A stretch of DNA of 64,000 nt from Dimorphilus gyrociliatus. Lineage: Eukaryota > Animalia > Annelida. Positions 1 to 64,000 of this stretch are shown one piece after another; positions within the stretch are counted from its first letter, which is position 1, and each line of letters starts with the position of its first letter. The DNA lies in assembly GCA_904063045.1 (NCBI GenBank), contig CAJFCJ010000031.1, positions 62,001 through 126,000 on the forward strand, read 5' to 3'. Under the pieces are notes generated by a model that was given only the letters and a program-made list of their open reading frames with translations, did no database searches and was not told the DNA's origin. The position numbers and the translations under genes were made by a program.

Positions 1-494
1 TCGAAACTGTTTAATTTAATTCTTGAGTAGTAAAATAATAAGTTGTGAAGTAAAGTGGTAAACTGGTAATTATGGAATAATACCAACAAATACATATCAT
101 AAATGGTTTAAATCTGATCTAAGTAATGCGATACTTATGCAAGGTAAACCTATAATAGGATGGGGAAATAAATAGTTGTAATGGTAGAGATCAAAATTAG
201 AATTTTTATTAAGAATATTTATATCTGCAAATTTGCTTATAGATTTTATTATCTTCTGTGATATAAATATTGAAACTTATTACATTTTTTCGCTTATAAT
301 ACATAGGATTTCGTCAATAAAAGGTCCCTTTTAGGGATGACCAAGAAATTTTTCCTAACCAATAATATTTCTGCAACTTTTACAGAATTCAGTCGGATAT
401 TATATATAGTGCAAAGCAGATACATGCGAGAGAAGCGACACCTATGCAACATAAAAGTCGACGAAGGTGTTAGAGCATCTAGTCGCTCTCGTGA

Positions 495-1106
495 ATGGCT
501 AACGGAAGTCGGGAAAAGATAACAATCGTCGTATTGGGAGCGTCAGGCGTTGGAAAGACATCACTAATAGAGCAATTTTCTAAACAATGCTTCAATGACT
601 GTTATTCACCTACAAGACAGCGTAGTGCTTACTTTGTAAATGTGCTAATAAATGACCGATTACACGATGTTCAAATAATTGATCTACCTACGTTGGTTAA
701 TTTTCCAAAAGACGGTGCCTACGAAAAGGATTATAAAAATTTAAGAGATGCCTCAGCCTATATATTAGTGTTCGATTGCTCATCGGAAAAGACTTTTTTG
801 TATGTTTCGAAAATTCGAAAGCAGATACAACAATGGTCAAAAACCGTCCGTCGTGAAGCACCACCAATTGCCGTTGTTGGTAATAAATATGATGTAGCTG
901 GTATGTCGGCAGCTTTACGAAAAGAATACGCAAATCTAATAAGAAAGCAATGGAAATGTGGTTATTATGAAACGTCAGCCAAGTTTAATTGGCATGTCGT
1001 ATTAGTTTTTAAAGAGCTCTTTGTACAAATGGACCAGAACTCTAATAAGAATGCTTCAGTTAAACTGAATGGTACTTTCCGGACGAGTAAATGTACGATT
1101 TTGTAA
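495..1106 (+). CDS. RASL10: RASL10-like Ras-family small GTPase (single exon, 203 aa)
   Basis: P-loop GASGVGKT, NKYD (G4), ETSAK (G5) and C-terminal CAAX box CTIL. The atypical G3 (IIDLP in place of DTAG) and the WKCGYYETSAKFNWHV segment match RASL10A/B (WKCGYVECSAKYNWH). Confidence 0.88.
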   Translation: MANGSREKITIVVLGASGVGKTSLIEQFSKQCFNDCYSPTRQRSAYFVNVLINDRLHDVQIIDLPTLVNFPKDGAYEKDYKNLRDASAYILVFDCSSEKTFLYVSKIRKQIQQWSKTVRREAPPIAVVGNKYDVAGMSAALRKEYANLIRKQWKCGYYETSAKFNWHVVLVFKELFVQMDQNSNKNASVKLNGTFRTSKCTIL

Positions 1107-4100
1107 GACGAAATGGTATGATTTTAGAAATACTTGACTGTTAAACAGCTTAGGGATAAACAGTATATAAAAAAAATTACAATTCCATCACATTTTCCTT
1201 TATTAAAAAGTAACAGTTTATAAATTTAACGCAAACTTAATTGATCGTGTAACAGATGTATATTTATGTATGAAAAAATAAATTATGGCTTATTCTTAAC
1301 ATATATAAATATATTAAGTATATATATTAGTATATACATATAAATTTATATGTATAAATATATATATATATATACTGTATATATACTAATATATTTTAAT
1401 ATTTATATATAAAAATTCATGATGCCAGTCATGGCAAACGAGATAAGCTCGCAATAAAAATCAATGTACAAACTAATTTCAAATGAGATATCAAATTAAT
1501 TTTTACCTATTTTTAATAGAAGAAAAAAGTAAAAACGGCATTTTCTATGTCAGTTACTGCAAGAAGGCTTGTAAACAAATCATCCCTCGCCAACCATAAA
1601 TGTCAGGACCTTTTTCGCGTGCAGTTAATGAAGGAGTGGAGGGGGAGCCAGTTCGATCCAGCGTGATAGTAATTATAATGTACTTATACTGACAAACCAT
1701 TCATTAGCTTCAGTTGGCACACCGATTCTCTGAAATCTTTCTGTAATCGATGAGCGCTTAATTAGAAAACGGGTTACTTCCCTTTTCCTCCTCTTTTTTA
1801 TTTGATAAACGGTGCCAAAAAAAAAATGAAAACGATAATTCCATTTCTATTCTATGTCTTTATTTTCTTTTTTTCGATGTTGGCGGTCGTGAAATGGATC
1901 AATCTTCTCGATCTAGACAGATCGATTATCATATATGTCTACAAATTGCCTCTTTTTCTTTCCTGTTTTTCACTCATCCTTTATAAAAAGAAAACAAGGT
2001 TTCCCACCCTCCTCTCTTATTTATCATTTTAAAAGGACGTGTTAGCCCTAAAATAGTTCCTTTTTGCTTAAAGCGTATGTAATAGAAAATATTCATTTTA
2101 ATTACTTATACATAAAAATATAACATATACTGTATGTAATGTATAAAGTATAATAAAAATTTATATTCAGTATACATATGATTATAAATATAATATTTAA
2201 GATTAAATGCATTTGCACTTAGTCATATATCTATATATATATATATATTAAGTATGTAAAATCATGTAAAGGAAATCTAAATTAAACGCCCAGTTCCTAC
2301 TAACAACTAATTGCTCGTAATACAAATTTTCCAACGTTATATCTCACATTCGTGCAGGATGGCTACAATTTCATGACATGCTCGTCTATTTTACACGATA
2401 CAAATAATACTAAAATATACTTTTATGATAATTGTTCTATGTATACACTATATGATTTAGTACTTGGATACACCAGAGGAAAATATTTCTGAACCTTAAG
2501 GGAATATCTCTCTCTTTCTGTCTCTTTCTGTCACTGATTTTTTTCCCTTTCATCCTCTTTGAAATTCGACCATGTATTATAATTTAGCGTGTTAAAAACG
2601 GAGATATCGACAGTGCTCTTTCCGTTATTTCTCTTCCTTGTTATTATTTAAAATATATACAGTATATTTTGATATTTTATATAACATGATAATAAACACC
2701 GCTCTGCGATAATGTAATAATAATCCGGAAATTATTAATTTTAATCTTTGCCACCCGATTAGCCAGCGGTGCAGACGTGACGAATTTTCGGAGGAAAACT
2801 CTTACCGTTGAGAAAAAGACGCTTAAGGCGAGGAGTGGGGGAGGGTGGGAAGGGGGGAGAAGACTAGACATTTTTGCAAACTATAAAAAGATTATCAGCT
2901 CTTCCTCTCTAAACTCCTTAAACTTTTTCTCTTTAAAATTTTATATTACTTGTACAATTGGCATAAAAGTAGTAATAAAAAATTTAATATAAAGACTATT
3001 TCTACTAAAAGCATAAACGGTGCAAAAGGAGTGGAAAAGATATATAATTAAATTATACTAGCCTTGCTTTTTAAAGAAGATGGTACACAATGACTCTATT
3101 CTTTAAAGAATGTTTGGACTTGAGTCAATGGTAATCTCATCAATTTTAGTATAACTAAATAAAATAAAGTGGGAATAGTGGACAGTATTACGAAAGAGAG
3201 ATAGAGAAAAAAAACTGCAACTAAGATATTAGTACAGTCGTCAATGGAAGATAATTATTCAACTGAGTACATTCCATTGAAGAGGGATTATTTGACAACC
3301 TGTACAAATTATAAATTTGTCGGATTAAACAGAGATAATCTATTTGTAAACAGAAGGGAATATAGAGTTTAAAAAAAGGATAGATAGCGAGAAGAGATTT
3401 ATAATGATTGATTTATCCTAAAAAAAAGAGAAGAATCTTGATGATGATAGCTATTTTCTGGTAATCAAATGAGAAAAGTACGTACTACTTCTTAAAAGAG
3501 AGCTCGAGAACTCTAAATACAGTGAAGAAAAATATGCAACCCGATATCAGATGGCAATAGTTTAGCTCTAAGGGTAATTTAACAATCGCTTTTCCGGTAT
3601 TTAATTATACGCGCCAGATTCTGCCTGAGTACCGTTATCAAGAATATTTATGATAAAAATCATAGAAAATATTATTAAAGGTAAGAGTAAAATGATTCTC
3701 TTTAAGATCACCTCAGGCTCAACTATAATTAATTATTTACAGATGCTATTACATAGAAATTGTAAATCCTTAGGCAAGGGACATTGTAATTTTACTTAAT
3801 CAATCAAGCAGAATGTAAATTGTAAAAGAAGATCGTAGAAATCTTTCTAATAGAAGTAAAATTAAATCGATGGCAAATGTTTTAAAATCTAAAAATAACA
3901 TTTGTTTACACTTATCTTTCCTTTATTGAGAAAAATTAGGAAATGAAAGTAATATTTGAGCTTGTAATTAGCTTTTTTAAAAGTAAAAAAGAGAGAAAAG
4001 TAAAGAGGAAATTAATAATTTACAGTTGAAAAAAAAACGGAGTGTAAAGGAGAAAAGGTATAAGTTGGATAAGGTTAACTATACCATTACTTTTCCAAGA

Positions 4101-6282
4101 AGCCAATAAGCTTTTTGTATAAGAAAATCGAGAAACGTAACCAGTTTGTTTTGTTTTTAATGTCATCTTACGCGTCTTTTTCTATGCTATATACTAATAA
4201 ACTGTATATTATATTTAAACCGGTTGTTTATAGACCCAGAATCCACATAACAGTTTAATTAAGAATAGTACCATCTTTATTAATTTTTTTTCCCCTACAA
4301 GCAAAGTTTGGTCGGAAATGAAAAGGATAAATCAAGATAATGCGATTAAGCTTTTTATCGAAAAAAGATAACCAAGAATTTGAAGAATTCTCTTTCAAAA
4401 GAACTTCTAAAAGTACTCGTATTTTACGCTAGAAGAGAAATTAATTGATAAGCTTTACCCAAGTTCACGGGAGTCCTATAATTTAATTATATAAATGTTT
4501 AAGGTTGGATACAAAAGTGATACAATAATTGGAGTGGTCGGCGTCAACTTGGCGTTAAGTAATCTACTAAACGAAATAACCTACTTTTACGCCAGCTTCA
4601 AGTAGAAAAATTACATTCTACCCAAAGTAGTTTGTTACAATCAACGATAGCAAATCTTTTCCTTTCTCTTTGATTAGAATATAGAGAAGAATTTATAGGA
4701 TTTATTGAAAAAATTTTGCGGTACATACTGTATTTTCACTGTATATAAAAATTAAATAGAGAAAAAAAGCAATAATTCATCTGAATCTACTCGACGACGT
4801 TAGGGATGAAGTGTAGGCAGGCGTTGAAGGTTTAAGAATGATAAAGGAGAAGGCAAAGATGGTTTGTTAGACAGGGATAAAATGATAACTGTACAGATTG
4901 ACGATAAAATTATTGAATCTTATCAAATAGAAGGAATAAATAGTAGGAATTTTATCAATATTTAACCAGAAATAATTCAACGATCGAATTGGTAATTTCA
5001 TTAAATACAATATTATTGATTTAGTGAAATCATATTACTTATTGGATGCAAAGATTAAATCACTCTGTGAAGTATTATATTTTGTCTAATGGTGGGAGAT
5101 AAGAAAAAATCAAATTAATACTGTTTGCGATTTAATGGTACAATACGTGATCCGGAAATAGGCCCCATCATTTGTTGTTGGACCGCAATCTTTTGGTAAT
5201 CCGCTGAAAGCTCTTTATCAAGATTTAAGCGTTCGGTGAGGGGGAGGGATGAAGCCAGTGACAAAGGGGAAAACAACCTCTATATTTGGTTGTAATGAAC
5301 CGATATTGTTGGAAGAAAATCGTGAAAGGTCATCAGTTTTAGAGAAGTGGACGAAAGTATCATTCCCCTCAGTCATAAACTCTGCTATAGTTAGTCGGTT
5401 AGGTGTCTTAAGATGAGTAGAAATCTTAAAAATGATCGAATCGACTAGCGGAAGAGTGCCGATGAACTAATTGGTATGTTTGGATTGGGCTTAATGATAA
5501 AAACCTTGGTTAGGATATTGTAAAATCACGTACAAGATTGCAGATTAGAAGATACAAATTTTATGTTAAAGGACGCGAGTGGTTATTTAATCTATCATCC
5601 GCAATTCGAGTTGGAGTATAACTCAACACAATTAATTCATTTTCGTAGAATTGGATAAAGATATAAGTACATTCGTTGTTAAAGATAATATTTATTCTAT
5701 ATATACAAATTTTAAAGTTTATTGATATAGGGAAAAATCATATACTAAAGGAAAACTCTGCAACGAAATATCATTATTACTTAGTCAGTTTTTTCCATAA
5801 ATATCCAAGATATTAATTGTACCAAGGAAACAAAATTAAAAGATGTAAATGCCAGCTCGATTGTACGTAAAGACCTTCAGAAAGAGTTCGTACTGTTAAC
5901 GTCTCTTAGATAAACTATAAGTGCACTCTTAAAAAATTGTCAAATGGTTATGAATGGGTAAAAACGCTCAGAAACTGGAAAAGAACAAATAAAAGCTATG
6001 AATACAATTGCCCTTGTATTCGGGACGTCTCAAGTCCCCACGACGAATGTGACAATCGATTTACTAGCAACGGGTAAATATACAGGAGAATTTATTATTC
6101 TGCCTACTGTCATTAGTTTATTATTTCTAATTATACATATCCTTTGTATCCGTTTTATTAAATCAATATTTTATTAACAAAAACTGTTTTATTAATTAAT
6201 TACAGCTGAAGGTGACGTTCTTGGTTATTTTTTTAAGAACAAAAGATATAAATATACTGTATACAATATACTTACTATACAG

Positions 6283-6283
<1 letters not shown>

Positions 6284-6314
<31 letters not shown>

Positions 6315-6326
6315 CTTATCTATTAA

Positions 6327-6362
<36 letters not shown>
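6284..6362. repeat. Interrupted (TA)n microsatellite
   Basis: Two long TA runs separated by tttacttatctattaattaa; preceded by TACTGTA (6255) and TACAGTA (6278). Confidence 0.9.
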
Positions 6363-6366
<4 letters not shown>

Positions 6367-7118
6367 ATAATTTATAGCATATTGATAGTAGACCACAGAT
6401 CTTGGGGTACAAGTCCTTTTTATAATTTCTATATAAGATGAGTAAATATTACACAAGCATCATCTTCCAGTCAACCGTTCAGTCAGTCATTTTTTTAGTA
6501 GGCCAACGTAGACATAATTACCGTTTCTGCTGGTTGTATTTTTCCGCTTTTGGAACGTCATAAAAACTTAACTTAATTGCCTAATGGTACGGGAAATAAT
6601 AATAATTATGCCGGTAGAGATAATCTTATATTTAGATTTAAAGGATTATTTTTTTAAATAAAATAATTTGCTGAAAGGCTAGAAAAACACAAACTAATGA
6701 GATGTAAGATAAGATGATAGAGAGAGAGAAATAAGAAGAAGGAAAATGATTTTAGAGGAATGGAATTTTTCTAAAAAATTTTAGTTTTAAGTCGGATATG
6801 CTTTAATGAGACCAAAAGCCTTATTAAGCAGTGCCAGTTGATGGTAATATTATACTTTATTCGGATACAATTTAAAGATTTAAGGAAGACAGAAATATCT
6901 CTCTACGTGATAAGGAATAATCTTTAGCGTAGAAATTTTACCAAAGAATTAATTGATGATATTTGATAGTAGATGGAGTTGGTCGATTCTATTTTAATGC
7001 TACAGAGAGTTGCACTAATAACAGGTAACGGCAGCTTGATCTACTCAATAAACTTAAATGACAGAAAAAAATACAACTTATTCTGCCTAGAAGGTTCTTT
7101 GACAAACTTATCTATATA

Positions 7119-10086
7119 TTACTCAATTATGTTACTGTCATTATTTTGACGTTGCATCAACTCCCAAAAAACTCCGCGCTTTTTTATCAAGCTCTCGTAG
7201 TTTCCACTCTGTAAAAAAATCGCAAGATCGTTAATAGGCTAAGTTTTTTGTTTCGACGTGATTACCTCAACAATTTCCCCTTTTGACAAAACGTGAATTA
7301 TATCAGCGTTACGAATTGTTGTAAGTCGATGAGCAATTACTAAAACAGTGCGCCCTTTAACGGCTTTATCGAGGGCCTCTTGCACAATTCTTTCTGATTC
7401 GGTGTCTAAGGCGCTAGTAGCCTCATCCAAGATTAAAATAGCAGGATCCTTTAGTAAGGCTCTTGCGATGGCAATTCTCTGCTTCTGCCCTCCAGACACT
7501 GTTTGACCCTTTTCTCCCAAAATTGTATCGTAACCCTCCGGAAATTCACTAATGAAGGGGTGAGCGTTAGCCTTTTTCGAAGCGTCTTCTACTTCCTCAT
7601 CTGAAGCTTCCGGGCGACCATAACGAATATTCTCTCTAACGGATGTAGCAAACAAAACAGGCTCTTGACTTATGTATCCTATTGCTCTCCTTCTTAGCCA
7701 CTTAGGATCTAAATCTTTTATATTTTCGTTGTCAATTAGGATGGATCCTTCATCCACATCGTAAAATCTTTCCAACAGAGAGGCAATAGTCGATTTTCCG
7801 CTACCGGATAAACCACAGAGTGCAACCATCTTACCAGCCGGGAGAACAACGTTTAAATTTCTCAATACTACAGCTTCTTTTCTAGATGGATAGGAAAATG
7901 TAACATTATCATATATAACTTTGCCTTGTAGGTGGTCGATTTTTAGGCCACTTGAAGTTGAACTGCCTAACAGGGATGGTAACTCCAAATACTACATCAA
8001 GCGAAGTGGTAATAAATTAAATGAGAAAAGATGTTTGACAAGAAAAATTGTAAATTACTTGAAAAACACGACCGCACGCTGTATAACCCCTAACAGTTTG
8101 ACCTGAAAGTAAAAGTAGCTGAGTAAGCGACCTGAAAAACAAACATAATAAGAGTATGTATTACAGAGAATTGAATTAGAAAAATGCGTTTAGTATATTA
8201 CTTTTGAATCGTCTGAGAAGCAACAAGAAATGACATAAGATCTCCGGCGTCTATCTTATTTTGCGACATTAAATAACCTCCTATCATGAGAGTTCCCAGA
8301 ACGACACCTTTAAATAAATTCATGATTCGTGCTGCTTTGTACCTTTAAGGATTCCAAACCTACCGTTAAGAGTTATATTTGAAAGGCCTTGTAGAATGCC
8401 AATTCCAAATCCAAGTTTTATACTTAACTTTGTCGCTAGGTCGAGTTCTCTTTCATAAAGTCTAAAATGTTTCTATAATTAATGTAAAGGATGTAGATTT
8501 CTCATTAATACTAATGTGAAAGATGAAAGAATGAATTTTTCGTATGTAGAAAGTAGGCCATTTAAAAAGCAAAATAGGTAATTATTTAAAAAAGAAAAAT
8601 CAACATTTATAACTCAAGGCAATTCGTAAGGACAATAATTGTCTTATTATTATTCATTTTATGCCATTTCGAAGAGTGTCTTCTAAGTGAATGTTTAAAA
8701 TTATATAATACTGGTAAGGGTATTTACATTAGATAAAAGTATTATTTTGTTTTTTGCTTTTAAAAAAATATAAACAAAATAGAGTATTATAAAACAAACC
8801 TTTCTTCTTCATGTTCCATTGCAAAAGCTCGTACGGTTCGAATATTAGATATGGCTTCGTCAGCTACACCAGTTGCTTTTGAAACCTGTAAACAAACGTG
8901 TATCACGTGAAAGGAAAAATAGGATCAAAAGAATTATGCAGGAAAGCTTACTTGATTCTGAGCTCTCTTAGACAGCTTGCGTAATACAGACCCTAGACCT
9001 GTACCTATACCAATTAAAGTTGGTAGAAGAATACCAAGAGTCAGAGTCAGTTCGCTAGAGACTTTCCATAAAGCTAGACTACATCCAACTATCTGATTTA
9101 AAAGTAAAGAGTCTTTCAGATACACTGTATACTGTATATATACATATGTATACACATATAAAAGTACAAGTATATAACCTGAGTTATACATCGGATTCCT
9201 TGCGAAATACAGAGCTTAAAAGTGCTTTTAAATTCTTGAACATCAGAAGTTAATCTATCAACTAATTGACCTGTTCTTCGTTCATCGAAGAACGATATAT
9301 CTTGATTTATTATAGAATGAAAGAGATCCTTTCTTAAGTCATTTGCTACACTTTCTCCAACATATCCAATACATGTAATGTAAGAAAAAGTTAAAATACC
9401 CTAAAATAGTTCAATTCGATTAAGAAATATTCGTATAATTCTTTAAGAAAACAACCTGCACAATATAATATCCTATCATCTTCTTTGCTGGTCCAATAAG
9501 AGAGTATAGTATATTTTTATCAGTGTTCTTATTTGCCTCAGATATTACATTAACAATTTTTCCTAATTGAAGTGGAATTTGAATATTTACAATTGCTACA
9601 GCAAGTGCCATCTGTAACACAAAAATATTAAGACTTTTGCTTTGCTTTATCATAGAAAGACCATACAGCAATAGCGGCAATTAGATATCCAATGTAGGAG
9701 CAAAGGAAAGATAGAAAAAGACGCCAATTAAATGGATGCTCCTCATCCTCCGATTTTAGAACAGTAACTCGATTTCTTGTTAGATGATTGTTATCGCATC
9801 TTGCCACGAATTTGGACCTTCCTAAAGTTGAAAGAATAGATATTCCAGCCAATCCCTTAAAAATTATAGGTGATCGTTTGCTCTCTTTACATTTTTTAAC
9901 TTCTCTCACGCCCCTCTCTAGAAACTTTATGATTTTATTAGGCTTACTTAATGAAGAACGCGATCTGAAATGGTCAGAGAATTAGCGATAATGTAGAGAG
10001 TTGGAGTAAACTAACAGTAAATTTAATGAAGATATCAGGTGAACTCCTCTGTTGGAGAATCCTGAGCATATTTTTGAAAGACTCAT
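7119..10086 (-). CDS. ABCB8: ABCB8-like mitochondrial ABC half-transporter (multi-exon)
   Basis: ATG at 10086 gives [34 protein letters not shown] (Arg/Ser-rich, mitochondrial-presequence-like) across a 51-nt intron (10015-9965). TMD segments [21 protein letters not shown] and [15 protein letters not shown]...[11 protein letters not shown] are ABCB8-type. NBD has [28 protein letters not shown] and IAHRL. The last exon [21 protein letters not shown]...IIE* ends at 7119. Confidence 0.92.
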
Positions 10087-10895
10087 TTAATTAATTATCT
10101 CAGCATTCGTATTCTTGACAACAAGCATTCTCACATGTTTTGTGAACTTTAGAAATACTGTTCAAGGCCAGTTTGAAATTGATGTCGACTTTCAAGCAAT
10201 GTCCAAGATGAGCGGTAGTTTTAATATTTCTTCGGGGTTAATTTAATAATTTTCGATAAATTTTAATTTTTTGAAGTAAAAATGTATGTCAAATTAGGAA
10301 TTAATAATATAAAAGATTCATAAATGAATATTTTAAATCATTTTAGAATATCTTGTAAGAAAGTGTTGATATATTTTCAAGAAATGCATAATTTATATTA
10401 TATTTTCAATTCTAAAAATCATAACACTGCCAGATATATTAAGTTAACGGTTAATCTAGTTGGCAGCTGTTTAGTTATTATAAATATAAATAACAGTAAC
10501 TTTGTGTGAAACTATCAAACGTGTGCTGAGGTCAAGGACGATATTCTTGCTTAAGATTTTTAAGTTGCTTTTCGAATCATCCAACAAATATTATTTTTTT
10601 TTCAGATTATTAATTTTTTTATGAAATACTTTTTGAAATCTCATGGAATAATCATAAATTAAGAAAACATCTTTAGACTGGTTCCTGTCCTTTTTTGAAC
10701 CACACTTCAAAATTTGGAAACTTTATAGAACCGAAACTTAACTGCAAGAACGAAACTGTCCCTTTTATAGTGGAATTCTTTTAGAGAATCAACCAAAAGT
10801 GTATATTTACATCATATCCACTATATATTTTTAATTTTAACTAAATTTTTATAATTTTATCGTGCACTTTTTGAGGAATTTTCGGTTTTGTTAGT
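10087..10895. promoter_or_regulatory. Probable bidirectional promoter between ABCB8-like (-) and RNF213-like (+)
   Basis: The divergent inferred start codons (10086 and 10896) are ~810 bp apart with no convincing ORF between them. Confidence 0.6.
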
Positions 10896-13800
10896 ATGGA
10901 CGGGCTCGATGCTGATGGTTTTAGGATAGCTAATAATGACTCTCCACCAAAAGAAGGTTTGTTTAATTGATACTTCGACCCAGATATATTTTTAACATTT
11001 GTATACGTTCTATATTAGCTTGAATTAGTTTAGTTATGCCTTAAAACTATAAATAAATAATGAGTCACTTTTGTTTTGGGGAAAGGCTATATATTATCAA
11101 ACTAATTATGATTTTATGACATTTTGTTCGTTAGGTAATCGAACACCATGGCTTAGTATACAAATATTGTCCAATATTTTGCATAAACTAATAATAGGAA
11201 TTTTATGTTGGTAGATAAAGTACCAGAGGAAAATGTAAAAAAGCCACAACTGCCCAGTACAATTGACGGGTCAGGAGACAGTACCACTCTGCATGGTGAA
11301 GGTACTGCAAGTGGAGTAAACTCAACAGAGCCTGTGGAACAGGATGTAAAGAAAGAAAAACTATCGAAGAGTGATATCAAGTCTTTTGGCGAAGATGATA
11401 TTCCTCTTCAACAACAAGGAAACACCGAATTAGAGATTACTGAAATAAAGGAAAAATTAAACTTGAATAAAGAAAGCATTTGCAAAATTACCAATAAATC
11501 AGATAGCGAAAAAAATATAGAAAAACGAGGAGATGAAGGTGAAAATAGTAAGAATGAGTCAACTCAAGCATTATGTAACAAAACTTCTCCTCAACAAAAA
11601 AACATCGATTCAAAGAATGATGAAACTAAAGAAAAGTCAATTATAAATAGCAAAACTGGTTGTAAACGAATTGAAAAGCCTGCTTCTGATTGCTCTCCAC
11701 CTCATCAAGGCAGCGAGGCTTCTCAATCCTCAGAAGATTTTAGTAAACATGATACCAGAACTGGAGGACAAGTAAAATAAAATTATATAATAAAAATCTT
11801 TAATACCTGGAAAATATTTATATACTTTTCTAGAAACTACCTAAGAAATCAGATGAATTTCAACAGTCCAAAAAAAAGTATTATTTACATTTTACTGGAA
11901 ATTAATTTAATTAAAAGAAAATAAAATTTTTTAAAAGTCCAAAAAAGAACAAGAACAAACAACAAAATTGCAGTCAAACAAACGTTATATTTCATTGTAT
12001 AGTTGACAACAAACTGCTGGATGATTACAAGATTTATTTCGAAGGGGAATTTTCAGAACATCGCTTTTATGAACAAGTACAAGTGGTGACTGGGTTAATA
12101 GATTAGAAATTATTTATTTTCTCTATCCATTTTTAAATAATACTGTTCTTCTATTTAGACCTCTTGAAGACACTTTACATTTAGGGAAAACTGAAATTTC
12201 TATCCCATGCCATTTATCCCATGAAAAATATCGAAAAATAGAGTATAGATATGGTTTTGTAAAACCTGGTAATCAGAAACCGAAAACCTATGAAACTCTA
12301 CAAGATTTTGATAGAGCTTGTGGGTCAAAACGAACTCTTTGCCTAGCAGACTTCAAAGATCTTTATCATAATAAAAGTAAGTATAAATTAATTTTTAGTA
12401 ATGACTTTAAATTAGTCTCTACTCCAATTAGAACTATATGTTTTGGATGGGTTTATTCATTCAAAAAAATCTTTGAAGAAAAGTATCTTTGGTAGAGTTT
12501 ATAAATTCATTTCGGGCTTTGTTAAACATGAGACCCACCCAAACACTATGGCAGGTAATGTATTGTTCTTTATGAATGATTCTTTAGTATTAGATTTTGT
12601 TTTACATAGGAATTAATGCTTTCATGCCTTGTTATAAGAATTTTGATGGAACTCATAATAAAATAAAGTTCAACAGTGATGGAGAGTTTCTAAAAATAAT
12701 GATGTCGTTTTTTAGAACATTTCTAGGAAAGGATAAGATTTTTATGAAATCAGTTAGTTATTTTTTTCTTTATATAATTAACTTAATCAATCGACTATTT
12801 AGGTTATAACGGAATATATTAACAAATGCATTGAAGCACTACGCCCTTCTCAAGACATGAAAGCTAAGATGAGCCTTTCACTAATAAGCTGCCTTTTTAT
12901 CGCCGAATTTGAACTTGAAGTAAAACTTGCACCTTTCTCATTATTTGATCTGGAAAAATCGAACTCGAAATGCGTCAATGATATATTTCAAACAATCTTC
13001 GAAGAATTTAGTGATTGTCTGCCCATTATTCCTAGGTAGTGCTCTCCTGCTACTAACATTAAAATTGTACAATTTATTTTTCAGATTAATAAAGCAGCTT
13101 GTGAATAATTGTATTAAAGCAGGAATTAATGACGAATGGTTTTTCATTGTGCCTCTTTACCATTTGTTTTCCGATTCTTACAAGATACTTTCGCCGAAAC
13201 ATTTCGTTGCAGAGCACCAATCAGAAAAATGGTGGAATACCGATTGGTTGTCAGAAGTAAAAAAATTAAAAACACATATTATGGAAACAGATCCACAGGA
13301 GTATGAGATCTATTTATATATATACATATAAATATATTTTTAAATGATTTTAAATGTAGATCAAAAAAAAGTCTACAACTTTTCAAAAACATCTTTGAAA
13401 TTGATGAGCAACTTCCAGTGTTGTTTGCTGCTACTAGACCATTTTCCCATTTGTCTGAAACGTTTAGCTCCAAAATGTTTAGACCGGAGATAATTATGGC
13501 TTCATTTTACTTCTGGTTTAAAGAAATTTCCGTAAGGCTTAAATCGTTATTTCTCCTATAACTACTAATAATAATAAACATAGGGCTCATTAAACCTAGA
13601 ACTAGACCCATACCTCTCACCTTCAATATTAGGCGGCTTGTCAGACGGTTTGGAGAAAATGAAAGAGAAGTATGAACATCAACTTACATACAGTATAATT
13701 TACTATATGATATTCATTATTTTCTTATTATAGTAATCATAGTAGAGAAGAGTGGATTGTTTTATGCGATATTTCTTTTAGCTTGTTAAAAAAACTTCAA

Positions 13801-16800
13801 GATAGTTATGAGACATTTGAATCAAGATTTACAGCTTTTGTGATAAATCTAATAATCATGACTCTTTCTTACGCTTCTGATAAAATAGAATTACCAAAGA
13901 CTAAATCCTACTTTGAAAAATTTAAAACACTCTTTGACATTAAACTTCGTATATATAATTCGAATTCTTTTAGAATTTTACTGTTTTTCTCTGATATATT
14001 GCGTGGAAGCACTATAGATCATTACATGGCCAGTTCCGTTTATAGTTTAAAAAAAGATTTTTTTCAAAATCAAACTTTAAAAGTGTTGCAGAAAGTTCGT
14101 TGCAAGTAATCGATTTAATACAATATTTAATATCTTTTTTTAATAGATGTATAGCGATGAAATCATACAATTCTACTATGCAAATGATTTACAAACTTGT
14201 CACGAGCATATTGAAGTGATTTTGAATGAAAAAGCTATATCCGCTCTTGTTGAATCTATGAAAGTAAAAATCTGAGAAAACAAATACATCTTATAAAAGG
14301 AATTTGAAAATTTTTGCAGGGAACTAGAGTTAATTCGTTTGATCACAAAAATGAAAGGTACATTAATCTTCTTGCCGAGACCCTCGCTAGAGCAACAAAG
14401 GACAAAAGAGATCGAAGGGTATTTCTATTCGAATGGCTTTGCTTCCCCAACTTTTTCCAACAATATTTTAAAGGTTTACTAAAACAAATACTGAATTTTG
14501 TATAAATTAACCGATTATTGACACATGACAGTAATAAATAGAGCAACAGATGCATCACTCAAATATATTAGAATTATGAATCCACTTATCTCTGAAACTT
14601 TGCAAGTTATTGAACATATCTACAATGGATCCATAGAACTTTCACTTTACAAAAAAGTTAATCAAACTGAATACATAAAGTTAATACACAAGTTAGGAGA
14701 AATAAATGAATTTAGAGAACACAAGAATATACTGAAGCATTTACCTGAAATTATTAAGGCAAGGAATGAGGAAGTGAAAGTTTTCTTGGAAACATTTATG
14801 CAGTTGAAGAAGTTTGAATCATTTTTATCAAAGTTTAACAAAAGTTAGTTTGTAGTTTTACGTCAATTTTTAATGTTTGTAATATAAAATTATATTTTAA
14901 GGAGCGTTATGGGACTCTTCTACAACAGGGCTGAAAATAAATGAATTCTGTTTTCCGAGAAGTAACGAAACTCTAAATAATCCAGTCATGCTCACATCTC
15001 TGAATTATGATGAAGAAATTATGAAAGCAATTCAGAATTGTGAATCCTATAAAGATAGTCTAAAATTTGAAAATATTCTGCTTCAAAGTTTTGCTAGAGA
15101 GAGATGTGATACAATTTCATTTCAAGATGCTATCAATTCTCATATTGAAAATGGCTACAATGAATACTTAAAGTGGTCAGAAGATTTTGTTAATGGGAAA
15201 TTGTCACTAAAAGAAGTAGACAGAATTTTGATGCTAGCGTTGTACAAACCGAACTGTATAAAGAAAGAAATGGAACTTTCATTGAGAGCCATTAATATGA
15301 AGTTTAACGAAAGTGATATATCTGAAAGAGTAGAAAAAATTACGCTTTATCAATCTGCTTTAAGGAGTCAAAAGATAGCTGGAGCTCTACTAAAAATTAA
15401 AGAAGAATATAACCTGACTGGAGATTTTAGTACAATGCTTACATTATCAACTTTAGTAAGTAATACTTTACATTTCACATGATATGTACAATGCGATGTT
15501 TATCAATGCAATAGGTAAATAACAAAGATACCAAATTAGACGAATTGACCGATGAAGTGCTTAAACAAGGCGGACGTTTAGCTGATGTAACTGATGATCA
15601 GATAAAAGTTCTTGACTCATTCCGTTCTTCGAAGACGTTTATATTTTGGTTGAAAAAACACATTCAATCCGCAACAGAAGTCAATACACTTCTCGACTTA
15701 ATAATGACTAGTGAATACGAAATGCAAGATGTTTGCAAAATATCATGCTTGCAATCAGTAACAAGAGCATACTCTTCACTCATCTATGATTTCGATGATT
15801 CGGACGGAAGTTCAGAATTGTTGGAAAAATTGGAGAAAACGTGGTCCTATTTGAAGGATGATAGAGACTTACCAAAGAAATTAATGGATTTAACTAAACA
15901 GCTGGATTGGTTAGAAGCAATAAAAAAGTCGTATGGTTCGGCCGAAATACAAGCTTATGACACTGTAAAAGACATCAACGACTTTGGAATATTTACTGTA
16001 AAAACAGAAATAAGTGTAAAAATTGTTAAGGAAGACAGCACAAAGGAGTTAAATTATGATAAGTTGAAAGAGCTTTTAAGTAAATTGACTCTTAGAACTG
16101 GCATTCGAGATGACGAAAAAAATAAAACTTCCAGTCATTTCATTAAAATGTATGACGGTTTAACAAGATTATTGGAAGATCTCAATAACTTACGGAAAAT
16201 TGGAAGTTTGCTGTTTTCTAAGTGTTCTTTTGAATTTAGAGAAAATCCAAACAGTGAGTTTAATGTTGAGATTGATATTGGTTTATCAGATAGAATTTTG
16301 CTTGGGAAAAAAGAGACTAATCTAGAGGAGCATCTATCAAACGTTTGTGTTGCGTTAGAAAAGTATATTGATGAATGGTCTGAGTATGTAAGAAAAAACC
16401 GTGATAAGTACTCAGGACTGAACTATTTTTCTAGTCAACAAATTTTAATCCTTCGAGAAACAATTTCACACTTTCTAAACAATAACGAAATTTCAGATGA
16501 GTTAATCTATCTTTGCAGTATAGTCAATCCTATATGCACAAAAACTGATGTCGAACAAGCTATTCTTTCGGCTTCAGAAGAAATAAAAAATGAAAGCAGT
16601 AAAATTGATTCTCAGGATGCTTGTGACGGAGGTTCTTTGTCATCTACAGAAACTGATGAAAAAAATACATATGAGAGATTAATAGAACACGGTTTTCCAA
16701 ATCAACTAGTTAGAGAAGCCTGTGAAGATAATAGAGATTATGACGAGGCTTACATCTACTGCTTGGAGAATGAAGATTCATACAAGGAAGGGGAACAAGA

Positions 16801-19800
16801 AAAAGAAAATAGTTGTTTGACTGATGCCAAGACGTTGAAGGATAAATTTTCCGAATTAAATATTAATTCGGAGGGAAAGAGTCAACTTGAAGAGTCAATT
16901 TGCGAAAAATTGAATGCTTTATGGAACAATTTCTTGAATTTTATTGAATATAATAAAGATTATATCAGCTTCGATCACTTAGGATTAATTTTAGAGCGCT
17001 TATACAAAAAACCATTAATCTGCTATGAATTTCCTTCAAATTTGATTGTTGGTCGACCGAATTTAATAGTTTGCGACGAAAAGAAAACCTGGTCGACAGT
17101 TTTACATCTTTTTTTGAAAGGACCAGAGTCACCTCTGCCTCTAATATCTCAAATTTTGATATGTAATGAACGCACAACTGCTGAAGACGTCGAACTCATA
17201 TACAGAAGGGCAGCATCGTCAACTGATCAACTTTTTGCTATTGTTAATTCTCACAATTTAGGCTTTGAAGCATCGGATAGAGCAGAAAAGATATTTGACG
17301 ATCTTCAGTCTCAAGAAAAAACAAGTAATATATGATTATATTATATAAATATAAATTGTACTTAATTTAAAATATATTTTGCAGGCAAAATGAAGTTAGT
17401 CGTATTATGTCCAGCTGAAAAGCAAGGACAATGCCGACTAGTTACTTCATTAGATCATTACAGAGTAGAATGGAAAAGTTTGAAAATTTTACCAGATGAC
17501 ATACTAAAAGAAAAGGTTTTAGAGCAGTTTTCTACCACTGATTGTGAATCAGCAGCAATTTTAGACTCTAAGAAATCAACAGTTCGATTTATTACCTCCA
17601 ATCAGGCTGGAAATGGTAAATCACTGTGGATAAACTGTCTGAGAGATCGATTGCAAAAATCTCTAGGAAATAGTAAAATGTTTACTTACAGATTTCATGG
17701 AATGGAAGCTAACATAAATGACTTGGTTAATTTTTTTCACACATCCAGTAATAATAGCTGTGAAGAAAAACAACCACTTATTTTTCATCTTGATGTTAGC
17801 AATCTCTCTCAAACGAAGTTGGATGATATTCTCTTCAGTTTAACTATACAAAGGGGACTAATTGATGAAAATGGGCGCGTGTGGAAGAGACAACCAGAGC
17901 ACTATTATTTAATTGAATGTCTCAAATGTGGAATTGAAAAGTTTAATTGTTTGGAGTTTTTGCCAAAAATTCAATGCCAATCACCTATCGAATCACTTCG
18001 TAAATACCAAGAAAACAATATAGATGAAGATGAACAGTTGATGAATGAAGACTGTGATGATTTCCTTGCATGGCGAAAAACATATCAATATCTATATAAT
18101 ATTCATAACAAAAGAAATTTTAACACAAATGTGGAAGATTTATCGCCCAAATCTTGTGTAGAAACTTTACTTCAATTTTCCGGCACATTAAATCCTTCCT
18201 GGGCAGAATTACGAAACTATGCAGTATTCTTAAATAAACAGTTATCACACGCGGAAAAAAATGATTTCTGTGCTACAGATGACTTACCGGACTTTTTTCA
18301 ATTAATAGTAAATTGTATGATAAAAATGGCAAGGGATTTTTCAACTCGTTCTTTACTTATTTCTGAGGAAACTCCTAATGTAACTCCTAATAAGGATTAC
18401 CAGATAGAATTGATGGCTATTAAGCATCGTTGGGAAACTCGTCCCCATCCCTATCTTTTCTTCAATTCCGATAATCATACTTTTACATTTTTCGGCTTTA
18501 ATGTTGAGAAAAAGACCGGAAATTTAGTTGATGTTACGACTGGAGAAGTTATTTTAAATAGAGCAATTAATAGACAGCTACACTGTGCCCTGATAATGAA
18601 TGGTGTAGATTTGTCTGAAACTTTCGATACATTGAGCAAGTAAGACATTTATTAAAATTAAAATTATTTATTTGTATTAAACATATGATTTTTACTTTAA
18701 AGAGAAAATAAACTAAAGAAGATGTTTCCAGTTTTTATTGAATCATCAGAATATAAAAATTATGATGCCAATCAACTTGACGATACATATGAACTGACCA
18801 TGGACAATTGTTTAAAAATACTTGCAATACATATGAAATTGAAATGTAAAATTCCTGTAATTATTATGGGAGAAACGGGCTGTGGTAAAACAAGATTAAT
18901 TGATTATTATTCAAGATTATTGAAACCTCCTGACAAAAAAAATGTAAAGAATAGAATTTTAATGAAAATTCATGGAGGTATTACGATAAAAGATATTGAA
19001 AATAAAGTTATAGAAGCCCAAGCACTGGCGCAAAAAAACTCTAATATTCACAACCTGGATACTCTGTTATTTTTCGATGAAGCCAATACTACAGAAGCTA
19101 TTTACGCTATCAAAGAAATACTCTGCGATGATTCTTTAAATGGAAAAGCTCTTAATTGTAATCAGTATAGATTAAGGATAATTGCTGCTTGCAATCCATA
19201 TAGAAAACATAAAGCAAATATTATCGAGATGCTTGAGAAAGCCGGCTTGGGCTATTATGCGAAGGAAAGCAAAGATAAACTAGGAGGAATTCCGATGAGA
19301 CAGCTTGTCTATCGTGTTCAAGCGTTGCCGCATAGCATGCTTCCGTTTGTATGGGATTTTGGAAACTTGTCGAGTGAGGCGGAGAAAATATACATAAAAC
19401 ATATAGTCAAAAGAACAGTTAACTGTTCGGAAGAACTATCTGAAGTAATAACCGATGTTCTTTCCTGTGCTCAAAATTTCATGAGAAAAGATGAAACCGA
19501 GTGTAGATTTGTCAGCCTTCGAGATGTTGAAAGAACAATGACTGTAATGAAATGGTTTGCTACTATTTCGGAGACACTACTCCCACTTATAAATAATAAG
19601 AAAGCACAGTTGCTTGCTAAAAGAGAAGGCAGAGTTATCGAAGAAAAAAATTTCGAAGATAGTAATTTTCTTGAAAGCAATATTAATGATAATTGTAGCG
19701 ACTCATCGGATAGCTACTGTTCCGAAGTTAATGACAATAGTCTAACGACTTTTAACAACGAGATACGAGCTTTGATTTTATCAATAGGAGTGTGCTATTA

Positions 19801-22800
19801 TTGTTCATTGAATCAGTCAAGAAATTCTTTTTTAAAAGAGATAGGCAATATGCTAGAACGTTATTTACCAGAAGATCAAGATTTACATGAAATATTGTAT
19901 GATGAAATACTTGCTTGTCAAGAGGTGTTTTTAGACGGTTTAGATTTAGGAACAAGCTCAAATCCAATTGCTCGTAACACTGCTCTTCGTGAAAATGTTT
20001 GGATGATAACTATTTGTATAGAATTACGCATTCCCTTATTTATTATTGGAAAACCGGGAAGCTCAAAATCACTTTCCAAAGCAAAGGTAGAAGAATCAAT
20101 GCAAGGAAAAAACTCTACTTCAGAATTTTTTCGTCACCTGAAACATATTCAAATGATGAGTTACCAATGTAGCCGTCTTTCAACTCCTGAGGGAATTGTT
20201 GAGACTTTCAAAAAATGTACTGAATTGCAGGAAGAAAAGAATATGTCAGAATTCGCTGCTGTTATTGTCTTGGATGAAATAGGTCTGGCAGAAGATTCAC
20301 CTCTTATGCCATTGAAAGCTCTTCACGCTCTTCTCGACGATGGCTCGATAGAAGATGAAATTTGTTTGAGTAAACCATCGTTTATTGGAATTTCCAACTG
20401 GGCATTAGACCCTGCTAAAATGAATAGAGGTGTAGTGATGAATTGCTGTGTTCCCGATCAGAATGAGTTAAAGAAGACTCTTAAAGAAATTTGTGGCAAT
20501 AACAGAGTTGTTCTGAATAATATTTCTTCATTTCTAGATGCCTTAACTGAAGGGTATGCAGAAGTTAATAGAGAAGCTGAAAGACTTTTTCGAGAGTTTT
20601 TTGGCCTACGAGACTTTTATCATCTAATTAAAATGGTATACTATTTTTGTAACTATTCCAGTAAACGTCCAACTTACAATGAGTTGGAACATGCAGTGAA
20701 AAGAAACCTAGGAGGTCTTATGGGATTTGATTCTTTCTATTATTTTGCAAATAAAATTGATAAGGAAAATTGTTCAATATCAGAAGGTAACGAAGATGAG
20801 AACTCTGCGGAAGAGATATTGAAGCGATCCCTCAAAGGCGAAGAACTTGGGGCGGAAAGTAGATATATTTTGCTTATTACAGAGAACTATGCAGCTCTTA
20901 ATTTGTTAAAAGATAGATTAGGCTTTGACTACAATATTATTTTCGGATCGTCATTTCGAAAAGATCAAGAGTATTCTCAACTTTGCTTGAATATACATCG
21001 TGTGAAAATTTGCATGGAATTAGGAAAGTCAGTCATTCTTTTGAACTTGGATTCTATCTATGAGAGTTTATACGACGCTCTGAATCAGTATTATTCTTAC
21101 TTTGGAGGACAAAGATTTGTAGATATCGGTTTGGGAAATAATCGAATAAAAGCGCAAGTTCATAAAAATTTTCGATTAATTGTCGTTGCGGAAGTAGAAG
21201 ATGTCAAACGTTTTCCAACTCCCCTCTTAAATCGATTAGAAAAACATTGTCTTACTGTTTATACTTTACTCCATAATGAACAAAAAATAATTGTTGAAAG
21301 TCTTGAAGAGTGGACTTCATTGTTTCTGAAGGCGACAAATTCAATCTCATCGCATGAAAAGTTAGAAAAGAAAGACATTTTTATCGGTTTTGGTAATGAC
21401 ACCATTCCGACACTCGTTTTAAAGTATGATAATAAGAGTAATAAGGAATGCTTAATAAAGATTAAGGAAGAGCTACTTAGAGTGGCCACTCTGGAATCAA
21501 TTATTAAGAATCAAACAATCTTAAAGGAAGAACAGCTATCAACTATTGAAGAGATTTACGTAGAACAAGATCATTTTTTGAGCGTTTTGAAAACTTATGA
21601 AAATGAAAAATTTATTCAAATAACCACACACTCTCGATTGCTCACTGGAGAGGAATTCTCTTCAATCAGACTAGAAAATGCGGAAATGCATATGTTACAC
21701 AATTTCGATACGGAATATGAATTTGATAACGTTCTTCAGAAAATGAGCAAATCGTCAAAAATTTTAATTTTACAAAGTGATACTACTGATGTACAACTCC
21801 TTGCATGCGCCCGCTTCAAAGTGGAAGAAGACAAGATTCAGTTACCTAAAATTATTTTTATAGTAAGAGTTACAAGAACTGGATCAAAATTTAATGGAAT
21901 TCATGGTGGGAAATGGACGTGTGTACATGTTGATGAGCTGAGAAGACCAAGGATATATTGCTCAATACAAGCGCTTAAAGGCAAATCGATACCACTACTA
22001 TTTGAGGCTTCTTTGGTTAAGACCAATAGCGACCTCGATTGTGACAGTATTGTCAATGCTTGTCTGATCGAAGCAGTTAGTCTTTTACGAGATAAAAAGG
22101 CAATTGATTTAAATAGAAGTTCTGATCGTCTAAAAATACTTCGAAAAGCTTTTCAAGACGAAAACGTTTTTTACGTATTCAAAAAAAAAATAATTGAACT
22201 TCTGAAAGACAGGGAAGAGGCTGTTGGGGGAGGTGAAGCATCACGGTGGTTGGAAAAGTATACTACTTCTCTTAAAGCAGTAACTGAAGCAGGGACCTTC
22301 CAGAAATCTTGGCAGATGTTTGTTAAAACGCGAGTGACAATTATTCTTGCATGTATAATCGCGATGGCTGATAAAAACTTCAATTTGAATGGATTGGAAG
22401 ACAATCATGAATTATGGTTAAGAATTTTTGACGACGAGAGAATTGGTCATTTATCGTTTATGACTCTAACAGACGGAATACCAACCCCTGTTGAAGTTGG
22501 CCTTGACCATCTCATTAAAACTAATTTGCCTACGAAATTATCTTTTAGTTGGATTCTATTTGAAAAAGTAGAAAGTTTTGTAGATCAAGTATTAGAACAT
22601 CAGTCTGATAAAGAAGCGATTAAAAATCAATTGTATAGAGAAGAGATTTTCTCACTTTTCAATGACTACGCCGAAGATTGGAGAAAGAGCTATCTATATG
22701 ACGCTCTACTAATGCTACACAATCCTCTTTCGAATGATCATAAAAGTGAACTTGAGGTATTTAATATATTTATTATTTAATCAAAATTTATAATTAATGT

Positions 22801-25800
22801 TGATCAAAACACAGATAATTTACAAGATCCAATGCGATCTAATGGATGAAGAAATAGATGTGTTAGATTATCACTTGCTGTACAACGATAGGAAGAAAAT
22901 ATTTGAGGTAGCTTTCACTCTGGCGAAAGTACAGGATGATCTCCTTATTCAACTTCTTAAAAAGCCAAGCGAATTCTTTTTCGACGAAACCAAAGAAATG
23001 GTGAGCTATTTATTTATATTTTTACTTAATCTACTTTTAGTAATAAACATTTTTTCATGATAGATAATCGATCTGAAAATAGTTGAAAAGGTACTAGCAA
23101 ATTTCGATCATTTAAGAAAAAGTCTTAGCGAACAAGAATCTCGAAAAAAATGGAAAGAATGCATTCAAATGATTCGGTCTCCAATGGAAAAAATCTTAGC
23201 ATCAAGAAAAGGACACAAAATCGCTGACAAATGTTTATCAAATTGGATGAAAGTAAGAATTATGGAATTATATCTTAATCACGTTGTTATGGAAGGAGAT
23301 AAAGAGTTTGCTTTGGAGGAGAAGAAATTACAGGGACTATGGATAGTTTGTATTTTTGTTATATCATAACATAATTAGATAATTTATTAATTTATAAATG
23401 AATTTCAGTATTTAAACAAAGTGAAATCTTGGAAAGACGTCGACTTGCTTGTTCAACTGAAAAGATTTCTACAAACAATGAGAGAATCACTTTACAAAAC
23501 TGTCTTTAAAGAGTGAGACATTTTCATTTACGAACTTCATTCAACTAATTAGCTGCCTTTTCATTCATAGGAAAGTACCTAGATGTAATGTAGAAGCTTG
23601 TCGGGAGATTATATCCGGTCAAGATTTAGTGTGCGGTCATAATCTATGCGAAAAATGCGAATCCGATTGTAAGACAAGTGCTAAACCAGTATGTCGCTTA
23701 TGCAAAGAGCCATTTTCTTTTTCAAATTCAACAAATATTGACTTTGAGACTGCAAGGGAAATTCTAAATACGTTCCACAATCGCTGCAATAACTTTTTCA
23801 TATTCATTATAAACTCCTATTGCTTTACTGGATCGGATGTTCCTGACGAAAAGTTGATTGATTTTATTCTTTCGTGCGTCACCTGCAAATCTCTAAATCA
23901 AACTTGTTATACAACAAATGATTACGTTTTCGACAATGTTATAGATCCAAATCCTGTTTTAAGATCTTTTGCATTGAAGCAGCTGCTGAAATATGCTGAA
24001 GGTACAGTTCTAAAGAAGCTTGACGAATTTTTTAAACAATTGAATAATGAAATAAAAGTTGATGTAACAGAAGATGTCAGTCGTATTGTTATTAATAATA
24101 TGGAAGATTCCTTTTATAATGATTATATACAAACTGACAAAATGAATCGAAAGAGACTTTTGATTGAAAATATCAGGAAATATAAGGAAATTATGCAAAC
24201 AGAACAAGTTGACCAGGATAATCAGACACAGTTGATGGTATCAATAGCTGTTATTCGACTTTGTCTGAAGAAAATCGTCGATATATTCATCGATAATACT
24301 AAGGAAATTGAAGATGAAAGAGTCATTCAAGTCGTCAGAGAGCTGTGTCATGGACCTAATGATTTTCCAAGAAAATTCTTCTTAAAATGTATTTATAATC
24401 AATATGGTATAAAAGAATTAATTCGAATATCCAAACTCGAGGATTTCAATTGGCTAATTCCTTTCGAAACATTTCCCAATAAAACAACTCCAGACGTATT
24501 CTCCTTATACAATAACGAAACTTATAGGGAAATTCGTAATTGTTTTGACTCTAAAACAATAAGCGAAGAGATTTTTATGGATCCTAACGGAAAACCATAC
24601 TTATTTATTCTAGCTCTCTACTCAGCTATGTCTGCAACTGAATTTCATAATTTACGTGATGTTTGTATATTCTTTTCTATATTCACACTAATCGAAAATT
24701 AGAAATTATATTGTAGAGTTAATCAATGATGTTTTTTTCTTCTTTATTTTACAGTACTTGCAGAAATTAAAGGATTTAAAATGCTCAATGGAAAATGAGG
24801 TATTAGCGAAACTCTTTACAACTCGAAAGACGAATTATTGTAATAACATTTTTTAATTGCAGGAATTATGGAATAGATTAATTGAAGAAGATTTTTTAAG
24901 AAATCTTCAATTTCCAAATAAAAATGACCTCTTTCACGATCCTATTGCAACCCTCATTTTTCACGCTGATGTGGTAATAAGATATAGTAAAAAAGCTATT
25001 CTCGAACCTCTTAAGAAAATAGTTAGCGAACCGAGATTAATGAACCAATGGTTTCTACCTACTATGCCAGACAACATACTGGGAAAGATGAAAAATGATC
25101 TTATGGGGCTTAACTACTCAGAAAACATTTCTATAAGTCTTTGTCCAAATGGTCACCCATACCTGATTGGAAACTGTGGAAAACCTGCTTCACAGGGAGA
25201 GTGTAATGTCTGTAAAGCTCAGATTGGGGGTCTATCTCATACTTATGTAAGTGGAAACAGATTGGCTACCAAAGAAGATTTCAAAACTCTACCCGGTCAT
25301 ATTTTGGGCGAAGCCAAATTTGCTAGTAATGAATTCCGTATATCTAAAACGCATACAAAAATTCTTAGAGCCGTTTTGCACATAATGATGCTTGTTGCTG
25401 CTAATGAAGATCCAGATGCTGTTTCGGAATGCCTTCGTAAAATACCTAATTCTATAGATCACTTTCAGTTTCTTATGAACCATTTAAAGAATGACATAAA
25501 AAACATTAAAAAGTCTCTAAAGATAAGCAAAGAAGCAGTCTGCATTTTATTGCATAGCATCTTTAAGTTGTTTATGACATCAAAATGTTCAACTGAAGTA
25601 TGCCTTTGGGAAAACCCTGAAAATCGCGAAAAATGGGAAAAAATATTTGCAACGAACTTCATAACTGAGGCTATTAATGATATAGACAAAGCACAAAGGA
25701 TAATTACAGAAGATGACCGTTTGTCATCAAATCCGCTATTATCCTCTCTAGTACAAACTGATGAAAAAGTTAAAGACATTATTTTACAACGATGTAGTGA

Positions 25801-27406
25801 AGTATGGATAAATAGAGATATTATAGATCTCGAATCTACTCTACAAGAGTTGAGAAAACAAGAAAAAACCAATGAAATAGATTTCATCCTATTAGCCTTA
25901 ACAAAAGTGAATGAGCTGGAAGCGATAAAATATCTTCCTGACATTATTCAACTTATCTACAGTATCGTTACAAACCTTCGAGGCAAATTTCTTAGATCAG
26001 ATTTGAAAACGATAACAATAACATCCTACTTGTCGTACACAGATGGTTAGTTATTTTATATTTCAAAATATTTCATATATTCACCACCTTTATAAATTAT
26101 TATTAAAACAATTGTTGTTTACAAACAGAAGACCAAGCTCTTGACATGTTTAAGTCATTTACAAATGCATGGAAAATCTGCAGAAACAGCCTATGCAAAA
26201 TTGGTAAACATATTTTTTATGTAAATTTAAAATTATTTAAATCAATTAATTTATTTAAAGAAATCAATGGAAAACACCTACCAGAAGAAATCTTATCAAT
26301 GGCTATAGATGAAAAGACTCCATTGGAATATCTCCTACCATCCACAAAAGGGAATGGGCTAGCTTCGTTTGCTCTTATTAATTACTTGGTTAATCTACAA
26401 AATAATCTGGTGACAAAAAATTCTGAACTTTCCAATTCTAAGTTGGAATATATGCAGATAGACGAAACATTGTCAATCGTTGATGTTATTAATATAGATC
26501 CGGAGAGAAATGTTGAAACATTAATTCTGTCAACTTACTCATATGAAATAGATTTACAGAGCAAACAGAGTTCAGTCAAGTACGACTTCTACTCTTTGAG
26601 ACGCCAAATATCTTCTTCATGGTTAGAAAATCTTCCCGTGTTGCAATTTGAACGGCCTCCAGAGATAGTTTGTAGAGACGATCTTAGAATGAAAAGTAAA
26701 CTGAAGGAGGTTGGAATTGATCAAATACCTTTATCGAAAGCGGTGGGAGATCAGATATCTGCGGAATGTATTCATATTGAGGAGGTGTGCGAAAGTTTAT
26801 CGATCCTAAATATTGCGGTTGGATATTTGGCAACAATTTCAAATGTTAATCCAAAGACAAAATTGATTGCATTTCTCGAAGACTTGCGCATAAGAAATGA
26901 GTCGTTATTAAAATCAGCTGAGAAGAATTGTAATATTGAACATGTTGAAGACTTTTGGCATATATTGTCAAGAGAACGGGATAAATTATTAATTGATCAT
27001 CAATTATTTATTACTCCTGATTCTTCTTTAATAGATGAAGAGCAACAAAAAGCTATTAGAAATTGTATTGGAAGCAATTTAAAAGTAGCTGAAGATATTG
27101 TCATTTACTTACATAGGACTATACATGAACACTACGATCACGATCGTATGTTACTGCCGTAAGTTTATAAACCCTTTACTTCTTTACATTTTCCATATAC
27201 AGTATATATATATATATTTGAATATATGAAATGACTATTGTGTTTATTACAGATTACGGGATGTTTATATTGAATATCTACAGGAAAAGGAATTACCTGT
27301 TGCCGAACAAATACTAACATGGCCAAAAGATATTCTATTAAAAAATGGAATTGAAGTTTGGAAAATAGTATATGAAATTGTAAGAAGTGAAAGCAGAAAC
27401 GATTAA
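10896..27406 (+). CDS. RNF213: Full-length RNF213/mysterin-like AAA+ ATPase / E3 ubiquitin ligase (~30 short introns, roughly 4,700 aa)
   Basis: Exon 1 MDGLDADG...PKE splices to DKVPEE (11215). N-arm motif TNVIFHCIVD (~11978). Degenerate P-loop SNQAGNGKS. Active AAA modules GETGCGKT/LLFFDEAN and GKPGSSKS/VIVLDEIG. C3HC4 RING at 23584-23703. RZ finger CPNGHPYLIGNCGKP...CNVCKAQIGGLSH at 25142-25240. Last exon LRDVYIEYLQEKE...WPKDILLKNGIEVWKIVYEIVRSESRND* ends at 27406 and resembles the RNF213 C-terminus. The splice junctions I checked keep frame. Confidence 0.93.
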
Positions 27407-28040
27407 GTGATACTCTGTTCCATATATAAATCATAATGTATAAGAAAATGTATAACAAACCTTTCCTTTCTAATTGCTTCACCTATACTTGCATACAATA
27501 ATCAATAAAACCGTAACACAAGTTTGATTTTAATTATTACAAGTCAAATTAAATATTATAGTGCCAAGAGTAATTCTAGTATACGCTGTCGAAAGTCTTA
27601 TCTACTCCTTGAAGGAAATTCCCTTGTATTGCTGTGAGAGTTTTTGATAGTCTCTTACAAAAAAAAAACAATGGCTGATCTTTTGTGGATGAAATCTTCA
27701 CACATTCTTTAAGTAGCTAGGGAACAAATATGATCTGTTTTGATTATTTGCCATAAATAAATGGCTTAATCTTAAAGAAGAGATCAAGTGGAATTTGGTT
27801 CAAATTCCCTTGGAAGATACCAGTTTTGTTTGAAGAATACCCTAATATATGACTTTTCTCTATTTTTACTTGAATTTTCCGGAAACTAATGGGGAAAAGG
27901 GTGGGAAAATCTTCATCTCGAGAGATAATTTCGTATTTTTTATATTGAAAAAAAGGCCTAATCTGAGAAATATCTCAGAATTTTGAAAACTACTTAACTT
28001 TTTTGTTTACAAAAAATATTTATTTTTTTTTAATAACGTG

Positions 28041-28092
28041 ATGACGTCATTATTACTACTCAACATATAAACCGAGAAAGCTCGCTGATTGG
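28041..28092 (+). promoter_or_regulatory. CRE palindrome plus inverted CCAAT box upstream of the orphan gene
   Basis: ATGACGTCAT (perfect 10-bp palindrome, 28041-28050) and CTGATTGGTC (ATTGG at 28088-28092), ~300 bp upstream of ATG 28347. A likely 5'UTR intron starts at GTAAGT near 28269 and ends at tttttAG near 28333. Confidence 0.5.
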
Positions 28093-28346
28093 TCAATTTT
28101 GAGTAAATTTCACCGTTAATGTCGAAAATTCGACAGTTTTTTAATCAAAGTTTGTGCTCAAAATTGCTTTAAAAAGGGAAGTAAATTGGTGGAAAAATCA
28201 CTCCATTTTCAGCTATCTAACTGATCGTCTTTCTGGTAAATTTTTCGATTACAACAATCTAATTTAAAGTAAGTTTTCATATTCTAAAGTTTTCTTATGT
28301 GATCAAACATGTTGATTTATATTCAAATTTTAGCCAAATCGTAACA

Positions 28347-29249
28347 ATGTCGAAGAGATTTGATGAAATTCCCATGACTAGCATTTGTAACGTTTGCTCC
28401 AGCTTCAAGGAACGTTCAAGCATTTGCGTGTATTGTGAAAATGGTTTGTTAAATTTTATATTCTTATGGTCGTCTTATATTAATTAAATATTGTTTTAGC
28501 TTTGGAAGTTCGAAGAGAGAATGAAAAGAATAATTCACTAATGGCGGGTAAGTAAAATATACATTGTTTTTTTGTTTTTACAATTTGGTATATTCGTTTT
28601 ATTCTTAGCTTTTAGAAAGCCGAACTTTGTGGCAGATGGAACATCTTCGTCGCCATCTTCCTCTGAGGGGTTGTCTGAATCATTCGCTGAATCTCCATCG
28701 TCTGCGGGTGCCGCTTCTGCTTATGACTCTGCTTCTGCATATGGCTCTCCTTCTGTTTATGAATCTGCTTCTGCTTATGAATCCGCTTCTGCCTATGAAT
28801 CTGCTTCCAGCTCTGGCGCAAGCTCTTTAGCTGGTTCAAGTTCGGGCGCTGATTCTTCCTCGCCAGAACAATCAACTCTCCCTACTTCGAGTGACGAGTC
28901 TTCTGCGGAAAGTGCGGCTTCCACCAAAAAAAAGGTAACGAAGACGCCTTTAAATTACGGAAATTTCTTAGTAAATTGTCCAAAGGAGGCCCACGTTCTG
29001 TACAATGTCAGAATCTTATCGAATGGCCTCAAGGTGGTATTCTCAAAAGTACGCAAAACCCAGGAGCAAATTGACGCTGAAGAAGCTGAGGCTGAAGCAC
29101 AAAGACAAGCGGAGCAGCAACAAGCCGAATTTGAACAGATAGCTAATCGTAACACAGGAGAAGATGAATCTTCTTCCGAATCTGAAGCTGGAAACGAGCT
29201 AACTTTTAACTTTAGAGACGTGACCAGCTTCTATCATCCTTTAGGCTGA
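28347..29249 (+). CDS. Uncharacterised 261-aa protein (3 exons): N-terminal CxxC-x9-CxxC, Ser/Ala-rich ASAYES repeats, acidic/Gln helical segment
   Basis: Exons 28347-28443, 28500-28547 and 28609-29249 join in frame through two phase-1 GT-AG introns. CNVCSSFKERSSICVYC at the N-terminus; five 18-nt units at 28713-28802. No family recognised. Confidence 0.72.
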
Positions 29250-30519
29250 AAGTAAATGTTCTTCGACCTATTTAGTTTATGAAAATAAGCTAACTACCGT
29301 TTTGTGTTCCAACTTAAATTTATTTTTTCTAGACTTGTTCATACTTATATTAATCGTGTGTAAAATCGAATATTTAATCATCTATTTTTCTATATAAACT
29401 GTATTCTATTTCTTATTTTAAAAATAAATAATTTAACGGCAAGAGAACAAGAATTTTCTTTGAATTAATCGAATATTTAAGCTGCTCTCTCTTTTTAAAA
29501 CATTTTCGGGAGAATCTGGAGCTTTTTTTAATTCAGTAAAAACTTCTTCATTGAGTTAAATACACTTGCTCAAGTTTAGGAGTTTCAATTCAAAAATTTA
29601 ATGGCGGCCATTAAAATTTAAGTATTGAGCAATATAAATGATAACTTTAACGATATTATCAAACTATACAGAGATAATCAAAATGGCGGACTCTCGAAAA
29701 ACAAAATAAGTTCCATAAAATATTTAGCAAGTACTTTGTCATATAATTCAATTCTTTTTCCACCAGCTAATAGTTAAGGTTATTATCAATAATAGATTTT
29801 AAAGAAATAACCCCTTATATGAAGGTAATAAGATATTAATAAATTATTAATAATTTAGATTCGAATGTTCTATTTTTTAACTTTCAGATTGTTGATTAAC
29901 TTGATGGAAAAAAGTAGCAAGTTAAATCTACTAAAAAATATCTAAAGCAAAAAAACATGAACTTTCATTGGAAGAGTTATGTATGTATATAAAAAATTGA
30001 ACTTTCTGGATGTACCCATGTACATATACTTATATACTGTATACTGCATACTGTGTAATATAAAAAATGGTATTGAAGAGGCTTCGTATTATGATCCAAT
30101 TTGGGATATAATATTAAATTAGAGGGAAAAAAATTTTCAAAATATCTAGCTTAAAACTGATAAAAACGTAGTTCCCAAATTAAAAGAGACTTGCACTAAT
30201 GTTTAATAAAATACACATTATCACATAGTAATCTCTATTCCTCAAAATACTTATTAAGATATTGATAAGATATTTTTTGTCTTCAACCCACACAGATTTT
30301 AATGGAGAATATAATCTACAAAAAGAAAAAAACGACTTAATGCCCAATTTGTTGCGATTCATAAATAATCATAGAAAGATATGCTTGCTTGTTTTGAATA
30401 TAATGGAGAGTTGTATGATACGTTAACTAATATGTAGTTTTTATTCTAGACAATTGATGGAATTATAGAGTGCTGATCGACAGTATGATTAATAGTAAAA
30501 ATCATAGAAGAGCAGTCTA

Positions 30520-31370
30520 GTATATTGTATTGGCTTCAATAACTCTAAAACTCCTCTCTGCCCTTAGACTCTGTCTATCATACTGCAAAACATTAGATAT
30601 CACAATGTATCTAATGTATTCAATCTTCTGTACATTTTGTTACAGTTTATGAACATACTGATATAATAAAGTAATTTATTTGTTAGAAGATGGGAATGGA
30701 AAGAGTAGTATTACATAATTATCCTAATATTAAGGCTCGGAAAGAAGAAATCAAATGTTTATTTCGATTAACATGCTCATGTGATTAGAAAATCTCCCCA
30801 CATTGGTGTTTAGTCAAAAGAGACAGTTTGTAAAAATTATCTAACGTTAAAAGTAAGAATTGAAGGAGCTTTGCAAAGGCGAACAACTTATCTTCAAAAT
30901 TCTATCAGATTGGCGAGATTTACAAAAGTTTGCAAGTTTAAACAGCTGGACATTTAGCAATAATTACAGATATATATATATATATGTATATTAATACATA
31001 ATATATAGGTCTTAAAATAGAGCTGATTACATTTCTTAAAGTGTTCGACATATTGAAAAAAGTTGTTTTCAAAAAATTAACTGAGAAGAATCGTAATGTT
31101 GAGCATGTTGAAAGCTTTTTGGTATAGGGAAGAGTTATCAAAAGAATATGAAAAATTCCCCACATGATTATCAATTATTTGCCATTCTAGATTTTACATT
31201 CATAAAACAAGGAAAAGTTGGAAAGATAACATAGGCCAATATAGCTAATGATATCATCATTCACCTGCTAAGATCTACACTATCTTAAAATTCTTATAAA
31301 AATTAAACAATTGCATTACACCATCGTAAGTTTATAACTCCTTTTTTTTTCCTTTAAGGTTTATTGAACA
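30520..31370 (+). pseudogene. RNF213: Decayed duplicate of the RNF213-like 3' end
   Basis: Colinear matches to gene 1 at ~4.16 kb offset: ttagaaaatct (30785 vs 26623); ctgagaagaatcgtaatgttgagcatgttgaa (31081 vs 26918, 29/32 identical); cgtaagtttataa including the last intron donor (31325 vs 27158). No long + strand ORF remains. Edges approximate. Confidence 0.8.
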
Positions 31371-33688
31371 TAACTGACCTGGATTTATATACTTATTTTA
31401 TACTAGTCTACGAGAAATTTGAAGTGAGACCCTAGGGAAGTTGACGTATGATCATGAAATCATTGTGGCATTCGCAAAATGAACATTCCTAAAGAATAAA
31501 GTTATTGTACCGTATTTGAGGCTCTAAAGAATTACATGAAGAGCGCTACTGTTGATATTAGAATCAAGTATTCGATGAATGATCTCTCTAAATAAGTCAT
31601 TTGATATGGTTTGTCAAGCCTTACATGGGAAATTTTTTATTTCTATTAATGTATTATTAATAAATAAAATTAATTTCTTATTTGAAGAAAGTGACGAGCA
31701 TGACTTGTATATAATGGCCAACTTACTTCCCCTTTCTGTATATGCTTTATTCAAATACTGTTTTATGGTATGTAATTTTGGAATATAGTTTTGATATTCA
31801 AGTAAATTTATATATTTGATTCAATAATCTTTAATAATCTTCGATATTTAAGTTCAAAAGTTTCATTGCTTCAGACAACTTTCATTTTTTATTCTCTCTT
31901 TTTTAGACGAAAGTGAAATAAAAAAAGGAGATACTTTTCAATTAAACCTTTCACCGCCACGCAATATGAATATAGACAAGTTGCTTCAACAGAGTACATT
32001 TAAAATATACATGTTTAGAAATGCTCATTTCTATAAAACCAAAAAATTTAAAAATGGCCGACAATCTTATATAAATTTTTGTTCTTTTTTTCGAATATTC
32101 TAAAATTTTTCATCGAATAAAAGAATGAAATAAACTACAGATGACTTTAAAACATTTAGTTGCAAACAGTTAAAGTGAAAAACATTATATAGTTTAGTTT
32201 TATAGGAAAGATATTTAAATGACAGAAAACTAATAACTATCTTTTCTCATACATAGATCTTTTCATCTTATTAACATCGTAAAACAGTTCGAGAGAAAAT
32301 CCTCTTAAATTTCGTAATGTTTTAGAAAATCGCAAAACAAAGTTATTACCTTTCGACATGACTATGCAATATTTCTAAGGTAAAAGTGAATTAATTGTTT
32401 TAATATATAAGCGTCTATTTACAACAAATTATATGCATCTAATATCGTTTATTTGCGTTAATAATTCTAACAAGAAGAAGAAGAAGAAGAGAAGAATATT
32501 AAAGCATATATATCTTTTCTGGTTATTAGAGATTATGATTTAGATACTTTATGACTAATTAGAGTTAACATTTAAACATTTCTTGTATAATTCTAGATAA
32601 ATTGCTATTTATTAATGCTTAGTTTGAAATAAATAAAGCAATATTCTACATATATTTTAGAAATAATTATGAAAATAGGCCTGCGAAGGTGAAAAGTGTT
32701 GCTTTCGTTAATTAATTTACTTTCACCATAAGCAATTATATTTAATACGGAGTTTAAGGAAATTTATGATTACAAAGAATAAGAAATAAGATTAAATTAA
32801 TGATTTTATTAATTAATTTAAAAGAATATTAATAAATATGTATTTTGTGTAATTCGTTTGTTTTTTAGTATTTTTTGTTTGCTTCTTGATTATTATTACT
32901 TTTATAAGTAGAATATATGATATTTTATTTAAAAAATATTGTATTTTAGGAGAAAATACAGCAATATTATTGAAAATTTTCCATAATTTTTTATTCACAG
33001 TTCGTAATTCTCAATAAATTCGACAGTTTTCGCTATCTGTGGAACGTTCTTATTGGCTAATTGGTCGATTTTAAGTACTCAACAAGTGTATAAAAGTCTG
33101 AACTAACATATTTGAATTCATTATATGCTTCCTCAACTTCAACTATCTTCCGAATTTTTGCTAGAAGCTGTGTCGTAAGTTTTTGAACCTTTTTTTCTTA
33201 TTTCGCTCTCAATTCTCAACGAATATTTCAAATAATTTGTTTTAATTCAATTTCAAATATTTTATTTGAAATATTCGATAAGTTTTAAATATTATATGAG
33301 AATTATTAACTTTCCCCTCTTCCTATTCGCTTTCGAAGAGAGAGGTAGAAAACACAATTTACTCTCGAAATTTTTCCTTATAGATATTTAGCATTTAGCA
33401 ATTACTATTTCTAAATATTTAAGAATGTATATCTTTGAAAAGGAGATTTAACTTGAATACAATTAGAGAAAAATGACTTGAATATTTTTTATTAACGTCT
33501 GAAATATTAATTCATAGTGAAAAATCTGTTCTTTTTTTTTTAATTAATACTCAAGTACCTACTCATTAAAAAAAAAGAAAGCTCACTCTCTCTTTTTGTT
33601 TTTTTCGGGCACTGGTCAGTCTTAAATGTTATTTGTTTGAGATCACTTTATGATATACTCTTGTATTGTCTACAGTATTTCAACAATA

Positions 33689-36600
33689 ATGGAAAACGCT
33701 AGCATAACAATGAACTCTTACAACAGTGGCTCACTAAGACTTGCCAGATCTGCGAGGAGAAGAAACAATTGTAAGCTATTCTCATAATTGTTTTTTTTTT
33801 ATTCTAATTTTTTTTTCAATTCAATTTTTAGTTGTGATGGCCGAAAAATATAGTACAAATATAGTACTCTATTGCGTAGTGCATAAAGACTTTTTGTGTG
33901 AAAAAGATAGAAAATACGTAAAAGTTCATTACGTCTACCCTGGTAGTTATGATAATAATTTGGCTCCCGTAAGAGAGGTTTGGTAAGTGAAAAATTGTGG
34001 AAAAGTTTTGTCTTTTGTGTTTTTAAAAAAAAAGTGTTTTACCGACAGCTTTTTGAATGATAACTGGATGATGGGTAAAGCTGAACTAACAATTCCAATT
34101 CGTCTAAGAGATACCTTCCAATACGTTTACCTATTCAAGGATGGTGATGAACCACTTCACTTTGAACATCTAGAACATACTCTAAGAGTTGAAAATAGTA
34201 TGAGGCAATTACTACGGGACGACCTATATTTATTAATGGAAGAAGATTGTAAGTTTTTCCGTTCAATTGATATTTTTTCGATATACAGTAAATTGATATA
34301 AATTTAAATATACATGTTTGATTGGCAGCCATGTTAATTTTCGACGGATTCGTTCGAAAACAAATGAAGCAAACTTTCCTTACAAAGGCCAGCAATTTTT
34401 GGAGTGAACTAATTGACGAAGAACAGCAAATAACTAGAAAATGTAAGTAACCAAAATATAAAACATTTACGTAAAGTAATCGGTTTTTAAATGACAATTT
34501 ACCAACAAGGCATTGAAATTCTACTGCCCAACTACGAATTCTTTACTACTGACATGCGCTACGTGCAAGCTGGAAGTCCATCACATTTCCTCTCGATTAT
34601 TATGGGTATTATGAAAATGCAAGGAACAAGTATAAAGCCAAACATTAGTCAGAATGTATGTTTCATTTTTCGAAAGAGTTTTTTTATTTTTTTATTTTGT
34701 CAGTTAAAAAATAATATTTATATATATGATTCCCTGTAGATTATTGGCAAATTCATATCAAAATGCAGAGAGAATATGATGTCGATAAACCGACATAGTA
34801 TAGGAGAAAAGATTTTAGAAACTGCCCAATGCGCGCTTATTTGCTTAATTTTGGCGCAAGAATTTAGAATAACGACCAATATTCTACCGATGAGAGTGTT
34901 CAAATATTTCCCCCCGTTGGATAGCGAAACCCTCTACGTTTGGACTGGTTCTCTCAAAACAAGCTTTAACAAATTCGATAATCTTGTTGAAAGGTAGTTG
35001 AAAAATAGTTTTTGCGAATTAAGTATTATAAAATACTGTATTTTCGATGAAATTTTTTCAATATAGCTGCTTGAAGACGACGCTCGTTAAATTTATTTCA
35101 AGAGAAGTTGGCAATGGAGAATGGATTTTTCTGCTACGACTCTTCCTTCATTTGAAAGGGGAGGCAGATCGTCTGACAACAAGCCACGAGACGGAACTAA
35201 GTAACCGTATAGATGATCATACGCGCCTTAGTATCATAGAGGGACTGAACGCTATGCCACAAAAATTTAATCGAATTAGCGAAAAAAGGTAGAGTTTTAA
35301 TTCACTAGCTTTAATGGTTCATTCGTCACTACTCACAATGTAGGTTTATGACAATACTCGATAATCTTATACGCCAATGTGATAGAGCCGATGTAATATG
35401 GCTACATTTCTTGTCCTCATTGACCTTGAAACATCTTTATCTGGTTTTGGAAAGGGAGTATTGTCAACCAGAGGCGATTTTTAAAGCTTTTTCCTGCATT
35501 TTGAGAAGAGAGCTATCCACCTATTCGGTACAAAACCAAATAATTAAAATTTTCGAATATAAGTAAACTGAACATTATTCCTCTTTCTAGGATGAACAAT
35601 TAACTCTTACACTAGACGTCACTATCAGATGCCAACAACTAGTTGAAGACTATCCTACATGGATATCTTTGTAAGAGAATTAATTAACTAATTATATATA
35701 CATATTTTTATACTTGAAATGAATTTACAGACTGACCATGACCGAGTTGACAAGAACGTATAAACACATAGATGAGATATTTACTAGTTTTCTAAACAAA
35801 ACTATGTCCAATGACATTCAAAATGTTGCATTATACCGTGAAATCGGCATAAGACTAGTTTCAATTAACGAAGTATTTTTGTCCCAAATTCTACAATATT
35901 TCCCCTATTTTCCATATGAAAATTACATGAAAACATATTCAACAAATCTACGGATTTTGTTAAATCTGTTTTTTTTTGGCTTTACTAATATTCATAAAGA
36001 TTTTCACATTTTGTCTTGTATACTAAAAACAACTGAAGAAAGCAATATTGGAAAAACCGTAAAACGATTAACCACAGAGTGCATAGAATATCACATCAGA
36101 AAAACATTGAGAATAGTAAGTTGACGAATATTTTTTAATTACTGTATATAGTAACATAAAAAATTTGTTTTTAATCAGGAGTATGGTGGGTTCTACGACA
36201 ATTTACTTACTGAATATCAGCTATTCCCTTTTGTCAAATACCATCGATGCATTAAAAATGCTTTTAGAAAAGAAGTAATTGATGCAACTTATGACCTAAT
36301 GGAATTTGTAAGATATATAATTTATTCCTTACTTTTGTGTTTAACTGTTCGTTTATTTAGAGCCCACAGACTGCAAGTACTTTACTGGAAAGCAATAGTG
36401 ATTTCTTGAATTTATTAGTCGAAACTTTAGAATGTAAAAGACCAAAAAAAGAGAGGGACCTTAAAATATTCTTGCTGGATTTAAAATTCTTACCTTACCT
36501 CCTTAATTATTATATGAAAGGTTTACTATTTGTTTTTACTACAATCTTTTCAATTACTAACTGTTGTCTCTTTTAACTTTTAATATTAGCGAAACAAAGA

Positions 36601-39600
36601 GAAGATCGGAGAGTTATAAAGGCGTTGAACGAGTTTATGGACTTGGTAGTGGAAACAGTAGCATCAATCGATGACGGTCATATTCTAGTGAAAGATATGC
36701 TAAGCATTAATTATGAAAGCATAGATTTTATATCGATAATAACTGAAATGAAACATTTCCACTATAAGAGATATCCGAACAAATTTTTAGAAATTGTTCG
36801 AATCAGACATAACGAAGCTGAATGCTGCAAGAAGTTTTTCAAAGTGTCTGAAATTCTTCTGAAACTATCCAGTTTTGTACGAAAACGTAATATTATTAAA
36901 TTATACGCTTTCGAAAAATAAATTTTCAATTATTTCAGAGTGCAATTGGAATGACAGAATTTTCACATATGATGACATAAAGATTGCCCATTTTTGCAGC
37001 GCCTCATACTCGTGGGATTTTTCTGAGATAATCTTATTTATTGAGAAAACATTTACAAGAGAATTTATAGAGACCGTTCTTTTGGGTGGTTATTGCATGA
37101 AAAGTGCAATATTTCGCTATATGCTCGTTGCAAATGAATTAAAAAATAAAAAGCTATACAACCAAAATGGAGTTACAAATGTATACTACTGTATGGCAAA
37201 ATTTGCTGTGTACGTAGTGGAAACTACCGTAAATCAGTATCAGAAATTTTCCGAAGAACTTTTCAAGGGCAGCTCAATAGACTACAAGCTATTGGAAAGT
37301 ACAAGTTTGAAAATTGACGATATTGAGAACGAGAAAACTATCGTTCGGCGCCTTCTTCAACTGGAAGGAAATGACTGCGATTCTCTCAGTGTCAGATTTG
37401 ATCAATTAAAAGGTTATCTGTTCGAGAATGAACTAGAGAACGTGGCGGTTTTGCTTGAACTTCTGGTGAACGTTTACGGCTTGAAGATTGACTTTGACAA
37501 ATCGATTTTTTTGCGTCTTGTCGTAAGTTTATAATTTCAATCATTGGGAATTTAAATAGAATATGTGTTTTCTTTCATTTATAGAAAGTTAACGTTTCGC
37601 TACCTCCTCAAAATGTACACTCTGATATTCGCCGTTTGATAAATGCGATTCTTGATCACTCTAGCGACCTATCAGTGCTAGAAATACTCGTTCAGGAGAG
37701 TGACATTATTGTTGGATTAACAGAACTAATACAAAAATACGAACAGATGGAAGAGTTTTGCAACAGACATATTTCGGGCTGTCGCGAAACGTTCAATACT
37801 AACTTGGCACTATTGATAAAGGTAATTTCACCGATTATCTTCCAATTGAAGGATGCTGATAACGTTATGGACATTATTACCCTGTGGAGACGATGTACGA
37901 AGCTTAAAGCGACACATAATACTGTTGACCTATCCGTTCCTTTTGATATTGTACGAAGGCAATTTGGATCTTATTTAGGCCTGTCGGACGTAGACGAAGA
38001 AGACATGAGCGCTAAAGTTGAAACATTAAGAGGAATAATTTGCTTTGGAAATGTTACCTTCAGTTATAGTTCCACCAAGATTAGAAGTCTTATTGTTGAT
38101 GAGGAAAGCTCGTTAGTCGAATCGGTCGTTATCGAAGAGTTGTTTAAATGGTCGAAAACGCATAAAGAATTGTTTCTGGCCATAAATTCAAGAGACGGAC
38201 TTGCAATTACTCTGTTTGTTAAATTCGTCCAGTCCGTCAAGGATCTAAAGGAAGCAATGGAAGAACTATCGAACGCGGGATTCAGTCCCTTTAAAAAATA
38301 TGATATTTCCATTATGAACCGAAAAGGCAATCGTCATGTAACGATTGAAGGCATAGCGGAGAAGAGTCTGACTGGCGCTCTAACTTTTCCAAGGCACGAG
38401 AAAATTAAAAAAATAACTCGAGCCGTTCAATGCTTTATCGAAGAATGGAAATTGAAGTTGGCGACAAAACGAGAAAGATATCCTTGCTTGAAGTATTTTC
38501 CATCGGAAAAAATCTTTACACTCGGCAAAGAAATGATAGAATTTGATCTATCCGGTACGATAACGGACGAAATGGCGCGACTAGCGGGAATATTTGCTGA
38601 CGATAAAATTGACTGTAAAGATCTTTATGATGGAATTGCCTATTCTCTGAGAATGCAAGAGGTTGACGTACACTATAACATTGACACATCGGCTCTTGCT
38701 ATTGATGATGACAAAAGGTATTGTATTGTATTTATTTTTTTATTTGTCGTAAAACTTTACCTATTTCATGTAATTATTGATCAGTATTATTGAGAATTTG
38801 TGGAACGTATGGAAAACTCATATGATGTTTATTGACGATGGCCCGTTGGGTGTAGGATTCGGTTCTATCGGACATTTCGCTGGCTATCTCTACCAATCCA
38901 ACATGAAGCGAAATACCGCTTATATCTCAATGATAACCAAAGGTCTTCCATGTCTATTTCAAGAGTCGGAAGAAACGATGCTACGAAAAATGACAATCCT
39001 CCTTATGAAGGAGAACACCGACTGGAGTATAAAGCCAAATCAAATACAACTCTGCAGTGAACAAACGACTGTTGAAGACCTTCAAATATTTCTCGAGCAG
39101 GCAGCGTTCTTCACTAATGAATTATTTTGCGTAGGGGATGTAAAATTACTGAACGAGAGCTGCGTTGAAATATTCTTTGATATTTTTCGATTTTTACTCG
39201 GAGTTGGAAAGATAGGTGAGAAAAAATGTTTATATTTTTTGTTTAGCTAATATAGTTAACTAAATGTGTGTTCCTTTATCCTTCTACCAAGGTACTATCA
39301 AACTGGCGATTTTTTGCTCGGATTCAAGTTCAACTTGTCGATTTTGTGGATCAGATATCTTCCTTAAGGCTTCTAGCGAATTCGCTCTTGACATGTCATT
39401 GCATGTTTCACGGCAACTAATTGTAAATTCAGTAATCACGAAGAGAGTGGAAATAGAAAATGAAGTGTTTATCGAGAGGAGAATGTCCCAGGTAGTTTTA
39501 AGCGGTGCAATATCAACAAGACAACACTTGAAAAACAGGACTAGACAACATTTACATCCCGACTTTAAGGATAGCAACTATTTTATTATTCGTCCTAATG

Positions 39601-39908
39601 ATGACACTTCACTTGTTGAATTAATCGAAGAACTAGACGAAATATCAGAGTACAGGAAAGAGGAGATTTTTATAGCATATCATTTTGATTTGAAGAGCAT
39701 GTCGATTCCCTTGGCCGACAGCCTTTTGTTTCGATTGACGGTCGTTGGCGCACTCGTCAAAAATGATAGATTATGGAAATGTGAAAATCGCTTTTATTTC
39801 AATTTTGAGATAAGCGAACACCAAATACAAAAATACAAGTTTGCCAAAATTCTCCCAATTATGGATTTAGGAACCGTTGAAGTTTTGGAATATGACGACA
39901 ATTTATAA
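33689..39908 (+). CDS. Truncated RNF213-like paralog (17 exons, ~1,700 aa): N-arm/stalk and first degenerate AAA region only
   Basis: All 16 GT-AG junctions traced by eye keep frame from ATG 33689 to TAA 39908. Homologous to gene 1: TNIVLYCVVH vs TNVIFHCIVD; EEWKLKLATKRERYPCLKYF vs DEWSEYVRKNRDKYSGLNYF; NQIQLCSEQTTVEDLQ vs SQILICNERTTAEDVE; AYHFDLK...LLFRLTVVGALVKNDRLWK vs IFHLDVS...ILFSLTIQRGLIDENGRVWK. AATAAA at 40115. Confidence 0.85.
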
Positions 39909-42243
39909 GTCTTTTTTTCTGGTCTAACGAAAGTCAATAGACGGATACTATCAGTATTATTTTATACAAAAATATCAATGATTACGTTAAATACCATATA
40001 TTTAAATGTATTTATACAACAAATTTTTTTAACTTTTTTACACAATTTTTCTGCAGTTTAATGTTGAATTTACACCAAATTTTTTTCAATTTTTTCATTT
40101 ACATAACAGTATTTAATAAATTACTTTCAGTTAATTAAAATATAACGTCTGCTTCGTTTACGTTGCAAGAACAGTTGTTGTTCGGTTTCCAGACACTCGA
40201 ATGCATTTCACTGGCAATTCGATAAGTCTTTTTTTGGATTATGTTCAATTTAAATGTGCCGTACTTTGTACGTTCGTATAGAAACAGCGCTTATAAGATA
40301 TTTTTATGTTTTAGATGAGAACATTATCATGAAATTTTGTACATATCATTGGGTAGATAAAAACCCACGACAACTATTTCTTCGATATAACAATTTGTAA
40401 CTAAATAGAAATTAAGTTCTTTTTAAAGGGAGCTTTCTGCTATTTTGAACAAGATAAATGATAGAAGAGAAATTGAGAGGATTAGGAAATCAATTAATCG
40501 CTAGTAAAGTAGTGTTTATTAGTAGAAATAAGTTGTTTTTCGTACTATTTAATTTATTATTCTCTTGATCCGTATCAATTTATATTCGAGTCATTTGAAA
40601 TGAAACCTTATCTATATAATTATCTATATAATTGAAGAAAAACAATTAAAACTTTCTTATTAAAGTTGTATAGATGCAATAGGTTGTTTATCAACAATAA
40701 CAGTGAACCAAAATCTAATAAACAAATGCAAATAATATCCAACTAAATTAGAGAAAAGATGAAAAGAGTAGACGACTTAAGAAGATAAATTTTTTGACAA
40801 ACATCATACAAGTTGTGACATATACTGTATTTAATAGATTAAACAAATTAATAAAGAAAATGACTATAAAAGATCCTATATAGTTTGTCTATGAAAGTAA
40901 TGAATTATAAATCATAGTCACTTATTAAATGGATAAAATATATTAGGAATAGATACGGAAAAAGTATATACTGTATATGTATATACAGTATATATATAGT
41001 ATATAGAAAGTAGAAGAGACAAGAGCTTAACTTCAAAACTAATCATTTTTCTCCTATTATTCCATTGTTTTGTTCGTTAATTAATCCATAACTAGATTGT
41101 TCTCTACGAAAAAGATCTGTGTCATATACATTGTCTATAAATAGTCTTATAATGCAGATATACTGGATACATAGAAAGATACATGACTATTCATAATTTG
41201 TATAAACATTTATGTATATAGTATATATTTATAACACTGTATTTATAAAAGAAAAAACATGAGGTCCTAATACAAATATTCTGCTAAATTATCCTAACCA
41301 TATGCTATAATTAACATTAACGATTAAGCAGCTAAATCTATCATTTATAATCAAATGGCTAGCCTATATGATTTGTTTCACTACATTATTGTTATTGATC
41401 TCTAAGCAATGAACTAACATTTCAAAAGAAATGACTATCCCTTAAAATAGGCTGAAAAAGGTGCTTTTCTAATGTAGAATTGATATTCTAAAATTGGACA
41501 GGGAATCAGATTTTATTCCACTTTTTTATTTGTTTGTAATCGTATTTTCTTAATGAAATTCCAATTAAAGTATAGATATATGGTTTATATATGACATATA
41601 TACAATAATTGTATAGTAATTATTTTCTAGACAGTTCAATTTAATGGTATCTCCATGATTTTTTTATCATCTAAAAATACACTTCTATACAAATCTGTAA
41701 AATAGAAACAACAATGTCTGGGAAATGATGATTACGAAAGTAAACTTATAGTATATTAATATATGTAATATATTCTAATACAATTTGATAGAATAGATTA
41801 AGTATCATTTGGCAAACACATCTGAGATAAACCTTTATTCTAATTCGAAATAACATAGAAACAATGAAAATTTAGAATCTTGTTTTTCTTTGTTTTCCTC
41901 TCTATTGATCTATGTTCACAATAAGAGGAAAGAAACAAGGAAAAAAAGATATAAAGAGAGAAATGACAAAGACCTCTTAGAAGAGAATAACAATTGATAT
42001 TATCGTAAATTAAATACATTTTTTTACTTCTCTTATTTTTTTTTAATAAAAACAAAACTAAGCAAACAAGAAACGACATGATAAAATATATAATATATCA
42101 CGGTACGATTGAAAACAAAGTTAATAAGGCTATACAACAGAAGAGAGAGAGAGAGAGAGAGAGTAATATTTCATCAATATTTTTCCTATACTAGGAAAAA
42201 TCATTAAAAAGAAAGAAAAAATATCCCCACCTGCCGTCCTTTC

Positions 42244-42244
42244 C

Positions 42245-42277
<33 letters not shown>
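42244..42277. repeat. (TC)n microsatellite
   Basis: Nearly perfect TC run; an (AG)n run lies at ~42143-42162. Confidence 0.85.
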
Positions 42278-42278
<1 letters not shown>

Positions 42279-44063
42279 AAGCCTTCCTTTAAAGGGAATT
42301 TAGCAAGTCGATATTCGATTGCTTATGTCGATTTTCTTTTTTACAATCATTTTCTTATATATTCAAATAAAGTTCGTCTTTTTAATCAAAAAAAAAGCGA
42401 TACGGTTTTAATTTTCCATTCTATTGATTTAAATAGGTTTTTTGATGTTTGAATTTTTTTTTATTTCATTGACAAACTTTTCTGACAAACTTTTTTTTTT
42501 TAAATGTAACCTACTTATTGATATTAATAAACAAATACTATACATATATATACTTAATAGTTGTTGTTTGTTCTCTTTTTACTTTCACTTCAAAAAAAAA
42601 CACATTTAATAAAAAAAAATTCTAGTGTCGCATAGTAATGGCGCTTATAGGCCTATATTTACATAAAGAAAAATTGATTAATGGCGTAAAAGACAGCACA
42701 TGAATTTTTGAAAAGAGGGATTGAGCGCAAACTTTGAGCTTTCATTTTCCGATAAGCAAATATTACGAATAGGCTTACTGTTCACGCTAATAATCGGTTA
42801 TTTAGAGCGGACTATATATATATAGTATATTTATATAATCTCTATATACAGTATATATATAAGACACCCGTTTTTTTCAAATCAAATAATTTTTGTTAAA
42901 TTTGTTTTTTTAAAAAAAAAAAAAGGTAAAAAAGTATGATTTAATATAAAATTCAATAAAAATTTAAAATTTGCAAACGTGACATGTAAACTTAACAATC
43001 TTAAACAAGTTAGCAGAGGATTAGCACTTACCCAATATAGTGTATGCATTAATTTCAATCCTGATCAGTATTGATTAATTTGCTAAGCTCTTGCCATTCA
43101 TATTACAAAGAAAAAAAATTGCAATATATATAATATTTATTTATACTTTGATTATTAAGCCTATTTTAGTTTAATTTCTACTATTTTCGTGAACAGTGAA
43201 CAGTCATAGGCGTTACAATGAATTTTCGCTTTTTTTAAATAAAAAAAAAAAGATGAATAAGTTCAAAAATGATTTGTTATTCAACTGTTGAAAATTAATG
43301 TTGAACTATGAAGAAATTTTTGTAGAATAGTTCAAATCTTCCTTATTAATCTACAAACTATCACATTGGCATTTTCTATATACATACACACACACACACA
43401 CACAAACAAAAACACCTAACCGTTGGCAAAGTATCGTAAAAATATTTAGATATACTGTATGTTTTGTATAAATTTAACTATTGTAGAGCTTTATGCTGTT
43501 ATTGAATTTTTATGCGATTGTATATGTATTTTTCTGTATTTCCTTGATATGCAACTCTATCAAGGCCTAACGATTACTATCGAGTAAAAAAGGTAAAGCA
43601 GTCATTCTGGTTTCTCTTTCAAATGGGTGTTTGTATTAAGACTCGTACAACGTATAACAAATGGATTAATGATGAGCAGAAAATAAAGCCACTTTATCTT
43701 AGTATTTTTTTGGAAGAGAGTTGAGTAAAACAGAAAAGAAAACGCTTTTTGTGCATTAAAAATGAACAATTAATCTTTCAAAAGTTACTTCTTCTCTTCG
43801 TTTCTTTTTTTTTTATTTTTTTTTTACATGTTTCATTCTAACGTTATATCTTCTAAGTTTTGAAGGAATATAGAAAAGGTGAGGAGTAGGAGGAAGAAAG
43901 CATGAATAAAAAATATCGAACGGTTACTGTTTACGCACAATTCTTCTATTTTCCAATAGATACTATTACAACTATTTGTTCCAGACAGGGCACACAAGAA
44001 GAAATAATCACACATATTACAGAAGAGACGTTATAGATATATATATACATGTGGCAGATGTCT

Positions 44064-45606
44064 TTATTTGCTATAATTCATACGTTTGTAGGTTGTACGT
44101 AGAATGCAGGCAGCAACTAGTCCAAATATCTATAGCAAAATAGAATTATCATTCTCACATTAAAAGTTACCATTAGTATTATTAAAAAGCTGAAATGGAT
44201 TTTACTAACTTGAATAGCTGCTATGCAAAAGCCTATAATCATCAATTTTATTGAATGATCGTGGTACCATTTCTTTAAAGCTTCTTCGCACCCTTGTTTG
44301 TTCAAATATTTAGAAGGGTTTCCCGTCTCCGCTTCATTTAGGCATTCTTTATACTCATCCGCAACCCTATCTTCGCCGTAATTCGAACAACAAGAATAAG
44401 GGACCATCTGAGTTCCAGGCCCACCGAACCACGTACTATTTTTGTAATCTTTATAATTGTAGACTCCGCAACATTTCAGCTGATTGCAAAAAGAGAAAAA
44501 AAAACATAATAAAATCATAAAACATCATCAAAGCATTTTACTTGGTCTTGCAAAAAATCGTAAGCGGTAGTTGTGTCGTTGACGCGTCCATACTCTTTCT
44601 GAACTTCTCGTATCATGTCATCGTGCAAATGATCGTTGATTTTTTTCTTGTATACAATTGCGAGGACAGCAACCGCTGCCTCGGCCAGCATGATAACGAT
44701 CAAACAAGCGGCGTACTACAGACAAAAAAGAATCTTTTGTAAGAAAAAACTTCGCAAGTAAAGTTAACTTTTAACGAAACAACCAATCTTCAATACAAAC
44801 ATACAAATTAAAAGCTTACCAAGAATAAAAGAGGTTGACTCTTCTTAATAGCGCCGCAACAACCGATAAGAGATACAAGGAGAACAACTCCTCCAATTAT
44901 GATAAGAATAAGGCTTATTTGACCCAACAAAGGAGCAGCTTGGCCAACGTTAACAGCATCCAGGTACTTGGATAAAGTATTATCCAATTTCATCCATACT
45001 CCCATTCCAAGTAGTCCAATACCGGAGAGCTAGAAAACATTGTTTTTTATTAACTAATTTCTTTAAAAAAGACACGAATATTTCTTATCACGAATCCAGT
45101 GCAGAAATTATTTGCTGTCAAGAAATTCTGCTGAAAAGGCAAAATTCTCGCCAAATAGGTTAATGTAGAATATTACGGGCCTTCGAATCGTCTATATACC
45201 TAGGTGTATTGTTATAAATTCAAAATTCACTATGCGTAACCAGTATAAAAAAACCGTCGCTAGGTTAGTCAAAACGGATTTATTCTACTTCTTGTATTTT
45301 CTTTTTCTTTATTTAAATATGAGAATACGTTATGTTCAATACAATCAAACGATCTTTTAGCTGTATTTTCCCTCTACATATTCATAAATACGTATAATCA
45401 CGCAAAGTTTTCTATTCTATTAGTAATGTTCTTTAAATTGGTGCCTAGGTATATTCTTATTATCGTTCAAAAATTAGGTCAAAATGAAAAATGTTCCAAT
45501 AAAAGAATAAAGAACAAAACAACCCCTTTAGTATTAATAAAATACTTACAACAAAAATTGTATTGAAGATAATCAAAAAAACTCTGGGCAAATTTCCTCC
45601 GCACAT
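44064..45606 (-). CDS. Tetraspanin (5 exons)
   Basis: MCGGNLPRVFLIIFNTIFV/LSGIGLLGMGVW (TM1), LIGCCGAIKKS (TM2 end), YAACLIVIMLAEAAVAV (TM3), large loop with LKCCG, VPYSCC and QGC, then TM4 and tail IFGLVAACILRTTYKRMNYSK* ending at 44064. Confidence 0.92.
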
Positions 45607-46098
45607 TTTTCCTTGATAGATTCTTGTATCTAGAGCGATATAGACTTTATAATTTCCTTTTTTTTTTAAAGAGGTAAAGATTTTTAGATGCAAAAAACGA
45701 ATGCTTTTTTGTGTCCAAAAATATGTCCTTAAACTGGGTTTAGAGGTAAGATACAAGTTTTCTTTGGAATGCAATATTTTATTCTATTTGCTTCCTTTTT
45801 CACTTGGTGGTGTTAATTTCTTTTTTCGTCTACCTGACTTTTATTTTATTCCAATTTTCGACTATTCTCCGATTTTTCTCCGTTCACTTTCTTCACAAGC
45901 TCTCTCTCTCTTTTTCTCTCTCTCTCCCTATCTCTCGCTCACTATTGATCGTGCTTTAGTGATTTCCTACTCGCTTCCCTTGCCTTCGCTTACTGACGTT
46001 CAACACGCAACAGAAAAGCTTCCTGAACAGTAAAAAAAAAAGGCAGCAGGGTGGCGCTATCGACCAAATCCTTTTATTCACTTTTGTATACTTTTAAA

Positions 46099-46108
46099 GC
46101 GCATGCGC
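46099..46108. promoter_or_regulatory. NRF1/Ewg-type palindrome GCGCATGCGC in the divergent promoter region
   Basis: Perfect GC-rich palindrome in AT-rich DNA between the tetraspanin ATG (45606, -) and ORF 46460 (+); matches the NRF1 consensus core. Confidence 0.5.
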
Positions 46109-46459
46109 ATTAAGACTCAATACATATCTAAGAATTCGAAATACGGTTAACAAAAGAAAGGAAGGGAGGGTTTATTTAAAAGTATGGAAACAGACAGAGA
46201 GGGGGGGAAGGAAGTCTGAAGAAGAGAAACACGGGAAATATCGATTCACGCAAACATGTCAGTGTCTTTACGTATGCAAATTAGGCCTATTGTTTTATTT
46301 TATGTCACCTTGAGTACGACACTTTACAAAACAACGCATTCTTAACTGGACGGCGAACCTGACCGAGTAATCGTCTGTAACGTAGACGATTTATTTATAT
46401 TTTTAAAGTTTTAGCTATTTTACTTATAATTTCTTAATAGATATAAGTTCAGATTAAAG

Positions 46460-47083
46460 ATGGAGTTGACAATCATTTCGAATGATGACGAATGGAGCAC
46501 GGATAGTGGTCTATTTTCATCGTCATCTTATAAAAGTTCAACGAACGACGATTACGATTCGACTGATTACGAAACTGCCGAAAGTGGAGACGACGTAGAG
46601 AGCGTCTACCATTCGGCCAGAAGCGATTCTAGTCTGAACGACAAGTCCCCAAAGAAAAACTCTAGCCTAAGCGAAGCCCTGCAGAGAACTGCAAGACGAA
46701 TGAGTGAGGAACACTTTCTATCAGAAAATGGACCTCCCGCTCCTTTTGGTCTTCTTCGTCAATGGATCGTGGAAGGCGTTGTAGGAGGAGAGCAGATTTT
46801 AAAATACATTCCAAGAGATTGTCTAATTGGTAGACAATTAAAAGTAGCAGCTCAATTTTTCCATGTCATGAATGCTTCAACAAGACAAATGAATCATGTA
46901 ACCCATTTCCAAGGTCTTCTTATGACTCACCGATCAAATTCATGCCCTGATCTATTGATAAGTCGATTACGCAGTGTTGAAAATGTCTGGCCTAGTACCA
47001 TAAATTCGTCAATATCAAACAAATTGAAACGAACATCTCAATTAGATACAGACAGCCTTACATGGCCAAATAATATTTGGTGA
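46460..47083 (+). CDS. Uncharacterised 207-aa protein with acidic Ser-rich N-terminus (possibly spliced further)
   Basis: Long ORF with coding-like composition and good start context (aaagATGG); contains RSNSCP. The stop overlaps two consensus splice donors (GTGAGT 47080, GTAAGT 47084), so the 3' end is uncertain. Confidence 0.65.
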   Translation: MELTIISNDDEWSTDSGLFSSSSYKSSTNDDYDSTDYETAESGDDVESVYHSARSDSSLNDKSPKKNSSLSEALQRTARRMSEEHFLSENGPPAPFGLLRQWIVEGVVGGEQILKYIPRDCLIGRQLKVAAQFFHVMNASTRQMNHVTHFQGLLMTHRSNSCPDLLISRLRSVENVWPSTINSSISNKLKRTSQLDTDSLTWPNNIW

Positions 47084-47620
47084 GTAAGTTGAAAAAAACA
47101 AAACAAATAAAAAACAAAAACAAATAAATCTATAAAAGACGTTTAAAAAAACACAACAGATGGGAAAAGATAAGGAAAAAGTGAAAGATGGATTGTGTAA
47201 AATCTTTCTCTTTTATTACTCTTTTTAAAAATGGATTTTAATTATGAGAAATAACGTCTTAATTAGTATATTTTTAAAGAAATATCTCAATTTAAAATTA
47301 AATTATTGTGCTTTTATAAAAGAAATTGACTTGGATTTTATAGTATATTAATTTTATTCAAATATAACAAATGAAACAAATTATGACCTATATCTTCTGT
47401 TCATTTCTATTCTGCTACTATTCTTACTACTACAAATCATAATAATATCATAAAATCTATATTAATTACAGGAAGTGTGGTCTTTATTTTAAGCCTAATT
47501 TTAGTAATAGACATCTGTCGGAACTGAATAAATACTCGGCTGCAAAAAAATAGACTGATTAAACAAACATTTTCCATATAAATATGATGGTCTTTAACGC
47601 GATTGTCATCAGATTTCAAC

Positions 47621-50600
47621 ATGAAGGTTCTCCTATACTTCTTACTTGGTAAACTTTATTCAAAGATATTCGCTTAACTTTTTCGCTTTAACTCTTTATA
47701 ATCTCTTTTAGTTGGATTCGGATTGCAGATAACTTCCGCATCTGATTACGTTTGTCAGAGCGGTTTAAACAGTTTTAACATCTTTAGTGGTTCAGGCTAC
47801 TTGAAAAGTAGAAATTTTCCATCAAATTATAACAATTACGAAAATTGTCATTACTTTTTTAACCCGCCAGCTAATTACGTAAGTTTATTACCTTTGTTCA
47901 ATTTCATACGTGAATACGGTCTTTTTTTCTTCCATCTTCAAAAAGGTTGTTAAGCTTGTATTTAGAGATTTTGAGTTAGAAGGTCGAAAACCTTACTGTC
48001 GCTATGATAAGCTTAAAATATCCACTCGAAGCTATTCAAAAATTTTCTGCGGACAGAGTTCAAGTGAGTTTTACGAATTTTTCAAAACTATATCTAAAGA
48101 AATAAAAACTCGATTCTTCCAGTAAGTGGATCTTCTACAACCACTGGCACTGTACTTATTGGGGAATGGATAACTATCAGAGCGCCGTTTAACATCTCAT
48201 TTACAACCGATAGTTCTATAACTCGTAGGGGATTTGAGATAGAATTCAAGTTTGAAGGCGATCATTCAGGTAGCAGTCCACAATATGGAAATAACTCCTC
48301 TACATATCCTCACGGAAACAGTTCCACTGGATATCCTCACTATCCACACCACAATGGCTCCACCAATTATCCTCATGGAAACAGCTCCACTGGATATCCT
48401 CACTATCCGCACCACAACAGTTCCACAAACTATCCTCATGGAAATAGTTCCACTGGTTATCCCCACTATCCACATCACAACAGTTCTACTGGCTATCCCC
48501 ATTATCCACACCACAATGATTCCACGAACTATCCTCATGGAAACAGTTCCACTGGATATCCTCACTATCCACACCACAATGGCTCCTCCAATTATCCTCA
48601 TGGAAACAGCTCCACTGGATATCCTCACTATCCGCACCACAACAGTTCCACAAACTATCCTCATGGAAATAGTTCCACTGGTTATCCCCACTATCCACAT
48701 CACAACAGTTCTACTGGCTATCCCCATTATCCACACCACAATGATTCCACGAACTATCCTCATGGAAATGGTTCCACTGGCTATCCCCACTATCCACACC
48801 ATAACAGTTCAACTGGCTATCCCCATTATCCACACCACAACAGTTCTACTGGATATCCACATTATCCACACCACAACAGTTCCACGAACTATCCTCATGG
48901 AAATGGTTCCACTGGCTATCCCCACTATCCACACCATAACAGTTCAACTGGCTATCCCCATTATCCACACCACAACAGTTCTACTGGATATCCACATTAT
49001 CCACACCACAACAGTTCCACGAACTATCCTCATGGAAATGGTTCCACTGGCTATCCCCACTATCCACACCACAACAGTTCTACTGGATATCCACATTATC
49101 CACACCAAAACAGCTCCACTGGATATCCTCACTATCCGCACCACAACAGTTCCACAAACTATCCTCATGGAAATAGTTCCACTGGTTATCCCCACTATCC
49201 ACATCACAACAGTTCTACTGGCTATCCCCATTATCCACACCACAACAGTTCCACAAACTATCCTCATGGAAATGGCTCCACTGGCTATCCCCACTATCCA
49301 CACCACAACAGTTCCACTGGATATCCACATTATCCACACCACAACAGTTCTACTGGCTATCCCCATTATCCACACCACAATGATTCCACGAACTATCCTC
49401 ATGGAAATGGTTCCACTGGCTATCCCCACTATCCACACCACAACAGTTCTACTGGATATCCACATTATCCACACCAAAACAGTTCCACTGGATATCCACA
49501 TTATCCACACCACAACAGTTCCACAAACTATCCTCATGGAAATGGCTCCACTGGCTATCCCCACTATCCACACCACAACAGTTCCACTGGATATCCACAT
49601 TATCCACACCACAACAGTTCTACTGGATATCCCCATTATCCACACCACAATGATTCCACGAACTATCCTCATGGAAATGGTTCCACTGGCTATCCCCACT
49701 ATCCACACCATAACAGTTCAACTGGCTATCCCCATTATCCACACCACAACAGTTCCACAAACTATCCTCATGGAAATGGCTCCACTGGCTATCCCCACTA
49801 TCCACACCACAACAGTTCCACTGGATATCCACATTATCCACACCACAACAGTTCTACTGGCTATCCCCATTATCCACACCACAATGATTCCACGAACTAT
49901 CCTCATGGAAATGGTTCCACTGGCTATCCCCACTATCCACACCACAACAGTTCTACTGGCTATCCCCATTATCCGCACCACAATGATTCCACGAACTATC
50001 CTCATGGAAATGGTTCCACTGGCTATCCACATTATCCACACCACAACAGTTCCACTGGCTATCCCCATTATCCGCACCACAATGATTCCACGAACTATCC
50101 TCATGGAAATGGTTCCACTGGCTATCCCCACTATCCACACCACAACAGTTCTACTGGATATCCACATTATCCACACCAAAACAGTTCCACTGGATATCCA
50201 CATTATCCACACCACAACAGTTCCACAAACTATCCTCATGGAAATGGCTCCACTGGCTATCCCCACTATCCACACCACAACAGTTCTACTGGCTATCCCC
50301 ATTATCCGCACCACAATGATTCCACGAACTATCCTCATGGAAATGGTTCCACTGGCTATCCACATTATCCACACCACAACAGTTCCACTGGCTATCCCCA
50401 TTATCCACACCACAACAGTTCTACTGGATATCCACATTATCCACACCACAACAGTTCCACAAACTATCCTCATGGAAATGGCTCCACTGGCTATCCACAT
50501 TATCCACACCACAACAGTTCCACAAACTATCCTCATGGAAATGGCTCCACTGGCTATCCCCACTATCCACACCACAACAGTTCTACTGGCTATCCACATT

Positions 50601-51520
50601 ATCCACACCACAACAGTTCTACTGGCTATCCCCATTATCCACACCACAACAGTTCCACAAACTATCCTCATGGAAATAGTTCCACTGGCTATCCACACAA
50701 CAACGGATCCGTACATCATCCTCGTAGAAACTGCTCAACTAGCAATCCCCACTACCCACACCAAGGTAACCCAAATTCTCCTAACCATCACTTGTCTGAT
50801 GGTATAATATCTTATTAAAAGGGTTTTTAAAAATAAGTGTAAAGAATCTATCTTTCCTTTCAGCTCAAAGATGCGTTGGAAATCAAGTCGTTGCGAATGA
50901 ATTTGGAAATATAGTGCACGAAGGATATCCAGGAAAGTATGAGAGATACTCGTGGTGCTCATTTGACTTTCCAAGTCCTCCTGAAAAGGTTTGAGGATAA
51001 TTGTGACATATATTAAATTTATTTCGTCTTTTATTTATAAAAAACTTACATTAGGAGTTGATGGTAAAATTTATAAGATTCGATCTGGAGAATAGTGGAA
51101 ATTGTATGTCTGATTTATTAACGTTTTCATCGATTGGAGGTTTTAGAAGAATCTTTTGCTCCAACGGTATCACAATGTTCTTTTTATACAATATAGCAGT
51201 ATATTTTTCTGAATATGTTTTTACTTTTATTTCTCTTTTTTGCCAAACTAGGAACTGATGAAAAGAGTCCAGCTATGCATGTATGGATTGCAGTGCCAAC
51301 ACCCCTTCACATTGAATTCAAATCGAATGGAATAGTAAACGGAAAAGGATTTCATATACAGTATAAGTTTGTCAATTCGAGTAATGTTAACAATCTGCAT
51401 ATGGTAGGAAGCTATTACACAATGAAAGAAGCAACAAACACCCACAATCAAGGTTCATCTGCTGAACAGAGACCAGTAGAAACTAACAGACCTTGCCATA
51501 GTAATTCGACTAATCCTTAA
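47621..51520 (+). CDS. Secreted CUB - His/Tyr/Pro/Asn repeat - CUB protein (7 exons, 1,165 aa)
   Basis: Exons 47621-47648, 47712-47878, 47946-48063, 48123-50801, 50864-50988, 51055-51166 and 51252-51520 join in frame (3,498 nt). Signal peptide MKVLLYFLLVGFGLQITSA. CUB1: C...GYLKSRNFPSNYNNYENC...LVFRDFELE...CRYDKL...FCG...FTTDSSITRRGF. CUB2: C...GNIVHEGYPGKY..YSWC...VKFIRFDLE...CMSDLL...FCS...FKSNGIVNGKGF. Confidence 0.88.
48316..50700 (+). repeat. Coding tandem array of 36-nt (NSSTGYPHYPHH) and 27-nt (N[S/D/G]STNYPHG) units
   Basis: By-eye count gives 49 twelve-residue and 22 nine-residue units. The first 225-nt block (48316) is repeated almost exactly at 48541. All indels are multiples of 3. 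Confidence 0.95.
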
Positions 51521-54500
51521 GGAAACATTCAAAAAATCATTTAAGAAAAGAGAAAAAATTCAAATAGATTTCAATTTTTGAATAAATATTTAACGAAGCA
51601 TTGAAAGAGATAGTAAATGTAGAATATTTGTAATATCATTAAATATGTCATTTCTCTTTCGATCTCTTTCGATCTCTATCTTATTTATTTCCTATTGTTG
51701 CAAAATATCTTGATACGGATCTATTGTTTAAGCGATAATTGAATTAATACTTTTTAAAGTTATTAAGAATATCTTTTATCATATGAAATTACTTGTAAAT
51801 TATAGAAAAAATCTATTTTTAAAGATTTATTGATGAAATTCTATTGTTTTCAATAGTTTAGGCATAAATATCTCTTTACAAACAGCTTAATTGTTTATCT
51901 CGCCATATAACTTTTTTTTTTTAACAATCGACGTACTTGACTTTAATTGTTAATTTTCAACTTTGTTTTTTTCATTATTTTCAACCTTTTTAAAACTCTT
52001 TCGAGTAGCCTAAACGAACGCCTTCTATATAAATTAAAAAGCTGTTTTAAAATCAGATAGAAGATAGATGGCGCTGTGTTTTTTCTTTAATATAATACTT
52101 TCCTCCATTTAATTATATAAATGTTTTAAAATTGCTGATTCTGAGGAAAGATTAAGGAAAGTTAAGTATAGACAGGAAATTAGATGGTAAAGGAAGAACA
52201 ATAAGATAGGAAAGAAAGAAAATTAGGATAACGTTGTATCAATGGTCAATCATTTAAATTGCAATTTCAGAAGGGAAAGATTAAAGCGGAAGATTGTTTG
52301 ATTACAGCCTGTAAGGGTAAAACCTCCCTGTGGAGGGGTTAAAGAATGAATGGTATTGAAATTTTGTAAATCTACTTATTCCGGTTGTATTCATTGCTAC
52401 TTTTGAAAATCTCGAATTATATTTTATGATCTGAAGATAAAATACGAGGCCGAAAATTTTGATGGTCGTTGGGAAAAGACCGAAAGGGCGCCCGTTCGTC
52501 GGGTTAGCGAAATTCAGCTAAATTTGTACATTACTGGACAGCAGGAGGGATGGGCGTACATAAGATATCAAAGGCGTCGTAAAAGTTATGCAATTAGGCA
52601 GTTACCATTTATCCTTAATGCCTATTTAGAATGAACATTTAAATTTCTTTTATTTATTTTTGTCACTTTTTCGTTAAATTTATCACCTAGAAATTAGTTG
52701 GAACAAGGTATTATTTCAATATTTAACCTACATGACTATGTAGTTGTTTTAGTATTGAACAAGCATTTAGGAAAACAGCTTCTCTCCCACACGTTCCCCG
52801 CCCCCCTCTGAAACTATAGCAGGTGTCAAAAATTCGCTGCTCAATCATCCAATATCCAATAAGAAGTGTCACGGACAAGCAGAGACAGAGTGTGAGAGAC
52901 AAAAAGTGACGCACGGAGGAGTAAGGAATACGATTGACATAAATAGGTGGAGTCAAGGAGGGGGGAGTGACTGGAATGCAAATTTATCGTTATTTAATTT
53001 AATTATATATCGCTAACGAGCCTGTCATCCTATTGAATTGTAGACTATCTACCTTTTCCCTTGATTTCAACGCAAAGAAAAGTTATAACGTAAGAGCGAA
53101 AAAAAAAGACCGCTTTTAAACTATCGACTGTGCGTTGGCACCTCTCCCCAGGGGCTATTGTGCAATTGGCGGGCGCATCCGGGTTCTTAACAGGTTGTTG
53201 GACAAGTGCCCAAAGCTCTGAGAAAATACCTTTATTTCACGTCACATTGTTTCGTTGTGTAATAATAACTCTGTTAGGAAGAAGGGGTTAGCTAAGTAGG
53301 AGGTCCCAAGACTATGGTCTCGGTGGAAATTTGAACATTTGAACATAAGATCTTTTCTTATTTTTCTTTCTTGCTCCTACCCCCTCTCGCTCTTTCTCTC
53401 TCTCTGTCTCCCCTCTGTGCTTCCTCTACCTTTTTAATTTTTAAAATAACATCGACAGATTTATTTAATGATTTTTAGAAAATTTACTACCTCAGCGAGA
53501 GTGACGTTGAATTAATATGGCGTGAGAACCGGCGTCCGGTGTATTGTTGGTAAATAACGTAGTTGGAGAAAAAATATTACCCTCTTTATCACGTGATCGA
53601 TCAGCGTGTTCGCACCCCGAGATTATCTATTAAACGAATAGTTTTTTTCCGATTAGCTTGAGGCAATATGAACAGAAATAGGCATGTATAAATTGAGGAA
53701 AAGGATTCGATATATAATCTATTATTATCGCATATCCAATAATCTAATCTGTTATCAGATAACCCAATTGTGTTGTCATATAATCTCGAAATCCTTAAGT
53801 TTTTTTCTTACGCGTATGCATATACTATATTTACACATAGACAGATAGGTAGACAGACACAGACACATAAACTACGACTCATGTTAAATTCTTTTAGTTT
53901 TCTTTTCGAGTACGCTTAAGAATTTGTTCGTGTATTAAAGAAAAAGATGGTCGTTAAAGCCCCCACCGAAAATTACTTTTATAGTGCAATTTATTACCAA
54001 TTGAGCGTTTTTTAAATCGACCTTATCCGAATATTAACGAGTTTGTTGCCTTAAATAGTTTATTCTTACCCAAAGGGTGGAAAAAAACACAAAAGTCATA
54101 CGCAGTACTATTAAATAACCAATAAAGCTTTACCAAACAAATTATAGGCTTATAGAAATTAAAAGTAGAAAACAAAAAGGAAAAAAAGTAAATTAGATAA
54201 AAAGTCATAAAATTGTAAATTTAACTTTTGTCCACAAACTAGTATTGGAGTTGTTATTAAACATTGATATTCCGTCCATGTATATATAAATTGGCAGATT
54301 TACGCTTTATAGAGCATATGTATAAGTATCAATTGTTTACTAAGAGGATTAAAAAGTTTTACAGGCCAAAAGGAAAGAAAAACTTAAGATTAAACGCGAA
54401 TTTACTTTCCCTTACAAAGATAAAGAGGCGAGCATCTGTACACGAGTCCGTACGCTAGACGGTTTATGACGCTTTCACAAATTCGGAAATCACATGCCTT

Positions 54501-55877
54501 CTCCCATTAAAAAAGGAATAAAGAAAGAACAGAGAATGGACGCAGATGTTTACGAAGCGTAATTACTACAATCAACAGATATAGATAACAATATGTCCTA
54601 GTGCTAATGTATTCGTACCTCTTTCTTTTACCCTTTTTTTACCTTTGCTAGTTTTCTTAACATACTAATTATATAGGCGAAAATCTTATCAAACATCTCT
54701 CCCACCTATAAAATCGCATTATTCTTTGTTTTCCATAGCATTCCAATTAGCAAAAAAACACCCATTGTTTGCGTAATAAGACGTCCAAAGAAAGGGTTTT
54801 ATAATTACACCTATAAAGAAGACTCATTCGTATTAATTTCTGACTGTTTTCTCTAGCATCATAAATAAAAAATTCAAGGTAACAATATAGTTATAAATAC
54901 AGAGAGATAGACAGAGAGAGAAAGAGAGAGAGAGAGAGAGAATACTTTAGACACTTAATTGAAGTATTTTATAAATATAAAACAAAGAAACTGCTAATAA
55001 AACAACAGGATAAAAAAAAAAAAAAGAGTACGATTGCGTGCAGGAAGTTCCCATAAAGGCTTCCTGTGTATTATGTAAGTACTTGAACAGTCACTTTTCG
55101 TATCATGTATCAAAAATTTTTATCTTTTAGAAGTATTTAGGTACCTTTGATGATTAAGAGGAGATGCATAAAAAGAAAGAAAAAAACTCATATTTCTCTT
55201 TCATTTTTTTCTGACTTTTATTCTCAATTTTATCTTTCTTCTCTTTTTTGTACTTTTTTTTTGTTGTTGGTTCAATCGTTTTCCATTCAAATTTCTCTTT
55301 CTTTCTTCATTTTCTACTTTTCTTCACAAGTTTGTGAAAATTTTTAAATGGCGATTGAGAAAAGGGGCAGTGTAAACAAAAAAGAACGCAAGAAAAGAAA
55401 TGCCTGTACAAAGAATTCGGCGGCAGATTAACGGCCATTCGTCGTTATTTGCCGAACGCCGTTTGAATTCTACGGTCAGCGCCTGTGGTAGTCATTAGGC
55501 CGTGCCGTGAATACAATCTAATGACGATTTGTACAATATTACGTAAGCTGTCTTTTTCTACTCCTTTATTTCGTTGTTTTTTTTGCAAGAAAGCGAACAT
55601 TGTTTGTTCTGTGGTTATGGGGTACACGAGATTTATTTTCACTTTTCTTAATCCAGAAAGAATAGATTATTATCAGATAAGGGATATTAAAAAAAATAAA
55701 GTTGGATTAATATTTAGACCATATACAATAAATAAGGTTACAAAATATTATTTATTTATAGTAAAATAAATCAGTTTAGATGTATATTAATGTAAACAAA
55801 TGTATGTTTATCCTTTTGAACACGCGCCATTTTATAGGCCTCTGGGGAAAAAACAATGGCGTAAAAAAATTAGGGAA

Positions 55878-55917
55878 TCACGTGACCAACTTTATCCAAT
55901 AGCCAATATAGCCCGCC
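55878..55917 (+). promoter_or_regulatory. Promoter-like cluster: E-box TCACGTGAC, two CCAAT boxes and a GC box
   Basis: TCACGTGA 55878, CCAAT 55896 and 55903, GCCCGCC 55911. A consensus donor G|GTAAGT at 56306 suggests a non-coding first exon of the gene at 58.1 kb (inference). Confidence 0.4.
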
Positions 55918-57335
55918 TTCAAACCGGACGACAGCTAGTCACACTATTCCTACGTGCATTGGAAGAAAGATAGAACACGTTTTTTCTAATAAAAGTTTTA
56001 CCGTAAACAGAGATTTCAAATTAATCGAAAAACTAAAGAGAAGATAAAGGAGATTATCGATATTCAAGATAGAATTTTTATAGTGAAGAAGGAAGACGAA
56101 GAAAACAGAAAAACTTATCATTGTACACAATTACGAAACGTGTATAATGTGAATGAAGTGAACTATTATCAGACCAATATCAATACGTAGCATAATTGAA
56201 GTACTAAAAAAGAGAACGGCTAACTTGAAAGAATGCAGATAACTATTTTTATGACTATCTTATTATTTTCATTGGTTAACCTATACGACCTGCCAACAGA
56301 ACGTGGTAAGTAGACCAATTTTTATACGATATTTCTACAACATTATAAGGATTATATACCTATAAAAGAGGGAATACTTCGTATTTTAATATAATCTTAT
56401 TATATATTGATAGTTTATCAACTCGTCGTGTATAAATCTATAATATATTTGCAAAATAATAAGTTAAATAACTACTTGTCTGTTTTTTCACTAGAAAACT
56501 ATCCACCTATTCTCCTCCTACTGTATATTCTTTTTTAGTAAAAACCTAACCGCTTCGTCGCAGTTGAAATGACTTCATTCAATCTTTTGTTAAAAGTGTC
56601 GTACTTTATTTACTGATTACGCTTCGGTTGGGTTCGTTAACGTTAATGTTATAGGCCTTTTTCCTTCTCTCAGCTGTTTTCTTCTTTTTTTAAGAACATA
56701 AATGTAGTATAGAAATGCTATGAATTCAAGATTATAAGGTTTTCATACTTTACTCATTTTTGCTAAATTCCTATTCATTTATCTATTTTTGTATATTTAT
56801 ATACGTCATTCATGATTAAATGAAGTACGTATACAAACTCTTTCTAGAGTTAACATCAATTTTGATCTTCTGAAGGACAATCTATCAATTTACTCCCAAC
56901 TTACCATTAACAAAAGGAAATAAATTAAAAAGATAACTAATATTGTATTTCAATGAGTTATTAGCGTGTTATTAACAAAAATAACAATAATAATACACCT
57001 TAAGACTTATGAGTTAAGTTTAAACTTAATTATACAAGTATTATCGGATAGTGTTAAAAAAGAACTCTTCAAAACGATCTTCACCTTTACGATATTGGGA
57101 ATTAAGATCCTTAAAAATTTTGTTTACCTGGGATCCTGCTTCTTTACTGATAACGTGTTGTGTTACTCTCGGTTGTTCTGTTGATTTATTGGCCTTTTTT
57201 TTATGTCATCGCTTCTGTCTCAACCTACATCCTTTATATATATATATAGATGTACATAATCTATAGATAATTGTTAATATACAAAAAATTATAAATAAAC
57301 AAAAGACACTAGAAAACTAGAAAGAATAGCTCATT

Positions 57336-57338
<3 letters not shown>

Positions 57339-57378
<40 letters not shown>
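57339..57378. repeat. (TC)20 microsatellite
   Basis: Perfect 40-bp TC run. Confidence 0.95.
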
Positions 57379-57381
<3 letters not shown>

Positions 57382-58135
57382 ATTTTTCATATATCTTCCC
57401 TTCTCCTCCCCCTTTCTTTTTTGTTGGGCACGTACAAGAAAATTGATTGAATAGTATTACATGGTATCAATGTTTGCAAGAGATACAATTAGTATTTAAT
57501 TTTGACTAATCTGTAAGTATGCCTCTTAACCTTTATTTCGTCATATTATATTAAATCGTAAAGCATAAATGGTCTTTTATGTAAATATATATATATTCTA
57601 TAATAACTAAATATTTATAATATGCACATACTACCAACTCTTTTGAAATACTAAATGATTTTTAAGAATAGCGTGAGAAAGGAAAAATTATTAAAGAGAC
57701 TGAGAATTTATTGAACAAAATAATAATAATAATGTATTTGTAGATATTTTTCTCTTTATTGATTACTCACCTTGAAACTGTTTTTTAATACTAAAACCTT
57801 TTGTAAAAGGTTTTTCATTAAATATTCTATATAGTGTAGAATTTTACTGCATTATATGTAGATAAAATAAGAATTTTTTCCCCTTTCCTATGACCTTTCT
57901 CAAACTAACTTTCTTTTCCTCTTTATTCTACTTCTTTACGACTCTTTGAAGGTTATCAAATTCTCTTTATACACTGTCTATTTACGTACATATATAGATA
58001 TATAAGCACTTCCGATCTCTTAAACTTTATGTTAGTAGAATAAGGTTGTTACGTTTATTTGCTGATTGGTAAAATAGGCCATTAATTAGGTGATAAAATT
58101 GCATGCCTAGTTACATCCTTCTTATTATTCATTCT

Positions 58136-60082
58136 ATGAAACATGTACTAAAACGTCTACTTTATTCACACCTGTCAAACCGTTTGCGCTTACATCATTA
58201 AATGTCTTTTACGTAATAAGGGGAAAAAAATTCAAGTTATTTTAACAATTTACCCAACAGGTGGCGTTTTTTATTATTGTTATAAATGATTGTAATTTGT
58301 ATAATATTTTCAAAAGTAATTCCCTTTTATTTTCAATCAGGTGTGACAATTCATAAAACCAAACATCATAGAGGCGTTTGCGATAAGCGAATTTTAAAGA
58401 TCTTAGATCAGCTAACTGAACCGTCTCGACGTGCCTTAAAGATTTTCGAAGGCGAGATTAAGTCTCGTCCTAAAATATCTTCTTTTCTAAAGAAATTAAA
58501 CAGAAAAGTTTGTAGGTAAGGAATATTACATCATATTATTATATTATTATGGTCTAATTGCTATTTAACGTACGTTTTTCCCTTTTTAGAACGTATAAAG
58601 CATATAAAAAATGCATTGAGAAGGAACGCTCTTACAACGAAAAGAGAGCAAAAAGAATACTTCATAAATACAAGATATTAACTGATGTTGTTCATAAATT
58701 CTGCTCAAAACCTAAAATAAAGTCAGATATTATTGAATGCTATACAAAATCGTCATTCGCATCTCTCGACTTGGTATTTTGTTTTAAGCAGGAGAAATTT
58801 GGTATTTCCAAAATTCCTAGATCTCGATGCTTGTTTGTATAGTAATATTAAAATAAATGTTCATTTTTAATATACCTTTTTCTATAGGTTTAAAAAACAG
58901 TATATTGCTTGTCAAAGTTTGTATTTAGAAGAAATATGTGGTAAAGAGACAAAAGATTTTTATAAACATGTAAATATTTTACATTTATCTTTAAAAAGAC
59001 AATGTTGGAAAGAAATACAATCGCCATATAATTATTCAGGTTTTTATATTGTTGTTCATATTTGACGATTGGGTGGGATCTTAAGTGTATAACAAATGTT
59101 TAATTTTTAAACAGGAAGTCTAACGTTTGATAGCAATTGCTCGCTGAATTCTACTACAAAATTTAGAGCATCTTTCGCATCAATGGTTATTAAACTGGAA
59201 GATAAATTGTTTAATTCCTTCTTTATAAGAGAGCCAAAAGAATTGACAAGCCTTTGCAAGTAAGTTGAAAGTTTATAGGGGAAAAGGGTGGGGGAGGAGG
59301 GAAAGAAATGATTTTTATTGTCTATTTTTTACAGTTCGTATAATTTCAACCAAAGAAGAGAGATTGCAAATTTACAAAAGAATTGTCCAAACGTACTAAA
59401 AGCTATTTATGATCAATCTCCAATGTTTGAAGATTCTCAAAAACGTTTTGAGCAATTCTGCATTAATCAAAAGGCTTTCAAAAACAGCAACTCCTGTTTT
59501 GATGAAATGCGGAACAATAAAGTTTGTAAAGCTTCCGAAGAGAAATACAGGAAACTAATCGCAGATATTTCGCATGTGAGCTATCTCTGTAATAAAGATT
59601 ATTGGAAAAAGGTTTTTTTCCTCCAAAAGGAATATAACTATCGCTTGGAGAAACACAAAAGACATTTATACGAACAGCTCGTGAAGGAAACTTTGCAGAA
59701 TAGGGAAATAAATAGAGAAATTGAAACTCTAACAGATTGTATAAGTTTAAATATAGTAAAAAAATGCGGAGGAGAAGTACTGAGTAAAGTTATAAGGAAA
59801 TTAAGTAATTCTATTCTCAATTCTACACATAGTATCGGACTTGAGTTTCGGCCGAATTGTGAGGTGTTAGCCGAAGCCAGATATGCTAATATTGGTGTTC
59901 AGATTACCCGAGTTACAGTACCAACTCGGCCAAGATCTATTACACGGCTAGAAAAGAGTATACCTTCAACAGAGACTCCAATTTCTGAAAAGTATCATAG
60001 TTCATCTGATAGGATAACCTTTGGGGCTTCATTCTTAATTATAATTCTCTCATTAATCTGCAGTCGGGCCATTTCTTCATAA
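58136..60082 (+). CDS. Cys-rich helical secreted protein, probably GPI-anchored (multi-exon; first exon uncertain)
   Basis: Short introns link segments VAFFIIVINDC/VTIHKTK...VC, RTYKAYKKCIEK...FCSKP...IIECY, YIACQSLYLEEICGK, ...EIANLQKNCP...LTDCISLNIVKKCGG. The C-terminus SSSDRITFGASFLIIILSLICSRAISS* is small residues followed by a hydrophobic tail. The ATG at 58136 (MKH|VAFF) is a best guess. Confidence 0.68.
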
Positions 60083-60571
60083 CTCTATATTGTTTTAAAG
60101 AAAAAAGAAAGTTCGATAAGATTTTATTCGAAGTATGTGATAAGATTTCAGTGCGATATGACATTTTTGTATATATATATATATATATAGATATATATAT
60201 ATATGTATAAGTTTGTTATGTATTTGTTGGTGCTCCTTAAACTGTGGTGTTCGATTGTTTTTCGTTTTGTTTTTTTTTTCTTCTTTTAAGTAATAAATCT
60301 TTCTTTACACAAGAAAACTATTTATAAAAGAGCCTAAATCGAATAATTAGTAACTTTAGCGATAGACTTTACAAAGATTTATTTATTAAGGTATTCTTGT
60401 TTTGCTTTTTATAAAAAAAAAAGAACTTCGCCATACTTGTTCATTTCGAAATGTGTTCTAATTGAAATAATACACTGTCCTAGTTTATTTGTAATATGCA
60501 GACGTTGTGTTGAAATTTTGCTTAGCAGGTATGTTTATTAACAATTCAACACTTGCAATAGTTGACGTCAG

Positions 60572-61348
60572 ATGAACGAACAAGTGAAAACTACGGGAGC
60601 CGAAAATAACCCTCACAAAGTATATAGAAATGGAGAGAACTATTCAAAAAAATTGAGAATTGTTCACATATCTGATACCCATCTTGAAAGGGACAATCAG
60701 AATATACCAGACGGTGATATAATTATTCATTCAGGTGATTTTGGTCAATACAGATCGGGATTATCAAAGGAAGAATACTTTTCAAGATTGAACAGTTTTT
60801 TTAAAAATCTACCTCATAAATATAAGATTTTCGTTGGTGGAAATCATGATAGTCCTCTGGTAGATTGCCAGAGAAGTTTAATAACCGAGTGTCAGTATTT
60901 GATTGATGAATCGGTGACGATAGAAGGTATACGAATATACGGATCACCTTGGAACAAGTGGAGATATACATCGTTTGCCAGAGCGTTTACCATAAAGAAT
61001 ATAAAAGCCAAGTGGGAATTAATAGATCAAGATTCGGACATAGTTGTAACTCATCAGCCGCCATTTAATTTGCTCGATTTGGCCAGTTATAACCATTATA
61101 TACCGAATTTTTTGGTTAAACTTCTAAGCTCTTCTCGCTGCGAGATTTGTAGTCAATATCATCCAGGTAGAAATCATTGGGGATCGAAAAGTCTTCGAAG
61201 GATTCTAACTGAAAAGATAAAGCCAACACTACATCTATTCGGTCACGTTCACGAGTGTTTTGGGGCTACAACAAACGATAAAATACTCTTTTGTAACAGC
61301 GCTATTAAACAACGGGGACATCCTCAGGTTATCGATTTCTACTTTTAA
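60572..61348 (+). CDS. MPPED1: MPPED1/2-family calcineurin-like metallophosphoesterase, copy A (intronless, 258 aa)
   Basis: All five motifs present: ISDTH, HSGDF, GGNHD, VTHQPP, FGHVHE; plus GIRIYGSPW and a terminal PQVIDF strand. Confidence 0.88.
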   Translation: MNEQVKTTGAENNPHKVYRNGENYSKKLRIVHISDTHLERDNQNIPDGDIIIHSGDFGQYRSGLSKEEYFSRLNSFFKNLPHKYKIFVGGNHDSPLVDCQRSLITECQYLIDESVTIEGIRIYGSPWNKWRYTSFARAFTIKNIKAKWELIDQDSDIVVTHQPPFNLLDLASYNHYIPNFLVKLLSSSRCEICSQYHPGRNHWGSKSLRRILTEKIKPTLHLFGHVHECFGATTNDKILFCNSAIKQRGHPQVIDFYF

Positions 61349-61355
61349 ATCGGTA

Positions 61356-62105
61356 ATGGCGGGAAACAAATCTGCATTCAAACACGAGAAAATTGGTTCT
61401 GGGAAATTAAAGGCTCGCGTAGTAATTGTTTCTGATACGCACGGTTGTCACAATAAGCTTTTACCTTCGATTCCTGATGGAGATATTTTCATACACGCCG
61501 GCGATTTTATATATTATGATGATCATAGTACTAAAGATTTTAAGGGCGCTTGTCTGCAAGTAGATGAGTTCTTTTCAAAATTGACACATAAAAGGAAATT
61601 CATTGTCTTCGGTAATCACGACCAGCCTTTCTGTGATATTGCATCCGATGTCATTCGTGATAGTTTGAAGAATGTTGAATGTTTACTGGACGAGATGGTC
61701 GAAGTGGACGGTCTTCGAATCTACGGTTCACCTTGGACTGTTAGAAGAGAAAGCTCGTCGGCAACTTCATTCACCAAACAACGTGAAGATATGAAAGACG
61801 TTTGGGAGAAAGTTCCAAGAGATTTGGATATTCTAGTAACTCATAGTCCACCTTACGCTCTGCTAGATGGTGAACCTGAGGGTACTACTCCTTGTAAAAT
61901 TAAATGCAGAGATCATCCCCATTTAGGTTGTCCTCATTTGCGGAAAGCTATTCTTGAAGATATAAAAGCAAAAATGCACGTTTTCGGACACAATCATCGA
62001 AGTAATGGTCTATATAGATATTCTAAATGCAAAACTTTGTTTTGTAATGCTGCAATTGATATGAGAATGTACGGTTTGCCTATTGTCGTTGATTTTCACG
62101 AATAG
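61356..62105 (+). CDS. MPPED1: MPPED1/2-family metallophosphoesterase, copy B (intronless, 249 aa from ATG 61356)
   Basis: VSDTHG, HAGDF, FGNHD, GLRIYGSPW, VTHSPP, FGHNH and PIVVDF. The ATG has strong context (ggtaATGG) and lies 7 nt after the copy A stop. AATAAA at 62258. Confidence 0.88.
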   Translation: MAGNKSAFKHEKIGSGKLKARVVIVSDTHGCHNKLLPSIPDGDIFIHAGDFIYYDDHSTKDFKGACLQVDEFFSKLTHKRKFIVFGNHDQPFCDIASDVIRDSLKNVECLLDEMVEVDGLRIYGSPWTVRRESSSATSFTKQREDMKDVWEKVPRDLDILVTHSPPYALLDGEPEGTTPCKIKCRDHPHLGCPHLRKAILEDIKAKMHVFGHNHRSNGLYRYSKCKTLFCNAAIDMRMYGLPIVVDFHE

Positions 62106-62755
62106 TTCTTAAATTTTCTTTCCATCAAGATAAAGCATAATATACTTGTCTTTATAAGGCTGTATAGAAATATATTGCACAGTCTTTTTTTATACAATAT
62201 ATTTGTTATATACGTAAGTAAGAGGATATTAATTGAAGAGTTTGACTATGAATAACCAATAAAATATATCAATTATAGAAAGAATTTTATCCTTCGTTGG
62301 CTTGTTAATCTTTCTCTTTCTTTTTAATTTACATGGAACAGCGTGAATAAAGACCATAGAGTGAAGATAAGAGCATGCGGTGCGACTTTAATTAATCTAA
62401 TAGACAGCAGTTGCAAAGAAGACTAAAGGAAGTTGGAAAATACTTTCTAAAATTAACCAAAGGTAGAATATAAATCGGTCATATAGGACTGTCAGCAGAT
62501 CACCTTATCATAAAATTTCATACGATTTACCAAATAAATTAGACTGGAGAAAGGAGTTTTTCAACACTGAAATTAAAAATTTTACGCCCTTCGCCAGCCC
62601 CTTTTAAAATAAATAACGAATATCTACAATGTCATTTCTTATAAGTTATCTTTGTCATATATCAAGTATATCTTATGAAAATACTTAGAGATAATATGAA
62701 AACCAGCTGAAGAAATCTTTACTGTATATTTACTGTATATTTTCCAGTATATACA

Positions 62756-62758
<3 letters not shown>

Positions 62759-62790
<32 letters not shown>
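62759..62790. repeat. (TA)16 microsatellite
   Basis: Perfect TA run flanked by TACTGTA (62720, 62731) and TACAGTA (62792). Confidence 0.95.
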
Positions 62791-62793
<3 letters not shown>

Positions 62794-64000
62794 CAGTAGA
62801 TGACCAGTTTAAATCGTATTAGCATTATTTCTACTAATTAAATAGAATTAATTTTTTCGCATGGGTATGTATATTCATTTATTTAATTAGCTGCTAATAC
62901 TATTTTCACATGCTTGGACAAAAATATAGAAAAGTAAAAAAACACTCTTTCACTCTCTCTCTCGTTCTTTCTCTCCTTTGAGAAATGTACAGTATATGTA
63001 CAGTATATTCCTTTGTTTCTATAAAATAAGTTGACAATAGAGGCATACAAATTTGAGGAGAAAAAGAGCATACAAAATCACTCGAACTGAAAAGAAGGGG
63101 AAAAGAGAAATAGGAGAAAGATATTTCTCTTAAAATAGACTTATAATTGTTGTACTAACAATATAATTTTACTGAAATACGTAATTTTTTTTTGTTTCTG
63201 TCAAAGGAAAAGCTATCATTTCGGTTTGTTGATGTTGAATTTGTGACAAGGAAAGCATTACGTTTTGATGTATAAATATAGAAAGTTCTAAATAAGGTAA
63301 CCGTATTTTCACTCTAACACTTCCCTCCCCTTCCCCTCCCTCCGCATGTATGTTAATATTTCATTTAAGTGAAAAGTTCTTGGAAACAAAAAAAGATTAA
63401 GGCGACAAAAAATTAAAAGTCTGCTAATAGACGACTTATAAAGCGTCTCATTAAAGGGGCATCTTGTGGAAGAATAATACAAGTATATGATGACTACAAG
63501 TTGAATAAGAAAATCGTTGTCGTTCCGGCTTATCCCCCTCCCTCTCCCTTAAATTATTTAAATAACTCTTGACCTAAAAAAAAGTCTATTGATAATAGAA
63601 TCTTTTTTATCAGGAAAAGAAGTAGGAGAGCGAGAAAGGCGGAGAGAAATAGGGAGAAACTTTCATAGAAGAGGAACAGAGAGGGAGATTTATCTAAAGC
63701 AAATATTTATATTTTTATTTAATAATAACAAAGAAAGAAATATTAACAAGAGAAGCCAGTTTCTTTTTCTACCTGCAGAAAAAAAAATCCAATCAATATC
63801 AAGTACCAAGCGTCTAAACGTTCCTACATAAAAGAGTAAGGGAAAGAATTTTGTAAAATATTTCTATTATTCATTTCTACGGAGTGAAGCGTCTTTTAAG
63901 AAAAAGGTTTATTGGTGATTGTTCAAGTATTTATTAAACAAATTTTATTTGTATACAAGTGTAAATCATATAAAAAGGTAATAAATTATATAGTAATAGA

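Follow-up and report, generated by a model that had tools for sequence, protein, structure and literature searches.

The locus described here raises the question whether the stalk of RNF213 can act, or interfere, without motor and ligase. For this giant immune E3 ligase, the mechanism of target recognition is unresolved in the field. The window, a stretch of 64,000 nucleotides of Dimorphilus gyrociliatus, contains a full-length RNF213 gene (gene 1). About 6 kb downstream of this intact gene, on the same strand, lies a second gene (gene 2), for which gene 1 is the natural reference. Gene 2 is probably a real, transcribed protein-coding gene, an RNF213 duplicate that keeps only the front, is maintained by selection and has a possible binding or scaffold role. 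Such an expressed gene, confined to stalk and N-terminus, provides the presumed RNF213 recognition module in small, tractable form and is a natural test of the question above.

Gene 2 occupies 33689–39908 of the forward strand and runs from ATG to TAA (39906–39908) in 17 exons of 5,169 nt in total, that is, 1,722 codons plus the stop. The phases were checked by script. Exon 1 (33689–33770) opens with the ATG at 33689, a start identical to that of the public model. A further in-frame ATG is found 5′ at 33650 and could serve as an alternative start; an in-frame TGA is located at 33638. Exon 2 (33832–33982) was placed by sequence reading, phase check and the public model, and the end of exon 3 (34049–34248) agrees with the loose end of an RNA-derived contig at 34329. 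The same contig supports exons 4 (34329–34442, with the joint 34442/34510), 5 (34510–34655), 6 (34740–34993), 7 (35067–35288), 8 (35344–35527), 9 (35591–35670), 10 (35731–36115), 11 (36179–36307), 12 (36361–36520), 13 (36590–36886, donor GT at 36887), 14 (36939–37522), 15 (37585–38717), 16 (38785–39215) and 17 (39292–39908), all on the forward strand. For exon 13, a donor at 36872 (exon end 36871) was dropped; the contig supports 36887. All of the 16 introns are GT..AG and measure 52–84 nt. The GC content is 36.4% in the exons, 22.3% in the introns and 26% in the flanking DNA. By codon position, it equals that of gene 1 at the first and second positions and exceeds it at the third. The coding frame contains no internal stop, and the other two frames contain 147 and 148.

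The RNA-derived contig belongs to run X1, whose RNA nature is deduced from the spliced contig, as the record itself does not label it RNA. It is 5,629 nt long, matches the genome at 100% identity with no mismatch, and connects exons 4–17 with 13 of the 16 introns spliced out. It also crosses the TAA uninterrupted for another 148 nt, to 40056. The 3′ UTR is given here as 39909–40056 from this coverage, contigs being unable to show the true 3′ end of the transcript. A putative poly(A) signal, AATAAA, is located at 40115–40120, and ATTAAA is also present at 40134. The public model (DgyrCDS14183 / CAD5126003.1, 1,596 aa, unnamed product) has the same start and stop as the 1,722-aa frame. It lacks 126 aa that are present in the contig, retaining only the first 16 aa of exon 8 and the first 47 aa of exon 10. 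Just before the stop, the frame reads LPIMD, which is aligned to LPKIQ of gene 1. The first-pass annotation had described 17 exons with about 1,700 in-frame codons, and an end right after the LP(K/I) segment, followed by AATAAA and non-coding DNA. Each of these points was confirmed, the stop being followed by an RNA-covered 3′ UTR and shared by the public coding sequence.

The relationship of gene 2 to RNF213 was examined by sequence, profile and structure comparison. With phmmer, gene 2 is collinear with gene 1 and with the RNF213 loci of two relatives (L001 and L002) over residues 79–1591 at about 21–29% identity. Pairwise BLASTP gave E values of 3e-9, 5e-7 and 2e-7. The hhalign probabilities were 97% (E 3e-11 over 370 columns) and 94% (E 1e-7). 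When exon 15 was searched against 1.84 billion representative proteins, the sole true non-self match was P0003, an RNF213 linker exon. A bacterial PKD protein that also matched exon 15 in this search was judged spurious. The top eight Foldseek matches were RNF213 chains (E 3e-12 to 4e-10), with dyneins ranking next, the query being an AlphaFold model with a pLDDT of 48 whose input alignment held RNF213 rows. The intron between exons 16 and 17 is at the same place as an intron of gene 1. The divergence is nevertheless high. Overall identity is 21–24%, against which 62 of the 171 RNF213-invariant positions (36%) are retained. The terminal branch of gene 2 is the longest, with 2.8 changes per site versus 0.4 for gene 1, in a tree of five sequences with long branches and no supported forks. 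So long a branch could also reflect relaxed constraint on most residues. Only one match between gene 2 and gene 1 was obtained by tblastx, phmmer with the public gene 2 protein found nothing in PDB and Pfam, vertebrate RNF213 included, and ESM Atlas features gave no usable match. No orthologue of gene 2 appeared when 1.8 and 5.8 billion proteins were searched, and word searches found nothing, whether they used the whole public protein (878–2,793 aa range) or exon 15 (207–660 aa range). The contigs of the relatives (L001–L004) end at or just past RNF213.

In terms of the mouse RNF213 domain map (PMC7311170), gene 2 contains the N-arm, the linker, AAA1 and the AAA2 large subdomain. Exon 15 is the linker region, homologous to the 596-aa exon of gene 1. 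Exon 16 corresponds to the linker end and AAA1, and exon 17 to the AAA2 large subdomain. The AAA2 small domain, AAA3–6, the hinge, the E3 shell, the RING, the RZ finger and the CTD are missing. The frame stops where gene 1 has residue ~205 of its 417-aa exon, ahead of the AAA3 exon (18722–22780). The stop falls 1–4 codons ahead of an intron found in both L001 and L002, which places the end of gene 2 at an old exon border. The Walker A motif AGNGKSLW is identical in gene 1, L001 and L002, and its aligned counterpart in gene 2 is AISTRQHL. At this place (39498–39530, forward strand), gene 2 reads LSGAISTRQHL against TS..AGNGKSLW in the RNF213 copies. The erased motif is assigned to AAA2 by its position and by PMC7311170. 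In RNF213, AAA1 is nucleotide-free, and the ATP of AAA2 is structural, its site gluing AAA2 to AAA3. No Pfam family was found in the public gene 2 protein at E up to 1, including AAA, RING and the RZ finger (PF20173). The earlier view of a half-RNF213 without ATPase motif, RING or RZ finger, with its P-loop erased from AGNGKS to AISTRQ, is thus upheld. At the N-terminus, a motif block is conserved among gene 2, gene 1, L001 and a further RNF213-like gene upstream; an AlphaFold model of gene 2 residues 1–200 reached a pLDDT of only 34. Human RNF213 has a CBM20-like beta-sandwich at residues 378–515 (PMC11549300). For the gene 2 N-terminus, Pfam gave no CBM_20 match at E 10, and a PDB profile built from four sequences was blank. 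Having lost the lysine-bearing Walker A of AAA2 together with the AAA3/AAA4 motor, hinge, E3 shell, RING, RZ finger and CTD, the product can neither transfer ubiquitin nor bind or hydrolyse ATP in the manner of RNF213.

Gene 1 extends over 10896–27403 of the forward strand, its 3′ limit being the last homologous ORF seen, and has a public product of 4,828 aa. Its RZ finger lies at 24857–26050 (PF20173, Pfam E 5e-17). The segment 28572–29249 was dropped as a candidate for the final gene 1 exon, since it resembles a separate ORF rich in Ser/Ala. The decayed relic that had been noted beside gene 2 was located at 31024–31344 on the forward strand, 2.3 kb upstream of gene 2. It matches the end of the gene 1 exon 26146–27162, C-terminal in gene 1, together with its donor site, at 75% nucleotide identity with indels.

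Two explanations would deny gene 2 the status of a functional gene of its own. Annotators often split the long RNF213 genes, and the contig end at 40056 is no proof of a poly(A) site. Gene 2 might then be the 5′ part of a full-length RNF213, with the other exons placed elsewhere by an assembly or annotation artefact or joined by alternative splicing. However, the RNA contig is unbroken from exon 17 into the 3′ UTR, the window contains no N, and no RNF213-like ORF was found on either strand in 39950–64000. Downstream, gene 2 is followed by a tetraspanin gene on the other strand, and the public annotation stops at the same codon. An artefact is therefore extremely improbable. A transcribed pseudogene, that is, a truncated duplicate heading to decay whose frame is open by chance, would fit the truncation, the absence of all catalytic parts, the fast evolution and the want of a known orthologue. 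A genuinely decayed RNF213 fragment is also close by. Against this, about 126 stops are expected from base composition in the 1,722 codons, and none is present (log10 P of about –57), although amino-acid identity with the parent has fallen to about 23%. GT..AG borders are preserved in all introns, at least 13 of which are correctly spliced, the codon-position composition is that of coding sequence, and the relic shows that local neutral decay takes the form of indels at 75% nucleotide identity. Thus, a pseudogene is very unlikely, and the first-pass description of gene 2 as strongly diverged from gene 1 yet undecayed is borne out by the low identity, the open frame and the preserved introns. 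A frame still open at near-saturating divergence points to selection keeping a protein.

What such a protein does is a separate matter. Duplication of RNF213 probably gave a copy retaining the stalk (N-arm) and linker, with the nucleotide-free AAA1 and the AAA2 large subdomain. Its product would be a non-enzymatic binding or scaffold protein working through the stalk surface, which RNF213 itself requires for reaching its targets. In this way it would act on the neighbouring full-length enzyme as a modulator, competitor or helper. Removal of the first 586 residues abolishes the recruitment of RNF213 to pathogens, and in primates the RNF213 N-terminus is under positive selection (PMC11549300). 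We tentatively place this mode ahead of the other working modes, with a confidence well short of even. We give about the same likelihood to a role that has nothing to do with RNF213. In that case, a functional protein would have departed from the RNF213 pathway, the stalk and linker would be reused as a helical scaffold, and the adjacency to gene 1 would reflect tandem origin only. The extreme divergence, the failure of phmmer to find vertebrate RNF213 or any Pfam match, and the loss of the ATP site that glues AAA2 to AAA3 are in its favour. Nothing is directly contrary to it, since the retained invariant positions and the fold signal show kept architecture only. It is a possible reading that we hold with considerable doubt.

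For the favoured reading of gene 2 as a maintained front part of RNF213, the closest comparison is full-length RNF213/mysterin (mouse 6TAX/7OIK, human 8S24; here gene 1). Homology and collinearity extend over the N-arm, linker, AAA1 and AAA2 large subdomain, and gene 2 is a same-strand tandem neighbour of gene 1 with one intron position in common. In contrast, gene 2 has only about one third of the length of the full protein and lacks the roughly 200–300-residue N-terminal extension of gene 1. Paired sensor/helper NLRs and integrated decoys are truncated or decoy paralogues of immune receptors. Gene 2 may be likened to them as a catalytically or signalling-dead, fast-evolving copy of an immune protein beside an intact one. 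The first-pass annotation had suggested an effector-less sensor, decoy or dominant-negative partner, which is a speculative role; of the features expected for it, linkage to the intact gene is observed. Unlike NLRs, however, RNF213 is an E3 and AAA machine and not a STAND NTPase.

It had been claimed that no comparable arrangement is described for RNF213. In the literature, only RNF213 family expansion in bivalves was found, and no description of truncated paralogues. The claim that nothing like gene 2 exists is weakened by another RNF213-like N-half gene, which lies immediately upstream within this cluster. This upstream gene (L005 1–9025, minus strand, public product 3,207 aa) resembles gene 2 in being RNF213-derived: its homology to the N-arm and linker was confirmed, and Pfam detects no enzyme domain in it. 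Arithmetic predicts a stop close to the equivalent point, its 3′ end lying beyond L005. That one full-length RNF213 has two N-half neighbours suggests, for this one species, repeated retention of such truncations. A bolder reading is that the RNF213 locus has been modularised in a very compact genome. Two separately diverged, enzyme-less N-half genes flanking the ligase would then act in trans as exchangeable recognition or regulatory subunits, or as decoys for factors attacking the stalk. This seems rather unlikely at present; if true, recognition and effector would be split in a way not described for RNF213. The upstream gene differs from gene 2 in lying on the opposite strand and in beginning with an extra 1,379-aa ORF that shows no RNF213 similarity. 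The two share 14.5% identity on common columns, and each is nearer to gene 1 than to the other.

Gene 2 (33689–39908), the half-RNF213 gene of the window, is a real gene, and the earlier observation on it is correct. The window is animal DNA that is rich in AT, and its introns are short. A sequence reading of 33400–40600 with a phase check by script gave 17 exons on the plus strand, from the ATG at 33689 to the TAA at 39906–39908. The coding length is 5,169 nt, or 1,722 codons, and the 16 introns are all GT..AG and 52–84 nt long. About 126 stops are predicted from base composition for the coding frame, and none is present internally; the other two frames contain 147 and 148. The intact frame of about 1,700 codons reported in the first-pass annotation was thus reproduced. 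Exons, at 36.4% GC, exceed both introns (22.3%) and the flanks (26%). By codon position the GC content is 0.43/0.30/0.36, the first two being like those of the large exons of gene 1 (full-length RNF213) and the third higher. Ahead of the ATG at 33689, a further one is found in frame at 33650.

When exon 15 was searched exhaustively against 1.84 billion representatives, P0001 (DgyrCDS14183, CAD5126003.1) matched it at 100%; this is an unnamed 1,596-aa protein of the annelid Dimorphilus gyrociliatus. P0001 shares the start and stop of the 1,722-aa model, but its use of internal donors removes 45 aa of exon 8 (35344–35527) and 81 aa of exon 10 (35731–36115). The long exons 8 and 10 are backed by a contig from X1, a public sequencing run of 2017 with 60 million letters and no RNA label on its record. 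X1 contains 71% of the words sampled from the gene 2 stretch, and its comparison with 34300–40299 gave one contig of 5,629 nt with 0 mismatches. In this contig, exons 4 to 17 are joined at 13 GT..AG joints, the same as in the model except for exon 13, whose end is placed at 36886. Because the introns are removed, X1 is taken as RNA-derived, and the spliced contig argues that gene 2 is expressed. At 34329, the loose end of the contig matches the last bases of exon 3. The contig has 744 nt 5' of exon 4, about 311 nt beyond exons 1–3, and therefore a 5' UTR or additional 5' exons exist. The region 33378–33688, 5' of the gene start, is where this surplus may belong in either form. At the other side, the contig passes the TAA and reaches 40056, although a contig end is no proof of a poly(A) site. 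The AATAAA said to follow the ORF is found at 40115, with an ATTAAA at 40134. There is no N in the window that would indicate an assembly break, and no RNF213-like ORF was detected on either strand of 39950–64000.

Gene 1 is a genuine RNF213. The 4,828-aa public product begins at 10896, the 1,352-aa exon matched RNF213 structures with an E of 1e-261, two exons upstream of that one correspond to mouse residues about 1364–1709 and 1887–2329, and an RZ finger is present. Gene 2 gave one tblastx match to gene 1, and phmmer of P0001 against PDB and Pfam gave none; the searches used single exons as queries, and P0001 in place of the whole 1,722-aa protein. On sequence comparison, its homology to RNF213 is secure despite this distance, because several matches agree. 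Exons 15, 16, and 17 matched two gene 1 exons collinearly in BLASTP (E 3e-9, 5e-7, and 2e-7). With P0001 as query, phmmer gave collinear matches over residues 79 to 1591 to ORFs of gene 1 and of the RNF213 loci of two relatives (L001 and L002). Profiles of the three RNF213 copies matched gene 2 with 97% probability (E 3e-11, 370 columns) and 94% (E 1e-7, 107 columns). The only real non-self match of exon 15 was P0003, an RNF213 linker exon protein with 46% identity to the linker exon of gene 1, whose locus is syntenic (minus-strand ABC transporter upstream, RZ finger downstream). The AlphaFold model of residues 871–1596 is poor (pLDDT 48) and its Foldseek outcome is counted as support only: RNF213 chains took the first eight places (E 3e-12 to 4e-10), and dyneins came next.

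Mouse RNF213 consists of the N-arm (residues 1–1290), the linker (1291–1774), and six AAA units (1775–3405), followed by the hinge, E3 module, and CTD. Among the AAA units, Walker motifs are missing from AAA1, a structural ATP sits in AAA2, and AAA3 and AAA4 are active (PMC7311170). Exons 1–14 of gene 2 correspond to the N-arm exons of gene 1 from about 12073 on, without the first 200–300 residues, which are acidic and probably disordered. The linker and AAA1 are matched by exon 15 and the greater part of exon 16, and residues 1–205 of the 417-aa exon of gene 1 by exon 17; that gene 1 exon is AAA2, since the sole GxGKS motif ahead of AAA3 is there. The P-loop is indeed erased, with AISTRQHL where gene 1, L001, and L002 have AGNGKSLW. 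The strands that follow are kept (IFIAYHFDL against LIFHLDV, LFRLTV against LFSLTI, and LWK against VWK). The protein ends 12 residues past LP, within AAA2 and, as had been claimed, before any active AAA unit. Therefore, gene 2 has no nucleotide site, motor, RING, RZ finger, or CTD.

At 1–4 codons past the position homologous to this end, L001 (10700–10800, SRR23372229) and L002 (9520–9530, SRR23372228), both from other samples, have an intron with the borders ACTG|GTGAGT and GAAG|GTGAAA. L001 is syntenic with the window, with a minus-strand ABC transporter upstream. Gene 2 reads TTA TAA GTC there, and gene 1 has no intron, which was lost or never present. The duplicate would have been cut in, or have read into, an ancestral intron. 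The exon 16/17 intron of gene 2 coincides with the gene 1 intron 17336–17389. The architecture is new for RNF213, yet truncated tandem paralogues such as this one are an ordinary outcome of evolution.

The identity of gene 2 to its parent is about 21–24%. Neutral sequence at such identity and composition would hold over a hundred stops, which argues, statistically, for selection on the open frame. No orthologue was found with exon 15 among the 1.84 billion representatives or in further protein searches, so there is no dN/dS value. Among 171 positions invariant in the three RNF213 copies, 62 (36%) are kept, more than the overall identity. In a five-sequence tree with long branches and no supported forks, the terminal branch of gene 2 is the longest, with 2.8 changes per site where gene 1 has 0.4; great age, rapid adaptive evolution, or a relaxation of constraint would each fit this. 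That gene 2 is in decay is very improbable. The contrast drawn earlier with an adjoining relic holds: the piece at 31024–31344 (plus strand), between the two genes, is probably that relic and matches gene 1 26864–27177. It has 75% nucleotide identity to 26864–26956 with indels and no frame; at collinear spacing, 18/20 positions agree with 27158–27177, where the gene 1 exon and its donor are joined.

On its sequence, the gene 2 product cannot perform the ATP-dependent or ubiquitin-transfer steps of RNF213, and it would act by binding. RNF213 without its first 586 residues loses recruitment to pathogens, and in primates positive selection acts on the N-terminus and stalk (PMC11549300). Because of these two properties, a stalk-only protein could take up the same targets or partners as RNF213. 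As to a possible CBM20-like module, one motif block is conserved in gene 2, gene 1, L001, and the RNF213-like gene upstream of the window, but Pfam at E 10 and a four-sequence PDB profile gave no match. We tentatively propose that the product is a putative modulator, competitor, or helper of the gene 1 product; a scaffold with an unrelated role is nearly as likely.

A further RNF213-derived gene was reached through the single-exon Ras-family GTPase gene at 495–1106 (plus strand). It occupies 1–9025 of locus L005 on the minus strand, with 482 nt between its end and window position 1. Its public product of 3,207 aa had no Pfam match, and no enzyme domain was detected in it. A 1,379-aa ORF without similarity is followed by ORFs collinear with the N-arm and linker of gene 1. 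By arithmetic, its stop is expected close to where gene 2 ends, its 3' end lying outside L005. The two share 14.5% identity, and both are nearer to gene 1 than to each other. The ABC transporter of the window (public product 688 aa) is at 7239–7988 on the minus strand, and the nearest gene downstream of gene 2 is a tetraspanin (44117–45005, minus strand). The 225-aa ORF at 28572–29249 (plus strand), without a Pfam match, was dropped as the end of gene 1; it is Ser/Ala-rich, its start is hydrophobic, and it resembles a small secreted protein of low complexity in its own right.

Follow-up and report, generated by a model that had tools for sequence, protein, structure and literature searches.

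A candidate secreted protein of Dimorphilus gyrociliatus with a His-, Tyr- and Pro-rich sequon array between two CUB domains

Mussel foot protein 1 (mfp-1) consists of about 75 tandem AKPSYPPTYK decapeptides; it is rich in Lys and requires DOPA made by tyrosinase. The prisilkin-39 of Pinctada is a shell matrix protein rich in Gly, Tyr and Ser and is not known to have a CUB domain. CUB domains occur in proteins of the sea-urchin fertilisation envelope, which are dityrosine substrates. Vertebrate HRG combines N-terminal cystatin-like domains with about 12 GHHPH units, and its tandem His-Pro repeats bind Zn2+ and haem. Gly and His predominate in the annelid jaw protein Nvjp-1. This protein hardens by the binding of Zn to His, its mechanics being set by Zn-His binding together with pH (PMC9465683). 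The His-rich proteins of squid beak undergo phase separation upon deprotonation of His, with hydrogen bonding between His and Tyr and stacking of Tyr residues, and the switch takes place near pH 6-7 (PMC6884462). If made as modelled, the protein described here would bring together features that have been studied separately in the beaks of squid, the jaws of worms and mussel proteins, with a glycan brush in addition.

Gene structure and reading frame

The gene lies within a window of 64,000 nucleotides, the whole stretch of DNA that was analysed, where it spans positions 47621-51520 of the + strand. It comprises seven exons separated by introns of 59-98 nt, all with GT-AG borders. The CDS (3462 nt, 1153 codons) extends from an ATG at 47621 to a TAA at 51518-51520 with no stop inside, and encodes, in order, a signal-peptide-like N-terminus, a first CUB domain (CUB1, exons 2-4), an array of 825 residues, a second CUB domain (CUB2, exons 5-7) and a hydrophilic tail. 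The exact ATG and TAA, the seven GT-AG exons and the stop-free CDS confirmed the exon structure and the coordinates proposed in a first-pass annotation of this DNA, and the signal-peptide-like start was supported as well. The features of the locus are:

47577..47582, + strand: TATAAA, candidate core promoter element by pattern match, its 3' end 39 nt upstream of the ATG
47621..47648, + strand: exon 1, the ATG and first 9 codons (MKVLLYFLL), hydrophobic and signal-peptide-like; phase 1 end, donor GTAAAC
47712..47878, + strand: exon 2, remainder of the putative signal peptide and first third of CUB1, 2 Cys
47946..48063, + strand: exon 3, middle of CUB1 (FELE...CRYD...FCGQ), 2 Cys; phase 1 end
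48123..48289, + strand: 5' part of exon 4, final third of CUB1 (to ...GFEIEFKF), then a short Ser/Gly linker
48290..50765, + strand: remainder of exon 4, the 825-residue repeat array; donor G/GTAACC, phase 1
50864..50988, + strand: exon 5, first third of CUB2, 2 Cys
51055..51166, + strand: exon 6, middle of CUB2 (FDLE...CMSD...FCSN), 2 Cys; phase 1 end
51252..51520, + strand: exon 7, last third of CUB2, hydrophilic tail of about 50 residues and TAA stop
51581..51586, + strand: AATAAA, candidate polyadenylation signal, 61 nt past the stop

Judged by eye, the N-terminus is likely a signal peptide, with cleavage near the ITSA/SD junction. The tail encoded by exon 7 contains one additional Cys and two sequons, and inspection by eye revealed no hydrophobic stretch at the C-terminus.

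In the frame common to CUB1 and the array, exon 4 (48123-50765, 2643 nt) is free of stops and contains no ATG, GTG or TTG. Because these codons are lacking, the frame is missing from the ORF list, which shows instead the +1 frame (851 aa, 48252-50807). The earlier claims that the true frame has no start codon and that it was hidden from the list both held. Comparison between repeat copies indicated which frame is in use. At a lag of 99, the differences between copies were distributed among codon positions 1, 2 and 3 as 6, 0 and 101, and six other lags gave similar results. The 12-residue unit occurs in 18 distinct nucleotide versions that specify just three peptide versions; read in the +1 or the +2 frame, the 49 units would give 16 different peptides each. 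Across both unit types, 13 of 17 variable nucleotide columns fall in the third codon position (binomial P = 3.4e-4), and three of the remaining four sit in the codon for the variable residue of the sequon. The variable columns concentrate at third positions, and the repeats are not a chance feature. This bias between copies bore out the reading frame chosen earlier, and shows that the frame joining CUB1 to the array is the coding frame and that every unit is under strong purifying selection. At the level of sequence the locus is a real, intact gene, whose predicted product, of roughly 1150 residues, would be secreted.

CUB domains, repeat array and charge

The spliced model was searched exon by exon. 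The Pfam CUB profile (PF00431) spans about 110 positions with a cut-off of 21.4 bits, and each piece of CUB1 alone falls below this value: exon 2 matched positions 5-32 (17.8 bits), exon 3 positions 39-77 (17.2 bits) and the start of exon 4 positions 91-110 (12.3 bits). The three pieces are collinear and amount to 47 bits by our own addition of the separate exon scores. An HMM was also built from 20 CUB domains of the D. gyrociliatus genome, which holds 116 exon-level CUB matches, and was controlled with 200 shuffles. This own-genome HMM recognised exon 2 at positions 4-28 with 16.2 bits (maximum of 6.6 in the 200 shuffles) and the start of exon 4 at positions 88-107 with 11.9 bits. Matches of exon 3 in the PDB were to CUB1/CUB2 of PCPE-1 (E 1.4e-4) and CUB1 of C1r (E 5e-4).

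The exons of CUB2, searched one by one, gave no match to Pfam. With the own-genome HMM all three scored above their shuffle maxima: exon 5 at positions 4-31 (6.9 bits, against 3.8), exon 6 at positions 36-59 (12.5 bits, against 4.1) and exon 7 at positions 88-107 (13.1 bits, against 8.1). The PDB matches were weak; the top five for exon 5 were N-terminal parts of the CUB domains of MASP-1 and MASP-2 (E 0.16-0.5), and the top one for exon 6 was cubilin (E 0.021). Exon 6 resembles exon 3, and exon 7 aligned with the end of CUB1 at a BLASTP E of 2e-8. Intron positions and phases are identical in CUB1 and CUB2. Each domain has four conserved Cys, distributed 2+2 over exons 2 and 3 and again 2+2 over exons 5 and 6, in the usual contexts (C...C and C.yD...FCG/FCS). 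These comparisons support both flanking domains, CUB2 more weakly than CUB1, and so the placing of the array between two CUB domains, as first proposed, stands: for CUB1 by Pfam and PDB, for CUB2 by the own-genome HMM scoring above the shuffles.

In calcium-binding CUB domains (C1r, C1s, MASP), three acidic residues coordinate Ca2+: Glu in F-x-L-E, and Asp in both C-x-Y-D and S/T-D-x-S. On sequence alone, FELE and CRYD of CUB1 align with FDLE and CFYD of C1r CUB1, and TTDSS lies in the region of the last strand. CUB2 has FDLE and CMSD, but SNG at the place of the third Asp.

Tokenising the translation resolved the array into 49 units of twelve residues, N[S/G]STGYPHYPH[H/Q], and 22 units of nine residues, N[S/D/G]S[T/S]NYPHG, plus five degenerate end units. 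Over its 825 residues the array is 20.8% His (172 residues), 14.9% Tyr (123), 15.2% Pro (125), 15.2% Ser, 12.1% Asn and 11% Gly; the unit counts and the His/Tyr/Pro composition given in the first-pass annotation were thereby borne out. Tandem Repeats Finder detected higher-order periods of 63, 99, 135 and 234 nt. AlphaFold2, run on the single sequence, returned a pLDDT of 39.6 for the array and no secondary structure. Exon 4 contains 77 N-x-S sequons, 76 of them within the array, spaced 12 residues apart 49 times and nine residues apart 24 times; each of the roughly 71 units does open with one, as had been claimed. The Asn and Ser of the sequon are invariant across units while the middle residue is Ser, Gly or Asp, and the sequons look selected for this reason; the pattern fits selection for the sequon. 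N-x-S sequons, N-D-S and N-G-S above all, are used less efficiently than N-x-T.

Ionisable residues other than His and Tyr are rare in the array (no Lys, no Glu, two Arg, eight Asp). This near-absence of Lys, Arg, Asp and Glu makes the array a pure His-titratable polymer, whose computed charge falls from about +158 at pH 5 to about 0 over pH 7.5-8.1. By analogy, the charge curve points to switching by pH, much as in the His-rich proteins of squid beak. A genome scan gave no match to the tyrosinase family, a result that does not by itself prove absence from the genome, and the DOPA route is therefore left with no enzyme support here. Animal haem peroxidases are encoded by at least four loci, which makes a peroxidase/dityrosine route possible.

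Relatives and presence in public data

Word-index protein searches used exon 4 in full and also, in queries of two lengths, its opening 56 residues. None of the proteins of 142-1540 aa, annotated or transcript fragment, carried exon 4, and the public protein sets searched contained no transcript-derived protein from the gene. As the neighbouring gene's product is present in the same collection, the gene looks unannotated or mis-modelled; its absence from annotation can perhaps be explained by repeat masking. The locus illustrates an annotation gap, a tandem-repeat exon with no start codon, and where invertebrate genomes are compact such genes may be overlooked systematically. The worm's own genome, queried with the DNA of the repeats, with every CUB exon and with the snail protein described below, showed no paralogue; the gene is single-copy in this genome. 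One genome match proved to be a vWA-collagen gene taken from its opposite strand and was dismissed.

An exhaustive HMMER search among 1.84 billion representatives produced 30 matches. The 20 inspected included one meaningful relative; the ten outside this set had E values of about 3e-14 or weaker. The other 19 were dismissed as unrelated low-complexity repeats, for example within a Tudor-like protein, a polycystin-like channel and a receptor phosphatase. The relative is XP_025078454.1 of the snail Pomacea canaliculata, automatically named 'prisilkin-39-like isoform X1', a name that derives from composition only. It is 42% identical to the worm protein (E 7e-26) in an alignment that runs from the CUB end via the linker into the repeats. 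Like the worm protein, it has a CUB domain, a short Ser/Gly linker, sequon-led T-G-Y-P-x-Y units and a second CUB domain. Its unit, however, is the 9-mer TNSTGYPYY, with an N-S-T sequon and with Tyr where the worm has His; the repeats lack His altogether and number about 14, against 71 in the worm. The snail model, 299 aa long, is a fragment in which both CUB domains are partial and a signal peptide is missing.

The first-pass annotation had not recognised the CUB-repeat-CUB architecture. The snail protein has it, and the architecture is thus not unique. The layout CUB-(N-S-(S)-T-G-Y-P-x-Y)n-CUB was found in two proteins, those of the worm and of Pomacea, which could owe it either to common descent or to convergence. 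In the ESM Atlas only weak CUB-fragment neighbours were seen (0.80 for exon 4, 0.87 for the snail protein), and a scan of metagenome contigs gave no match. Our literature search met no prior study of a CUB-sequon repeat-CUB architecture: no paper in it connects CUB domains to tandem repeats rich in His in the sense meant here, or names the motifs or the snail accession. On the secreted materials of Dimorphilus, it yielded nothing beyond the laying of cocoons by females.

Possible function and comparison with described proteins

We suggest, with somewhat better than even confidence, that the gene encodes a secreted CUB-array-CUB glycoprotein, disordered and switchable through His, that forms a hydrated gel or coat. 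The first-pass annotation had suggested a hydrogel, an adhesive, an egg coat or a mucus protein that sequesters metal. The array would serve as a disordered, densely N-glycosylated spacer. With approximately 172 His residues, it would carry a strong positive charge in acidic secretory granules and none in seawater. On release, deprotonation of His would permit His-Tyr, Tyr-Tyr and His-metal contacts, to which dityrosine links made by peroxidase might be added. At either end a CUB domain would anchor the array to partner proteins, or the two would bind one another, and the likely product would be a hydrated gel or coat, whether of mucus, of an egg cocoon or of the cuticle surface. The proposed His/Tyr contacts could be hindered by dense glycans. 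Since the snail relative has no His, the His chemistry would be specific to the lineage, and a function shared by the two proteins may not involve His. More tentatively, and with considerable doubt, the two proteins might represent an undescribed annelid and mollusc family of CUB-capped, N-glycosylated Tyr-Pro arrays, in which the Dimorphilus member, with about 71 units and 21% His, would be a natural glyco-polymer, soluble and positively charged while in acidic granules, that would gel, coacervate or bind metal when triggered by seawater.

Alternatively, the protein might be a soluble glycoprotein in the gut or body fluid that binds metal or acts as a buffer, comparable to HRG and not a structural material; the array would sequester Zn, Cu, Ni or haem, and the CUB domains would dock the protein to receptors. 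The 172 or so His residues, in HxxHH and PHG contexts, would suit such a role, Zn2+ and haem being listed among the ligands of vertebrate HRG (PMC8843877), and in cubilin, the best PDB match for exon 6, CUB domains act as modules for ligands and receptors. We nevertheless consider this unlikely: the Pomacea relative keeps the core of Tyr, Pro and sequon without His, so that metal binding is not the conserved feature, one would sooner expect 15% Tyr and as many as 71 units in a structural repeat protein, and neither a cystatin domain nor any other HRG domain is present.

Less probable again is a pattern-recognition protein or agglutinin of the surface or mucus, of the DMBT1 type, in which a glycan-covered stalk presents CUB domains that bind microbes or particles. 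The secreted layout, the CUB domains, the long and probably glycosylated disordered spacer and the wealth of CUB genes in the genome (the 116 exon-level matches) agree with it, but SRCR, ZP, lectin and transmembrane parts are all missing from the protein, and a mere stalk would not need extreme conservation of every His, Tyr and Pro position. Finally, it is very improbable that the locus does not work as modelled (being silent, losing the array from its mRNA or using the Thr/Ile/Pro-rich +1 frame via other splicing), because even though the +1 frame is likewise stop-free over 851 codons and exon 4 is in no public protein while the neighbour's product is collected, the third-position bias fits the CUB-array frame only, the array shares exon and frame with the last strands of CUB1 and joins CUB2 through a phase-1 GT-AG intron, and skipping of exon 4 would delete a third of CUB1.

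If made as modelled, the protein would be of unusually regular design, with two folded ends and a 93-kDa polypeptide spacer carrying about 76 glycan sites, in which some 172 His among 123 Tyr would be the only titratable groups near neutral pH. It would then offer a ready test case for the joint control of secreted-material assembly by pH, metal and glycans. Should the reading as a family of gelling proteins be true, the layout would amount to a new way of building coats of mucus, cocoon or cuticle.

Going by their descriptions, mfp-1 and prisilkin-39 resemble the gel- or coat-forming protein proposed here in being secreted, in having dozens of short Tyr-containing units and in forming coatings or matrices; they differ in that neither is known to have CUB domains or a sequon in each unit. 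In contrast to mfp-1, the worm array has no Lys, and the genome shows no tyrosinase match. HRG is likewise a secreted glycoprotein. The worm array, however, is rich in Tyr, comprises 71 units and is flanked by CUB domains; its units differ from GHHPH, and no exon matched the cystatin family. The likeness to squid HBP and to Nereis Nvjp-1 is, by analogy, functional only, as no such protein was among the HMMER matches listed (20 of 30 inspected). Nvjp-1 of Nereis virens is, like the worm protein, His-rich, disordered and from an annelid, but it has neither CUB domains nor a sequon array, and Gly, which with His dominates the jaw protein, makes up 11% of the worm array. Dimorphilus is not known to have jaws. 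The squid proteins HBP-1 and HBP-2 lack CUB domains as well, and their described repeats (GHGxY, GAGFA; PMC6884462) are without an N-x-S/T sequon. The worm array uses GYPHYPHH and NYPHG in place of the squid motif GHGxY, which it does not contain, and is far longer than the squid repeats. Like HBP-1 and HBP-2, it would be secreted and disordered; its repeats abound in His, Tyr, Gly and Pro, contain few other charged residues and yield a charge curve of the same shape.

The gene and the coding frame of its repeat exon

Inspection of the sequence and of its translation in the three forward frames yielded a seven-exon gene on the + strand, extending from an ATG at 47621 to a TAA at 51518-51520. 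Its coding sequence comprises 3462 nt (1153 codons), the exon phases are compatible and all six introns, 59-98 nt long, have GT-AG boundaries. We consider this gene model strong.

Features of the CUB-repeat-CUB gene (window positions)
47577, +, TATAAA upstream of the ATG
47621-47648, +, exon 1
47712-47878, +, exon 2
47946-48063, +, exon 3
48123-50765, +, exon 4 (2643 nt)
50864-50988, +, exon 5
51055-51166, +, exon 6
51252-51520, +, exon 7
51581, +, AATAAA downstream of the TAA

Judged by eye, the protein seems to begin with a signal peptide (MKVLLYFLL-V-GFGLQITSA, then SD) and to end in a hydrophilic tail. Directly upstream, a Ser/Asp-rich ORF of 207 aa (46460-47083, +) terminates at TGGTGAGT, a stop that overlaps a donor-like site; an AATAAA follows some 40 nt downstream. 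This ORF probably represents the terminal exon of another gene, one whose product is not secreted. Further away, a 133-aa ORF (44117-44518, −) with a CCG motif and additional Cys pairs resembles, by eye, part of a tetraspanin (its large extracellular loop and its last helix).

In the frame proposed by the first-pass annotation, exon 4 encodes the final third of the N-terminal CUB domain (CUB1), a short linker and then the repeat units. This frame is free of stops and also of ATG, GTG and TTG codons; hence its absence from a mechanical ORF list, in which the +1 frame appears instead, as an ORF of 851 aa (48252-50807, +; stop-free, TTG start, Thr/Ile/Pro-rich). Since two frames of the exon are stop-free, both were tested against the variation among repeat copies. 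Self-comparison of the array at seven lags gave mismatches at codon positions 1/2/3 of 2/0/81, 5/0/68, 6/0/101, 10/1/84, 5/0/85, 6/1/74 and 3/0/72. Because the copies share ancestry these counts are not independent, and the number of variable columns is a fairer statistic: third positions account for 9 of 10 in the 12-mer and 4 of 7 in the 9-mer (13 of 17 in total, P = 3.4e-4), and three of the four others belong to the codon of the free x position in the sequon. The 49 twelve-residue units occur in 18 nucleotide versions specifying 3 peptide versions, as against 16 peptides for either alternative frame. The array shares exon and frame with the final strands of CUB1, and its junction to exon 5 is in phase. 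Together with the third-position bias, these features establish the originally proposed frame as the coding frame; the same bias rules out the +1 frame, a by-product of the repeat. By the evidence of the sequence, every unit is under strong purifying selection. Within the sequon, Asn and Ser never change from unit to unit while x does, the pattern expected if glycosylation were under selection.

The array consists of 49 N[S/G]STGYPHYPH[H/Q] units, 22 N[S/D/G]S[T/S]NYPHG units and 5 degenerate units at the ends. One, two or three 12-mers come after every 9-mer, giving rise to periods of 63, 99, 135 and 234 nt. Its 825 residues are 20.8% His, 14.9% Tyr, 15.2% Pro, 15.2% Ser, 12.1% Asn, 11.0% Gly and 8.8% Thr, with 2 Arg, 8 Asp and no Lys or Glu; exon 4 holds 77 sequons at 12- or 9-residue intervals. 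Translation thus bore out all the repeat counts and composition figures of the first-pass annotation.

Flanking CUB domains and copy number

The same annotation had placed a CUB domain on either side of the array, and both were recovered when the spliced model was searched exon by exon. The pieces of CUB1 (exons 2-4) match Pfam CUB collinearly at positions 5-32, 39-77 and 91-110 (17.8, 17.2 and 12.3 bits). In PDB, exon 3 hits CUB domains in PCPE-1 (E 1.4e-4) and in C1r (E 5e-4), its FELE and CRYD aligning to FDLE and CFYD of C1r. The exons of the C-terminal domain (CUB2), searched singly, gave no Pfam match; therefore, an HMM was made from the worm's own genome, using 20 CUB domains that each lie within one exon. 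Exons 5, 6 and 7 match it at positions 4-31, 36-59 and 88-107 (6.9, 12.5 and 13.1 bits), each score higher than any that 200 shuffled versions of the piece gave, and the segments are the three matched by CUB1. The two domains also have in common intron positions, phases, four Cys each and exon-by-exon pairwise similarity. The best PDB matches, weak, are MASP CUBs for exon 5 and cubilin for exon 6.

Several loci in the assembly have CUB matches split, as here, near profile positions 37/38 and 77/78 (for example, contigs C77:99182-99470, C55:98087-98935, C59:98168-98492 and C74:18830-19989). Within one subset of CUB genes in this worm, then, a three-exon layout seems to be common.

The repeat DNA and each exon occur once in the 77.9-Mb assembly (349 contigs). 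Word-index protein searches (lengths 142-1540 aa) found no protein with the start of exon 4, and nothing near-identical turned up when 1.84 billion representatives were searched exhaustively with HMMER. The same collection includes the product of an unspliced gene nearby (60572-61345), via NCBI and UniRef; therefore, the CUB-repeat-CUB gene is either unannotated or modelled without exon 4.

Proposed working of the protein

Single-sequence AlphaFold2 modelling of the array (pLDDT about 37, no secondary structure) lends weak support to its being disordered. Apart from its roughly 172 His, the array has hardly any charged residues, and its net charge, as computed, drops from about +158 at pH 5 to about 0 at pH 7.5-8.1. 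Coacervation of squid-beak His-rich proteins is driven by deprotonation of His near pH 6-7 and by the His-Tyr hydrogen bonds and Tyr stacking that follow (PMC6884462); the mechanics of the annelid jaw protein Nvjp-1 are set by Zn-His binding and pH (PMC9465683). Predicted disorder, charge drop and these precedents favour a plausible model in which the protein would be a secreted polymer under glycan cover, soluble while in acidic granules and associating or binding metal in seawater, the CUB domains serving as its end connectors. A scan of the assembly for the tyrosinase family (PF00264) gave no match at E <= 0.001, a blank that does not show absence; animal haem peroxidase loci number at least four (contigs C2, C15, C6 and C20). 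These results would make dityrosine more likely than DOPA for covalent hardening, if any. D. gyrociliatus females lay cocoons (PMC9687449); the protein could belong to mucus, the cocoon wall or the cuticle surface.

A molluscan counterpart

Nineteen of the best 20 of 30 HMMER matches were discarded as unrelated low-complexity repeats. The sole exception was XP_025078454.1 of Pomacea canaliculata ("prisilkin-39-like isoform X1"). In this 299-aa model about 14 TNSTGYPYY units lie between two partial CUBs, with a Ser/Gly linker between the first CUB and the units; Pfam CUB matches it in two stretches (52 bits). BLASTP aligns the two proteins at 42% identity (E 7e-26) across the CUB end and linker into the repeats. 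Thus, the only protein with similar units among those best 20 is likewise CUB-flanked on both sides, which argues for common descent or shared design. The architecture, unrecognised in the first-pass annotation, has at least this one uncharacterised mollusc counterpart.

A worm locus on contig C21 (210728-214030) surfaced as a match to the snail repeat only on the wrong strand and was rejected; its − strand carries a 670-aa ORF (1225-3237) with two vWA-like halves and a collagen-like tail of near-identical GDTGRIGPQGNQGWTGRQ units.

The worm and Pomacea repeats share a sequon-T-G-Y-P-x-Y core, whereas His is found in the worm's only. We see the protein as a variation on a known kind, the secreted low-complexity His/Tyr structural proteins.

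Follow-up and report, generated by a model that had tools for sequence, protein, structure and literature searches.

A conserved pair of MPPED-like ORFs in Dimorphilus gyrociliatus probably shares one dicistronic mRNA with an ATG-depleted first cistron

How is an ORF translated when it begins only seven nucleotides after the stop codon of another complete ORF? This question is raised by a locus in the annelid Dimorphilus gyrociliatus, where two metallophosphoesterase ORFs, referred to here as ORF A and ORF B, lie in tandem across the sequence TTT-TAA-A. The original prediction for this locus was either a +1 ribosomal frameshift that joins the two ORFs or a bicistron. We analyzed 64 kb of the genome (G000:C31:62001-126000), referred to as the window, and positions are counted from its first letter unless another contig is named. 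The features of the locus are listed in Table 1. When the sequence was re-read, the coordinates and frames of both ORFs were found to be as predicted. ORF A opens with the ATG at 60572 and closes with a final sense codon TTT (61343-61345) and the stop codon TAA (61346-61348). ORF B opens with the ATG at 61356, closes with TAG (62103-62105) and is in the +1 frame relative to ORF A. Reading in the +1 frame from 61344 gives F-K-S-V-M-A-G.

Table 1. Features of the two-ORF locus, in window coordinates.
Feature	Position	Strand	Remarks
Candidate promoter element, 12-mer CTAATTGAAATA	60458..60469	+	Putative promoter role
Unspliced transcribed unit over both ORFs	60476..62284	+	RNA contigs X2, X3, X4
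14-codon uORF, TGA overlaps the ORF A start (ATGA)	60531..60575	+	Inside all three RNA contigs
ORF A, MPPED-like metallophosphoesterase, 258 aa, ATG-depleted first cistron	60572..61348	+	PF00149
TTT-TAA-A, proposed shift site	61343..61349	+	Present in DNA and RNA contigs
Intercistronic spacer, 7 nt	61349..61355	+	Sequence
ORF B, MPPED-like metallophosphoesterase, 249 aa, second cistron	61356..62105	+	PF00149
Likely poly(A) signal, first canonical AATAAA after the ORF A start	62258..62263	+	X3/X4 ends 21 nt downstream

Both ORFs are intact and keep all of their metal ligands, as had been predicted, with the five metal-binding motifs DxH, GD, GNH(D/E), H and GHxH present in each. ORF A and ORF B scored 49.6 and 62.6 bits against PF00149, for which the curated cut-off is 21.5 bits. 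The nearest solved structure for both was MPPED2 (ORF A to 3RL4, E 2.6e-29; ORF B, E 1.2e-17). Eleven residues (D35, H37, G55, D56, G90, N91, H92, H161, G224, H225 and H227 in ORF A numbering) are invariant among ORF A, ORF B, their counterparts in a related worm (A' and B', described below) and three homologues. Judged by sequence, both proteins are calcineurin-like metallophosphoesterases of the MPPED-like branch and are predicted to be phosphodiesterases. They share the fold of mammalian MPPED1/MPPED2 (PDB 3RL3, 3RL4, 3RL5) and are full-length with all metal-binding motifs, but their identity to MPPED2 is low. They are also well diverged from each other, in agreement with the original prediction, at 39% identity. 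One difference from MPPED2 is a Cys/His-rich insert in the A-type proteins, which is present only in shortened form in ORF B. The insert (CxxC...H...H) is located at 61130-61190, corresponding to ORF A residues ~188-205, is common to molluscan homologues and is absent from the Capitella homologue. It possibly forms a small zinc site.

In a tree of the family, ORF A nested among lophotrochozoan MPPED1-like proteins, while B and B' formed a long branch in the same eukaryote-dominated clade. Because of the long branch of B, the tree leaves the sisterhood of A and B undecided. Horizontal transfer or retroposition, which had been raised as a source of the pair, is not borne out, given the position of ORF A with lophotrochozoan MPPED1-like proteins and the synteny of the locus in two worms. 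Capitella has one homologue, with no tandem neighbor within 8 kb, and the contigs of P0003, P0004 and P0014 carry one gene each. Dimorphilus itself has a third MPPED-like paralogue at G000:C22:16543-17451 (L003:1306-2214), a single exon of 302 codons. This paralogue grouped with insect homologues and not with A or B, and its ATG density is normal.

The RNA evidence consisted of assembled contigs of three runs from two studies. Each run gave one contig that spans both ORFs: X2 (60499-62467), X3 (60483-62284) and X4 (60476-62284). X2, X3 and X4 show four GT..AG joints in the upstream gene (58340-60158), where the contig X1 is colinear with the genome. They were therefore taken to be RNA, on the basis of splicing in the same runs. 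The stretch 60499-62284 was present in one DNA contig (X1) and in the three RNA contigs with 0 mismatches and 0 gaps. This colinearity of the RNA with the genome means that there is no intron, no indel in the run of four Ts and no majority editing. ORF A and ORF B are thus intronless, as predicted, and an assembly indel error in the T run, against which the original prediction had warned, was absent from DNA and RNA contigs alike.

The 5' ends of the RNA contigs at the two ORFs lie within 24 nt of one another, and 60159-60475 was covered by no RNA contig of the three runs, indicating that the two-ORF unit has its own 5' end. The 12-mer CTAATTGAAATA is found 7-30 nt upstream of these 5' ends and occurs only once in the 64-kb window, with no copy upstream of ORF B. 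It also occurs once in the 8.4-kb locus of the related worm (L011:5037-5048), again upstream of ORF A', and may be a conserved promoter element. At the other end, X3 and X4 stop at 62284 with 4-5 unaligned letters beyond. As had been claimed, the 7-nt spacer is too short for a poly(A) site or promoter, and there is no AATAAA between 60400 and 62257. Variants of the signal (ATTAAA) are located at 61304, 61406 and 61899. The one at 61406 had been suggested to end the ORF A mRNA inside ORF B, but no RNA contig in the three runs ends there or at the other two variants. In fact, no RNA contig of these runs starts or ends inside the two-ORF unit. It looks as if both ORFs are carried on single mRNA molecules, with the qualification that contigs would also merge overlapping transcripts.

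The closest database proteins were P0002 (62% identical to A) and P0122 (63% identical to B), both of which came from one worm, and sequences of this relative were obtained from the Logan runs SRR23372215, SRR23372228 and SRR23372231. A 16.5-kb contig of the relative has the same layout as Dimorphilus, with ORF A' (L011:5193-5975, 260 aa), a 25-nt spacer and ORF B' from 6001 (245 aa), downstream of an orthologue of the Dimorphilus upstream gene (32% identity). The pair, its order and strand and the short spacer are therefore kept in the relative, and both ORFs are intact in four of its contigs. Another contig, of 931 nt, begins 83 nt before the A' start codon and crosses the junction into B'. 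The distance is similar to the 73-96 nt from the RNA contig starts to the ORF A start in Dimorphilus. Synonymous sites were saturated in the A/A' and B/B' comparisons (pS 0.75-0.83) with a dN of ~0.28, and both proteins are therefore under purifying selection. In one further contig, the gene call for ORF A' is broken up by a 1-nt deletion (L006:650-670). This contig was treated as a contig error or a rare variant, the other ORF A' contigs being intact.

The key result concerns the ATGs of the first ORF, which are scarce. Only three are found between the A and B start codons in Dimorphilus and two in the relative, compared to 14-20 in each of five control coding sequences of the same family and similar length and G+C (B, B', two monocistronic homologues and the Dimorphilus C22 paralogue). 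ORF B has 18, a normal density. The ATGs in Dimorphilus ORF A (60630, 60846 and 60906) are all out of frame and open ORFs of 8, 5 and 3 codons, while those in ORF A' are at different positions and open ORFs of 7 and 16 codons. Neither ORF A nor ORF A' has an internal Met codon. This is not rare by itself, as 17 of 238 family proteins also have none. When synonymous codons were resampled, ORF A was expected to contain 10.0 ATGs instead of the 3 observed (P ~0.001), and ORF A' 11.4 instead of 2, a count reached in 0 of 2000 resamples. ATG was the most depleted of the 64 trinucleotides (5 vs 83, ratio 0.15, Fisher P 1.3e-7; next best 0.003), and its reverse complement, CAT, was not depleted. Both halves of ORF A are affected; the first halves of A and A' together contain 4 ATGs where ~16.6 were expected (P 2.6e-4). 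The first 373 nt after the A' start codon are free of ATGs in the relative, as are the last 450 nt of ORF A in Dimorphilus. In 264 kb of the Dimorphilus genome, 44 ORFs of 180 codons or more were sampled, a small number, and the density of ATGs was lowest in ORF A (3.9 per kb, against a median of 20.4). Although only one orthologous pair from two species was compared, the ATG desert is maintained rather than merely inherited, since synonymous sites are saturated and the residual ATGs are at different positions in the two worms.

Selection against AUG within ORF A is predicted only by models in which 40S subunits scan through it, because ribosomes that are elongating pass over internal AUGs. 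With a promoter inside ORF A, only the stretch downstream of it would be kept free of AUG. With the observed anatomy, the colinear RNA, the ATG depletion and their conservation in the related worm, we consider it probable that the locus gives a conserved dicistronic mRNA and that ribosomes get to its second cistron by leaky scanning or reinitiation. The bicistron half of the original prediction is supported in this respect by colinear RNA contigs over both ORFs and by specific ATG depletion in both species. Scanning as the route to ORF B is what we infer from the sequence.

In such a dicistronic arrangement, one promoter upstream of ~60476 and one poly(A) site near 62284 would give an unspliced mRNA of ~1.8 kb with two paralogous MPPED-like ORFs, and a separate protein would be made from each AUG. 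40S subunits that enter at the cap would pass the ORF A start codon by leaky scanning. The context of this codon is weak (cgtcagATGa, C at -3 and A at +4), and that of the ORF B start codon is strong (tcggtaATGg, G at -3 and G at +4). In the relative, both the A' and B' start codons have A at -3, and A' is not obviously leaky. Another possible way of bypassing the first AUG is translation of a short uORF that ends on or after it, followed by resumed scanning. The Dimorphilus uORF in Table 1 and a 32-codon, out-of-frame uORF at L011:5150 in the relative, which extends past the A' start, are uORFs of this type and could carry ribosomes past that AUG. The 40S subunits would then scan the ~780 nt of ORF A, which selection would keep nearly free of AUGs. 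The residual AUGs open mini-ORFs of 3-16 codons and would permit reinitiation, and the AUG of ORF B would then be used for initiation. The start context of A' in the relative and the strong context of the residual AUG at 60630 in Dimorphilus count against this scheme. The TTT-TAA-A that closes ORF A would be incidental.

The other half of the original prediction was a programmed +1 frameshift at UUU-UAA-A, which would produce a double-domain fusion enzyme of ~510 aa. The site is real in the DNA and RNA contigs, it would let tRNA-Phe re-pair perfectly, the +1 frame is open through the spacer, and both species have ORF B in +1. The +1 sites of prfB, antizyme and Euplotes genes likewise have a shift-prone codon next to a stop codon, with the downstream ORF in +1. 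Unlike at those sites, however, the Dimorphilus sequence is not conserved, ORF B begins with a start codon of its own and no stimulator was found. ORF A' ends in TAC-CTG-TAA (CTG-TAA-A at the site), without a slippery TTT and with 25 nt in place of 7 before the next ORF. Its +1 frame reads K-Q-S-S-I-stop, reaching a TGA five codons on, inside the spacer, so that no fusion is possible in the relative. ORF B and ORF B' each have their own AUG, and N-terminal conservation begins just after it. No conserved stimulatory structure or sequence was seen at the junction: its RNA folded no better than shuffled sequence (z -0.5), and the profile of synonymous-site conservation was flat, with no hidden element (synonymous codon identity between A and A' was 0.32 in the last window of ORF A vs 0.46 overall). 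UAA-A is an efficient terminator in eukaryotes, which also counts against a shift. A TTT as the last codon combined with a +1 downstream frame amounts to a coincidence of about 1 in 100, and one that was noticed after the fact. The fusion enzyme is thus highly improbable, and a +1 frameshift is very unlikely to be a conserved mechanism here, although a low level of species-specific slippage could occur in Dimorphilus.

The main rival of the dicistronic reading, which we still regard as unlikely, is a pair of overlapping monocistronic mRNAs. Transcription of ORF B would start inside ORF A, the ORF A mRNA would read through or end inside ORF B, and the assembler would have merged the two. Overlapping transcripts are inseparable in contigs, the three ATTAAA variants would be available to end the first of them, and the ATG-free last 450 nt of ORF A would also suit a long 5' UTR of ORF B. 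Intergenic regions are short in this compact genome, for which canonical promoters and no operons were reported (PMC7854359). On the other hand, overlapping mRNAs do not predict depletion over the whole of ORF A, and the first halves of A and A' are depleted. The ATG-free stretch directly after the A' start in the relative likewise argues against an internal promoter. Conservation of synonymous sites is no higher at the 3' end of ORF A than elsewhere, so no conserved internal promoter is visible there, the shared 12-mer is found upstream of ORF A only, and none of the RNA contigs in the three runs begins or ends within the unit. A less probable explanation, and one we doubt more strongly, is termination-reinitiation, in which ribosomes finish ORF A at the UAA and begin again after 7 nt, or after 25 nt in the relative. 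Both species have a very short stop-to-start distance, short distances of this kind typify viral termination-reinitiation, on which reviews exist, and the RNA is colinear over both ORFs. It leaves the ATG desert unexplained, however, since elongating 80S ribosomes ignore internal AUGs. Restart after an ORF of 258 codons also normally requires a dedicated upstream element, but the last 90 nt of ORF A showed no conserved nucleotide element and the junction no notable fold. Termination-reinitiation could contribute alongside scanning.

An 11-bp inverted repeat was noticed at the junction in Dimorphilus (61329-61357), where 61329-61339 pairs with 61347-61357. The loop of this hairpin includes the TTT and the T of the TAA, and the AU of the ORF B AUG falls in its stem. 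No such hairpin was seen by eye in the junction of the relative. It was dropped as a functional element, being found in Dimorphilus only and in a region that folds no better than shuffled sequence.

Dicistronic mRNAs of this kind are known, but we found no report of one from an annelid in the literature. Scanning through an AUG-free first cistron has been shown experimentally in a few systems, namely Drosophila stoned, Snapin and green algae. According to the citation of Wall, Phillips and Kelly in PMC3372440, the second cistron of stoned and Snapin in Drosophila needs an AUG-free first cistron for its translation (Wall et al. 2005, J Biol Chem 280:27670). Those loci, and the present one if the dicistronic reading is right, give animal nuclear mRNAs with two long ORFs, no trans-splicing and an AUG-poor first cistron (stnA/stnB in stoned). 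The Dimorphilus locus differs in that it is from an annelid, separates its ORFs by just 7 nt, or 25 nt in the relative, encodes paralogous enzymes and keeps a few out-of-frame AUGs with mini-ORFs, and it is known here from sequence and RNA contigs. Bicistronic mRNAs of green algae are translated by leaky scanning past a weak Kozak sequence of ORF1, and added AUGs lower the output of ORF2 (PMC11892635). These algal loci resemble the Dimorphilus pair in being conserved, with short inter-ORF distances (e.g., 14 nt), few or no AUGs before ORF2 and short 5' UTRs. Their weak ORF1 and stronger ORF2 Kozak sequences are matched in Dimorphilus, whereas both starts of the related worm have A at -3. In contrast to the 258-codon enzyme of Dimorphilus, the first ORFs of algae are mostly short. 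The two lineages are unrelated, and the origins are therefore independent.

Paralogues on a shared message also have precedents. In an overview of FlyBase (PMC4528330), 159 dicistronic pairs are counted, ~18% of which are by implication similar genes, many of them probably tandem duplicates. The reference list of the same article includes the dicistronic Adh/Adhr mRNA of Drosophila (Brogna and Ashburner 1997). Like A and B, Adh and Adhr are paralogues, in their case tandem duplicates, and the downstream one is on the shared dicistronic message. The Adh-Adhr spacer is hundreds of nucleotides long, Adh is not AUG-free, and the mechanism of Adhr translation is unsettled.

The genome paper described operons and trans-splicing as absent from D. 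gyrociliatus, which has canonical promoters and a compact genome (PMC7854359). That statement was based on the absence of spliced leaders and concerns spliced-leader operons, not dicistronic mRNAs, so a dicistronic locus would qualify it, and the pair described here is a concrete case for checking the claim that the species has no operon-like units. A spliced-leader trans-spliced operon was considered at this locus and rejected. The 7-nt spacer contains no AG and hence no splice acceptor, the RNA contigs are colinear with no loose end at the junction among those listed, and no spliced leaders were reported for the species (PMC7854359). If the dicistronic reading is true, the case would add to the known systems an annelid with two full-size paralogous enzymes separated by 7 nt and kept in a second worm. 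It is also conceivable, if doubtful, that Dimorphilus and its relatives have repeatedly compacted their genomes by means of cap-dependent dicistronic mRNAs that are translated by scanning through a first cistron free of AUG. This would represent an operon-like solution without trans-splicing, and the published view of compaction with canonical gene regulation would then need to be qualified. As the pair shows, an ATG desert can, by sequence alone, tell leaky-scanning dicistrons apart from models of frameshift, reinitiation or an internal promoter. For annotation, ORF A and ORF B should be kept as two genes and not as a frameshifted fusion.

Several observations were also made on the neighborhood of the pair. 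The upstream gene consists of five exons separated by GT..AG introns of 55-75 nt, which were confirmed by the RNA contigs. It is fast-evolving, as seen in its identity to the relative's orthologue, and its product has a hydrophobic C-terminus. On its 3' side, a TA-dinucleotide repeat with T-runs (60159-60289) breaks both DNA and RNA contigs. The last exon of this gene (59423-60082) had the second-lowest ATG density of the 44 sampled ORFs.
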